Source of the DNA: Azolla caroliniana
Lineage: Eukaryota > Plantae > Polypodiophyta
Length of the DNA stretch: 64,000 nucleotides
Assembly (NCBI GenBank): GCA_043228905.1
Contig: JBHGNT010000006.1
Span: 13,082,001 to 13,146,000, forward strand
Reading direction: 5' to 3'
Shown: in pieces, positions 1 through 64,000 of the stretch
Numbering within the stretch: the stretch's first letter is position 1
Layout of the letters: each line of letters opens with the position of its first letter
Notes under the pieces: generated by a model
What the model was told of the DNA's origin: nothing
The model's input: the letters and a program-made list of their open reading frames with translations, nothing else
The model's database searches: none
Position numbers and translations under genes: made by a program

Positions 1-1810
1 TAATAGTACATATATGCATACACATACATACATTAGATATATACATACATATTATGCACATATTATAAACACACATCCAGACACATTAAATCATGTGCAT
101 TGACACATGCATATATGCATACAGGTACATACATACATATTCCACATATCACTATATATATATAGGTCATACAGGGTCATACAAGTTACAATACTTTCAT
201 ACACACACACACACATTAGATATACGTATGCTTACACATACATTTAATAATATATGCATGCATATTATGTGATATTGCAAACATACATCCATATATGAGC
301 CATTCACATACTAAACACGATCAATACACCGAAAATATACATACATGAATACATTACATATTACATGTATACACATATATGCATTCATACATGGACATAC
401 ATATATTCATTCATACACTGCTACACATATATAGGTACACATGCCTATAATGATACTTGTGTAAATGTTACCAACTTACATCCATACATGTACATACATG
501 CATGCATGCATACATACAATACAATATGTACATACGTACGTGCATATGTGTATATATGTTTGTGGTGTGTGTTGTATGTGTGTATGTATATATTGTATTG
601 TATGCATGAATAGACACACATAACACATATACACATACATATGGACGTGTAAAGAATATATATACACACACATGCCATACATACTATACATTCAACACAT
701 GCAATACAATACAATATGTACATACACACATACATATATACACATGCAATACAATACATACATATGTAAATCAATAGAAAACACACACACACACACACAT
801 ACACATGATATACAATACATACATATGTACATCAATAGAAAATACACACACACACATAACACATACATACATACGTAGAAATATAGAATACACACACATA
901 TAGCACATACACACATATAACACATATGTGCATGGACACATGCCATACATACAATACATACATATGCACCTATGTAGAACATACACACATATAACACATA
1001 CATACATTATACATAGTCACATGCCATACATACAACACATTCAACACAATACAAGATGTACATACATATACATGCACAAATGCCATACATACAATGCACA
1101 TATACAATAATGCAATTAATACAAAATGATACAATACAATAAAATGCAATACAACATGTACATACATGCATATACACACAACACATACATATACATACAT
1201 AGTCACATGCCATACATACAACACAATACAATATGTATGTCATACATACACATGCACACATGCCATACATACAATGCATATATACAATAATGCAATTAAA
1301 ACAAAACAATGCAATGCAATGCAATACAACATGTACATACATACATATTATACGCATCAATACATACACACAACATGTACATACATAAACATGCATATAT
1401 GCATCAATACATACACATACATATATATGCATGCAATACAATACAAATGCACATATATAGAACATACACATACATGCTATACATATAATACATACTTAAG
1501 CACAAGTATAAAACATATACATACATACACACATGGAATACAATGCACATACATAGAACATACAATACATATGCAATACATAGAACATACAATACATATG
1601 CAATACATAGAACATACACATAAGCACATAACACATACCCTACATACTCACATGCCATACACAAAATACATACAATATAATATGTAATACACTCACATAC
1701 AATATATACAATACAATATTGTATATACAATAAAATTATGCAATATGTACCTACATACATACACGCAACACAGACATATATACACATGCACATATATACA
1801 ACATACACAC
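1..1810. repeat. CA/TA-rich cryptic microsatellite / low-complexity array
   Basis: G-poor ACAT/ACAC/ATAC mosaic. Includes a 27-bp tandem unit (catagaacatacaatacatatgcaata, ~1552-1620) and a ~186-bp duplication (acatagtcacatgccatacatacaac at ~1011 and ~1197). Confidence 0.9.
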
Positions 1811-1900
1811 ACTATTTTTAAAACACTAATTGTTTGAAAAAATGGGGGAAGAAAGGGGGGGGTTTAGGGTTAAGGGTTAAAACACTAATTGCTTATGAAG

Positions 1901-1925
1901 CTCTCTCTCTCTCTCTCTCTCTCTC
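1901..1925. repeat. (CT)n microsatellite
   Basis: Pure CT dinucleotide run. Confidence 0.9.
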
Positions 1926-2311
1926 CTTTCTAGCGCTTGGATTGGTCTTCCAGGTAATCATTGGCGGTGGAGGGGCGACTTTGTGTCTAGTGGAGCAATA
2001 GCATCGGTTGGTGGTGGGGTTGTGGTGGTGCTCCTATTGTAGAAGAGAAGGAAGAAGTAAAAGAGAAACAAGCGGAAAGCGATGATGATATGGGATTCTC
2101 ATTGCTTGATTATAATTAATTAATTCAATTATTAGAGTAGAAATAGTGTCTTTTTGTTTGCATTTTGCATTCGACTTTTTTCCACTTTATTGAGTCTAAT
2201 TGCTTTGAAAAAGTGGCTATTGGGAATTTATTTATAAGGGTTTTTTCTTCATGACATGGATGTATGTATGTTTACAGTTTGGAGTTATCAATAGTAAGTG
2301 AGTTGATTTGG

Positions 2312-2314
<3 letters not shown>

Positions 2315-2345
<31 letters not shown>
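2315..2345. repeat. (GA)n microsatellite
   Basis: Pure GA dinucleotide run. Confidence 0.9.
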
Positions 2346-2350
<5 letters not shown>

Positions 2351-3100
2351 GAAAGCAAAGAGAGCAAGAGAGAAGAAGCCATGAGCAGCCATTAGGATCC
2401 AAACCACTTTTTGAGGGTTATTGGTTTAGTACCATATCAATGTTTTACCATATTCATATGTGTGCATGTGTATTTCCATATGCATGGTTGTGTTTGTATG
2501 TGTCTATTTGTATGCATGTATGAATGCATGCACACATGCATTGGTAGCATTCCATCTCATGTTCTTTTCTTCCATGTTAATTTGTGTATTTGCTATTGTC
2601 ATTTCACAAGGAAGAAGTGACCCTCCTTGGTCTTGAGAAGCCTCATGGGGAGCTCATGATGGCAGTGCTTTCTCTATAAGTATGGATGGTCTTCATTCCT
2701 TTCATGACTTTTTGGATTTGGAGGTTGACATTTATTAGGAACGTTTCTGAATCCAAGTGGGTGTTTATTATCACTAACCGTGTCTGTGTATTTTTATTAT
2801 CACCTAACATTGTATTCATCTTTCTTGGTGCTACATCATTAGGAGAATGCAAGGTCCTCATTTCTACTTGTTGTAAAGGAAGGAGATTGATAAATAAATC
2901 ATTGCATGTGTTGTAATATATTACTTTCCTCTCATCTAATGAATTATTGTTTGTTTGAAACATTATTTGAATCGTAGGTATGTCATTATTATAGCAAGTT
3001 GGTTTTGCATGTGTTTGTTTGTTGCAAACTATATAATCTAAGGAAAAGGTGTATTAGAAAGAGATGTTATATTGCCAATAGTGTGATTGATATGTATGGT

Positions 3101-3746
3101 CATAGATTGACATATTCGCATTCGTCGGGTTTCCCATTCGAATGCAAACGAATACGAATACGAATGGGCGGTCAAGTATTCGTTTAACTTTAAAAAAAAC
3201 AAAAAGAACTTTGTCTTTTTTAATTTTCTAGGATAAAAAAAAGGAGCTTAAACAATAAATAGGGATAATAAAAGAGAGACTTGGGGATTTGTCATTATTA
3301 AATTTTTATAATAAATGTATAACTTATAAATTATAAGTATTTATTTTATTTTTAATAAATAAAATAAAAGCTCATTAATTTCTCACTTTTTATTCCCTCA
3401 AAATTTATGGATATTTTTATTTTGACATTAAAAATAGTACTTCAAACTAATCATATATTCAAAGTTTATACTAATCATATTTGTATACTAAATATAAAAA
3501 TATTCTTTTTTTAAAAATTGATTAATTAAAATAAGTTTCATAAACTCTCTTGACACTATAATTTATTAATGAATAATTGTTCTTTTTTTGGTAAAATAAA
3601 TTTATTTAAATAAATAAATAAATATTTTATATCTATTTTACAAAACAAATGGTTTTTTAATATTCTTAGGGCCATTTCATATTCTCGAATATAGAGAATA
3701 TTGCGCATGGAGAATATCACGAATATCACGCATGTGTCAATCTATG
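3101..3746. mobile_element. Non-autonomous hAT element (MITE)
   Basis: Perfect 12-bp TIR CATAGATTGACA (3101-3112) / TGTCAATCTATG (3735-3746). Perfect 8-bp TSD TGTATGGT (3093-3100, 3747-3754). Subterminal CGAAT/GAATA repeats and a very AT-rich non-coding interior. Confidence 0.9.
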
Positions 3747-4024
3747 TGTATGGTAAATGTGGCTTGACCCATGTAGCACATATATGCTTGATAAGCTTCA
3801 CATATTGAATCAATCATATATTAATCTCTTCCTCGTTAAATAATGTTGTGATGTGAGAAGTTATTGAGCATTTGAAGGAACTTCTTGTAGTGATGGGGTA
3901 TTCATGATGATTGTTGATGAATTTCATAAAGTTTAAATATAGAATAACTATCAAACCAAATAATGACCTCTTGAGTCTTTATTAGTAAAAGAATATCTAT
4001 GATTTAGGTCCAAATAGACACGAG

Positions 4025-4245
4025 CCCCTACACACATACACACATAACACATAGATACATACACACATGTTATACAACTAAGATATACCACACATACATA
4101 AAAGAACATGGAATACAATACATACATGCAATGCAATACATACATATGAACACACACATAACACATACATACATAAAATATATACAACATATGCAATACA
4201 ATATAATACATACATACACACATGTATAAAACATACATGTGTCTT
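4025..4245. repeat. Second CA/TA low-complexity block
   Basis: Same motifs as 1-1810 (acacacataacacat, catgcaatacaata). Confidence 0.8.
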
Positions 4246-4439
4246 CTATGTAAGGGCATTTAAAATGAGTTGTTGTCAAAATATATATTGGCACTAAGGG
4301 TTATTTTTATTAACTGTATTTTTATATAAGGGTATTTAAAATAGTAAAAAACATAGTATAAGTGGTTTATAACAGGTGTCGCGAACGCACGTGATATAAC
4401 CTCTTTATATATAGTGGAGCCCCCGGGCCAGAACCGGAC

Positions 4440-5782
4440 AAGACCTTCAGTCAAATTTGGATGAAGAACAAACAGAGGAACCGGTATTTGAAGCCCAAAG
4501 GTGGAGATACCCTCTCAGGGAGAGAAGAGCCCCCCAGGGATTTCCGGATGCAAAGCACGTATTGCTGACCGATGAGGGGGAGCCGAAAAGCTTCGAAGAA
4601 GCAAAGAAAGACACCTACAACTTCAAGTGGTTAAGTGCCATGCAGGATGAGATGGATTCCTTACATGAGAGCCACACATATGAATTGACGAAGCTGCCGA
4701 AAGGAAAGAGAGCACTCCGGAATAAGTGGGGTGTACAAGCTGAAACCAGGAGATGCCGAAAATCCACCGAGGTACAAGGCCCGGATCGTGGTGAAGGGTT
4801 TCCTGCAAAAGTAAGGGCCCCGATAGTAAACATGACATCCATCCGGACGGTATTGAGCATAGTGGCAAGCATGGACCTCGAGGTAGAGCAATTGGATGTC
4901 AAGACGGCATTCCTACATGGCGACCTCGAAGAAGAGATCTACATGCATCAACTAGAAGGATTTGAGAAGAAAGGGAAGGAGCACCTGGTGTGCCAGCTAA
5001 AGAAGCAAGCCCCCCAGCAATGGTACCGGAAGTTCGACTCCTTTATGACCGATCAAGGGTACCACAAAACGCAAGCCGATCATTGCGTGTGTGTGAAGAA
5101 ATTCGACGAAGGCGATTTCTTGATACTCCTTTTGTACATGGATGACATCTTGATCATCGAACCGGACCGAACCAAAATTGGGATGCTGAAGAAGGCCTTG
5201 AACCAGACCTTCTCCATGAAAGATTTGGGTCCGGCAAGAAATTTCTTAGGGATGCACATCATCTAGGACCAGAAGAAGAAGCTATTGCGGTTATCACAAG
5301 AAAAGTATGTGACAAAGGTGCTTCAGCAGTTCAACATGTCGGATGCAAAACCGGTCGGATCGACACTCCCGGCAAACTACAAGCTATCTGGAAAGCAAAG
5401 CCCTAAGACAAATGCAGAGAAGTCGGATATGATGAATATACCATATGCCTCCACCGTCGAGAGCTTGATGTACACAATGGTGTGTACCCGATTAGATATC
5501 GGATATGCAGTCAGAGTGGTGAGTCGGTTCATGAGCAATCCCAGAAAAGAGCACTGGAATGCGGTCAAGTGGATACTCCAGTATTTGAAAGGCACCTCGA
5601 GTATGTGCCTCCGATTCGGCGCTGGTAAACCCCAACTAGACAGATTCACGGATTCAGATATGTCGGCTAATGCGGATACCAACCGGTCTACATCCGGATA
5701 TGTTATGACTTCTGTAGGGGGAGCCATATGGTGGCAGTCGAGGCTGCAGAAGTCCGTTGCACTATAAACAACGACAGTGGAG
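4440..5782 (+). pseudogene. pol: Ty1/copia family A remnant (RT-RNase H), 5' piece
   Basis: QLDVKTAFLHG, LLYMDD and SRLQKSVAL motifs; homologous to 27000-28320. Interrupted by element B1 and resumes at 10330. Confidence 0.9.
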
Positions 5783-7269
5783 TGTTGAGCAAGCAAGCTC
5801 AACCAGATCCGGATCAGCTGAATAAGCTAGAGCCGAATCACAGAACCGGATCGGTGTCCAGATAATATCCAGAACCAGGAGCCGGATCGGAGACCCAGAT
5901 CGGATTGAAACCAGTAGGCCGTTAGAGGCCTACGGATTCAGTCTAGTATGTAGACATATTTTTGGGAGTTAATGATAGTCTCTCATGTGAGCATTGAAGT
6001 ATCTGTTAGTACTTCTGTCAGTCCTTTATGGACTTGTATAAAAGTTCTCTTTGAGCACATTCTATGTACAGAATATTGAGAGTATTATTTGAATTGAGTT
6101 TATGTTCTGCTCTCTCTCTCTCTCTCTCTCTATGTCTCTCCTGCGAACGCGTACTCTCTGTGTGTTGAGTTTTCCTTTCATCTTCTGTTGCTATCTGGCA
6201 AAGCCGGTTTGTCAAACACTTTCGCACGTTTACTTTGACATGGTATTAGAGAACGAGGGTTGAGAAGCTTTGCAGCTGACATACGCTTTCGAAGACAAAC
6301 CCTAATACTTGGTAACGACAAACAGAGAAAGATATGGATAGAGGTATGGCGAGTTCACTACCCACAGAGAAGCTCGACCAAAGCAACTACGTGTCCTGGT
6401 CATATAAAATGCACCAGTACCTATTGGGGCATGGATATTGGAGCTACGTGGAAGGAACCAACGAGGTAGCGTCAGCGCCATCACACAAGGACTTCTCGGC
6501 ATGGGAGCAAGGAGCGAGCCAAGTTTTGTATTGCCTCTCCTCCTATGTGCATGATCAGCTGCACGGCTACATCAAGGATGCAAAAACGCCGAAGGAGGCC
6601 TGGAATTACACACGTCGGGTGCTTCATCGAGGAAGAAGGACGGATAATTGCGCAAGGGCGTAGGGAAGGGAGGATGTTCATCCTCAACACAAATGACATC
6701 AACACCGCCATGTTTGCCAAAGGACAGACGATTGAAGCGGATCGGCCACATCAACTACTGGAGGCATCAAGATCTACAATCGAAACAAGTTGTGTTCGGA
6801 TTACCGAAGTTTAGTGGCCAGAAGGCCCAAATATGTGAAGCCTACCAACTCGGGAAGCAACACCGGCTTCCATTCCCCACCGAATGAAACCGGAACCGTA
6901 ACAAGCTCGATCAAATCCATTCGGATGTATGGGGACTAGCACAGAATGTTAGTGTTGGCGGGAGTCGGTATTTTTTCTCCTTCATCAACGACCAAGTCAG
7001 GATGACTAGTCAGAAGAAGAATCGGCGAGTAGTGGAGACTCTATTGTGCTATCCCCGCGCAAGGAACCGAGGAGATGGTTCACGCACAAAGAGAAGGGGA
7101 AGAAGAAGATGCCGAAATACGACACCGGTAGTGAAGGGTCGGATCAGAATGAATCTAACCCACGAAAGGAAGAAGGGGGATCCTCAAAAAGGAAGTCTGA
7201 ACCTGCCACGAAGGGACTCAAACCGGCTAACGAAAAGTTACGTCGGTCAACCCGTCAGAAGAAAACGTC

Positions 7270-8850
7270 ATGAGGTATGAGTACAATGAAAACATGGCGC
7301 ATCACTATGCGTACATGACTAAGGTGGCAGAAGTGCATGAGCCGGAGAGCTACGCAGAAGCAATAAAAGACGCAAATTGGTGTGCTGCTATGGAGGAAGA
7401 AATGCGAGCACTAGATGCCAACAATACATGGGACCTAGTTGACCCTCCCCGACAGTGCAAACCGATCGGTTGCAAATGGGTGTACAAAGTAAAGTACAAC
7501 GTCGACAGTTTGGTCAACCGATACAAGGCCCGGTTAGTGGCGAAGGGATATGCACAGACCCACGGAATCAACTACGACGAGACCTTCGCTCCGGTAGCGA
7601 AGATGACGACGGTTCGTGTGGTACTAGCTATTGTTGCGGCAAGGGGATGGCATCTTCACCAAATGGACGTGAAGAATGTGTTTCTTCAAGGTGACCTTGA
7701 AGAACGGGTCTATATGATCCAACCCCTCGGTTTCCAATCGGAGATGAACAACTCGGTAGTGTGTCGACTCAAAAAGTCGCTTTACCGTATGAAGCAACCC
7801 CCTCGAGCTTGGAATGAGAAGATCACGCACCGGTTGCGTAATATGGGGTTTGCGGCCTCAAATTCTGACTCGTCACTGTTCATTCAGAAAGGTTTGGACG
7901 GTCTAGTCTGTATCCTGCTATATGTTGATGATTTAGTCATCGCCGGACCCGGACATGATGAAATCGGCGAGTGAAGGACCTAGCGGACCTTCATTATTTT
8001 CTTCGGATCGAGGTGATCCAAACCCCCAATGGCATATTGCTCTCACAATGCCATTATGTGTTGAATATGATGTACAAGTTCGGCATGACATAATGCCGAC
8101 TGATCTCCACACCCCTGGACCAGAACCTGAAGCTACGTCCCGAATCCTGACCCGCTTGTGATGAGAAACGGTTCCGACAAATTGTCTGAAGCCTTATCTA
8201 CTTGACAATCACCCGACCCGACATCACTTATCCAGTCGGAGTGATCAACCAGTTCATGCAGAAGCCGACCGTCGAGCACCTTCAATGCGCACACCGGATA
8301 CTCCGGTATGTTAGCGGCACGAAGGACCGGGGACTGTTATACCGACACGGTATAGCTGGGAAGCTAGTCGGATATACTGATGTCGACTGGGCTGGTGATG
8401 AATCAGATCGCTAATCCACCTCCGGTTACATGTTTTCTCTTGGTAGCGCAGTTGTTACGTGGAGCAGCAAAAAGCAACCAAAAGAGGCTCTTGTCAAGCA
8501 TTGAGGCTGAATACCAGGGCGCTGCCATTGCCATCTATGAAGCCATCTAACTTCGGTGACTGTTGTGTAACATCCGGATCAAGGTGCCGACCCCGATCCC
8601 GACCCACTGTGACAACATGAGCAGCATACAGCTCGCCAAGATCCCAGTGTTCCATGCTCGGACAAAGCACATAGAAGTGCATTATCACTTTGTTCGTGAG
8701 CGGGTCCTGAGCGGTGAAGTTGAACTTCGGTATGTTCACACGGATCGGTAGGTTGCCAATATCTTCACCAAGCCATTCGGGTCGGACAAGTTGCAGCACT
8801 TTTTGGAGATGCTCAGCCTACAGCATCTCGATGTGCCGCACTTGAGGGGG
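7270..8850 (+). pseudogene. pol: Copia B1 RT and RNase H, disrupted
   Basis: ORF 7270-7974 has copia RT motifs. Downstream frames carry YTDVDWAG and HARTKHIEVHYHFVRE with stops. Confidence 0.9.
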
Positions 8851-9420
8851 AGAACAGGAACGGGAACGAATGGCCCCGGACAAGGAGTCGGAGAGGAAGA
8901 AAGAACCAAAGGGGGAGATGAGCGGAAAAAGGAAGCCGAGTCGACCGAAGGAGTCGGCACATCTAAACAAGTCGGAGCCAGCGGCAGTGGCGGCAAAGTC
9001 AAAAAGGACAGAGCCGACCAAAAGAAGAAGGCCAAGAGGGGGAGAACAAGAACGGGAATGAATGGCCCCGGACAAGGAGCCGGAGAGGAAGAAAGAACCA
9101 AAGGGGGAGATGAGCGGAAAAAGGAAGCCGAGTCAACCGAAGGAGTCGGCACATCTGAACAAGTCGGAGCAAGCGGTAGTGGCGGCAAAGTCAAAAAGGA
9201 CAGAGTCGACCGAAAGAAGAAGGCCAAGAGGGGGAGAACAAGAACGGGAACGAATGGCCCTAGACAAGGAGCCGGAGAGGAAGAAAGAACCAAAGGGGGA
9301 GATGAGCGGAAAAAGGAAGCCAAGTCGACCGAAGGAGTCGGCACATCTTAACAAGTCGGAGCAAGTGGCAGTGGCGGCAAAGTCAAAAAGGACAGAGCCG
9401 ACAGAAAGAAGAAGGCCAAG
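8844..9420 (+). repeat. 192-bp tandem repeat x3 in the 3' extension of B1
   Basis: TGGCCC anchor at 8871, 9063 and 9255 (period 192 = 64 codons). Each unit starts with GAGGGGGAG. Confidence 0.92.
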
Positions 9421-10329
9421 ACATGGTCGTAGTCTGATGTGGTGAAGGGCCTGAAAACCGGAGACGAGTTGGAGAACACCAACTTGGACAAGAGTCGGAA
9501 CGAATCGGAAGCGACCGATTTGGACAAGAGCTAGAACGAATCGGAGACAACTGATTCGGTTCAATAGATGGATTCGGAAGAGCCGGATCTTCTTAAGGCC
9601 AAGTGGACACGGACGTAGCGGAAGTCAACGCCAACACGGAGGAGCCGACGGGTCGACAAGCGCCAGAGTCGTAGCAGCGAGGGAGTTGAAATGGGCCAGT
9701 TGAGCAGACAAGCCAACTGAGGAGATCGAGGTGCGCAGTACCGGACGGGTCGCGGAAAGCAGAACCGGACCGGACGAGGAGCGCGAGCAAGGCGGGAGGA
9801 CGTCAGAAGGAGCCAGAGGAAAGGACCGACTACTGCAGACACTGACACCACAATCCAACCTCCAATTGAGCTTTAGGGGGAGTGTTGAGTGAGCAAGCTC
9901 AACTGTATCCGGATAGGCTAAATAAGCTAGAGCCGGATCAGTCCGGATCGGTGTCCGGATGATATCCGGAACCAGGAGCCGGATCGGAGACCCGGATCGA
10001 ATTAAAACCGATAGGCCATTAGAGGCCTACGAATCCAACCCAGTACATAAGCATATTTTTGGGAGTTATTAATAGTCGCTCATGTGAGCATTGAAGTACC
10101 TGTTAGTACTTCTGTCAATCCTTTATGGACTTGTATAAAAGTGCTCTCTGAGCACATTCTATGTACAGAATATTGAGAGTATTATTTGGAATTAGGTTTA
10201 TGTTTTGCTCTCTCTCTCTCTCCTATGTACGCGTACTCTCTATGTCTGTTGAGTTTTCCTTTCATATTGTGTTGCTATCCAACTGAGCCGGTTTGTCAAA
10301 AGCTTCCGCACGTTTACTTTGACACGGAG

Positions 10330-10405
10330 TATATGGGAGCTGTGGAAGCCGGCAAGGAAGTAATCTGTATGAAGGACTTCATAGGAGAGCTAGGGATCTG
10401 GCATA
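10330..10405 (+). pseudogene. pol: Copia A remnant, 3' continuation after B1
   Basis: YMGAVEAGKEVICMKDFIGELGI continues the RNase H broken at 5782. Confidence 0.85.
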
Positions 10406-10498
10406 TGATCAACGGGGAACTCCATATATATTCCATTTTTTTACACATCCTATTCTCTCTCCAATATTATTTTCTTTTCCTTCTCAGCTCCCTTATCT

Positions 10499-10690
10499 TA
10501 CGGAAGCCATAACACTCAAAAACCCTAATCTTCCCTACGGAAGGCATAACACTCAAAAACCCTAATTTTCCCTACGGAAGCCATAATACTCATATAACCT
10601 AATCCTAATTTTCCCTACGGAAACCATAACACTAAAAAACCCTAATTTTTCCCTACAGAAGCCAAATCTCTCAAAACCCCTAATTTTTCT
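10499..10690. repeat. 37-43-bp tandem repeat x5 containing AAACCCTAA telo-box-like cores
   Basis: Units tacggaagccataacactcaaaaaccctaat(c/t)ttccc start at 10499, 10536, 10573, 10616 and 10654. Confidence 0.85.
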
Positions 10691-10839
10691 TTTCTATTAA
10701 TCTTAGTAAACTTAAGACTTTTATAATTTCGATCTTGGGATTAATTGTAATCTTTATTTTCTATTTACTAATGAAATTTGTCAATCTTTCTCATTTTCCA
10801 TTAATTGTTTAATATAAACATACGTATTTGATATCTTCC

Positions 10840-12911
10840 GGTCGGAGGCCCTGGGGTCTTGCCTCAAAGTTCACGTATCCTCGTCGTATTTACACGACAC
10901 CGGACAATTGGAGGAGGCCCAAAACTATATTAGGATTTTAGAAGAAGAATTGGAAAGGGCCAAGTAGTTATTGGCCATTCAGGCAAATTTGGGCCACGAA
11001 ACTAGCATAGTGACAAAGCCGATAGAGCCGATAAGAAGATAGGAAGAGGCTCCGGTCAAGGAGATCGAACCGGTTGCTATTACAACATCGGAAAAAGAGC
11101 GTGAGTGGGAGAAGGAATATGAAGTGCTAAAAGATGAACTAATCACACGCAAGCAGGAATCAAAGAAAACGAAAAACCACTTCGAAAGACGACCGAGGAT
11201 GAGAAGTGGAAGATGCAAGACAGACTCCATCGATTGCAGAGCAGCATGGACCGGCTAAAGGAGGAAAAAGAAACACTTCTGCAGGAAAAAGACAAACTCC
11301 GGCGAATGGCAGAAACGGAAATAGAAAGGCTCAAGGAAGAAATCCAACAACAGAAGGACCAGGACGATCGGTTGAGGTCGTAAGTCAATCGACGTCTTAA
11401 GAAAAAATCAAAGGATTTTAGTAAGTTGTACGAGAACCACAAGAAACTGGAGATGAATTATGACCGACAGCAAGAAAAACTTAAAGAGGCCCGAGCAGAG
11501 TTGAAGGAGAAATCGGAGGCGTTGACGGAACATGGACGGCTGATGGCAGGAAGTTGTTGAAGGAAGCAACGAAAGAAAGGATGGAGCTATTCTTGGAGCA
11601 TAATCAGGTGGTTGAACAGTTGAAGGTGGTGTTGGATAAACTACAAACAATCTACCAAACCCGAATCATGGAGTATGAAGTGCAAGCAACGACAACAACA
11701 CTCATCAAGCATCTAAAGAAAGAAAAGGAGGCCACGGAGGATAAAGTGAAAATGGGCATCAAGAGAATCCAAATGATCGTTGGAGCATGGAGGGACCGAA
11801 TGAAAATAAAAATAGACGACTGTTCAACGGTTGTATGGAATCAGTGATCAAATCAAGTGGCAACGCTCCAACTTCTCCGCCAGATGCTAAAAACCAGAAG
11901 AAAGTCGGCGACAACCTCTATAAGATGGACGAAGAGAGTATAGTCGCCACCCAAGAAGAGTTGTCAGATGATTTTTATGCCCTAGCTGAAACACAATTGG
12001 AGGCCATCCAGAAGCTAATCGATGGATTTGAAGATGATCAACTACAAGTTACACTAGAGTTGGAGTGTTATGAGAAAGAGTGATGGTGGAAAGAAGCAAA
12101 GCAAAGAGCGGAACATGTAAACGTTAGTGATGAGGAACCACAACCAAAGCCAAGGACCTCCACACAACAACAGCCAGGGAGACAAGAGTAGTAGCCGGAT
12201 CAGTAGCCAGAGATGTAGAGGATGGAGCATACGAACATAAAAGGAATGAGAGTGGAGCCGAAGCCACAAGAGAAGTAGCTAGAGCCAGAATTGCCGTAGA
12301 GAAGAGAAACCAAAGAGGAGCCACTCAAACCCTTGAACCAGAGCATATTGGGTATACTAGACGAAGAGTGAAGGAGCAAACATGTGGGTTCAACGTGCAA
12401 TGCACTATCCCACGGGTGTGCCATGTGTTGGCCTATAAGGAGTATGATCTAGAGGAGGAAGTGTGAACAGGGAAGAGTTAAGGTCGGATGAATATTATTA
12501 ATATAGTTAAGGAAATGATGGATCCGGATAGTTGTACCAATCCGGATATGCACCGTTTAGTAGCTTGTAGCCAGATAGGCACCCTTTTGTAACTCTTACC
12601 AGATGCCTATAAAAGGATCCGGATTTATGTATAATACACGGAAGTAATGCAAGATTAAGTAGTGGAGTTAATCCTATTCTTTATTGTCTATTGTTATCTT
12701 GTGTACTGACCGTCTGTACTATCTTTGATGATCTTACACGTGTAATTAAGATCCGGATAAGTGTGTGGATTCCGGACAGAATTCCGGAAAGTAACCATAT
12801 AGTGTTAACTAAATGAGTGCGAAATCAAAATCCATATCACTGACCACCCTTTTGGAGACATGTTTTGGAAGGACACCCTGTGTTTGTGGCTAGTCCGGTC
12901 CAAGATATACA
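10840..12911 (+). mobile_element. Gypsy G0 remnant: degenerate extra ORF, tRNA-like motif and 3' LTR (12426-12911)
   Basis: DRLKEEKETLLQEKDKLRRMAETEIERLKEE and LNQSILGILDEE* match the G1 ORF 56195-58228. The LTR 3' part (accaccctttt..ggacaccctgtgtt..tccgg) resembles the G1 LTR. TATA at 12608. Left boundary approximate. Confidence 0.85.
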
Positions 12912-13969
12912 CCACTTGAATGTGTGGAAAGCTTCAAATATCTTCACCTTGAAGTTCCATCAAATCATAGATGGAATGAATGTGCCACATGCCGCTTAGA
13001 GGCGGGTAAGCAAGCATATTATGCATTTCAGAACACATGCAATCTTGGAGATATTAAGTGTTGGGTCCTTAAGAAATATCTTTTAGACATTTTGGTAACA
13101 TCGGTTCTTCTCTATGGGGTGGTAGTATCCCGAAATCTACATGGAAAGAGTTTGAAAATGTCCAAAAACATTTTCTTACAAAGTTTCTTACAAGTTAAGA
13201 AACAAATGCCCTACAGCCTCCTCCACCTTGACACGGGATCACTTCCCATTGAGATCATGGCCATGGAAAGGGTTGTTGAATACATGTTAAGGATAGAAAA
13301 ATCCCTCACATCGACTTTCTAGAATTTCATGGAAAGCAAGCAAAATGATCCAAAAGACACAAAAAACCAAAGTTTTGTGTTCCGGTTGGATGCAAGATAT
13401 AGAAAAATAGTTTGGTTGATGGGATGCAAGACACTTGCTTCATGATGCATCACTAGATTCCTTTGTAAACGAGGCCCTTTTGCAATGCAAATGTATCATG
13501 ACATGGGACAAATGTGGAGGCTCACGTTCACACATTATACTACACATGTTGCACCTGACAACAAAACCATATTCTTCATGGAACGGGGAAACCGTACACA
13601 TCGATACATGTTACAGCCCATCCCGTTATCTGTCATTCGAACCATTGTTTTCATGCAACTTAGCTTAGATGCATTACGATGTGAGACGGGGCATTGGGTC
13701 ACAAGTGATGAGAGTGGTCAGCTATGCACACTTTGCCCTAAACACTATTTGGTCTATGCATTGATGAATTGGAAGAAATGGTTACCAAGTTTGCAAAGGA
13801 AGAATGTGTTGAAGAAGTTGCCATTGGGAATGTTGTGATTATTCTTTTCCTATATGCAGATGATGTAGTGCTTGTTGCAAATACTTTAGGAGATGCACAA
13901 AAGCTTATGAAGGCATTGGAAAAAAATTGCATGCATACTAAATTAAATGTCAATAGCTCTAAAACAAAT
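12912..13969 (+). pseudogene. Non-LTR retrotransposon (LINE) ORF2 fragments
   Basis: VESFKYL...SVLLYG C-terminal segment (12912-13740), followed by a core RT segment with LYADD...LNVNSSKT (13745-13969). Confidence 0.8.
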
Positions 13970-14345
13970 TGTTGAGATACAAGCTCAACATTGGGTGTGT
14001 AAACCAGTGCGTAGACTGGGTGCGTAAACCGGGTGCGCAACGAGAGGTCGTAGCAGTGCGTAAACCGGGAGGCCATTGGATAGATATTCCGCGGAGGAAT
14101 ATATTTTGGGAGTTAGTGTAGGGGCTCATTGATGAGCATTGAAATACGAGTCAGTACTTCTGTCAATCCGTATAGAGTTGTATAAAAGTGCTCTCTAAGC
14201 ACATCCTATGTACAAAGTTTTAGAGTATTGTTTTGGAATAGAGTTTTTTGTGTTCTTCTCTCTCTGTCTCTTCCACGTACACTGTGTTGATTCAACTTTC
14301 CATTAAACCTTCCTTGTCACTTGTCGTTTGTCTGTTGTTACCCGG
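13970..14345 (+). mobile_element. Copia B-family LTR (truncated)
   Basis: TGTTGAGATACAAGCTCAACATTGGG start is identical to the LTR at 20839. Shares the TTTTGGGAGTTAGTG and TTGTATAAAAGTGCTC blocks. Confidence 0.85.
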
Positions 14346-15370
14346 TTGTGTTTGTTCCCTTCTCATCACCCTTGTGCGATGATCTGGCCTTCTTCTTCAA
14401 TGAAGCATCAGAGTTGTGTGAATCGGACGTGCATCCCTTAGTGCACAATTTGTCGAACCGAAACCAAGTTCTTCGTGATTTTCGGGACGTGCAAGACGTT
14501 CATCAGTCCCCCCCTTCTGTCCAACATGGCTCAGGGGGACATCACCTACATGCTCGATGGGGTGTGAGGTGTCGTCACCGGTTTCGACTACCCCCAATTA
14601 TTCCAATATTTCCAATTATGAGAACCACTCTTCGTGGCTCGTCATGTGGTTTGACGCTTCGGAATCGACAAACCACACCTCATTTGGTTTTGAGGTGCTC
14701 GTCTTCATTGAGTTGGCCTTGTGCTTCATCACAAAGGTTGGGCCCTTTCCGGCTTGCTCTAAGCCTCCCATGTAGTGTGATTGTTGCAGATTTTCTTGTT
14801 CGGCTCTGTTGATCCGAATTTGTCCGAATCAGACTTCTTCTTTTAGCATTGCTTTCCCTATGGCCTTTTCAGCCACAATACCAACATTCCGTCTCTACCT
14901 TCCCTTGCCAATTTCCGGTGCTGCCTTGACTCCTCCTACTCATGGAGGGTCTAGAACTGTTGTCGGCATGTCGACTATGCCTCTAATTCTACTCTTGTCG
15001 ACTACCACCATTGCATGCAGATCCACCTCTTCCTCCATGACCACGAGGCAAATTCGCCTCCATGTACAACATCTGACTATCAGATTGTGTGGTCCTTGAT
15101 GCACCTGCGTGGTTTTCTTCAACCAGAAGCATTGATTGCAGGTCAAAAAATGATGTTGGCTTCTCCCTAGTGCAAATGGACGTTTGGATCGGCATGTACC
15201 TCTGAGCTAGACCACCAAGACAAATCTGCACCATTTTTTCCTCGTCCACTGTCACATTGTTGGACCCCAAAGCGTCGCAGATTTCCTTGATCTTCATGGT
15301 GTAGTCGGTCACCGTCACATCCCTCGATCGGATATTGTTGAGCTCTTGATGGGGTTGCAGCTTCCGGTAT
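14345..15370 (-). pseudogene. gag: Copia B gag-protease fragment (inverted)
   Basis: DYTMKIKEICDALGS...MVQICLGGL, homologous to 62040-63000. Confidence 0.85.
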
Positions 15371-15372
15371 GA

Positions 15373-18345
15373 TGTTGATCATGGCGTATGCATGAAACGG
15401 GAAAAGGAAGTAAGCATCAGGCTTCTTATCAAAAGAAAGAGGAGAAACGAAAATAGCTTGTATTAATATTTCCAAGATGATTACAATAGTATTTCTTGCC
15501 TATCTCATTACAATGGTATTTCTCGTCTACTATTATCCCCCCTTGGTAAGGTTACTCTTCCCCTTTTTATACATGAGGAAGGTGGGTGCATGAGTGCCAA
15601 ATGTCACCCATGCATGAAAAAGTGCGTGCATGAATGGCAATTGTATTAGGAAGGTGGATGCCAAGTGTCACCCATCCATAAGATGCACCTGCATTAGTGG
15701 GTAATAGCTTTAATATCAAAAATACTTTATAAAAATGTACTTTGAATAAGTATTTCGCTTAATAAATGGTTAATAGCTTTAATGGTTAAAATAGTTGATA
15801 GTGATAATAACAAGTCTGTTGATAATACGTATTTAGCTTTAAAAGTGGGTAATAGCTTTAATAGCTAGAATAGCTCTAATAGCTTTTATGACTTTTATAG
15901 AGAAAATACCTAATAGTGATAATAACAAGTGTGTTGATAATAGGTATTTCGCTTAAAAATATTCTACTCAATATTATGTTTTATCGTAGATTCAACTAGC
16001 TATTATCATCCTATGGTGAATGTTCTTATCAAGTTATTAGCTATTGCTTAGCTAAACAACCATTTACAAAGTTTTGAATCAGTTCGTATAATTTGTTAGA
16101 GGTTATTTTCTCATCGTGGTATGAAAACGTCACAACATCCTCCCCCTCTAGACCTGCGCATCCTCCGGCATCCGCCAACGAACATCTCCTTCTTCAGCTT
16201 CATGGATGTCATCTTCGTTGAGGAAGTTAGCATTTTGATCTTCCCTTTTCAAAATCTGACACATAAGTTGACATATCATGTCCACACGAGTTAATTTCGT
16301 AATTCTTCTTTGAAATTTCTATCATGCTCCCACCTAACAATAAGAAATTGAACACTCCTTTTACTATCGATACTTCGAATCCTAGCATATGTCGAGCCAT
16401 ATTCAAGCACCTTCGTCTCCATCCTAGAAGATGTGATATATGGTTGACCAAGAATAATTGGGTATTATGAGGTCTTCTAGATAAAGAAATGTTGCTCCAT
16501 TGGCACATCCCCAATGGTGACTTTGATGTTTGGGCAAGCTCCATGAAGTTCCTCGGTTGTTGAATTAGCCAATTTTACCCTCCACCCATGATTCGTTTCC
16601 ATTGGCCATCCGCCTTTCCTGTAAATATCATAAGAAATTAGATTAATTTCGGAGTCGTGGTTGATTAAGGCCACGACCGGATCTTCAAGGTTTCCAATCT
16701 TCATAGGTGTCTCTGTTGTTGCACCCAATGTTTCTTACAATAGTAGCTTTTTACCTTTTTCAGCGTCTCTTCAAAACTTTTGTTGTCGCAATAGCTTGTC
16801 TACCAGCAATGGAAGAGCTTGGTTCACCTTTGAGGACTTCCACCGTTGCTTTCTTTACTTCACTTCCTGGGTTTTCGGCGGCTTCAATACTTTGTCATTT
16901 TCTTTTAATTCCATCTATTATTGCATCATGAAATTTATTTTTCGCTATGCCCAAAAGTTCCTTCAAGGAAAGCTCCACTTTGCTATTTAAAATTCTTTCT
17001 TCCAATACTTTTTTTAAATCAGTTGAAGCTTCAATATCAGATAATAATTTGAATAAGGGACTCTTCTTATCCTTACCTTTTTCAATGTCAGGGCTTACCA
17101 TTTTCGGATTTTCCGTCTCCCTCTTTTAGCATGTCTTAACTCCCTCTTCTTGTTATCTTCATTTTCCGCCCATTTTCGTTTCTCTTCCATGATCACTTCA
17201 TGGGCTTGGTTTGTTACAACCTTCGCGAAAGCTGAGAGGCCATCCTTCTCAAACAGTATTGCTTCGAACAACATCACCTCTAGACTTCAACTTTTCAAAC
17301 TTGATTTTACCCTTCCTTGCAGCTTTGAAAATACACAGCCAAAATTCAGATTCAGATCCTCCTTCACCAACATGGATGATTGTAGTTGTTGGTTGATAGA
17401 CAACTTGTGCTTAGTTCTTTCTGCATCTTCGATGATTCTTCTCATACCACCTCTTCTAAAGTTAGTTCAGAGAGGTAATTGAGTTTCAGAAGAATGAATC
17501 TTACCATCTTTGAAGAATATCACCCCTCTGTCTATCTCTTCTTGATAATTATCACACCCTCCTCTTGAATGATCGACGTTATCACACCATATACATCTTC
17601 TTTCATAATCTTTTTGGAGTTGTGAGGATTTTTCTTCTTGTAACTTTGCAACATGTAATGAAAGATCTCTTATATCTTTGGTAAGATCGTCCATCACTGT
17701 TTCAGGTACCTTGGAAATAGTTGATGGGCTCCCAATATCCTCCCTAATGGTTGTCTTCACTTCATCTTGAGAACTAATCTCTTTCATACCCCCGACAATC
17801 GAAAGATCTTCACACCATTAGGCTCTTTTGTTGATTCTATTGCAGGCTTCATGTACTCGATTCCAATAAGATACTAGACCAGTGGGTGTAGTCCAATCTT
17901 CAAGGAATGCAACTAGTTTCTCTCGATAGGATCGGTCTGATGCCTTCAAGAATGATATGACCTTCTCTAGTTCCAAAAGAATCATTTCGGTCGTCGTTAA
18001 TTGTTTATAACAAGCTTCAAACTCTTTTAACAAATCCATCATTGAAATCTTCTTGTCTTCTTTGTCCACCCAATCCAGGAAACTCCTCCTTGATGCTCGG
18101 ATTGTATCACCAAGCATGTATTCATTTAATAAAGCTTGCTCAAATGCAACCCAATCATTAGAACTTGTTGCGAGTTCAGAGACTCTATTTCTCAAAGGGA
18201 GTTCAACCATCCTCACAAAATTCATTTGAACATCATGTTGGTTTAACCCTTTACTACCCATCTCAGTAACAATTACTTGTATGAATTTAGATATATTGTT
18301 ACCTTCAAAGAGACCTATTTTTTCTACAAGCTTGTCAATAGCATG
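15373..18345 (-). mobile_element. Ty3/gypsy gag-protease-only element (5'-truncated); 3' LTR 15373-16137
   Basis: Minus-strand gag (IGLFEGNNISKF, DWVAFEQALLNEY), Zn knuckle CIWCDNVDHSRGGC, FKLLSDIEASTDLKKVLEERILNS block, protease (ALINHDSEINLI, ILGQPYI). Then PPT AGAGGGGGAGGA (16138-16150) and an LTR with TGTTG/CAACA ends. Confidence 0.78.
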
Positions 18346-18365
18346 ATTGATTCATTGAAGAGCAC

Positions 18366-19427
18366 TTGCACGTTCTTGGATTTGCATCATTCTTTCAATC
18401 ATGGATTCATTTTCTCCATGGATGTAACTCTAGTAACCATTTCAATTTGTTAGATGATAAAGTTTATGGTGGTTTGAGAAGAATGGTGGTTAGTGAACAA
18501 TGGTGCAATTGGAATGGTGCCAAAACAAAGAAAGCAGAAGAGATGGTTTCAATTGTATTGGATGCTAACTTTTGGGTAGATGTAAAGATGATTGTGAAGG
18601 TATGCAAACCAATTTTAAAGCTTCTTCGTTTGACTGATAGCGAAGGTGCTACAATGGGATTGATTTATCGATTTAAACAACAAATGTTGATGGAGATAAA
18701 CATTATGACAGATATTGATCCTATGAAGCTTGATGAAATAAAAGAGTGTTGCATACATAGACTAACAATGTTGGAATCGCCATTGCATGCAGCGGGATAT
18801 GTCTTGCATCCATTATGGATAGCAAATGATCAAGAAATAGATCATGATTTACAAATGGGTTGGATGAAAACAATCATGCTTTATGCTAGTGGTAATATAG
18901 TTTTACAAAATGCTTTGTTAGATGAGTTTTATGCATATAGAAAACAAGCATCAAATTTGTTTCAAGTTCCATTTGCAAAGGATGCTAATAGATTAAGCAC
19001 ACCAATCAAATGGTGGGAAACTTTTGGAGCAAGCACTCCCAATTTGAAGAAACTTGCAATTAGAGTGTTATCTCAAGGTACAAGTGCATCGTCTTGTGAA
19101 AGGAATTGCAGTACATTTTCATTAATACATACTAAAAGGAGAAATAGATTGAGTTCAAATCATGTGCAAAAATTGGTTTTTTTGTACACAAATCTTCGTA
19201 TTCTTAAGAAGATTAAAGAAAGAGGTTTCAATCCTATTGAGGTTACTATTGACATGATTGAGAAAGAAAATGATGAAGAACGATTATTGGTGTTGCAAAG
19301 TGAACAAGAAGCACAAGAAGTTGATGAAAATGAGAGCCTCACCAATGTGATGGCTTATCTTGATGATGATGAACAAGATGAGGATGATGATTTTGAAGAT
19401 GATGATATCACCTTGAATGAAGATTAG
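18366..19427 (+). CDS. hAT transposase, C-terminal portion (with dimerisation domain)
   Basis: Open 353-aa frame with PLHAAGYVLHP and WWETFGASTPNLKKLAIRVLSQGTSASSCERNCSTF...KRRNRL, plus an acidic tail. The 5' part is missing; possible splice acceptor at 18453. Confidence 0.88.
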   Translation: MHVLGFASFFQSWIHFLHGCNSSNHFNLLDDKVYGGLRRMVVSEQWCNWNGAKTKKAEEMVSIVLDANFWVDVKMIVKVCKPILKLLRLTDSEGATMGLIYRFKQQMLMEINIMTDIDPMKLDEIKECCIHRLTMLESPLHAAGYVLHPLWIANDQEIDHDLQMGWMKTIMLYASGNIVLQNALLDEFYAYRKQASNLFQVPFAKDANRLSTPIKWWETFGASTPNLKKLAIRVLSQGTSASSCERNCSTFSLIHTKRRNRLSSNHVQKLVFLYTNLRILKKIKERGFNPIEVTIDMIEKENDEERLLVLQSEQEAQEVDENESLTNVMAYLDDDEQDEDDDFEDDDITLNED

Positions 19428-19683
19428 GAATGCTCGTTTTGATGTAACACCTCATTGAGAATTTTTTTGAAGACTAGGCATTTTGGATAGTTGTTATTAG
19501 AATTTACGAAAAAAAACATATTGTTATTAAGAAGGCAATGGGTTTTTTTTTTGCAATTTTAAAATTTTTTTACCATGAAAAAATATTTACCTTATAGTAA
19601 ATCATTTATCCAAAAGTATGGTATTTATCATTCTTCGAGGGTGTTTATCATTCTCGAACACGAATGCACGGATCGTACGTATG

Positions 19684-21127
19684 GTTCATACAATGATCGG
19701 AAGCCTCATATACTTGACTATCACCCAGCCGGACCTAAGCTACCCAGTCAGCTTGATTAGTAAGTACATTGTGCCACCAACTGAGGAGCACCTTCACTGC
19801 GCGCAACGCATACTCAGGTATGCCAGTGGCAGTAAGGACCGGGGGCTACTATATCGGATCGGTAGTGTGGCGCGACTAGTCGGCTATACGGATGTTGATT
19901 GGGCCAGATACGCCGGCGATCGCCGATCCACATCCGGATTCACGTTCTCCCTTGGGAGCGCTGCGATCGCGTGGAGTAGCAAGAAGCAGCCGACAGTTGC
20001 ATTGTCAAGCACAGAGGCCGAGTATCGATGAGTGGCTGTCACAATATGCGAAGCCATATGGCTGAAGCGGCTACGTAAGGATCTGCAGGTGGGGGTGTCT
20101 GATCTGACGATGATCTACTGCGACAACCTCAGTAGCATCCAACTTGCGAAGAACCTCGTCTTCCACACCCGAACTAGGCACATTGAGGTGCACTACCACT
20201 TTGTCCATGAGTGTGTCCTCTCTGGTGAAGTTGAACTTCAGTATGTTTCGACGGATCGGTAGACCGTCGACATTTTCACCAAGCCCCTTTGACTAGACAA
20301 GTTGCGGCAATTCTCGGGTGCGCTTGGGTTGCGGCACCTTGATGTGCCAAACTTGAGGGGGAGAAAAGTCCCGCAAGACCAAGGAAAGGAGCAGGAAAGG
20401 AGCGGAAGTGACCGCGACATCAAATCGGATGACAAATTCAATTTAGTGTCAGCTGAAGAAGCCGAAGGCGTATCCATGGAAGAGTCCAGAAGCGGATGAG
20501 ATGGCAACAGCCGAAAGGAAAAGACGGAGCCAGCCAAACATGGGGGAGATGAAGCCAATTCGAACCAAAGTGGAGACGAATCGGAGACAGCCGATTCGGC
20601 TCGAATGTTTGATTTGGAGACGCCGAATCAACTGAAGGCCAAGCAGAATAAAGGGCAGCAGAAGAGGCGCCAACACCATGACAGTAAGGGAGTTGGAAAA
20701 GGGCGCACGAGCAGACAAGCCGACTGTAAGGGTCGAGGCGCGCGGAATCAAACGGGTCAAGGAGCGTGAGTGAGACGTGAAGCCAAGAGAAACCGGAGTG
20801 AAGGACCGGAAGAGCCTCAAGTTGAGCTTGAGGGGGAGTGTTGAGATACAAGCTCAACATTGGGAATATATTTGGGAGTTAGTGTAGGAGCTCCGTTATG
20901 AGCATTGAAGTACGTGTCAGTACTTATGTCAGTCTGTATGGACTTGTATAAAAGTGCTCCCTGAGCACATCCTATGTACAGATAGTTTTTACACATTATT
21001 TTGAATTCAATTTCTTCTGTGTGTTATTTTCCCTCTCTGTCTCTCCCGCGTACATCGTGTCTTAAGCTCTCCATTAAACCTGTTGGTATTTTGTGTGTCA
21101 TATAGCTTCCGCATGTTACGTTTTACA
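19684..21127 (+). mobile_element. Copia B element B3, 3' portion; LTR 20839-21127
   Basis: GSLIYLTITQPD, YTDVDWA, WSSKKQPTVALSSTEAEY. PPT GAGGGGGAG before TGTTGAG at 20839; LTR ends TTTTACA. Confidence 0.85.
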
Positions 21128-22710
21128 ATTACATGGCCCGAATCAAGGAGATCTGAGATTCTCTCACCTCCGTCAACGTGAATGTCAAGGAGGACGAAAT
21201 GGTGCAGGTTTGTCTTGGAGGGTTAGCGTCAAAGTTCGGAGCATTCCAAACGGCGGTTTGCACAAGGGAGATTACGCCTTTGTTCGTCGAGCTTCAGTCG
21301 ATGTTGCTCGTAGAGGAAAATCACACGGGTGCATCAACGAGTATGCACACCAACAGCAAGATGTTGTACATGGAGGAAGATGGTGGATGGGGCGGATCGG
21401 CATGCAATGGAGGCGGCTGAAAAGAGCAGAATGTGTGGCATAATCGAAATGCCAGAAGCAATTCCAAAGCCTCCGGAAGCAGGGTGAGTCACAGCGGTGT
21501 ACATGCTATAGCCCCCCAGTTTTCTATCCGAACAGAACACTTCGGCAGTCTGCCGATTGAAGAAGGCATTATATGGCCTTAAGAAAGCCCCGTGAGCTTG
21601 AAACACGGATTCTGCAACAGTTGCGTAGAATGGGGTTTATGACATCAAAGTCGAACTCCTTGTTGTTCGTTCGGCAAGGTCGATATGGACCGGTTTGTCT
21701 TTTACTTTATGTTGATGATTTAGTCATTGCCGGTGCCCACCTGCAAGAAATTGGCCATGTAAAGTCTTAGCTTGCGGCACCATTCAAAATGAAAGATCTT
21801 AGCGACCGTCATTACTTCCTCGGGATCGAAGTGATCCGTTCCCCCGAAGGCATATTGATCAATCAACGTCATTATGTACTGAATATGCTCTTCAAGTTCG
21901 TGATAGCAGATTGTAAGCCCATCTCAACCCCTCTGGATAGAAACGTAAAGCTTCGCCAAAATTCGGGAAAGGCGTACGACCCGACACGGTTTCGACAGAT
22001 TGTCGGAAGCCTCATCTACTTGATGGTCACTCAACCAGACCTCAGCTATCCAGTCGGAATGATTAGTCAATTTATGTCACAGCCCACAACCGAACACCTT
22101 GAGTGCGCACAAAGGATATTACGATATGTCAGCGGCACGAAAGACATGGCTTTGTTGTATCCTGCAGATGTAGCCCAACAGTTAATCGACTACACGGATG
22201 CCGATTGCGCCGAAAATGCCCACGATCGTCAATCCACATCCGGATATGCATTCTCATTGGGAAGTGTGACAATCACGTGGAGCAGTAAGAAGAAATCGAC
22301 AGTAGCATTGTCGATCACAGACGTCGAATATCGAGGAACGACTGTCGTTACATGCAAAGTCATTTGGCTGAAACGGCTATTACGGGATTTGCACGTAGAG
22401 GTGTCCGATCCAACAACGATCTACTATGACAACCTCAGCAGCATCCATCTTGCGAAAAACCCTGTATTCCATGCTTGGACTAAGCATATTGAGGTGCACT
22501 ACCATTTTGTCTGCGAGTGTGTCCTTTCTGGTGAAGTCGAATTGGTGTATGTTCTGACGGGTCAGCAGGTTGCCGACATTTTCACCAAGCCCCTTGGTCT
22601 CGACAAGTTACGACATTTCTCGATTGAGTTGGGTTTGCAGCACCTCCACACGCTGAACTTGAGGGGGAGACAAGAACAGGAATAGGAGTGTGAACAGAGC
22701 GGTAGTAACC

Positions 22711-23314
22711 TGTTGGGATTACGGTCCCTCCGGATGGGATGGTCGGATGTCCGGAGATGAATGACGACAAGCCCGGTTGCGGTTTCGGAACCGGATGATG
22801 AAGACCCCGGCTTCGGAGCCGGATGACGAATGTACCCGGAGAGAGATCCGGATGCGGGGACATATCTGTGAATATGTTTGCCAAGGGCCCTTGAGGCTAT
22901 AGTTGTAAATAGCCCCAAAGTCATATGTGTATAAATATGACTTAGGGCAAACAGTTTTGATGTTGCTACTCATTTTTCTGTTTTTCCACTCAAGAGGAGT
23001 GAAGAGAGAGCAGCCGTGAGAGAGATAGAGTGTGAGAGAGGAAGAGGTCGACGCCTCTGTGTAATTCCGCCGCCTGTGGCGAGGACAGCGAGCTCAAGGT
23101 CGTCGCCTTGCAGCTCGCCATTGTATATTTCTCTGTGCATAGTTTTGGTTCGGAGTCTTGTACTCCCGTGGTTTTTCCCGTACAGGGTTTTCCACGTTAA
23201 ATCGTGTGTCCACTTATTTACTTTTGCATTTCCCATTTTCTGCAACAACGATTCGTGTGTTTCCTTGGTTGTGGCCGAGAGGTGAAGTTTGGAAAGTGTC
23301 TTTTATTTCCATCA
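22711..23314 (+). mobile_element. Solo LTR, copia family A
   Basis: TGTTGGGA...TTCCATCA, homologous to the LTR 23971-24582. Perfect TSD TAACC (22706-22710, 23315-23319). Confidence 0.92.
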
Positions 23315-23970
23315 TAACCGTGATGCCGAATCGGATGAAGAATTTGATTTCGGGCCGGATGAAGAAGCCGAAGAAGAAAACAGGGGCCGTAATCACAAGG
23401 AAGAGCTGAAGACAGCCGAACGAAGGGGAAACAAAGCCAAGAAAGGCGTAAAGGCCAAGACTAAGACATGGTCGGATGTATTAAGGGCTTGAAGACAGAA
23501 GACGAATTGGAGACAGCCAATTCGAGTAAAAGCGGGAATGAATCGAAAATGTCCGATTTAATCAAAATGTTCGATTCGGACATTACGAATCAACTGAGGG
23601 CCAAGTGGAGAAAAGGGCATCGAAAGAGGCACCAACACCGCGACAGCAAGGGAGCTGAGAAGGGCCACATGAGCAGACAAGCCGACCGGAAGGGTCGAAG
23701 TGCGTGGAATCGGACGGGTCGAGGAGCGCGAGCGAGGCGTGAAGCCAGGAGAAGCCGGAGCGAAGACCCAGAAAAGCATATGGAACCTCAAGTTGAGCTT
23801 GAGGGAGAGTGTTGAGAGACAAGCATAACATTGGGTGCGTAAACGGGTGTGTAACCCACTACGTAGACTGGGTGGGTGCATAAAACCGTACGCAAAATAT
23901 GGTCGTGGTGGTGTTTAAACCGGAAGGCTGTTAGAACGTAAGGAATAGTTTTGGGAGTTAGTGTAGAAGG

Positions 23971-26900
23971 TGTTGGGATTACGGTCCCTTCGAATGGGAT
24001 GGTCGGATGTCGGAGATGAATGCCGACGAGCCCGGTTTCGGTTTCGGAACCGGATGATGAAGACCCCGGCTTCGGAGCCGGATGACGAATGTACCCAGAG
24101 AGCGATCCGGATGCAGGGACATATCCGTGAATATGTTTGCTATGGGCCCCTGAGGCTATAGTTGTAAATAGCCCCAAAGTCATATATGTATAAATATGAC
24201 TTAGGGCAAACTGTTTTAGTGTTGCTCATTATTTTTCTGTTTTTCCACTCAAGAGGAGTGAAGAGGGAGCAGCCGTGAGAGAGAGAGAGAGAGATAGAGC
24301 GTGAGAGAGGAAGAGGACGACGCCTCTGTGTATTTCCGCCGCCTGTGGCGAGGACAGCGAGCTCAAGGTCGTCGCCTTGCAGCTCGCCATTGTATACTTC
24401 TCTTTGTATAGTGTTGGTTTGGAGTCTTGTACTCCCGTGGTTTTTCCCATCTAGGGTTTTCCACGTTAATCCCTGTGTATTCGTGTGTTTCTCTCTGTGG
24501 TTCCTATTTTCTGCTACATTGATTCGCGATTACTTGGTTGTGGCCGAGCGGTGAAGGTGAATCGGAGCGTCGATTCCTAACAAACTGGTATCAGAGCGAA
24601 CTGCTGCAGAAAATGGAAGGCGGCGGCAGCGGGCAGCCGGGGATGATGGTGCTGAATGCGTAGAATTACACCGACTGGAAGATCAAGATGGAGGATCTTC
24701 TGATTGTTCGGGACCTGTACGAACCGATTGACAGGTCGGAAATACCGAAAGGGGTACTTGAGTCGGAGTGGAAGCTCCTGAACCGGAAAGCCGTAGCGAC
24801 GATCCGACAATATGTCGATGTAAGCGTCCTACAACATGTGGCGAACGACACCAACGCATATGAGATGTGGAAGAAGCTGTCGGGCCTCTATGAGAGGAAG
24901 AATGCGTTGAACCGGACCTCCCTGATGAGGAAGATAGTGAATCTCAAGTACCGGGACGGCGAGAGTATGGTGGAACACGTAAGCACGTTCATGGGATTCG
25001 TGAATCAGCTTGCGGCGATCAAGTTCCCGTTGGAGGATGCAATGCAAGCCATCATCCTGATGTGTACATTGCCGGAAAGCTGGGAGAACTTGGTGGTGAC
25101 TCTCAGCACCTCCTGCACAGAAGATAACTTGTCCTTGCAAACGGTAAAGACAAGTATTTTGAACGAAGAAGCGCGTCGGAGAGATAAAGAACCGGCCTCC
25201 GACTCGAAGGCGCTGCTTACCGAATCGGATCGGGGAAGACAATGGGACCGGAGTCCGCAAAGACGGGAGAAGTCGGGGACCCGGTCGCAGTCAAGAGGAA
25301 GACCCACATGCTTCCACTGTGGGAAGCCGGGGCACTTCCGAAAGAATTGTCGGCATTACCGAAAAGACAACGGAGCCGACGACACCGACTCGAAGAAGTC
25401 ACCGGAGAGAAACGGTGCATACCGGGGAGCCACGGACCGGAGAGGTTCGGATCGGCGAGGGCAGGACCGGAAAGGAACAACGGCACTCGCGGCAAGTGAG
25501 GAAGAAATCATGCTCATCACCGAAGAAGGTGAGCTAAACGTTGCCGGCGATGAGACGACCTGGGTGGTCGATTCCGGAGCATCGTTCCACCTGACCCCGG
25601 AGAGAAGATACTTCTCATCCTACACAGCCGGTGAGCATGGCTGTGTTCGGATGGGAAATGAAGGTACGTGTCGGATTGCCGGCATAGGAGACGTGTGGTT
25701 GACAACCCCGACCGGATGCAAAATGCTGCTGAAGGATGTCCGACACGTTCCGGAGGTTCGATTGAACCTGATTTCGGCCGGGAGGCTAGACGATGAAGGC
25801 TACATAGGTAGCATCCGGAACGGCATAATGAAGTTCAGCAAGGGGAGCCTGATAGTGGCTCGGGCCCGGAAAGTCAACACACTGTACCTGATGAATGCCC
25901 GGTTATGTCCGGAAGAGCTGAATGTGGCAGCCGACACTGCCGGTGAGCTGTGGCACAAGAGACTGTGCCACATGAGTGAGAAGGGGATGAAGAGGCTTGC
26001 AGAAGACAACCTTATCCCAGTGAAGCATGTGCACCTGGAGAAGTGCACCGATTGCCTGGCCGGTAAGCAGAACCGAACCTCCTTCCACTCAAGGCCACCG
26101 ACGAGACGTAGCGCTCCATTGGAGTTGGTGCACACTGACGTGTGTCAGGTAGAAACGAAGTCACATGGCGGAGCCCAGTACTTCGTAACATTCATCGATG
26201 ATCATAGCCGAAAACTGTGGACGGCACCGATGAAGACAAAGGACCAAGTGTTGTGCGTCTTCAAAGAACTCCACGCGAGAGTGGAAAGGGAATCCGGCAA
26301 GAAGCTGAAAGCGATACGAGCGGATAACGGAGGGGAATACCGGGGGCAGTTCGCGGAGTACTGTCGCTCGAAGGGAATCCGACTCGAGTTTACTGTGCCG
26401 AAGACGCCGGAACTGAACGGGCTGGCCGAGAGGATGAACCGGACCATAATGGAGAGGGTCCGGAGTATGCTGGCGCATGCGAAATTACCCAAGGGGTTTT
26501 GGGCTGAGGCAATGTCGACGGCGACATACGTGATAAACAGATCACCCTCAGCACCTTTGGACGGAGACACGCCGCAGAGAGTGTGGACCGGTAGGGAAGT
26601 ATCCTACCGGCATCTGAAGGTGTTCGGGTGTCTCGCATACGTGCATGTGGCAAAGGACCGGAGATGAAAGCTAGATCCAAAGACCCGGCCATGCATATTC
26701 CTCGGTTACGGCGACGATGAGTTCGGCTACCGAGTATGGGACCCGGTCGACAAGAAGATATTCAGGAGTCGAGACATCATCTTCATGGAGGACAAGACAC
26801 TCGCCGACTGGGAATCGGAGAAGAAGATGAAGAGCTCCAAGTCGACCGGTGAGGATCAACTCTACAAGGAGCAGTCCCGACCGGCAAGGGACCGGTTAGC

Positions 26901-29268
26901 ACTCGAGGATCCGGCCGAAGACGGTGAAGAAACAGAACCGGCCGAAGAAGATGAAAATGATACCGGAACCGGCCCCGATCCCGAAATGGATTCGGATGAA
27001 GAAGAATCGGAAGAACCGGTTACCGAAGCTCCGGAACGGAGATATCCTCTAAGAGAGAGAAGGGCCCCCCGGAGATTTCCGGAACCAGAGCACGTGCTGC
27101 TAACCGACGAGGGGGAGCCGCAGGTGGTTGAGTGCCATGCAGGACGAGATGGATTCCCTGCATGAGAACCACACATATGAACTTGTGGAGTTGCCGAAAG
27201 GAAAGCGGGCACTTCGAAACAAGTGGGTGTTCAAGCTGAAACCGGGAGATGCCGGAAACCCCCCGAGATACAAAGCCAGGATCGTGGTGAAGGGGTTTCA
27301 GCAGAAGAAGGGCGTCGACTTCGACGAGATATTTGCCCCGGTAGTGAAGATGACCTCCATCCGGACGGTGCTGAGCATAGCGGCAAGCATGGACCTCGAG
27401 GTAGAACAGATGGACGTGAAGACGACATTCCTTCACGGTGACCTCGAAGAAGAGATCTACATGCAGCAACCGGAAGGATTCGAGAAGAAAGGGAAGGAGC
27501 ACCTGGTATGCCGGTTGAAGAAGAGCCTTTACGGACTGAAGCAGGCTCCCCGGCATTGGTACCGGAAGTTTGACTCCTTCATGACCGACGAAGGGTACCT
27601 CAAAACGCAGTCCGACCACTGCGTGTTTGTGAAGAAGTTCGAAGGAGGAGACTTTCTAATACTCCTCCTGTACGTGGACGACATGTTGATCGTCGGACGG
27701 GACCAGGTCAATATCCGGATGCTGAAGAAGGCTCTTCACCGAACCTTCTCAATGAAGGACCTGGGTCCGGCGAGACAAATACTAGGGATGCACATCATCC
27801 GGGACCGGAGCAAGAAGCAGTTGTGGCTGTCACAGGAGAAGTACGTGACGAAGGTGCTTCACCGGTTCAACATGTCAGAAGCAAGACCGGTCGGATCGAC
27901 CCTCCCGGCAAACTGCAAGCTGTCCAACAAGCAAAGCCCCAAGACAAAGGCTGAAAAGGAGGATATGATGAAAGTGCCGTATGCCTCAGCCGTCGGGAGC
28001 TTGATGTACGCCATGGTGTGTACGAGACCGGACATAGGATATGCAGTCGGAGTGGTGAGCCGGTACATGAGCAATCCCGGCAAAGAGCATTGGAACGCGG
28101 CCAAGTGGATACTCCGATACCTGAAGGGCACGGCAAACGTGTGCCTCCGATTCGGCTCCGGTAAGCCCGAACTCGACGGCTTCACCGATTCGGATATGTC
28201 GGCTGATGCAGATACCAGCCGGTCCACATCAGGGTATGTGATGACGTATGCAGGGGGAGCTGTTTCATGGCAGTCGAGGCTGCAGAAGACGGTTGCGTTG
28301 TCAACCACGGAGGCGGAGTATATGGCAGCTGTTGAAGCCGGCAAGGAAATAATATGGATGAAGGACTTCATTAGAGAGCTCGGTATCCGGCAGGAGGAGT
28401 ACCGACTCTACTGCGACAGTCAGAGTGCAATCCACCTTGCGAAGAACGCGGCCTATCACTCCCGGACGAAGCACATCCAGCGAAGATATCACTGGATCCG
28501 GGAAAGGATAGAAGACAAGGAGTTCGTGCTGACAAAGATCCACACGGACGAGAACGGGTCGGATATGCTGACCAAGGTGCTCACACCCGACAAGCTGGAA
28601 GCATGCCGGAAGAGGATCGGATTGGAAAGACATCCCATGCCGAAGTGAAGGGGGAGTTTGTTGGGATTACGGTCCCTTCGAATGGGATGGTCGGATGTCG
28701 GAGATGAATGCCGACGAGCCCGGTTTCGGTTTCGGAACCGGATGATGAAGACCCCGGCTTCGGAGCCGGATGACGAATGTACCCGGAGAGCGATCCGGAT
28801 GCAGGGACATATCCGTGAATATGTTTGCTATGGGCCCCTGAGGCTATAGTTGTAAATAGCCCCAAAGTCATATATGTATAAATATGACTTAGGGCAAACT
28901 GTTTTAGTGTTGCTCATTATTTTTCTGTTTTTCCACTCAAGAGGAGTGAAGAGGGAGCAGCCGTGAGAGAGAGAGAGAGAGAGAGCGTGAGAGAGGAAGA
29001 GGACGACGCCTCTGTGTATTTCCGCCGCCTGTGGCGAGGACAGCGAGCTCAAGGTCGTCGCCTTGCAGCTCGCCATTGTATACTTCTCTTTGTATAGTGT
29101 TGGTTTGGAGTCTTGTACTCCCGTGGTTTTTCCCATCTAGGGTTTTCCACGTTAATCCCTGTGTATTCGTGTGTTTCTCTCTGTGGTTCCTATTTTCTGC
29201 TACATTGATTCGCGATTACTTGGTTGTGGCCGAGCGGTGAAGGTGAATCGGAGCGTCGATTCCTAACA
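23971..29268 (+). mobile_element. Full-length young Ty1/copia element, family A (Tnt1/Tork-like)
   Basis: LTRs 23971-24582 and 28659-29268 are nearly identical. PBS TGGTATCAGAGC 24586-24597, PPT GAAGGGGGAG 28647-28656, TSD GAAGG. Confidence 0.97.
24613..28648 (+). pseudogene. gag-pol: Copia A gag-pol (Gag, CCHC, protease, integrase, RT, RNase H) with 3 lesions
   Basis: CFHCGKPGHFRKNC, WVVDSGAS, LVHTDVC, RADNGGEY, LYVDD, HSRTKHIQRRYH. Lesions: TAG at 24661, TGA at 26665, ~38-bp frameshifting deletion at ~27120. Confidence 0.95.
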
Positions 29269-29411
29269 GAAGGCTCATTTATGAGCAGTCAAGTACTGTC
29301 AGTACTTGTGTCAACCCGATAGTCATGGCTTGTATAAAAGGTGCTCACTGAGCACCAAGCATGTACAGAGAGAACATACAAAGAATTATTTTTGAATATA
29401 GTTTTGTATTT

Positions 29412-29446
<35 letters not shown>

Positions 29447-30260
29447 TCTGTGATTTCTGGGTTTTACGGAACTATCGTACTTCCGAACCGTGTACTCTAT
29501 GCTCTTATGCATACGCTTCCGCACACGTATTCTTTTACATTATCTTTATCGGCAACTCGCGCAAGATGTATTGGTCAATCATTTAAAAGACACATTCCTT
29601 GGCGGACTCCGGGAACCTTTGCGAACAACTCTCGCCTTGAGCGATTTTTCACAACAGACCATTGAGCAGGTGGTCGCTCGCGTCCTAGCTCTGGATAAAG
29701 CACAACATAGCACTTCTTTCTCAATGGGCTCTCTCCAAAATGCCTTGCTGACTAATGAAGAAACCCAGTTTTGGCAGGATCTTCAATGTACAATGTGCTT
29801 GAACTCTGGCCACTCGGCCGTGGATTACCCTCTTCATCCCCACTGCCCGATCTGCCATTCTCGAGTACATACGGTCAAACAATGTGAATACAACATGCTC
29901 AATCGTACATCCTCTGTGACTGTACGACAAATCAAACCATGCCACAATCGCCGTCAACAGGATGATCGTCCTCTACCTCGGAATCGTGACACTGAGTGGC
30001 CCTGGTATGATGATCGGTATCACCGTGACGAAGGATACTGACCCAAGCCAAATCATTATCGTCGGGATAATCGGAACCGGTCCGAGGAGCCGCATTACCG
30101 GCTAGACAATCGGCCTCGACCCGAGGACGACCGCCACCGATATTGCGAGGACCGCTATCAATCAGACAACGACTATTACCGATATGATTACGATCGGGAC
30201 ACCTACTATGAACCGAGATATCAACCACACAATCGACGACCTCCCCATAACAATCGCGGT

Positions 30261-33200
30261 CGTGACATTCATAGATGACCACAGCCGGAAGCTGTGGGCC
30301 ACACCGTTGAAGACGAAAGATCAGGTGCTATCCGTCTTCAAAGAGCTCCACGCGAGAGTGGAAAGAGAAACCGGCCGGAAGCTGAACGCGGTTCGAGCAG
30401 ATAACGGAGGAGAATACCGGGGGCAGTTCGAGGAGTACTGCCGCTCGAAGGGAATCCGGCCCGAATTTACCGTGCCGAAGACACCGGAACTAAACGGGCT
30501 TGTCGAGAGGATGAACCGGACCATAATGAAGAGGGTCCGGAGAATGCTGGTGCATGCAAAACTACCCAAGAAGTTTTGGGCTAAGGCACTGTCGACGGCG
30601 ACATTTGTGATAAACAGATCACCCTCAGTACCCTTGAACGGAGACACACCACAGAGAGTCTGGACCGGTAAGGAAGTATCCTACTGGCATCTGAAGGTAT
30701 TCGGGTGTCTCGCGTACATGCATGTAGCTAAGGACCGGAGAGGAAAGTTAGATCCAAAGACCCGGCCATGCATATTCCTCGGTTACGGTGACGATGAGTT
30801 CGGCTACCGAGTGTGGGACCTGGTCGACAAGAAGGTATTCCGGAGCCGAGATATTATCTTCATGGAGGACAAGACGCTTGCCGACTGGGAGTCGGAGAAG
30901 AAGATAATGAACTCCGAGTCGACCGGTAAGGATAGACTCTACAATGAACAGACCCAACCGGCAAGAGACCGGTTAGCACTCGAGGAGCTAGCCGGTTACG
31001 GTGAGGATATCGAACCGGCAGAAGAAGAAGTAGAGGAAGCTGAAACTGGAACCGGCCAAGACCCCGAATCAGATTCGGATGAAGAGCAAATAAAGGAGCC
31101 GGTTACCAAAGCCCAGAGACGGAGATATCCTCTAAGAGAGAGAAGGGCCCCCCGGAGATTTCCAGATGCAAAGCATGTGCTGCTAACCGATGAGGGGGAG
31201 CCAGAAAGCTTCGAAGAAGCGAAGGATGACACCCACGGTCGCAAATGGTTAAGTGCCATGCAGGATGAGATGGATTCCCTGCATGAGAACCATACGTACG
31301 AATTGGTGGAGTTGCCGAAAGGAAAGTGGGCACTCCGAAACAAGTGGGTGTACAAGTTGAAACCGGGAGATGCCGGCAACCCTCCGAGATACAAAGCCAG
31401 GATCGTGGTGAAGGGGTTCTAGCAGAAGAAGGGCGTGGACTTCGACGAGATATTTGCCCCGGTAGTAAAGATGACCTCCATCCGGACGGTGCTCAGTATA
31501 GCGGCAACCATGGACCTCGAGGTAGAGCAGTTAGACGTGAAGACGGCATTCCTTCACGGTGACCTCGAAGAGGAGATCTACATGCAACAACTGGAAGGAT
31601 TCGTGGAGAAAGGGAAGGAGCACTTGGTTTTCCGGTTGAAGAAGAGCCTGTACGGACTGAAGCAGGCTCCCCGACAATGGTACCGAAAGTTTGACTCCTT
31701 CATGACCGATCAAGGGTACCACAAGACGCAAGCCGATCATTCTGTGTTTGTGAAGAAGTTCGAAGGAGGCGACTTCCTGATACTCCTTCTGTACGTGGAC
31801 GACATGTTGATCGTTGGATGGGACCAAGTCAAAATACGGATTCTGAAGAAGGCCCTCAACTAGACCTTCTCAATGAAAGACTTGGGTCCGGCAAGACAGA
31901 TGTTGGGGATGCATATTATCAGGAACCCGCCAGCAAAGCAATTATGGCTGGTACGTGACAAAGGTGCTTCACCGGTTCAACATGTCAGATGTGAAACCGG
32001 TCAGATCGACACTTCCGGCAAACTGCCGATTATCCGGTAAGCAAAGCCCGAAGACGAAAGCAAAGAAGGCGGATATGATGAAGATTCCATATGCCTCTGC
32101 CGTCGGGAGCTTAATGTACACAGTGGTTTGTACCCGACCGGATATAGGATACGCAGTCGGAGTGGTGAGCCGGTTTATGAGCAATCCCGGCAAGGAGCAC
32201 TGGAACGCGGTCAAATGGATACTCCGGTATTTGAAGGGCACTTCAAATATGTGTCTCTGATTCGGCTCCGGAAAACCTCAATTTGACGGTTTCACAGATT
32301 CAAACAGGTCGGCTGATGTGGATACCAGCCGGTCTACATCCGGGTATGTAATGACATATGCACGGGGAGCTGTTTCATGGCAGTTGAGGCTACAGAAGAC
32401 AGTTGCATTGTCAACCACGGAGACGGAGTACATGGCAGTTGTGGAAGCCGGCAAGGAAATATTATGGATGAAGGACATCATCGGAGAGCTCGGTATCCGG
32501 CAAGATGAATAACGACTCTATTGCGACAGTCAAAGTGCCATCCATCTTGCTAAGAATGCGGCCTATCATTCCCGGACGAAGCATATCCAGCGAAGATATC
32601 ACTGGATCCGGGAAAGAGTAGATGACCAGGAGTTCGCGCTGATGAAGATCCACACGGCCGAGAACGGGTCAGATATGCTGACCAAAGTGTTGATACCCGA
32701 CAAGCTGGATGCATGCCGGAAGAGAATTGGATTGGTAAGACACCACATGCCGGAGTGAAGGGGGAGTTTGTTGGGAGACAGGTCCCTCCGGATGGGAAGG
32801 GAGAAGAACAGTGCTGATGAACAAACTCCCCATGCCGGAGTGAAGGTGCAGACTCGGTGAGAACCGGATGACGAGTACCGGGCTACGGAGAGTCGGATGG
32901 TGCAGACCCGGTGAGAACCGAATGAGGAGTACCCGGCTACGGAGAGCTGGATGGTGCAGACCCGGTGAGAACCGGATGAGGAGTACCCGGCTACGGAGAG
33001 CCGGATGTCGGTGAGATCCAGATGAAGAGACATATTCGTAAATATGTTTCTAAGAGTCCATCGTGGCTATATTTGTAAATAGCCGAAAAGTCATATTAGT
33101 ATAAATATGACTTAGGGCAAACTTTTAGTAGTAGTTGTCATTCTTGTTGGTGCAAGGAGAGAGAGAGAGCGTAACTGTGTACAGAGAGAGAGAGAGAGAG

Positions 33201-33474
33201 AAAGAGGTTGTTGCCTCTGTTGTAACCGCCGCCTGTGGCGAGGATCGTGAGCACGAGGTCGTTGCCTCCGTGAACTCACTGTTGTACATTCTAACATAGT
33301 GATAGTTTGCAGCCTGTGGGCTACCGTGGTTTTTCCCTTAGTTTGGGTTTTCCACGTAAACATCCTGCGTACTCGTCTCTTCTTCGTGTCGTTCATTATT
33401 TCCCGTTTTCTGTGTATGATTCTAAGCTCGGTTGTGGCCGAGCATTGCGTATAGGGAGTGTGCAGTTCCCGTCA
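30261..33474 (+). mobile_element. 5'-deleted copia A-related element (INT-RT-RH) with 3' LTR 32769-33474
   Basis: Begins abruptly at VTFIDDHSRKLW and is highly similar to 26186-28648. PPT GAAGGGGGAG; LTR TGTTGGGA...TTCCCGTCA with three 54-bp repeats. Confidence 0.9.
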
Positions 33475-36275
33475 ACACGGTGGCATCTTTAACAACAGGC
33501 AATGAGCTAAAAACCTTGCTAGTACACCTTATCGAGCCAAGGGCCGGCCCACCATTAATGGACTCCCAGAACCCCACGGTTAAGCTCGTGATCAAAGGGT
33601 GGGTTGTGTTGTCGATGGTGGCTCAGGAGTCAACGTCATCAGTGATTCCACATGCCACGACCTTGGCATCACCCAATGGGAGCCATGTCCGTTTTGGCTC
33701 CGAATGGCGGATACCCGCTCGGTTCGACCGATGGGTTTAATTTAGCAGCTTGATTTTTTTCTAGGAGGCCACACATTCATGATTTCGGCAATGGTATTAC
33801 AACTCAACGCTCCTGGCGCTTACTCGTTGTTGCTTAGACGCCCTTGGTTATGCATGGCCAATATTAAGTAGCATTGGAGCGAAAATCTCATTCCGACGCG
33901 GGAATACCAAGGTTCGGGTCGTCAAGGAGGAAAGGATCTCTACTCCACAAGACACCGCTCCATTATATGCAAAAGGTGTCGACATGCTTGATGGATTCAC
34001 CAAAGAGGAAGTTGACCACTTCCTAGAGGAACACCCAACGATTGTTCCCCTATTTGAAATTGATGTCATCACAGCCGTTGGACCTTATGTTTTCGAGCCG
34101 GCCACCGAAGAGGAAGATATCCACCATGAACCTAATCCGAAGTCCATTGAGGAATTACGGCATGCATGCGACGCTCTTAAATGTGAACTAGCTATTTCTC
34201 AATGAGTAAAGGCATCCACACTAGAGGAGATCAACCTCAGCTCCCCCACCGATCCACACACCCTAAAAATTGCAAAGGAACTGGCTTCCGATGAACATTC
34301 AACATTGGTTGGGCTGCTCACGGAATACCAAGATGTGTTCGCCTGGTCGTACAACGACATGAAGGGGTTAGATCCTCAATACTATCAGCACCAGATTCAT
34401 CTACAACATGGCGCACGACTTGAACAACAACGCCACTACCGAATGAACCCCAATTACGTCGCGCAAGTAAAGGAGGAAATCAACAAACTCCTCCGAGTGG
34501 GGTTCATTCGGCCAATGAAACGGGCAACACGGTTAAGCCCTATCGTCATTGTTCCAAAGAAAAATGGATAAATACGGGTTTATGTCGACTACCGCAAGCT
34601 GAATGCCGCAACTGTCACAGATGCATTTCCTCTTTCGTTTACGGATGGGGTGCTCGACGCGGTGGCATGTCATGAATGTTATAGTTTTTTAGATGGGATC
34701 AGCGGGTACAATCAGATCCATATGCACCCTGATGACCAAGAGAAGTCCGCATTCGTAACCGAATGGGGTGTTTTCATGGCAGTCGTCATGATGTCCATAT
34801 TGAAAACAACATCAGTCACTTTCCAGTGAATTACCGCCGATATTTTTTGGACAATTACATTCTGGCCTTCATGCAAGTCTTTTTGCACAATTTTGTTGTG
34901 TATGGCCATGAGCTTGAGCATCTCGCCCACTAACGCCTCTGTCTCAATCGATGCCACCAAGCTCCGCTAAGCTTAAACCCTGCCAAATGTGCATTTTACA
35001 TTTCGAGCGGCACTCTACTCGGACACATTGTCAGCCGCAAAGGGAATGCTATGGATCCCGACAAAGTTTGGGCCATATTGAATTCCCCGGCTCCAACCAC
35101 ACCAAAAGCTCTCAACTAATTTTTGGGACAAATCAGGTGGCACAATTGAATGTTGTGTTACCTAGACGAGTTTGTGACACCATTGCACGTGGCGGTACAT
35201 TGGGTTCCATTTCAATGGTCAACAACGGAAGAAGATTCTTACATATCCCTCAAGGTGATGCTATTGCATACACCGATGGTGCAACCTCCCAACTGGTCAG
35301 AACCTTTCCACGTTTTCATTGACATGTCCGGTGTGGCCATCGGGAGTGCCTGTCACAAACGGGTGGAATGAGGCTAAGTACTAAGAGAGAGTGAGCGCAT
35401 AAGCAAGACCACAAGATTGTCAAGGACAAGTAGACGAGGCTCAATATTAAGAGATAGTGGGAGAGAGAGCTTAGACAAGAGAACAAGCAAGAGAGAGAGA
35501 ATAGACAAAACACGTTCGCGTTCACATGTGGAAGGATAAGGAATATTCCGTTTGATTTTGGGGTTTTTTTTTGCCATTTCACAAAACACCTTGATACTGG
35601 TATCACATGTTCTCTAAAACTTGATGGAAAAAGTTGAAAATTTCACCATTTGGTAAAATTGAAAAATGCCAAATTTTGGTCAAATACGAAAAATAACTTT
35701 GTGTATTTTTAAAGAAAAATGACAACTAATAAGTTTTTAGATCTTAAAGAAATCAAAACCAGAGGATTTCAAAACAATGAACGTTTTTATTTCATTCAAT
35801 AAAATGTTGTCTAAATTTGTTACACATAGTTGCACAACAAATACATTTGGGTTGTGTGCAGTAAATCTTCTTCACCTTCAATCTAAGATATCTTCTAGAC
35901 TTGGTAATATCTCTTTTATTATGTATATCATTGTTGTCCTTAAACATCCAACTTTTGTCAGTGTAAAGTCATACACAATGATATCCACCCAACTGATGTC
36001 AATGATAGATGTATTACAAAGGTTTAATGCATCATCACGTCCAAAACTTTACCAATGCAGAATTGGTACCCTAGCTCATGGCCATCTACATGTGTAGTTA
36101 TTAATATCCCCACCTTGAGTTCTTCCAAGTTTCCTTGTCACCTGAGTTATGCTCGTGTTGTCATCCTTTGTTCCACATAAATGTTTCTCTGTTGTAGATG
36201 AACCAAACTATGAAGATCAACATCAAGTGCTTGAAGTGGTCATTGAGAACCACGAGAATACTTTATAGACCATGA

Positions 36276-37682
36276 AAATGACATTTGCAAGGTTCAATTA
36301 CCATCAACACAATTATTAATGGTTTTTTGTTAATCAATGATGCACATGTTCACCGTAAGGTATCTTGTTATGCAACATACATCTTTGCAATATCGATATG
36401 CATAATTTTCTCTTGTAAAAACATAGATTTCACTATAATTTGAGTTCATGTTTAAAAAACCTCTTTTATTTGAAACACAAGAAGATTTTTAAACATGAAC
36501 TCCATATGTTGTATCGAGTTGATGTAAAAAACAGAGTTTTGATCATAATTCTATACAATGTATTGAATTCATGTTTAAAGTTTTTTTTACCGGATTTAAA
36601 ATAATTTAATAATAATAAGTTGAGCTTGAGTTCATATAAATACCAGATTTTTCATCACAATTCGATACAATGTATCGAGTTCATGTTTAAAGTATATTTT
36701 TCTAAATTTTTTTCAATTTTTTTTTATTTTTTTCAATTTGTTTTATAGAAAAATAATAATTTTAAACATGAATTTGATACATTGTATCGACTTGTGATGT
36801 AAACTCTAGTTTTTTCATCATTTATTACAGCTCAAAAAAAAATTCAAAAAAAATAACAAAAAACCAAAATAAATAGAAAAAAAAGCAATTTTTTTAAAAA
36901 ACCCAAAAAAAAAAAGCTTTAAACAAGTTACCTTTTCAACACGAACTCGATACATTGTATCAAGTAAATCGACTTTTCTACACGAACTCGATACATTTTA
37001 TTGAGTTCATGTTGAAAATCTAACTTTTTGACATGAACTGGATACAATGTATCGAGTTCATGTTTAAAGCTTTATTTTGAGGTTTTTAAAAAAATTGCTT
37101 TTTTTCTATTTATTTTGGTTTTTTGTTTTTTCTTTTGAGCTTTAATAAATGATGAAAAAACCAGATTTTTTATCACAAGTCGATACAATGTATCGAATTC
37201 ATGTTTAAAATTATTTTTTTCCATAAATAAAATTGAAAAAAATTGAAAAAAAAATTAGAAAAATATACTTTAAACATGAACTCGATACATTGTATCGAAT
37301 TATGATGAAAAATCTGGTTTTTATATGAACTCAAGCTCAACTATTATTATTAATATTTTTTAAATCTAGTAAAAAAAACTTTGAACACGAATTCCGTACA
37401 TTGTATGGAATTATGATCAAAACTCTGTTTTTTACATCAACTCGGTACAACATATCGAGTTCATATTTAAAAACTTCTTGTTTTTCAAATAAACGAGGTT
37501 TTTTAAACATGAACTCAAATTATACTGAAATCTATGTTTTTACAAGTGAAAAAGATACATATCAATACTGCAAAGATGTATGTTGCACAACAAGATACCT
37601 TATGGTGAACATGTGCTTCATTGATTAGCAAAAAAACATTAATAATTGTATTGATGGTAATTGAACTTCGCAAATGCCATTT
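36276..37682. repeat. 1.4-kb foldback inverted repeat built from a palindromic unit
   Basis: Arm ~36276-36925 is the reverse complement of ~37062-37682. About 12 copies of CATGAACTCGATACA(T/A)TGTATCGAGTTCATG. Confidence 0.9.
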
Positions 37683-38194
37683 ACTTCACAAATTTTGTAG
37701 GGGAATTCTCAAAAGAAAGAAGAGGATAACATTGTAGATACCCTGATAACTGTGTGATATGTTCAAATTGATATATTAATGTTCACATCTAAAGTTTGAC
37801 AGTTTTGACAGTTTATGAATATCATCTACATTTTAGGAGTTGTGGATTTATCAAAATTGTTTATGAATATTGTCTACATTTCTTGCGTTGTGAATTTATC
37901 GATGTTAATGAGCACTAAATTTATAGATGATGACATTAAGTATTGCAATGTTACCTCTTATACTTAAAACATTTTCAAGTCTAACAAAAGATGTAATCTT
38001 AATCTCATCAAGACGGTGAAACCATTAATCTTAACTTGTGCCTTGAGTTAACCATTGTGATTTTCTTTAAGTTAACTACATTAAGGCTTCTAGAGAGTGC
38101 ATGAATATGCATTCTCTAGAAGGTTCTTGAAAGTTCTAGTGATCAATCTATAATGCAATAAGTTGAATCTTATACAATACAGTAATGCATAGAT

Positions 38195-38263
38195 GGATGT
38201 AGCTCAACTAGCAAGGTTGCCCAATAAGACCATAAGGTCATGGGTTCAACCTCCACCATTCCA
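38195..38263 (+). pseudogene. Degenerate tRNA-like / tRNA-derived sequence inside the chromovirus LTR
   Basis: A-box-like TAGCTCAACTAG, B-box-like GGGTTCAACC at tRNA spacing, ends in CCA. Anticodon arm is not recognisable. Confidence 0.55.
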
Positions 38264-38341
38264 TGTGGCATCCTCTCTATGACATTATCCTCCCTCTAAG
38301 GCCACCTCCTAGGACTTGCACTTGGTTTTTGTGGATAACGT

Positions 38342-39652
38342 TCATGAAATGCTCGAACTATGTTCGGCGCATGCTTGAGATGATGTGCCGGCTCCCATGA
38401 TGCTTCGGAGATCGGGTACCCTTTCTAGATAGAGGACAAGGTATTGAAGTTGGTGATGGAAGAGATGAGAGTCGAGAATTTGGTCGACCTCATATTCTTC
38501 TCTGGTTGAGAGCTGGATTGGTGATGGAGGAGATGGAGGAGATGGGTTTCGATTAGGGATTTCAGATTTATGGTGAGGTTCCAAAAGGGAGACATGGAAT
38601 ACATTATGAATACGGAAGTGGGATGGCAGCTCTAAGAGGATAGCCATGGAACCAATTTTCTCGATGATTCGGAAAGGGCCTAACTTCTTGTAATTCAGCT
38701 TCGGACAAGGATGAGTGATGGCAATATTGCGACGGAGAAGCCAAACAAAGTCACCTACCTCAAACCGGGGAGCATCTAAGCGAAGACGGTTAGCTTGCTC
38801 CTTGTAGCGTTCACCAGCAAGGGTGTGTTCCAAGGAAAGATCGCGATGTACATCCTCCAAGAGACATGTCTGGTCCTCCGCAGAAGGTTTGACAGAGTCA
38901 TAGGGAAGCGAAATGTTGAAGCAGGGGTGGAGACCATAGTTTGCGAAAAATGGAGTAATTCTCGTAGATGCATGCAGAGAGTTGTTGTAGGCGAACTCGG
39001 CAAGTGGAAGAAGGTCAGCCCAGTAGTTGTCTTGTTGGTAACTAAGAGAGCACCGCAAGTATTGTTCCAACATTTGGTTAACCCACTCCGTTTGTCCATC
39101 GGTTTGCGGATGATAGGTGGAAGACAGATTCACAGTACAACCGAATGTTTGCAGAAGGTGCCGTAAGAAATTGGAAACAAATTCTGGTCCTCGATCAAAA
39201 GTGATATCGTCTAGGAGTCGATGTAGTCGAACCACATTTTTGAAAAACAAATCGGTTGTCTCCTCTCCGGTAATGGTTTTGGCACAAGGAGCAAAATGAG
39301 CCATCTTGGTAAAGCGATCGACCATGACGAATACTGATTCATAACCACCAACAAAGGGAAGGTCAGTGATGAAATCCATGGAAAGAGAGGCCCAAGGCCA
39401 TTTGGGGATTGGGAAAGGGTGAAGGAGACCATATGGTCGATGATGAGATGCTTTAGAGCGAGCACATACGTCGCAAGACTTAACAAACTCTTTGACCAAT
39501 TTCCATGGTTGTGGCCACCAATATCCCTGAGATATCAACTCCGAGGTTTTTGCAATGCCAAAATGACCAGCAAGTGGATCATCGTGACACTCGTGAAGCA
39601 CCCTCGTCCGACAATGACCTTCTAGGACATACAAAAGATTATCTTGAAACAA
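38342..39652 (-). CDS. pol: Chromoviral integrase with GPY/F motif and chromodomain (frameshifted end)
   Basis: HECHDDPLAGHFG, CDVC, SMDFITDLP, DRFTKMAHF, HPQTDGQTE, GPFRI, EEYEVDQILDS. Confidence 0.92.
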   Translation of the reverse strand: MFQDNLLYVLEGHCRTRVLHECHDDPLAGHFGIAKTSELISQGYWWPQPWKLVKEFVKSCDVCARSKASHHRPYGLLHPFPIPKWPWASLSMDFITDLPFVGGYESVFVMVDRFTKMAHFAPCAKTITGEETTDLFFKNVVRLHRLLDDITFDRGPEFVSNFLRHLLQTFGCTVNLSSTYHPQTDGQTEWVNQMLEQYLRCSLSYQQDNYWADLLPLAEFAYNNSLHASTRITPFFANYGLHPCFNISLPYDSVKPSAEDQTCLLEDVHRDLSLEHTLAGERYKEQANRLRLDAPRFEVGDFVWLLRRNIAITHPCPKLNYKKLGPFRIIEKIGSMAILLELPSHFRIHNVFHVSLLEPHHKSEIPNRNPSPPSPPSPIQLSTREEYEVDQILDSHLFHHQLQYLVLYLERVPDLRSIMGAGTSSQACAEHSSSIS

Positions 39653-42006
39653 AAGATTATCCTGAATTGTTAAACCAACTAAATCGGGTCTTTTGGGAGC
39701 TTGCCAGTTGAGCTACATCCATCTATGATAACGGCCTCATGCAAAGGATGGCCCCAAACTGGTATCGACCGGTGTACTATGCTAGCCGAAAAGAATTATT
39801 CGACAACAGAATGTGAGGCACTCAGCATGATATACAATATCACAAAATTTAGGCATTGTCTGCTAGGCCAAAAATTTACGTTCCATGTCGACCACTCGAC
39901 GTTACTGTACCTAGTCAACAAGAAGGCACCGACTAGCCGATTGGCACGATGGATGTTACTTCTCCAAGAATTTGAATTTGACATACACCATCGGCCAGGA
40001 GTACAACACGCAGTGGTAGATTATCTGAGCCGGCTCGAATAAGGGGAACTAGTCGAAACCGTATGTAATGATCTGCCCGACGCCAACATTTTTGGCATTG
40101 ATATGGCCACACAACATGTTGAAATCAAGGATGAATGGATAAATGACATGACTCACTTCCACTCAGCACAGGAATTCCACCTCACCATTTGCCCTTAGAT
40201 GCCAAGAAGCAATTAGCAGTCTGAGACCGAAATTTTTGCATGTTCACATATACACTTTATCACAAGGGCTCGGACAACATCTGGCACCGCGCGGTGCGAC
40301 AGTTCAAAAAAGATGGTATCTTACAAGAAGAAGATGCCCATGAATTTAGTAGGCAATGTGACTTATGTCAGCGCATGGGCCAACCCAACAAGCAACCTCG
40401 TATGCCTCACAAACTAGTTTTTCCATTAGAACATTTCCAAAAGTGGGGATTGGATTTTGTTAACCCATTCAAACCGGCCGCAACTCGAACCAGAAATAAA
40501 TATATCATTGTGACAACTGATTATTGCCCAAAATGGGTCGAAGCGAGGCATTTCGCGACAACACGGCCATGTCTACTGCCAAATTCGTTTATGAATATCT
40601 ATGGTGTCGATTTGGCTGTCCAATCGAGCTCGTCAACAACCAGGGAGGTCATTTTCTCAATCGACTTTTTTGAGATCTCACCGCACACTACGTGGTAGTA
40701 CATAAGAAAAGCACACCATACTATCCTCAGACGAACGGACTGGCCAAGTCAACGAATAAGACACTGCAAACTATCCTCAAGAAGATCGTGAACGAAAATC
40801 GAACCGATTGGGATGATAAGCTCCATACTACACTCTTGGAGTACCGAACGTTGTTCAAGACAAGTATCAGATCCACTCCTTTTCGTTTGGCTTTCAATTT
40901 GGAAGCAATCATGCCAATTGAGTTCCAAGTACCAAGTCTACGAGTCCAAATTACCGAATGACTTCCTGAGTCTGAATCCGAATAGAAACAACACGAACAA
41001 TTACTCGAGCTCAGGGAACATCAGATCGCCAGTTTGACCCAATTTGAACATGGGCAGCGCCAATGAAAAGCCTCTGTCGATCACCAGCAGAAGGGATCGG
41101 AGCAACCATTCGAAATCGGAAAACCGGTCCTCATTTTTCAAACACTACTCGGCTCAATGCCAGGGAAGCTCCGTTTCCGGTGGACATGACCCTTCTGGAT
41201 TATCGACGAATTTAACGGAACGTTCTAGCTCGGCACTTTAGTCAGCGACATCATACCGAAATGGGTCAATGGGTTTCAGTTAAAACCAAATCTCGGCCAT
41301 ACCCCACCAAACCCTTTCACTGGAAAGCGACACGACCACGATCGGCCCACAGTAGGTGAAACAGAGGATCTCGAGGACCAATCACCTCAATCATGGTAAT
41401 TACCTTACCTACCCCAGAAATTGTATACTATGAAAAAAAACCACTAAGTTAAGTATTTAAGGAGCATGCACGACATACGAGAAAATAAAGTACAAATGGT
41501 TTTTGAGACATGTGTTCTTAAAACCTTATTATGGCAGGAAAGATTCTGATTCTAGGGAACAAGGCCACAACTTGCGAACCAAGGCACATACAAAAGGGAT
41601 GACACTACAGACACATCACTCACTTACACACAGAAGCTTGCACTCGCTCCTCGTCTTTCTATCCCCACACTTACTCTTCATCTTCTAACAAAATCTTGCC
41701 GCATGAAGTGTCCAAGGAGCTCCGCACTTGGTTGAACAAGCACGGCTTGGGTGGATACCTCCGTGTAGTAGATGCACATCCCTACCCGAAGGTGCAAGAG
41801 ATTGCACGTAGGGTGCATCCCGACACCATCACCAACAACCAGATCCAGTCAGTGTTGGGATTGCTATGAGGAGGAGAACATGACATTCGAGGCTCCGCCT
41901 CAGAACATCCTTGAAGAACATTTCAAGGAGTACTCAGTGTCTGCAAAAGCCTATCGCACACATGGAGGGCCCAATGACTTTTTTGGGAGATCTGGCACTC
42001 TTAGAG

Positions 42007-45000
42007 TGTTAGGAATATGTCCCTCCAGTGGGAGGAGACAACTGCCCGGAGAGAGCCGACAGATGAGGAGTCAACTCAGAGACAGTTAATCGAGGTCGAA
42101 GACACGACCGACTAGTTGGGCCGACCAGATGGTGGATGCCTAGGTCGATTAGTCGGACTGACCCGACAATTGACGAATGAGTCGGCTAATTAGTAAGACT
42201 ACTACTACTATTATTATTGGATAATAACAATGGCCAAGATTGTAAATACCCCATTCTGTGTATTAGTATAAATACAACTAGGGCAAACATGATGTTAGTT
42301 GTGTGTGATCCTCTGTTGTAGAAAAATGATAGAGAAGAGTGAGAACATGACGAGAGACTAAGCGAGCGGCGCCATAACTATGTTCTGTAATAGCATACGC
42401 CAAGAGCCCTACGCGGCTGATACACTCGGTGTAAAGAGTGTTGTACTCTAATCTCGTCATTGTATATCCATTGTATAGTGAATTTCTGTTCTCCATTGTT
42501 TTCTCCCACTTTAGGGTTTCCACGTAAAATCTGTGTACATTGTTTCTCATTCTGTGTTCCATAACTGTGTATTTCAGTGCATTCCTTCTTGTGGATCGAC
42601 GATTCATTTCTCTACAAACTAGTATCAAAGCTTGAGGTGCATGGAAGGAGGTGTGAGTGGATTCCCAGGAATGGTAGTTCTAAACTCTCAGAACTATGCA
42701 GACTGGAAGATAAAGATGGAGGACCTTCTCATAGTCAAAGACCTGTACAAGCCGATAGACAGAGCCGAAATACCCACGGGGGTATTAGTGTCGGAATGCA
42801 AACTTCTTAATAGAAAGGCGGTGGCCACCATCCGACAGTGCGTCAATGTAAGTGTCCTTTAGCATGTGGCGAATCACACAAATGGCCACGAGATGTGGCA
42901 GAAGCTGTCAGGTCTATATGAGAGGAAGAACGCCCTCAATAAAACCTCACTGATGAGAAATATCGTATGATTGAAATACAGAGATGGTGAGAGCATTGTC
43001 GAACACATGAACACATTCATGGGGTATGTAAATCAGCTTGCTACAACCAAGTTTCCCCTTGATGATGCTATGCAGGCCATCTTGCTAATGTGCACACTGC
43101 CGGATAGCTAGAAGAACCTGGTGGTTACTCTTAGCACCTCCTGTCAAGAAGAGAACTTGTCTTTACAAGCAGTGAACACAAGCATCCTGAATGAGGAAGT
43201 GAGAAGGAAGGACAAGGGTGTCCTAGTCCAGTCGGAGTCAAATTTTACTCAACACGTCAGCAGAGGAAGGAACTAGCAAAGAAGTCCACCAAGGAAAGAA
43301 AAGTCTCAAGCCAGGTCAAAGTCCAGAGCAAAGCTCATGTGCTTTTATTGTGGAAAGCCTGGACATTTCCAGAAAGGTTTCCGACACCTTAAGAGGGAAA
43401 AGAGTGTTGGTAAAAATGTCGAACCCAAGAAGATTCCTAAAGAAAAGTACACTTCAGCCATTGCTACGAGCAATGAAGAACTTTTGTTCATCTGTGAACA
43501 GACAAGTGCAAACCTAGCGAGTGAGGAATGCACTTGGGTGATCGACTCCGGTGCATCTTTCCATATAACTCCATCCAGAGAGTATTTCTCGACTTACATA
43601 GATGGGGATCATGGTTATGTAAATATGGGTGACAATGAGAAGTGCAAGATAGTCGGAGTCGGAAGTGTCTGCCTGACGACATCGATAGGGTGTCGAGTGA
43701 CTCTAAAGGATGTTCGACACATCCCTGATATCAGATTGAATCTTATATCGACTGGAAGACTGGACGACACAGTTTTCGGAATGGCAAGTGGAAGTTCTTA
43801 TAGTGGCCCAAGCATAGAAGAAAGGTAGATTGTATATGATGCAAGATCAAGTACTAAAGTCAAAAGATCCAGTATTGTCGTTCTTCAAGGAGTTCCAGGC
43901 AAGAGCCGAACGGGAGTCGGGTCGGAAGTTGAAGGTTGTCCGAACCGACTATGGCGGGGAATATAAAGGGCAATTCAAGCAATACTACAAGGCCCAAGGT
44001 ATTCGAATCGAATACACAGTACCGAAGACCCCTGAGTTGAACGGGCTTGCAAAGAGGATGAACCGGACAATCATGGAGAGAGTAAGGAGCATGTTGTCGT
44101 ATGCTAAACTGCCAAAAATATATTGGGTTGAGGCGATGTACACAACTGTTTATCTGAGCAACAGGTCCCCCTCAGTACCGTTGAAAGGTGATGTCCCACA
44201 AAGGGTGTGGACAGGAAAGGATGTCTCCCACCGACACATGAGGGTGTTCAAATGCCTAGTGTACATGCATGTAGCTAAGGATCAGAGGTCAAAGCTCGAT
44301 AGTAAGTCGAAACCATGCATATTCATGGGATACTCGAAAGATGAGTTTGGCTATAGGCTATGGGACCTAGTCGACAAGAAGGTAGTAAGGAGTCGGGACG
44401 TAGTCTTCCTGAAAGACAAGACCATGGAGGACTGGAAGCATCAAAAGTCAGAATCGACTAACCAGTCAACCTCCACCACTATCGACTTGAGGCCATGTGA
44501 ACCAACAAAGTCGGTTGTTCGGAGACAGCTAGTCGGCACACAACTGATTCCGAGTTGGTCGTCTCGGAGAGACCGACCGACTATGAGTCTAAGTCGGCAG
44601 AGCTGTTAAGCTCAATTGAGGAATACGAGTTGGAGTCGTCCAACCTTCAAGAACCGATCGACATATATGAACCCGACCAAAGAGGAGAGGACCGATGACA
44701 TATGCCGATCAATACATTGTCTTGACTGATGAAGGTGAACCTGAGTGCTACGACGAAGCCATTGTCGACAAGCACAGAGAGAAATGGTTGAGCACGATGC
44801 AAGATGAGATGGACTCTCTACACGAGAATTATACCTACGACTTGGTGGAGCTGCCGAAAGGTAAGAGAGCACTCAGGAATAAATAGGTCTACAAGGTGAA
44901 CACTAGAGAAGTCAACAGTGCGCCTAGGTACAAAGCCCGCATTGTGGTGAAGGGTTTCCAATAGAAAAAGGGCGTCAACTTTGACAAAATATTCACTCCT

Positions 45001-47129
45001 GTCATGAAGATGACATCCATTAGAACTACTCTGAGCATAGCTGCCAGTATGGATGTAGAGATCGAATAGTTGGATGTCAAGACAACAGTTGGATGCCAAG
45101 ACAACATTCTTGCACGGGGAGCTGGATGAAGAGATCTACATGCAGCAGCCCGAAGGTTTTGAGGAGAAAGGGAAAGAGAACCTGGTGTGTCGACTAAAGA
45201 AAATCTTGTATGGGCTGAAACAAGCTCCACGCCAATGGTACAAGAAGTTTAAGTCCTTCATGGTGGAACATAGGTTCCAGAAAACACAAGTTGATCACTG
45301 TGTGTTCGTCAAAAGGTATGACGAAGGTGACTTCTTGATTCTCTTGTTATATATAGATGACATGTTGATAGTCGGTCAAGATACAAGGAACATCGGAAGC
45401 TTGAAGAAAGATCTAGGCAAATTGTTGTCACGACTACATAAATATATGGCCTTGTCGACCACAGAGGCATAGTACATGGCAGCGGTAGAGGCTGGTGAGG
45501 AGTTGATATGGATGAGAAACTTTCTCAGCGAGCTGGGGATGAAGCAAAAGGATTTTTTTCTTCACTGCGACAACCAGAGTGCCCTACATCTAGCCAAGAA
45601 TGTTGCATACAATTCTCGGACCAAGCACATATAGAGAAGGGAGTTTGTTAGGAATATCTCCCTCCAGTGGGAGGAGCCGACTGCCCGAAGAGAGCCGACA
45701 GTTGAGGAGTGAACTCAAAGAGATTTGATCAAGGTCGAAGACACAACTAGCTATTCGGGCCGACCAGATGGTCGATGACCAGGCCGACTAGTCGAACCGA
45801 CCCAACAGTCGACGAATGAGTCGGCTGATTAGTAAGACTACTACTATTATTATTATTGGATAATAATAATGGCCAAGATTGTAAATAGCCCATTCTGTGT
45901 ATTAGTATAAATACAACTAGGGCAAACATGATGTTAAATGTGTGTGATCCTCTGTTGTAGAAAAACAATAGAGAAGAGTGAGAACGTGAAGAGAGACTGA
46001 GCAAGCGGTGCCATAATTGTGTTCTGTAACAGCATACACCAAGAGCCCTATGCGGCTAATACACTCGTTGTAGAGGGTGTTGTACTCTAATTGTTGGGAG
46101 ATAGGTCCCTCCAGATGGGAAGGGAGAAGAACAGTGTTGATAAGGAAACTCGGCCAAGGCCGATAGGCCGAGGCCGAAACCGGATGACGAGTACCTGGCT
46201 ACAGAGAGCCGGATGGTGCAGACCCAGTGAGAACCGGATGAGGAGTACCCGGCTACGGAGAGCCGCATGGTGCAGACCCAGTGAGAACCGGATGAGGAGT
46301 ACCTGGCTACGGAGAGCCGGATGGTGTAGACCCGGTGAGAACCGGATGAGGAGTACCCGGCTACGGAGAGCCGGATGGTGCAGACCCGGTGAGAACCGGA
46401 TGAGGAGTACCCGGCTATGGAGAGCCGGATGGTGCAGACCTGGTGAGAACCGGATGACGAGTGCCCGGCAAGATCCGGATGATGCAGGCCCGGTGAGGAG
46501 CGCTCTCCGGATGAAGAGACATATTCATAAATATGTTTCTGAGAGTCCATCATGGCTATATTTGTAAATAGCCGAAAAGTCATATTAGTATAAATATGAC
46601 TTACGGCAAACTTTTATATGTGTGCCGTTATTCTTGTCTGCGTGAGATCATAGCGTGTAACTGTGTACAGAGAAAGAGAGAGAGAGGAAGAGGTCGTTGC
46701 CTCCGTTGTAACCGCCACCTGTGGCGAAGATAGAAAGCTCGAGGTCGTTGCCTCGGTGCTTCACTGTTGTACACTGTAACATAGTGATAGTTTACAGCCT
46801 GTGGGCTGCCGTGGTTTTTTCCCTAGTTTGGGTTTTTTCCACGTAAACATTCTGTGTACTCTTCTCTTCACTATGTCGTGCATTCTTACCTGTTTTCTGT
46901 GTTTGATTTTAGACTCGGTTGTGGCCGAGCATCATTCATCGGAGCGTGTAGTTCCCGTCACTAATCTCGTCATTGTATATCCATTGTATAGTGAAGCTCC
47001 GTTATCTGTGGTTTTCTCCCGCTTTAGAGTTTCCACGTAAAATCTGTGTACACTGTTTCTCATTCTGTGTTTCATAACTTTGTATTTCAGTGCATTTCTT
47101 CTTGTGGATCGATGATTCATTTCTCTACA
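42007..47129 (+). mobile_element. Copia family C element (degenerate, internally deleted)
   Basis: 5' LTR 42007-42616 and 3' LTR 45646-47129 (split by a solo LTR). Degenerate PBS TAGTATCAAAGC, TSD TAGAG (42002-42006, 47130-47134). Gag-pol related to family A. Confidence 0.92.
46092..46960 (+). mobile_element. Solo LTR with 54-bp tandem array
   Basis: Same family as the LTR 32769-33474. TSD CTAAT (46087-46091, 46961-46965). AACCGGATG anchors every 54 bp from ~46177 to 46447. Confidence 0.93.
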
Positions 47130-48883
47130 TAGAGTTCAGTTGCATGCATGTTAATGCGTATAGCATGCCAAAGAAGAAGGTTGGCAGCATCATCACGGCA
47201 TATAGAGGCGGCGCCCTCGATTGGGGCATCATCACCGGGGAAGGAGTTTGTGCCGCCTTGTCGGCTTTTCAGGTAGGTAAAAGGTTCTTCCCTACCGTAG
47301 CATACTACTTAGTTCTGTTTTACCCCCCGAATCCACGGCCACACCCCACCGAACCCTCGCCCTCCCCGCCCCACCCACCCACCCATGCCAAACGCCAAAG
47401 AGTTCTTCAATTAGCTCAGGAGGAATGGCAGGATGACACACCTGTCCGCACCCCTACGTCGTCATGGCCAATACCCGAGCCAAGGGCACAAGAAGGCCCA
47501 AACAACATCACCATCAGGGGACAAGAAAAACCTAAGCTCTCTGCCCCATTGGACCCACCCACACACCAATTGGCGAGCCTGTGACCCGACTATCGGGAGG
47601 AGACCTAGAAAAACACATCAGACAGTAGTAGGTCGCCCGTGGAGCAAACAAAGTGGCCCCAAGAGGAATTAGCGACACCCAAGACGAGCCCTATCGAAAA
47701 ACGTCGTCGTCTCCAACAATGCCGCAAAGAACAAACTGCAAGGGACTCCTCACCGAGGACCGGCAACTAGTCGTTGTGCCCGAAAAGACAATTGCAGTGG
47801 TTACCAACAAGGCTTTGGCCTAAACAGGACAACAAGAGCAGAGGCAACCTTCCCGATTCTCAGAGTAGGAAGTAATGACCTTCAAGGATCAGCCCGCCGA
47901 GTCCTACGAGCTTGGTGTGATCTTGCAACACGGCACGACATACGAGCTAATAGACTTTCTCGTTCGCCTACAGGTTGCTACTGCGACATGCATGGCTCAA
48001 GATCATATCAAACAACAGATGGTCAAGTGGGCGTTAGCCAACAAGCTCAAATCAAACAAGGAGCCCAAGCTACAAAAGGTTGGACGTAAACACGTCACCA
48101 AAACACGTCGAGGATGGATTGAGCTACCTGAGCTCAACACGGCGATGGTCGAAGTGTACTGCGAGTTGGAGAAAAGCCAAGCCAAAGATATGGTTGTCAA
48201 CAGCAAATAGGTGCACAAACAGGCCAAAATGGCTATGGAGTTATGGCAGGCCTCGTAAAACCACCTGACCAAACTTCAACAACGACTCCAAGCAATCGGC
48301 GAACCCAACCTTCTCACCCTCCCACCCCCAACTTCCAATCATGTCGAGACGCATCCACCCAAACCGATGACACCAACCCTCTTAAGCCAATGGATGTGTC
48401 CACACAAACCGACGAATGTTACCGGCCGGCAAGAAGGCTTAAGGAGGTCCAAACCAGAGTGTCAAAGGAATAGTTTATTCGGGAACTATTGTAATTAGTA
48501 ATCTTAATATAGATATTAATATATGAGAAGATGTGGACGGACGGACCGGAATCGGTATGCTGATCCGGATCTGAACCGATCCCGTAAAGGTGCCAGTTGG
48601 CACCGTTTTGTATTTCGCACCGGAGACCTATATAAAGGCCCGGTTATAATGTAATCAAGGCGGATAATTAATAAAGCTTATTGTCTTAATCTTCCAGTGT
48701 TGATTACCGTTTTGTATTCATTGTTATATCTTACGCGTGTTAATTATGGATTGCTAAGTAACCAATTAAGGTCGAATTAAGCATTGTGCCGTAAGTCATT
48801 CTACCGTACCACCCTTTGGTGAAGTGTCTTAAGTGGACACCCTGTGTTAGGCTGTTGTCCGGCCCTAGCAATAACACAGTTTT

Positions 48884-48893
48884 TGGCGACCAC
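48884..48893 (+). promoter_or_regulatory. Putative short PBS of G1 (TGGCGACCAC, tRNA-Arg-like)
   Basis: TGG-initiated, 7 nt after the 5' LTR. Matches my recollection of the complement of a plant tRNA-Arg(UCG) 3' end over 10 nt. Confidence 0.6.
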
Positions 48894-48931
48894 GATTCCT
48901 GTACAATTGCAATGAACAACGGCGGGAATGG

Positions 48932-50990
48932 ATGACTAGGCCAACAGACGACCCGATTACGGAGAGAGCATGAAGACTTGCTAAACGGAGAAGGCGGCGA
49001 GAGGCTTTCCAGCAAGCAGCGGAAGAAATCCGAACGGATCGATCATTTTCCAAAGTAATCCGGAAAGTGACGGAGGAGTCGCTCCGTCTACAACAAAACG
49101 CCTACCCGGACGAAGGAAGCAGCTTAAGCAGCCTCCGGGAAGCGGAATCCCTTCTGCAGGCCTTGGCTGGAAGAGACGGCGAATCCAAAGTGTTTTCAGC
49201 ACTGGAATAGGCCAACAGACGACCCGGTCACGGAGAGAGCACGAAGACTTGCTGAACGGAGAAGGCGGCGAGAGGCTTTCCAGCAAGCAGCGGAAGAAAT
49301 CCGAACGGATCGATCATTTTCCAAAGTGATCCGGAAAGTGGCGGAGGAGTCGCTCCGTCTGCAACAAAATTCCTACCCGAATGAAGGAAACAGCTTAAGC
49401 AGCCTCCGGGAAGCAGAATCCCTTCTGCGGGCCTTGGCCGGAAGAGACGGCGAATCCGAAGCGTTTTCAGCACTGGAATCGGATTCAGAAGGGGGTTACA
49501 GTGCGCACACGAACTATCGCAGCAGTAACGACACCCCAGGAGGACCGGACAACGAGGAGTCGGATACAGTACCAACAACGGAACCAGAGTTGGCAGATCG
49601 GGAACCTCCGGCACTAGACGTGGAGCAACCTCCGGAGACGGGGGAAGACCGGCTAAAACCTCCAACATTGGAAGTCGAGCCAGCAACACCAAAGGAAGAC
49701 CGGCAAAGACCTCCCACGCCGACGAAACATCAGGAAAAACCACCAACACCGCCAGCCCGCGTACCGACACCAGACGACGAAATGTCGTTCCAGTACTCCA
49801 AGTATAGGGATGATCCGGACGCGGAGGCTCATGTTCACGTGTTCCAACAAACATGGGAGGCGAACCATGTGTCACAACGGCTAACCGCGGCAGAAGAGGA
49901 ACGATCTAAGATAGCCGAATTCGGTGTGACATTGGACGGACCGGCTGCCAGATGGCACCAAACGCAGGATCGCAGCACCATCACCACCTTTGTGGACCTG
50001 AAAGACAAATTCTTGCACTTCTTCCAGAAGGAGGTGGATCAGCGAGAAATGGTGGGCTTATTTTATACAATTTGGCAGGACCCCGGGGAGAGAATCCCGT
50101 AGTTTGTCATCCGGTTTCAACGGATGCACAGTCAACTTACCCGCACACCTCCGGAGGAAGAAACGCGGGCTATATTTTTAGCCGCGCTCCGGGAACCTCT
50201 ACGAACGGTATGCACGGTCATCGACTTTCGCACAAGCACCGTCGACCAGGTCATCGACCGGGTTAGAGAAATGGAGAAAACAAGCTCTTGGCTAACAATG
50301 GGAGCCCTCCAACGAGCATTACCAACCAATGAGGATCTCCGTTTCCGGCAAGCAATCCAATGCACGACCTGCTTGAATTCCGGACACTCGTCACTGGAGT
50401 GCACCATGCGGACGCACTGCTTACTCTGCCAATCTACGAGCCACATGATGGACCGGTGTGAATATAACTTATTGAATCGGCAAGCACCACCAGTCCGGCA
50501 AATCGAGCCACGTAGCAGCCGAGACGAAGAACACAAACGCTGGCAGCGAGTGGAGCGATATCGACCGGCACAGGATGTCCGGTACGACAATCGGCGAGGC
50601 AACTATGACCGGTACAAGAGATATGACAATTACCGAGATTACAATGGACGGTACGAGCATCACAACCAGGACCACTCCCCCGGGTATCACCAATGACGGG
50701 AAGATTACGGGAGGTATGACGACCAACCCCAGCAAGGGTACTGCAACAAAAAGAACTTTAATAAAAAATGGCATTTCAAAAACGGGAGCCACCCACATGA
50801 ACCAGAAAAAGGCGCCTCAAGCAGCCAACCGGACCAGAGCCCCGCGGTTACCACAAGTCCTCCACCGGGTACTGGAAACAATGTCGAATCCAGCAACACC
50901 CGGAAAGCATATTGCTATTACTATCGGCAAGAAGGACATTATAGTAATCAATGTCCGGCAAAGAGCTATGATAAGCGACCGGCAGTAAAC
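48932..50990 (+). pseudogene. gag: G1 gag, disrupted
   Basis: DPDAEAHVHVF, TLDGPAARWH, knuckles CTTCLNSGHSSLEC and CLLCQSTSHMMDRC; stops at ~50100 and 50694. Confidence 0.88.
48938..49479 (+). repeat. 271-bp tandem duplication at the start of G1 gag
   Basis: GGCCAACAGACG at 48939 and 49210; both copies end in TTTTCAGCACTGGAAT. Confidence 0.9.
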
Positions 50991-53900
50991 ATGGTAGTCG
51001 CCGAAGTCGGAGACCTCCAGCAGGTCACCACAAGGTCGAAGGGCAAGACGACGGAATGGGAGACACAAGAGGCCATCCGGAAACAGGCAACGGAATGGGT
51101 GAAAAAGGCAAATGAGCGAAACATAGCAGAACTCGCGCAGCAAAAGGAGAACACCGAAGAGCTCGCCGGCGGCAGTCAGTCCGAAAACGCGACATGGTAG
51201 GCATTGCAGGAATGCCAGGTCACGCTGCCATTAGGATGACTCTTGCAGCTAGTACCAAGATTCACAGAAGGACTCAAGCCCGGCATGACGACAGGCGACA
51301 CACCACCGGCTCCGGCATTCTTCTCAAATCCGGAGGAAGGACCGGTTGTGGTGGAGACCAACAGTCCGGCAATTACGGCCATTGTAAAAGGGAAAGAACT
51401 CCCCGACACGATAATAGACGAAGGCTCCGGCGTTAATGTAATCAGCCTCCGAATGTGCGATGCTCTTGGAATCCAAGAGTGGGAGCCATGTCCGTTCTGG
51501 CTCCGAATGGCGGACACAAGCTCGGTGTGACCGACAGGATTAATACGGAACTTGGAAGTAACCATCGGGGGCCACACATTCCGAATCTCAGCCGTAGTTC
51601 TCAAGTGGCAGGCTCAAGGAGCATACCCATTATTGTTGGGATGCCCTTGGTTAAAGACGGCACACATCAAGCAGAACTGGAGGAGGAATATGATTACGTT
51701 CCGGCGGGGAAAAGCGAAGGTACGAGTACCAACACAACCAAGGAAGGGCACCGGCAAGGATCTGACACCGTTATATGTGGAGTGCGTCAATATGCTGGAA
51801 GGATTAGCAGACAAAGAAGAAGAGCAGTACTTGTTGGAGAACCCGAAGATTGTACCCCTATTCGAAATTGACGTCGCCGAAGCGGTATCACCCTACTTAC
51901 TGCAACCGGACGGAACCGAAGCGGAACCGGATAAAGAAGCAATCCGGGAGTTATGGCAAGCGCAGGAGGTGTTGGAAAGGGAAATGGCCGTATCCCAGCG
52001 CGTAAAAGCGTCTCAATTAGAAGAGGTAAATCAAGGAACGGCGAAGGAGGCAAAACCGGTGCACATCGCCAAAGTAATGAATCCAGAGAACAAAACGGCG
52101 ATAATTACACTCCTCAACGAGTTTCGCGACGTATTTTCCTGGTCTTACGAGGATATGAGAGGCCTGGATCCTCAATTGTATCAACACCAGATACATCTGA
52201 GCAAAGACGCCAAGCCGGTAGCACATCATCAGTACCAGATGAACCCAAACTACGCCGCCAAAGTCAAGGAGGAGATCGACAAATTGCTGAGGGTTGGCTT
52301 CATCCATCCCGTAAAGAAATCTACATGGCTGAGCCCGATCGTAGTCGTACCGAAAAAGAACGGCAAAATTAGAGTTTGTGTCGACTACCGGAAGCTCAAT
52401 GCGGCAACGGTAACGGATGCATTTCCACTTCCGTTTACGGATGGAGTTTTGGATGCCGTCGCCGGCCATGAAGTCTACAGTTTCTTAGACGGATTCAGCG
52501 GGTATAATCAGATCCGGATGCACCCTGAGGATCAAGAGAAAATGGCTTTCGTCACCAAATGGGGAGTGTTTGTTACTGTGGTGATGATGTTCAGGCTAAA
52601 AACGGCACTAGCAACATTCCAACGGATCATCATGGAGATCTTTGGCGAATACATACCGGCTTTTATGCCGGTGTTCCTTGACGACTTCGCCGTCTATAGC
52701 AGAGAAGAAGATCATTTGCAGCATCTCAGACTATGTCTAGAGAAGTGTAGGGCGTACCGGCTAAGCCTGAATCCGGCGAAGTGTGTATTTGGAGTGTCCA
52801 GCGGAACGCTACTAGGGCATATAGTGAGCAAGGAAGGCATTGTCGTAGATCCGGACAAAGTGAAAGCAATCCTGGAAGCACCGGCACTGGCAACGGCAAA
52901 GGCATTGAGCCGTTTCCTAGGACAAATCCGTTTGCATAGCCGTATGCTCCGATATTTGGCAAACCTAGCTACACCTCTGCATGCGGCAGTACATCAAACA
53001 CCGTTCCAATGGACCAACATCGAAGACAAGGCGTATCGGGCACTAAAGGTGTTACTGTCACAAGCACCAGTAGTGCAGCCTCCGAATTGGAGTAAAGAGT
53101 TTCATGTGTTCGTGGATGCCTCTGACATCGCAATCGGCAGCGCGCTCATGCAGCTTACCGAGCCAAGGTGGTATCGGCCAGTGTACTATGCCAGCCGGAA
53201 GCTATCCCAAGTGGAACGAAATTATTCTACCGCGGAAAGGGAAGCTTTAGGAATGATCTACAGTGTAACAAAATTCAGGCATTATTTATTGGGAAGAAAG
53301 TTCTCCTTCCATGTAGATCATTCGGCACTCCTCTACCTAGTATCCAAAGCGTCACTTACCGGTAAGTTGGCCCGGTGGACCTTGCTGTTGCAGGAGTTCG
53401 AATTCGAGATATTCCACCGACCCAGCATACAGCATGCGGTAGCAGATTATCTAAGCCGGTTAGATTCCGAGGAGACGGGTGACGGAGTACCGGACGAGTT
53501 TCCGGATGCAGAGCTTTTTCGAGTCACCACGGAAACGGCAACAGATGAAACGGTGGCACAAGAAGATAAGTGGCTAACTAATATGCACAAGTTTCTGAGT
53601 ACCGGATTGCCTCCGGAGGAGATGAACCGGGACGAGAGAAAACGCCTGGCGGTACAAAGCCGGCACTTCTGTTTATTACAAGACACGCTATACCACAAAG
53701 GTGCGGACGGTATTTGGCGACGAGTGGTGCGCAGCGACGAGAAGGAGGTAATACTACGGGAAGCACACTGCGGAGTCGCCGGAGGCCATTATGCCGGAGA
53801 TGCGACGGCAAGGAAAGTATGGCAAAGTGGCCTATGGTGGCCGACGACATTGAAAGATGCAGTCTGGTACGCGAAAGAGTGTGATCTATGCCAGCCAATA

Positions 53901-54850
53901 GGCCAGCCAACGGAGCAAGCTCGGATGCCACACCAGCCGGTCCTACCACTAGAACCATTCCAAAAATGGGGGCTGGATTTTGTCGGGCCATTCAAACCAC
54001 CGGCAATCAGAACTGGCAACCGGTATGTGATCGTCGCGACGGACTACTGCACTAAATGGGTGGAAGCGAAAGCCCTACGAGACAACATCGCGGCGTCAAC
54101 GGCGAAATTCTTATACGAATGCATTTGGTGCCGGTACAGATGCCCCATAGAGCTGATAAGTGACCAAGAAGGGCACTTTCTTGGACAGGTGGTAGAAATT
54201 TTGACGACGTTCTATGCGGTAGTACATAAATGGAGCACACCGTACTATCCGCAAGCAAACGGGTTAGCTGAGTCGACGAACAAAACGCTCCAGAATATCC
54301 TCCGGAAAAACTTCAAAGAAAACCGGACGGATTGGGATACGAAGCTGCATAGTGCGCTCTGGGCCTACCGGACAGCGTACAAAACAAGCATCCGAACAAC
54401 ACCATTCCAGTTAGCATTCGGATTAGAGGCAGTCATGCCGGTCGAATTCCAGGTACCAAGCTTACGGATTCAGATTCGGGAACGACTGAACGAAAAGGAA
54501 TTGGAGGCAATTCGGTTAAAGGCTCTGTGTGAACTAGAAGAACACCGACTGACGAGCATCATGCACCTAGAATTGGAACAATGGCGACGGAAAGCGTTTG
54601 TAGATCGGCACCGGAAGGGAAACGAGAAAATGTTCGGCATCGGCAAGCCGGTACTAGTGTTCCAGACCCGGATGGGTAAAATGCCAGGCAAACTACGGTT
54701 TTGATGGACCGGACCGTACTGGATCACACGCGAGTTTAATGGGTCTTACCAGTTAGGGACACTTGTCGGCGAAGTGCAGGGTAAATGGGTCAACGAATTT
54801 AGACTAAAACCATACAAAGGACCTATGCCCAAGAACCCATTTGAACGAAG
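50991..54850 (+). pseudogene. pol: G1 pol (protease, RT, RNase H, integrase); 1050-aa open core 51552-54704
   Basis: IIDEGSGVN, VCVDYRKLN, FLDGFSGYNQI, FLDD, FVDASD...EREAL...VDH...ADYLSR, HCGVAGGH...CDLC, WGLDFVGP, ISDQEGHF, QANGLAE, GPY. A few in-frame stops flank the core. Confidence 0.95.
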
Positions 54851-55432
54851 GGCCGCCACTGAATCAAACGCCACCCGTGAGGAAAACGGCAACCACCAAG
54901 CCGGAAAGGGGGAGCACAAGCCGGCAACCAGGGAAAGCATAATGACGGCAAACCGTCAAGAGGCCGGCAAGGTGCGCGATTCGGGTAAGAGTCTGATAGG
55001 ACCGGAGAAAAATTAACCACACAATTAATTTTTCGAGAGAAAAAAAAAAAGTAAGTAAAAATTGAATGGAATCAAATAAATCATGAAAAGGAGTGGTGGA
55101 AACGGCCATGCACACGAGGAGTAAAGAGGCACGTCCAAAAGGTACGAGGGGCTATGAATAGGACATTAAACCACCGCCACATGGCACGCAATGCTATTAT
55201 AGTACACGACCTGCACATGCGGAGGCTCGAAAAAGGCGCCAAGATGCAGAGAGAAAAACCCCCACGCATCGAGACCTTCTCCTATCGCGAACCAAGGAGA
55301 ACAGACACACAGCGACGCGTGAAGATCAATCATAGAGAGCTCGCACATAGAGAACCCCCTTCCTCAGAACTCTCTCTCTCACACTCTCCCCACCATCAAA
55401 CCTTGCCAACGCTCTCCGACCTCGACACAGAG

Positions 55433-58228
55433 ATGGACTGTCAAACGCTATCTGAAGCCGCCAAGAAATGGTTACGGCAGCACGGTCTGGAGGGTTTCTT
55501 AACGATCATGGAGGCGGCGCCACACAAGGAGGCCGAAAAGATTATAAAAGAAATCGACACAGAGGTGATCACAGAGGAGGCGATCCGTGCGTTAATAGGC
55601 CTTTCGGAGGGAGACATCTACACGATCGATAATCCGACCTCCGAGCAGCTCATCAAATATTTCGGTGAGTACTCTCTCGCCAGCAAGGGCTACAGAACAC
55701 AAGGCGGCGAAGATATGTTATTCCGCGAAATTATCCGTGTGCTCCATGAGTTCGGCCACGTGTACCCTCGACCCCCCGTCATGCCTCAGGACCGAGCAGG
55801 CTTGATCATCGCAACGTACGAAGGGGTCAAGGTAGATGGGCCGGTGCTGATCGCCGATGGGCTGTGTATGGCCATTGATATAGTAAGAGGAAAGGACGGC
55901 AAGGAAGGCCGGAAAATATGGCATGCGGTGACACAATGGCTCACCCTATTGGCGCCACCAGTCGAGCCCGTCCAAACCAAGAAACGGGGAAGAGAAACAG
56001 ACGGCACCCCGAAACCTGCTTCGAAACGGCAACAACTGTTGGCCTCCAAGGCCACTAAGGGCAAGACGGCCGATGCAGAGAAGGCGGCGAAGGAGCGCGC
56101 CAGCCGGAAGCGGCCAACGGATGCAAGTGAGGAGACACTGGCACGGCCCCTGAAGAGCCCACTCCACCGACCGGTGCAATAGGAAACGGACACCTTGGCG
56201 GCAAGAATGAATGACGAGACTCAGGCGGAAGAAATGGAGGAAGAACCCACGCAGCATCTCCAGCGGCGGCCGATGAAGAGCACTGCTGAATCAGCCGGGA
56301 AGCGTTCGGACCCACAGAAGGATGGAACGCCTGCAACTCATGCTGAGGATCCCACGCCAAGGGAGGTACCGGAACCGGTTCAGAGGGAACCGGTCACAGA
56401 AGTCCCTACACAACAGGCAGCACCGGCAAGCCCCGTAACTCAAGAGCCGGATATACAAAGGCCAACCTTCCCAGCCAGCCAAGAACAAGCAGACAAGGGG
56501 CGACTAGCCGAAACACACTCAGAGCCAGAACGGCAAAGTGGTCAGCTGGCAGAACCAGAAGCGCAGCTCGACGCAGTAAGGTGGGACCAGCCACCGACGA
56601 GTGAACCCATCAGCCAACTCTTCGTGCAAGCGCAACAACAGTGTACCGGCAGCCAATGGCTCCGGTGGATAGGGGAACAAATTGCCGAAGTAGTCGGATG
56701 CATAGAAGCGGAGGAAAGAGCGCAAACGGAACTGTTGCTCGTCACAACCGATGAACTGGAGACGGCTCGGTCAAGGATCCAGTGCCTCGAACAAGACTTG
56801 GATTGGATCACGGGAGATATGGCCAAAATGGCCTTAACCGCAACGGAGATCCAAGAACCGATGACTCCGGTTAATGTACAGCGGAATAAGACCTCGGAGA
56901 CACAAACTGTCCCGGAGAAAGATGCGGCGCAAGCCCAAGAGCTTGCGGAATTACGAGATGAGCTCGCCGCACAAGAAGCATTACGGAGCCGTGAACGTGA
57001 CTTGAAGAAGGCGGCCGAAGAAGAATTAAAAAAGACTGCTGAGAACATTCGCCGGGCAGAGGAAAACCTACGTAAAGGACATCATGGTTATGACCGGCTG
57101 AAGGAGGAAAAAGAGAAATTGTTGCAAGAAAAAGACAAGCTGCGACGGATGGCGGAAACGGAAATCGAGAGGCTGAAGGAAGAGCTTCGGCAACAGAAGG
57201 ATCGGGAGGACCGCGCGCACCAGCAGATCAACCAAAGGCTGAAGCAGAAGACCGATGATTTCGATCATCTGCATCGGGACTACAAGCAGTTGGAGACGGA
57301 GCATAAGCAACAACAGGAACGGATGGCCGAGCTCCAGCAAGAAGTTGATAGGGCCACAACGGCACTGGCCGAAGAACGAGCGGAAAGTTCAAGGCTATTG
57401 GAGGAAGCGGCGAATGACCGGATGGAGCTCCACAAACAGAACCATGAAGACAAGGAAAGAGCGACAATGGTATTACAGAGGTTGCAAACAACCTATCAAA
57501 ATCAATTGTCGCATTATAGGGAGCAGGAGGCGGACACGGTTCGGATCATCAAGCAATTGAAGGAAGAGCGACAAGCTGTAGAAAATAAATCACAGATGGG
57601 AGCCGAACAGATCCAGTGCATCCTCCGGTCATGGCTCACTAAGATCAAAAGCTTGATTGACGACAGCTTGGTGCATTGGTGGGCGAAATGGGCGCAGAAT
57701 ACAGCGGAACTCCAATTGCTTAGGGTGGACGTGGAAAACCGGCGAAAGGAGGGCGACGACTATTATACGCTGACCTCGGAGGACTTCACCGCCATAAGCG
57801 ATGAGCTGGTAGAAGATTTCACAACCCTGGCGGATGAACAATTGGTGCAGGTCCAGCAGCTCGTAGCTCAACTGGACGACGATCGGCTGGAGGCTCAAAT
57901 CCAGTTCGAAAGCTATGAGCGGTCCCGGCTTCGGGAAGAAAAAGCGAGAAAGGCGGCAACAGTCAACCTTAGTGATGAGGAACCGTCCTCGGTACTAGGA
58001 CCAGACGGGGACCAAGCCGGGGTCAGTCAGCCACAAACAACTCCGATGGAGGAACCAACGAAGGAAACGTTGGTGCCAGAGGCACAAACGGAGCCGCAAC
58101 CCCAAACGGAGAAGGCACATATGGAGCAGCAACCACAACCACAAACGGAACAGCAACAACAACAGATTCCCGACGAGCCATTGGAAATTTTGGAGCAAAG
58201 CATTCTGGACATTTTGGACGAAGCGTAA
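55433..58228 (+). CDS. G1 additional sense ORF (~930 aa, one internal TAG at 56180): N-domain, disordered linker and long coiled coil
   Basis: ORFs 55154-56182 and 56195-58228 are in the same frame. E/K/R/Q heptad-rich region; homologues in G0 and G2. Start codon uncertain. Confidence 0.8.
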
Positions 58229-58241
58229 AAGGGCCGGATAA

Positions 58242-58280
58242 TGGGTTCGACGTACAAGGTATTGTCCCACGGGCGTGCCA
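58242..58280 (+). other. tRNA-3'-end-like motif in the PPT position (PBS-like on the minus strand)
   Basis: TGGGTTCGA-cgtacaaggtatt-GTCCCACGGGCGTGCCA, then TG, then the LTR. Also present at 12385-12423 and 59919-59958. Confidence 0.85.
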
Positions 58281-60496
58281 TGTGTTACCGACCGGCAAGA
58301 AGGCTTAAGGAGGTCCAAACCATAGTGTCAAAGGAATAGTTTATTCGGGAACTATTGTAATTAGTAATCTTAATATAGATATTAATATATGAGAAGATGT
58401 GGACAGACGGACCGGAATCGGTATGCCGATCCGGATCCGAACCGATCCCGTAAAGGTGCCGGTTGGCACCGTTTTGTATTTCGCATCGGAGACCTATATA
58501 AAGGCCCAGTTATAATGTAATCAAGGCGGATAATTAATAAAGCTTATTGTCTTAATCTTCCAGTGTTGATTACCGTTCTATATTCATTGTTATATCTTAT
58601 GCGTGTTAATTATGGATTGCTAAGTAACCAATTAAGGTCGAATTAAGCGTTGTGCCGTAAGTCATTCTGCCGTACCACCCTTTGGTGAAGTGTCTTAAGT
58701 GGACACCCTGTGTTAGGCTGTTGTCCGGCCCTAGCAATAACAACGAACCAACCAAGTCGGCACCAGTCACGGTAACGACCGAGGTCCCAACCCATGACTA
58801 CGGCGAGGAGCTCGCAATTCAAACGGCAATTGCCAAGAAGGCCAAGAAGCTATACCACATAGCCAAAGTAGAAGCCGACCAACTACGGGCACAAGCAACA
58901 AAACGTGAGGCAAAAATCCAACATCTGCTCGACACACACACACGGCCCAACTCTAGGCAACAGAGAAGAACACCGCCACAACTCTCAAGGCCACACAGGA
59001 CCTTGCAGCAACAAAGTTAGTGGAAGCGGAGGAGGAGCATAAAGAGGCATCTTACCTAAAATCCGAAGAACTCCTCACTCTTCAAAACGAGCACACGGAA
59101 CTCCAACAGTGATTCAGTTGGCAGCTTGAAATGTTAGAAGAAGCAGTATAGGACAAATATACATTGTCCAAGACATGCCACCAATTGCAAGTACAACTCG
59201 AATGTCAATGCGACCAGTATTTGAAGGAATTAACCAATAATTCTGATCAAGTCCTACGCCACTTCGACCAACATTCGAAGGAGATGGAGGCAAGGCTAGC
59301 CGCAATCACCATGTCGTACGAAATCGTCAAGGTCAAATTCCATCAAGATGTTGCGGCAAGAACGCACACTACGGCAATCGGAAACCTCCTCGAAGAATTC
59401 AATGACGATCAAATGTTGTTGCGATTGGAATCAGAAGCCTATGAATGAGAGTGCATCCAAGCTGTACAGGAAGCAGAAGCCACCGCACATGCCTCTCCAA
59501 GCCCCATGACCGAGGAAGCAGCCCAGGAGTCGAAAGACGAAGAGGAAACACGGTTGAACGCAGAAATGATGCACATGGTTGAGTAGACCATTGAACCACA
59601 ACAGGAGACACCGGCTCCAACATCCACGACGGAGACTCAAGATCAACAGCTCGACGTATCAGCTGAGTTACACGCCGAAGAGCTTCCAAATGAAGAGCCG
59701 CCTCCAGCTCCGACACATCAACCTGTCGCCCTTGCAAGTAAGAGACAATGTGCAAGTAAGAGCCAACGGCCGAAGAGACGGCCAATAGGAAAACTGGGGT
59801 ATTGCAACAACAAGAGGAGATCCTCGCCATTTTGGAAGAAGACTAAGTGTACCATAGAAATTTTTCGATTTCCTATCATTTTTATTTTGACTTTTGACTT
59901 TTTTGAAAATTTTGGATTTGGGTTCGACATGCAAAGGAATTTTCCCACGGGCGTGCCAGGTGTTATCCGTGGGACAAAGGGTATGAAGTGTGAAATGAAT
60001 CTAAAGAAATGAGTAGGAAAAGTAGGTGAAAAGGAGAATCGACTGTGTGAAGGAAGTAGTTGAACGAAATACGTGCAGCCAAGAATAAAGACCAGAAATC
60101 AGAGAAATGGTTGAAGCGTGCCAAGAAGATACAAAAACTATATAAAGATGGGAGCAGCTATAGGAAAGGGGGTTGGATAGAGAGATAAATACATGTGTGT
60201 CCTATAAGAAAGAGAAAGAGTAATGGTATTGTCGATCGTGAGCCATGTAATCAATTTGTGCAGAAATCATATAATACATACATGTTTCAGGTCAATCTTC
60301 TGGTGTTATATAAATAGTCATCCTTATGCTCATTTCTATCATAGTTTTAGCATAAGTCATAAGACCGGTTGTTTCGGTTGTTTCATAGTTGATCGGTTTG
60401 TTCGGCCCTATCCTACCTTGCGACGCAACCACGGTTCCTTGACTCGATTACTCAAGAAAGTAATCAAAGGTGTCATCCCCAAAGAAGGAGATAACA

Positions 60497-60900
60497 CAAC
60501 CCTGTTTTACACCAATGGTGCTGGTGAAGTAATCAGATAGGCCACCTGGGCATCTTACCTCATGTCATTTGGTATGTCCAAACTTTTACGCCTACCAAAC
60601 AACCGCCCCTAGGAACATGTCAAAGGCTTTGCGGAAGTCCACAAAGCAATAATATAGTTTCTTCTTGCGAGCCTTCGTTTGGGCACTTAAGCATCTAAGT
60701 GTGAAGATATGGTCAATAATGGAGAAGGCTTGTCTAAATCCAATATGGCCATATGGTCGAAGACTTTAGGTTTCCATATAATCATTCAGCTCTGCTTCCA
60801 TTACATCACCATATAATTTAGCGAATGACGAACGTATGACCTATCATAATGGTCCTATATGTATTTGGGTTCATTGGGTCCCCTCCTTTATGTATAAGGG
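60497..60900 (-). pseudogene. LINE reverse-transcriptase fragment
   Basis: Minus-strand YRTIMIG, GFRQAFSIIDHIFTL, YCFVDFRKAFD and TIGVKQG; truncated exactly at the G2 3' LTR. Confidence 0.8.
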
Positions 60901-61103
60901 CTACTATGTTCATGATCCATTGTGGTGGAAAACTCTCAGCGAGGGCGCGATTGAAGATTAGAGTGAAAAAAGGAGTTAGGCACTCTTGAGCATATATGAT
61001 GTGTTCGGCTCACAATCTTGTGTGGTTCATGGATTTCCTATGTTGAAATTTGTTTATGACCTACAGGACCTTAGAGGTCGTGAAACGTGTTCCGTAGTCT
61101 CTT

Positions 61104-61442
61104 TGTTGAGCGAGCAAGTTCAACCGGATCCGGATCGGTTGAATAAGCCAGAGCCGGATCGGTAGCCATATCGGTATCTGAATCGATGTCCAGATCGGAG
61201 AACCGGATGAAATCCAGAACCAATAGCCGAATCAGATTGAAATCGGTAAGCCGTTAGAGGCCTAAGGATCCAGCCTAGTACGTAGGCATATTTTTGGGAG
61301 TCAGTGATAGTCGCCCATGTGAGCATTGAAGTACCTGTCAGTACTTTTGTCAGTCCTTTATGGACTTGTATAAAAGTGCTCTCTAAGCACATTCTATGTA
61401 CAGAATATTGAGAGTATTATTTTGAATAGAGTTTTATGTTCT

Positions 61443-61476
<34 letters not shown>

Positions 61477-64000
61477 GTGTATGCTTATTCTCTGTGTTAA
61501 GCTTCCATTAAACCTTCTTCAATTTACTAATACTATCCAACAGAGCTGATTTGGCATACACGCTAACTTTGACATGGTATCAGAGCGCGAGGGTTGAGAA
61601 CCTCTGCAGGCGACGAGTGACTAGTGAAGACAAACCCTAACACCCAGTGAAGAATAGAAGAGAACCTAAGATGGACAAAGGAATGGCAAGTTCACTTCCG
61701 ACGGAAAAGCTTGACCGGAGTAACTATGCATCCTGGTCATATAAAATGCACTAGTACCTGTTGGGGTATGGATATTGGAGCTATGTGGAAGGAACCAACA
61801 AGGTAGCACTAGAGCCGGCACACAAGGACTTCCCGCCATGGGAGCAAGGAGTGAGCCGAGTTTTGTACTGCCTCGCCTCTTGTGTGCATGATCAGATGCT
61901 CGGCTACATCAAGGATGCAAAAACACTGAAGGAGGCCTAGGAAAATCTTCAGAAGATTTTCGCCACGAGTACCACAGCCCGTAAGTTGCAGCTCCGACAA
62001 GAGTTAAATAACATCTGGCAAAGAGATATGTCTATTACAAACTACACCACTAAGATAAAGGAGATTTGCGACACGCTCAAGTCCCATCAACATGACGGTG
62101 GACGAAGACGAGATGGTTCAAATCTACCTCGGTGGTCTAGCACAACAGTATGGGCCAATCCGGATGGCAATTTGCACCCGGGAGAAACCACTGTCCTTCC
62201 TCGACTTACAATCAATGTTGATGGTTGAAGAAAACCACGCGATTGGGTCGAGGACCACTCAATCGGACAACCGGATGCTATACACAGAGGTGGATCGACC
62301 CCGTGGGCGTGGAGGACAAGGTGGGTCGGCACGCAATGGAGGCGCCCGGCAAGAGAAGAACCGAAGGTGCAAAGACAGTGGCGGCGGCAGTTCTGGACCT
62401 TCCACTAGAAGGGGGAGTCATGCTAGTGCCGAAAACCGGCAAGGAAAGGCTGACACGGAATGTTGGTATTGTGGCAAGAAAGGCCACAGGGAAAGTGAGT
62501 GCTGGAAGAGCGTGCTAATTTGGAGAAATCCGGATCTGGCAAAGCCGGTCAGGAAAACCGGCAAAGCTCGCACTACGCAGAAGGATCGGAAGGATCCGGA
62601 ATTGGGAAGACCGGAAAAGGGCCAACCTTTATGATGAAGCACAAGGCGAACTCGATGAAGAAGACCACTTCTGGATCGGAGGAAGTATGGTACGTTGATT
62701 CCGGAGCGTCCAACCACATGACGGCCATGAAGAGTGGTTCTCTTTTTTGGAGAAGCCGGAACAACCGGGGATTGTCGAAACCGAAGATGACACCCCTCAC
62801 CCGATTGTGCATGTCAGAGAAGTCCCCTTAAGCCATGTCGGACAAAAGGGAAAGCTTATGAACGTACTACACATTCCGACTATCACAAAGAACCTGGTAT
62901 CGGTCGAACAAATTGTTGACCCAGGGAATGCAGGTGCAGTTTACACACCTCGGGTGCTTCATCGAGGAAAAAGGCCAGATAATTGCGCAAGGGCGCAAGG
63001 AAGGGAGGATGTTCATCCTCAACACAAATGATGTCAGCACCGCCATGTTTGCCAAAGGACAAAAGATTGAATCGGACATTGATCTCTAGCATAAACGGAT
63101 CGGCCACGTCAACTACCAGAGGCTTCAAGATCTGCAATTGAAACAAGTTGTTTTCGGATTGCAGAAGTTTAGTGGCCGAAATGCCCAAATATGCGAAGTC
63201 TGCCAACTCGGGAAGCAACACCGGCTTCCATTCCCCACCGAACGTAACCGGAGCCGTAACAAGCTCGATCTAATCCATTCGGATGTATGGGGACCGGCGC
63301 AGAACGTTAGTCTTGGAGGGAGTCGGTATTTTGTCTCCTTCATCAACGACTACAGCCAGCACACGTGGATCTATCTCATCGAGAAGAAAAGTGAAGTCTT
63401 CGACTGTTTCCAAAACCTTCAAAGTTTAGTCTAAAGGGAAACGAAGAGGAAGATCAAGTGCCTGCGGTCGGATGGCGGAAAAGAATACTTTTCTGGCCTA
63501 TTCAACAGTTATCTACAACAGAACAGAATTCGGAGAGAATTCAGTTGCAGATACACACTAGAGCAAAACGGTGTGGCCGAAAGGAAGAATCGGTCAATTG
63601 TCGACGCGGCAAGGGCAATGTTGGAGGAGAAGAGCATGCCCCAATTCTACTGGGCTGAGGCGGTTCGGACAACCGTCTACATCCAAAACCGGATCAAAGA
63701 CAAGGTTTCAGCACATGAGTTGTATTTCGGGCGGAAGCCAAATTTGAGGCACCTTCAAATATTCGGTAGCATAGCATATGTCCATGTACCGAATAAGAAG
63801 CGGAAGAAGCTAGATCCGAAGTCAAAGAACTGCATCCTAGTCGGTTACTTGCATGAGCAAAAGGGGTATAAGTTCTATAACCCCCGGACTAAAGAGGTAC
63901 GAGTAAGTCGAGATGTCGAGTTTGATGAGTCGGCATCATGGTACACCCTACCGACTCCAACTCCCGACAAGGACCTGATTCCGGAAGATGAGGCTAGTGA
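61104..64000 (+). mobile_element. Copia B element B4, 5' part (runs off the window)
   Basis: 5' LTR 61104-61574, PBS TGGTATCAGAGC 61575-61586, gag ATG 61671. CWYCGKKGHRESEC, WYVDSGASNHM, IHSDVWGP and RSDGGKEY, with stops and frameshifts. Confidence 0.93.

Follow-up and report, generated by a model that had tools for sequence, protein, structure and literature searches.

In the Ty3/gypsy element G1, a sense copy of the 3' end of tRNA-Arg(UCU), CCA included, occupies the position of the polypurine tract (PPT) directly before the 3' LTR, and this site probably primes plus-strand DNA synthesis in place of a PPT, from a primer that would end at CCA. G1 lies in the window, i.e., the whole 64-kb stretch of DNA that was analysed. 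The earlier note on this DNA had described both the tRNA-like copy and the lack of a purine tract, and each part of that description was confirmed: within the 30 nt preceding the LTR, no purine run exceeds 4 nt, and the purine fraction of the final 15 nt is 0.53.

The motif before the 3' LTR

The motif lies on the plus strand and is made of three parts. The first, TGGGTTCGA (58242 to 58250), copies the 5' strand of the T-stem and the T-loop of tRNA-Arg(UCU) up to A58. It is followed by a 13-nt insert (58251 to 58263, plus strand) between tRNA positions 58 and 59, which forms a covarying hairpin with its flanks (GTAC-AAG-GTAT in G1). The last part, GTCCCACGGGCGTGCCA (58264 to 58280, plus strand), copies nt 59 to 76 including CCA but without C66, and its minus strand reads as a primer-binding site (PBS). 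A TG spacer (58281 to 58282, plus strand) separates CCA from the LTR. Two other elements of the window carry the motif on the plus strand: G0, a divergent and 5'-truncated element (motif and TG spacer at 12385 to 12425, with the 17-mer at 12407 to 12423 and the LTR, TGTTGGCC, from 12426), and G2 (motif and GG spacer at 59919 to 59960, with the 17-mer at 59942 to 59958 and the LTR, TGTTATCC, from 59961). These are the three matches of the 17-mer found in the 64-kb window at ≤3 mismatches, versus 0.08 expected, and all three are on the plus strand, followed by 2 nt and then by an LTR starting with TGTT. Two further hits were rejected, a partial motif match at 4984 to 4995, which lies inside a copia RT coding region, and a weak model match at 33647 to 33676, inside a protease coding region.

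Including relatives from other assemblies, the register of CCA, a 2-nt N-G spacer, and an LTR starting with TGTT was found in 12/12 elements, so the 2-nt gap pointed out earlier for G1 is invariant. None of the 11 elements measured, L053 not being among them, had a PPT: purines accounted for 0.53 to 0.60 of the last 15 nt, and purine runs within the final 30 nt reached 3 to 4 nt at most, except in G2, whose longest run (7 nt) belongs to the hairpin insert, about 25 nt from the LTR. The 3' junctions of L004, L127, L215, and L216 could not be read cleanly, and these elements were excluded from the count of PPT versus motif.

Anatomy and orientation of G1

G1 is bounded by a 5-bp target-site duplication (ACGAA, at 48412 to 48416 and 58743 to 58747). 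Its 5' LTR (TGTTACC...AATAACA, 48417 to 48876, plus strand, 460 bp) carries TATATAAA at 48629 and AATAAA at 48670, and its 3' LTR (58283 to 58742, plus strand) begins with TGTTACC. Aligned with each other, the two LTRs are 97.2% identical across 460 bp and share the ends TGTT...AACA. After a 7-nt spacer, the 5' LTR is followed by a PBS, TGGCGACCACGATT (48884 to 48897, plus strand; TGGCGACCAC at 48884). The coding regions are also on the plus strand, as had been claimed for gag-pol and the TATA box: a gag fragment with a weak Retrotrans_gag match (49326 to 50102), in a gag/protease region that is broken into several ORFs up to 51552 in this copy, and pol (51552 to 54704), whose RT, RNase H, and integrase follow the gypsy order (Pfam RVT_1 266-424, RT_RNaseH 513-616, Integrase_H2C2 728-781, and rve 801-900). 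Pfam detected neither a chromodomain nor a second (archaeal-type) RNase H in pol. Two extra ORFs on the plus strand, ORF2 (55154 to 56182, 342 aa) and ORF3 (56195 to 58228, 677 aa), match no Pfam family; only 9 homologues of ORF3 were found, and its stop codon lies 13 nt upstream of the motif, an arrangement also present in relatives. The direct TG...CA LTRs, the 5-bp duplication, and the RT-RNase H-integrase order identify G1 as a Ty3/gypsy element. G1 is inserted in ORF3 of the older, related G2, and its family was recently active, given the LTR identity of 97.2%, the intact target-site duplication, and a very high copy number.

In the minus-strand direction, the site has exactly the appearance of an LTR-CA-PBS junction, and the covariance model weakly matches true 5' LTR-PBS junctions in reverse (L003, 2946 to 2988). 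This could mean that the boundaries were set wrongly or that an inverted element is nested here, the motif being its ordinary LTR-PBS junction. Such an explanation is hardly credible, and for G1 it is refuted by the anatomy: the LTRs are direct repeats within the 5-bp duplication, the TATA box, poly(A) signal, post-LTR PBS, gag, pol, ORF2, and ORF3 are all on the plus strand, and ORF3 stops 13 nt before the motif in G1 and likewise in its relatives.

Identity of the tRNA

About nt 44 to 76 of mature tRNA-Arg(UCU), with CCA, are copied into the motif in the sense direction, and the match spans the T arm, the 3' strand of the acceptor, and the discriminator. The hairpin insert is placed exactly between A58 and G59, and C66 is the one missing base. 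The tRNA named in the earlier note is borne out by real tRNA-Arg(TCT) genes: a scan for the T-arm and acceptor pattern called 173 tRNAs in metagenome contigs, which served as the reference instead of the host, and 98 of them were tRNA-Arg(TCT) genes, ending in ...GATTGTGGGTTCGAGTCCCAC[C/T]GGG[C/T]GTG. A matching tRNA thus exists, in genes from metagenome contigs. These genes do not encode CCA, and since the motif carries this posttranscriptional addition, its source must be the mature tRNA. Judging by these features, the motif originated by reverse transcription of mature tRNA-Arg(UCU). ARAGORN and Rfam gave no match when run on the motif, because it is only a partial tRNA.

The minus strand matches tRNA-Arg(UCU) perfectly over 7 to 12 nt and at 15 to 17 of 18 positions overall, 2 nt from the LTR. 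The duplex between tRNA nt 59 to 76 and the complement of the site was predicted at −29 to −37 kcal/mol in 11/11 elements computed, compared with −5.9 kcal/mol for a PPT and −23 kcal/mol for G1's own 12-nt 5' PBS.

Conservation, covariation, and clade distribution

Three of the 12 motif-bearing elements come from the window and nine from other assemblies, which may represent only a few related hosts; in the relatives the motif was read at the LTR junctions. Besides G1, nine copies are of the hairpin type and two of the short type; in L002 and L003, the motif is reduced to its final ~17 nt, and no T-arm half or hairpin was seen upstream. The proposal that the motif replaces the PPT throughout the family held in 11/11 sampled clade relatives, which have the motif and no PPT, and the motif, as the most conserved block of the element, is constrained across copies. 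The relatives are 54 to 71% identical to G1 in pol and as little as 37% in ORF3, and their LTRs are unalignable with those of G1; the last 7 to 12 nt before the spacer match the tRNA perfectly in every element. The motif was also the most widely shared block in the contigs of four DNA runs from three organisms. Summed contig depth peaked in the bin 58256 to 58296 (135,000 to 265,000), compared with 100 to 57,000 in ORF3 bins and 1,300 to 25,000 just inside the LTR, and the contigs diverged immediately outside 58243 to 58286. Viral contigs scanned for the junction 17-mer gave 87 matches and no full motif (≤24 bits versus 62 to 77 for real copies).

The inner helix of the hairpin showed compensatory double changes at five of its six pairs and was 94% paired, versus 33 to 49% when the partners were slid. 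Two G-U cells of this helix are valid on the plus strand only. Compensatory changes at tRNA positions 58/60 (L001) and 59 (L217 and L218) kept the hairpin and reduced the identity to the tRNA. When sequences were folded one at a time, L217 alone exceeded its shuffled controls in stability. Two further conserved features are the exact CCA and, in the T loop, the unpaired TTCG. The deletion of C66 is common to nine elements, implying that the site was inherited and not refreshed from the tRNA.

These patterns bear on whether the motif is a functionless relic, passively carried after a tRNA fragment was captured by template switching or after the insertion of a SINE or tRNA pseudogene. Template switches of RT onto tRNAs are known, and the hairpin coincides exactly with the m1A58 stall position, in keeping with the copying of a modified mature tRNA. 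Nevertheless, this explanation is very improbable and close to refuted, since the motif is the best-conserved block across families with unalignable LTRs and ORF3 identity down to 37%, its hairpin covaries, and its position is fixed to the base. Moreover, a SINE would contain the 5' half of a tRNA, including the A box, and would lack CCA.

The motif-bearing elements formed one clade in the RT tree (SH-aLRT, 99), a quick tree of the collected relatives and a few named plant proteins. A relative from the liverwort Riccia, L005, belongs to the sister clade and has an ordinary PPT, GAGAAAAGGGGCA|TG, with a longest purine run of 11 nt and purines at 0.80 of the last 15 nt (same measure as for G1). 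L005, L215, and L216, all of the sister clade, carry TGGCGCCGCTGCCGGGGA. Like the Athila clade, as defined by its domains among the non-chromovirus OTA elements in the sense of REXdb (PMC6317226), G1 has no chromodomain or second RNase H and has extra ORFs, ORF2 and ORF3, between pol and the 3' LTR. In contrast, its PBS and its 3' junction are both unlike the tRNA-Asp/Asn PBS (TGGCGCCGTTGCC) and the conserved PPT-3' LTR junction that serve as Athila criteria in the ATHILAfinder preprint.

The 5' PBS and a possible role in the RNA

The 5' PBS varies among subfamilies, and its tRNA has switched at least twice within the clade, whereas the tRNA of the 3' motif never changes. In the close relatives L001, L006, L053, and L094, the true 5' PBS is TGGCACGCCCGG, a putative Tat-type PBS according to the earlier note; it predicts tRNA-Arg(UCU) as the 5' primer in these elements too, sometimes copied at full length. 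The virus-like particles of the clade would therefore already handle this tRNA. A tandem array of LTR and full tRNA copy in L094 was rejected as a 3' motif, as the LTR end resembles that of L006 and places it on the 5' LTR-PBS side, reversed. The separate short PBS that the earlier note had placed after the 5' LTR of G1 is real, and L218 and L219 have conserved its sequence, TGGCGACCACGATT. This PBS does not complement tRNA-Arg(UCU), and no matching tRNA was found among the 173 tRNAs from metagenome contigs; a fitting tRNA would end in TCGTGGTCGCCA. A vertebrate PBS that shares its first 12 nt with TGGCGACCACGATT has been labelled Arg or Trp (PMC4724089).

The relation between the two ends allows a role for the motif at the RNA level, with the plus strand primed in some other way. 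The tRNA mimic might pair with the 5' PBS and close the genome into a circle for strand transfer, in the manner of the CYC elements of Ty1 or the bipartite PBS of Ty3, or it might recruit RT, nucleocapsid, or a host tRNA enzyme. In favour of such a role, L001, L006, and L053 have a tRNA-Arg(UCU) PBS to which their own motif is complementary, and the conserved T-loop GGGTTCGA and the hairpin resemble a recognition structure. We consider this unlikely, because G1, L218, L219, L002, and L003 keep the motif unchanged although their 5' PBS is not complementary to it, and the window holds no complement of the 17-mer at ≤3 mismatches. Such a role would also leave the invariant register of CCA, 2 nt, and LTR unexplained, and no plus-strand primer would remain at the U3 boundary.

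The proposed plus-strand primer

In canonical LTR replication, the 3' end of the plus-strand primer sets the left end of U3. Since the LTR always begins 2 nt after CCA, a primer at this site would have to end at the A of CCA; the PPT of HIV has the same register of primer, 2 nt, and TG. The anatomy, tRNA identity, conservation, covariation, and clade distribution are observed, and from them we infer every biochemical step described below.

The version that we prefer, still tentatively, is that the primer may be a packaged host tRNA-Arg(UCU) on minus-strand DNA. The complementarity of the motif is on the minus strand, and the tRNA could therefore bind only minus-strand DNA, not the genomic RNA. 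Once this DNA had been made and the template removed by RNase H, the last 17 to 18 nt of the packaged tRNA would anneal to it, where it reads TGGCACGCCC-GTGGGAC. RT would extend the tRNA across the 2-nt spacer and U3-R-U5, RNase H would strip the tRNA as at the 5' PBS, and integrase would trim the 2 nt. Extended to the whole clade, this possible but by no means secure reading implies that the PPT was abandoned and that both strands are primed by tRNAs, one at the 5' PBS on the genomic RNA and tRNA-Arg(UCU) at a second, inverted PBS beside U3, with the same tRNA at both ends in some subfamilies.

Several observations count against priming by a host tRNA. The 5' PBS switched its tRNA and the 3' motif never did; were priming open to any packaged tRNA, the two sites should be equally labile. 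Elements of the G1 type would need two different tRNAs per particle. The inner hairpin covaries at tRNA positions 58 to 60, lowering the identity to the tRNA, and together with the plus-strand G-U pairs this points to an RNA structure acting in cis, which the annealing of a host tRNA would not need. The C66 deletion in nine elements likewise speaks of an inherited site.

The same site could have the same role in plus-strand synthesis with the element's own genomic RNA, ending in CCA, as the primer, a possible but rather doubtful alternative. Under this alternative, the covarying hairpin would refold as double-stranded RNA and escape RNase H, leaving just ~11 nt (CGGGCGUGCCA) paired with minus-strand DNA. 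RNase H would then cut after CCA, as it does when removing the tRNA primer from an identical RNA/DNA hybrid, and the likeness to the tRNA would be historical, maintained by the specificity of the enzyme. The covarying hairpin with its plus-strand G-U pairs, a feature absent from the earlier note, fits a putative primer in cis at least as well as a host tRNA. Consistent with it are the compensatory changes in the inner helix, those at positions 58 to 60 that favour the hairpin over tRNA identity, the retention of a tRNA-Arg(UCU)-like motif despite the change of tRNA at the 5' PBS, and the shared C66 deletion, which suggests inheritance through the template; a second tRNA would not need to be packaged. 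On the other hand, RNase H normally degrades a nonpurine RNA/DNA hybrid, and its ability to cut precisely behind CCA, where there is no RNA-DNA junction, is unproven. Neither the single-sequence folds, L217 excepted, nor the short motifs of L002 and L003 support a hairpin, and a primer in cis has no obvious need for the conserved unpaired TTCG and the exact CCA. Priming by the host tRNA and priming in cis differ in the RNA predicted to be attached to plus-strand strong-stop DNA, which makes them directly testable.

Relation to known systems

To our knowledge, all retroviruses and LTR retrotransposons are taken to prime their second strand from a PPT, which annotation tools search for, and the known scheme does not include a tRNA as second-strand primer. 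We found no description of such a plus-strand priming site in the literature, searched by words and by sequence strings; the latter gave chance primer matches only, and a tRNA-end motif is not mentioned in the REXdb paper (PMC6317226) or the ATHILAfinder preprint. If the site works as proposed, plus-strand priming has been solved in a new way, regardless of which primer serves, and a retroelement has been able to use its own primer tRNA to rebuild a core cis element. The failure of such elements in PPT-based annotation would also be accounted for, and silencing based on tRNA fragments would gain a possible second target, the cDNA instead of the RNA.

The site resembles the PPTs of HIV-1, Ty1, Ty3, and Athila in its place directly before U3, in a primer whose 3' end falls about 2 nt short of the TG that opens the LTR, and presumably in its role of defining the left end of the cDNA. 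It differs in that the site of the G1 clade has only 0.53 to 0.60 purines and is a copy of a tRNA 3' end with CCA and a hairpin, and in that its primer may not be the RNA of the genome. As at the 5' PBS, 10 to 17 nt can base-pair with the 3' end of a mature tRNA, CCA included, a few nucleotides from an LTR terminus, and the tRNA is the one that is predicted to prime at the 5' end in L001, L006, and L053; the complementarity, however, is on the minus strand.

Ty3 reportedly has a bipartite PBS whose 3' part is complementary to the tRNA, and Ty1 is said to rely on a 5'-3' interaction between CYC5 and CYC3. Both resemble the G1 clade in having a sequence related to a tRNA or PBS near the 3' end of the genome, beside U3, but the 3' part in Ty3 complements the tRNA, whereas the motif of the G1 clade is a sense copy that mostly cannot pair with the 5' PBS. 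The self-priming of Tf1/Sushi elements, in which RNase H frees a piece of the element's own RNA as primer, recalls the alternative of a primer in cis; Tf1, however, self-primes its minus strand from the 5' end of its RNA and retains a PPT for the plus strand. Finally, Helenus (TRIMp3) also holds a tRNA-derived sequence within an LTR retrotransposon. It is a nonautonomous element whose tRNA-like part lies inside the LTR, provides a Pol III promoter through its A and B boxes, and has no complementarity to the PBS, next to a normal PBS and PPT (PMC10886601). The motif of G1, in contrast, lies outside the LTR, comprises only tRNA nt ~44 to 76 with CCA, and replaces the PPT.

Structure of the 3' end of G1

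The layout of the 3' end of G1, a complete Ty3/gypsy element, given in the earlier note was borne out by the sequence itself. After the stop codon of ORF3 (58226-58228), the plus strand carries the first part of a tRNA-like motif (TGGGTTCGA, 58242-58250), a 13-nt insert (58251-58263), the last part of the motif (GTCCCACGGGCGTGCCA, 58264-58280), the 2-nt spacer TG (58281-58282) and the 3' LTR, which begins TGTTACC at 58283. As had been claimed, no purine tract precedes this LTR: within the last 30 nt purine runs reach at most 4 nt, and the purine fraction of the last 15 nt is 0.53. The plus-strand orientation also held, since pol (RT, RNase H, and integrase), two extra ORFs, a weak gag match and the LTR TATA box (48629) are all on that strand, as is an AATAAA at 48670, and the separate 5' PBS (TGGCGACCAC, 48884) does follow the 5' LTR. 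The element is bounded and young, with LTRs (48417-48876 and 58283-58742, 460 bp) that are 97.2% identical and flanked by the 5-bp duplication ACGAA (48412-48416 and 58743-58747). Several separate ORFs make up the gag/protease region (up to 51552), and the copy has therefore probably lost its autonomy. The leader and start of gag contain a 271-bp tandem duplication (48934-49475, 93% identical).

A search of the window for the 17-mer at up to 3 mismatches gave three copies, against 0.08 expected, all on the plus strand and all separated by 2 nt from an LTR that begins with TGTT. The motif thus found in the related elements G0 and G2 spans 12385-12423 and 59919-59958, respectively (plus strand). 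The idea that the arrangement reflects mis-set element boundaries is close to excluded.

G1 is inserted in ORF3 of G2, an older element (parts at 33749-48416 and 58748-59960) whose pol (33749-35368 and 39730-41177) is itself broken by other insertions; no partner of the G2 3' LTR (59961 onward) was found within the window. ORF3 of G1 (56195-58228) encodes 677 aa, with a Q-rich, acidic tail ending in ILDILDEA. It matched no Pfam family, a search of 5.8 billion proteins gave no more than 9 homologues, and its position is conserved across the clade.

The motif matches the 3' end of tRNA-Arg(UCU)

No tRNA gene was found in the 64-kb window. Metagenome contigs were searched with the pattern GGGTTCRANTCCCAC(N)GGGYGTG; of the 173 tRNAs that ARAGORN called at the 120 matching loci, 98 were tRNA-Arg(TCT). 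A typical gene ends ...GATTGTGGGTTCGAGTCCCAC[C/T]GGG[C/T]GTG, followed by T-rich sequence, and CCA is not encoded. The tRNA sequence given in the earlier note was right with respect to these genes, which come from metagenomes and not from the host genome. Because the motif matches genes that do not encode its CCA, it is, on this metagenomic comparison, a sense copy of the mature form of tRNA-Arg(UCU), beginning near the variable loop and ending with the CCA.

The 13- to 14-nt insert lies exactly between A58 and G59 and is common to nine elements, which also share the deletion of C66. When RT copies a primer tRNA, methylation of A58 normally halts it, and the final 17 nt of the motif therefore correspond to a classical PBS-length unit. 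The hairpin described below lies at this stall site; its position and the CCA suggest that the motif originated when RT switched onto a mature, modified tRNA.

The motif is shared among divergent relatives

All proteins matched by the G1 pol protein were from plants, and among those with a named source the liverwort Riccia sorocarpa gave the nearest (~41 to 46% identity). We collected contigs encoding pol or ORF3 homologues and inspected the LTR junctions in them; nine further elements showed the motif followed by a 2-nt spacer and TGTT. The hairpin type, which carries the insert, occurs in L001 (pol 71% identical to G1), L219 (ORF3 64%), L217 and L218 (ORF3 37%) and the short non-autonomous elements L006 and L053. 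The short type, in L002 and L003 (pol 54% and 56% identical), retains C66 and has only the last ~17 nt, with the junctions ...CCACCAGGTGTGCCA-AG and ...CCAGCCGGGTGTGCCA-GG, respectively. The spacer is N-G without exception (TG, TG, GG, AG, TG, TG, TG, TG, GG, AG and so on). Under a covariance model derived from eight copies, hairpin-type motifs scored 62 to 77 bits, true tRNA-Arg genes only 20 to 26 bits and viral contigs no more than ~24 bits. In a quick RT-RH-INT tree, G1, L001, L002, and L003 form one clade (SH-aLRT, 99), and L005, L215, and L216, with tRNA-Asp-type PBSs, fall in another. The Riccia element L005 (LTR pair 99.8% identical, TSD CCTTT) has an ordinary PPT (GAGAAAAGGGGCA|TGTGAT) and a tRNA-Asp-type PBS.

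In a 65-column alignment, the T-arm GGGT.C, CCCACGG, GTGCCA, and GTGTT are invariant, and the flanks of the motif are not alignable among the elements. We also mapped contigs from four DNA runs of three organisms to 57600-58800 at ≥80% likeness; since the data are contigs, their summed depth gauges the sharing of a given stretch only roughly. By this measure, the bin 58256-58296 was the highest of all (135,000 to 265,000), with ~100 to 57,000 in ORF3 bins and 1,300 to 25,000 just inside the LTR (58297-58378). Dozens of contigs in each run diverged just before 58243, and 39 in one run just after 58286. The poor agreement of these loose ends points to many different families that have only the motif block in common. 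No variant between 58225 and 58322 was seen among the best-supported 40 of 251 rows. That the motif is a passive relic is close to excluded.

Contig depth also showed two LTR blocks common across families, both of which L218 and L219 have in their LTRs as well: 58379-58500 in U3, rich in CCGGAT/CCGATC repeats, and 58666-58742 at the U5 end, where a GTGTC...GACAC hairpin immediately precedes the terminal AACA.

A covarying hairpin extends the T stem

The insert and its flanks are predicted to form a hairpin extending the T stem, a feature absent from the earlier description. The inner helix is GTAC/GTAT in G1, GTGC/GCAC in G0, L217, and L218, GGAC/GTCC in L001 and L006 and GTAC/GTAC in L219. 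The loop sequence is AAG, AAT, or AAA. Pairing holds in 90.9% of cells in this structure versus 33 to 49% with the partners slid, both-sided changes occur at 5 of the 6 inner pairs, and none of 500 shuffles reached the observed covariation score. Compensatory changes at tRNA positions 58/60 (L001) and 59 (L217 and L218) maintain pairing at the expense of tRNA identity. Two cells hold G-U pairs, valid on the plus strand only. Support for the hairpin comes from covariation and not stability, since single-sequence folding energies were no better than those of shuffled controls, L217 excepted.

The first bases of the G2 LTR (59961-59976, TGTTATCCGTGGGAC) contain the inverted complement of TCCCACGG of the motif, so the CCA-spacer-LTR junction could sit in a hairpin loop there; none of the other 11 elements shows this.

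The 5' PBS varies while the 3' motif is constant

The 5' PBS is TGGCGACCACGATT in G1, L218, and L219, TGGCGACTCCGCTGGGGA / TGGCGATCCTGCTGGGGA in L002 and L003, and TGGCACGCCCGG..., the complement of tRNA-Arg(UCU), in L001, L006, L053, and L094. By this complementarity, tRNA-Arg(UCU) is a genuine minus-strand primer for some members of the clade, and in the elements concerned the two ends mirror each other. Circularisation by pairing of PBS and motif would be possible in the L001 type only and is therefore not the conserved role.

In L006 and L094 the PBS extends to the full 76-nt complement. Extended copies (L006:1190-1266, minus strand; L094:1-2055; L053:208-244; L115 near 1150-1215) continue for 33, ~50, or all 76 nt after the 5' LTR, versus the usual 12 to 18, implying that the primer tRNA was read through past A58. 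In L094, units of ~540 bp, each with one LTR and a full tRNA copy, are repeated in tandem.

Candidate plus-strand primers

Where U3 begins on the left is fixed, in the canonical scheme, by the 3' end of the primer of the plus strand. Assuming this scheme, the plus-strand primer probably ends at the CCA, because the LTR always starts 2 nt after it. Two primers fit, a host tRNA or the element's own RNA. The former is a credible, still tentative reading: packaged host tRNA-Arg(UCU) would anneal to minus-strand DNA and prime the plus strand there. For the duplex between tRNA and site, the predicted energy ranges from -29 to -37 kcal/mol across the 11 elements computed, compared with -5.9 for the PPT control and -23 for the 5' PBS of G1, all rough values from RNA parameters. 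The natural tRNA 3' end would account for the CCA register with no special cut, and the step would have been workable at once in an ancestor already using tRNA-Arg(UCU). Priming by the element's own RNA is a somewhat less likely alternative; the hairpin would refold as double-stranded RNA and escape RNase H, which would cut after the CCA in a hybrid identical to that met in tRNA primer removal. Such priming would explain the covarying plus-strand hairpin and the fixed motif despite switching of the 5' PBS, and it needs no second tRNA.

Neither a tRNA-end copy replacing the PPT nor tRNA priming of the plus strand was found described in the literature covered, which leaves out most subscription journals; the REXdb survey, the ATHILAfinder preprint, and the Helenus paper contain neither. 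In Helenus elements, tRNA-like sequence lies within the LTRs, where it acts as a Pol III promoter, and the PPT is retained (PMC10886601), whereas in the G1 clade the tRNA-end copy stands in place of the PPT.

Other repeats

Arrays of a 54-bp tandem repeat at 32788-33061 and 46104-46539 adjoin repeated segments (33013-33474 matches 46320-46960). Downstream of the element in L002, a short-repeat cluster (L002:13267-15900) with GGATTGAACCC, a T-arm-like box in reverse, may be a tRNA-derived SINE or satellite.
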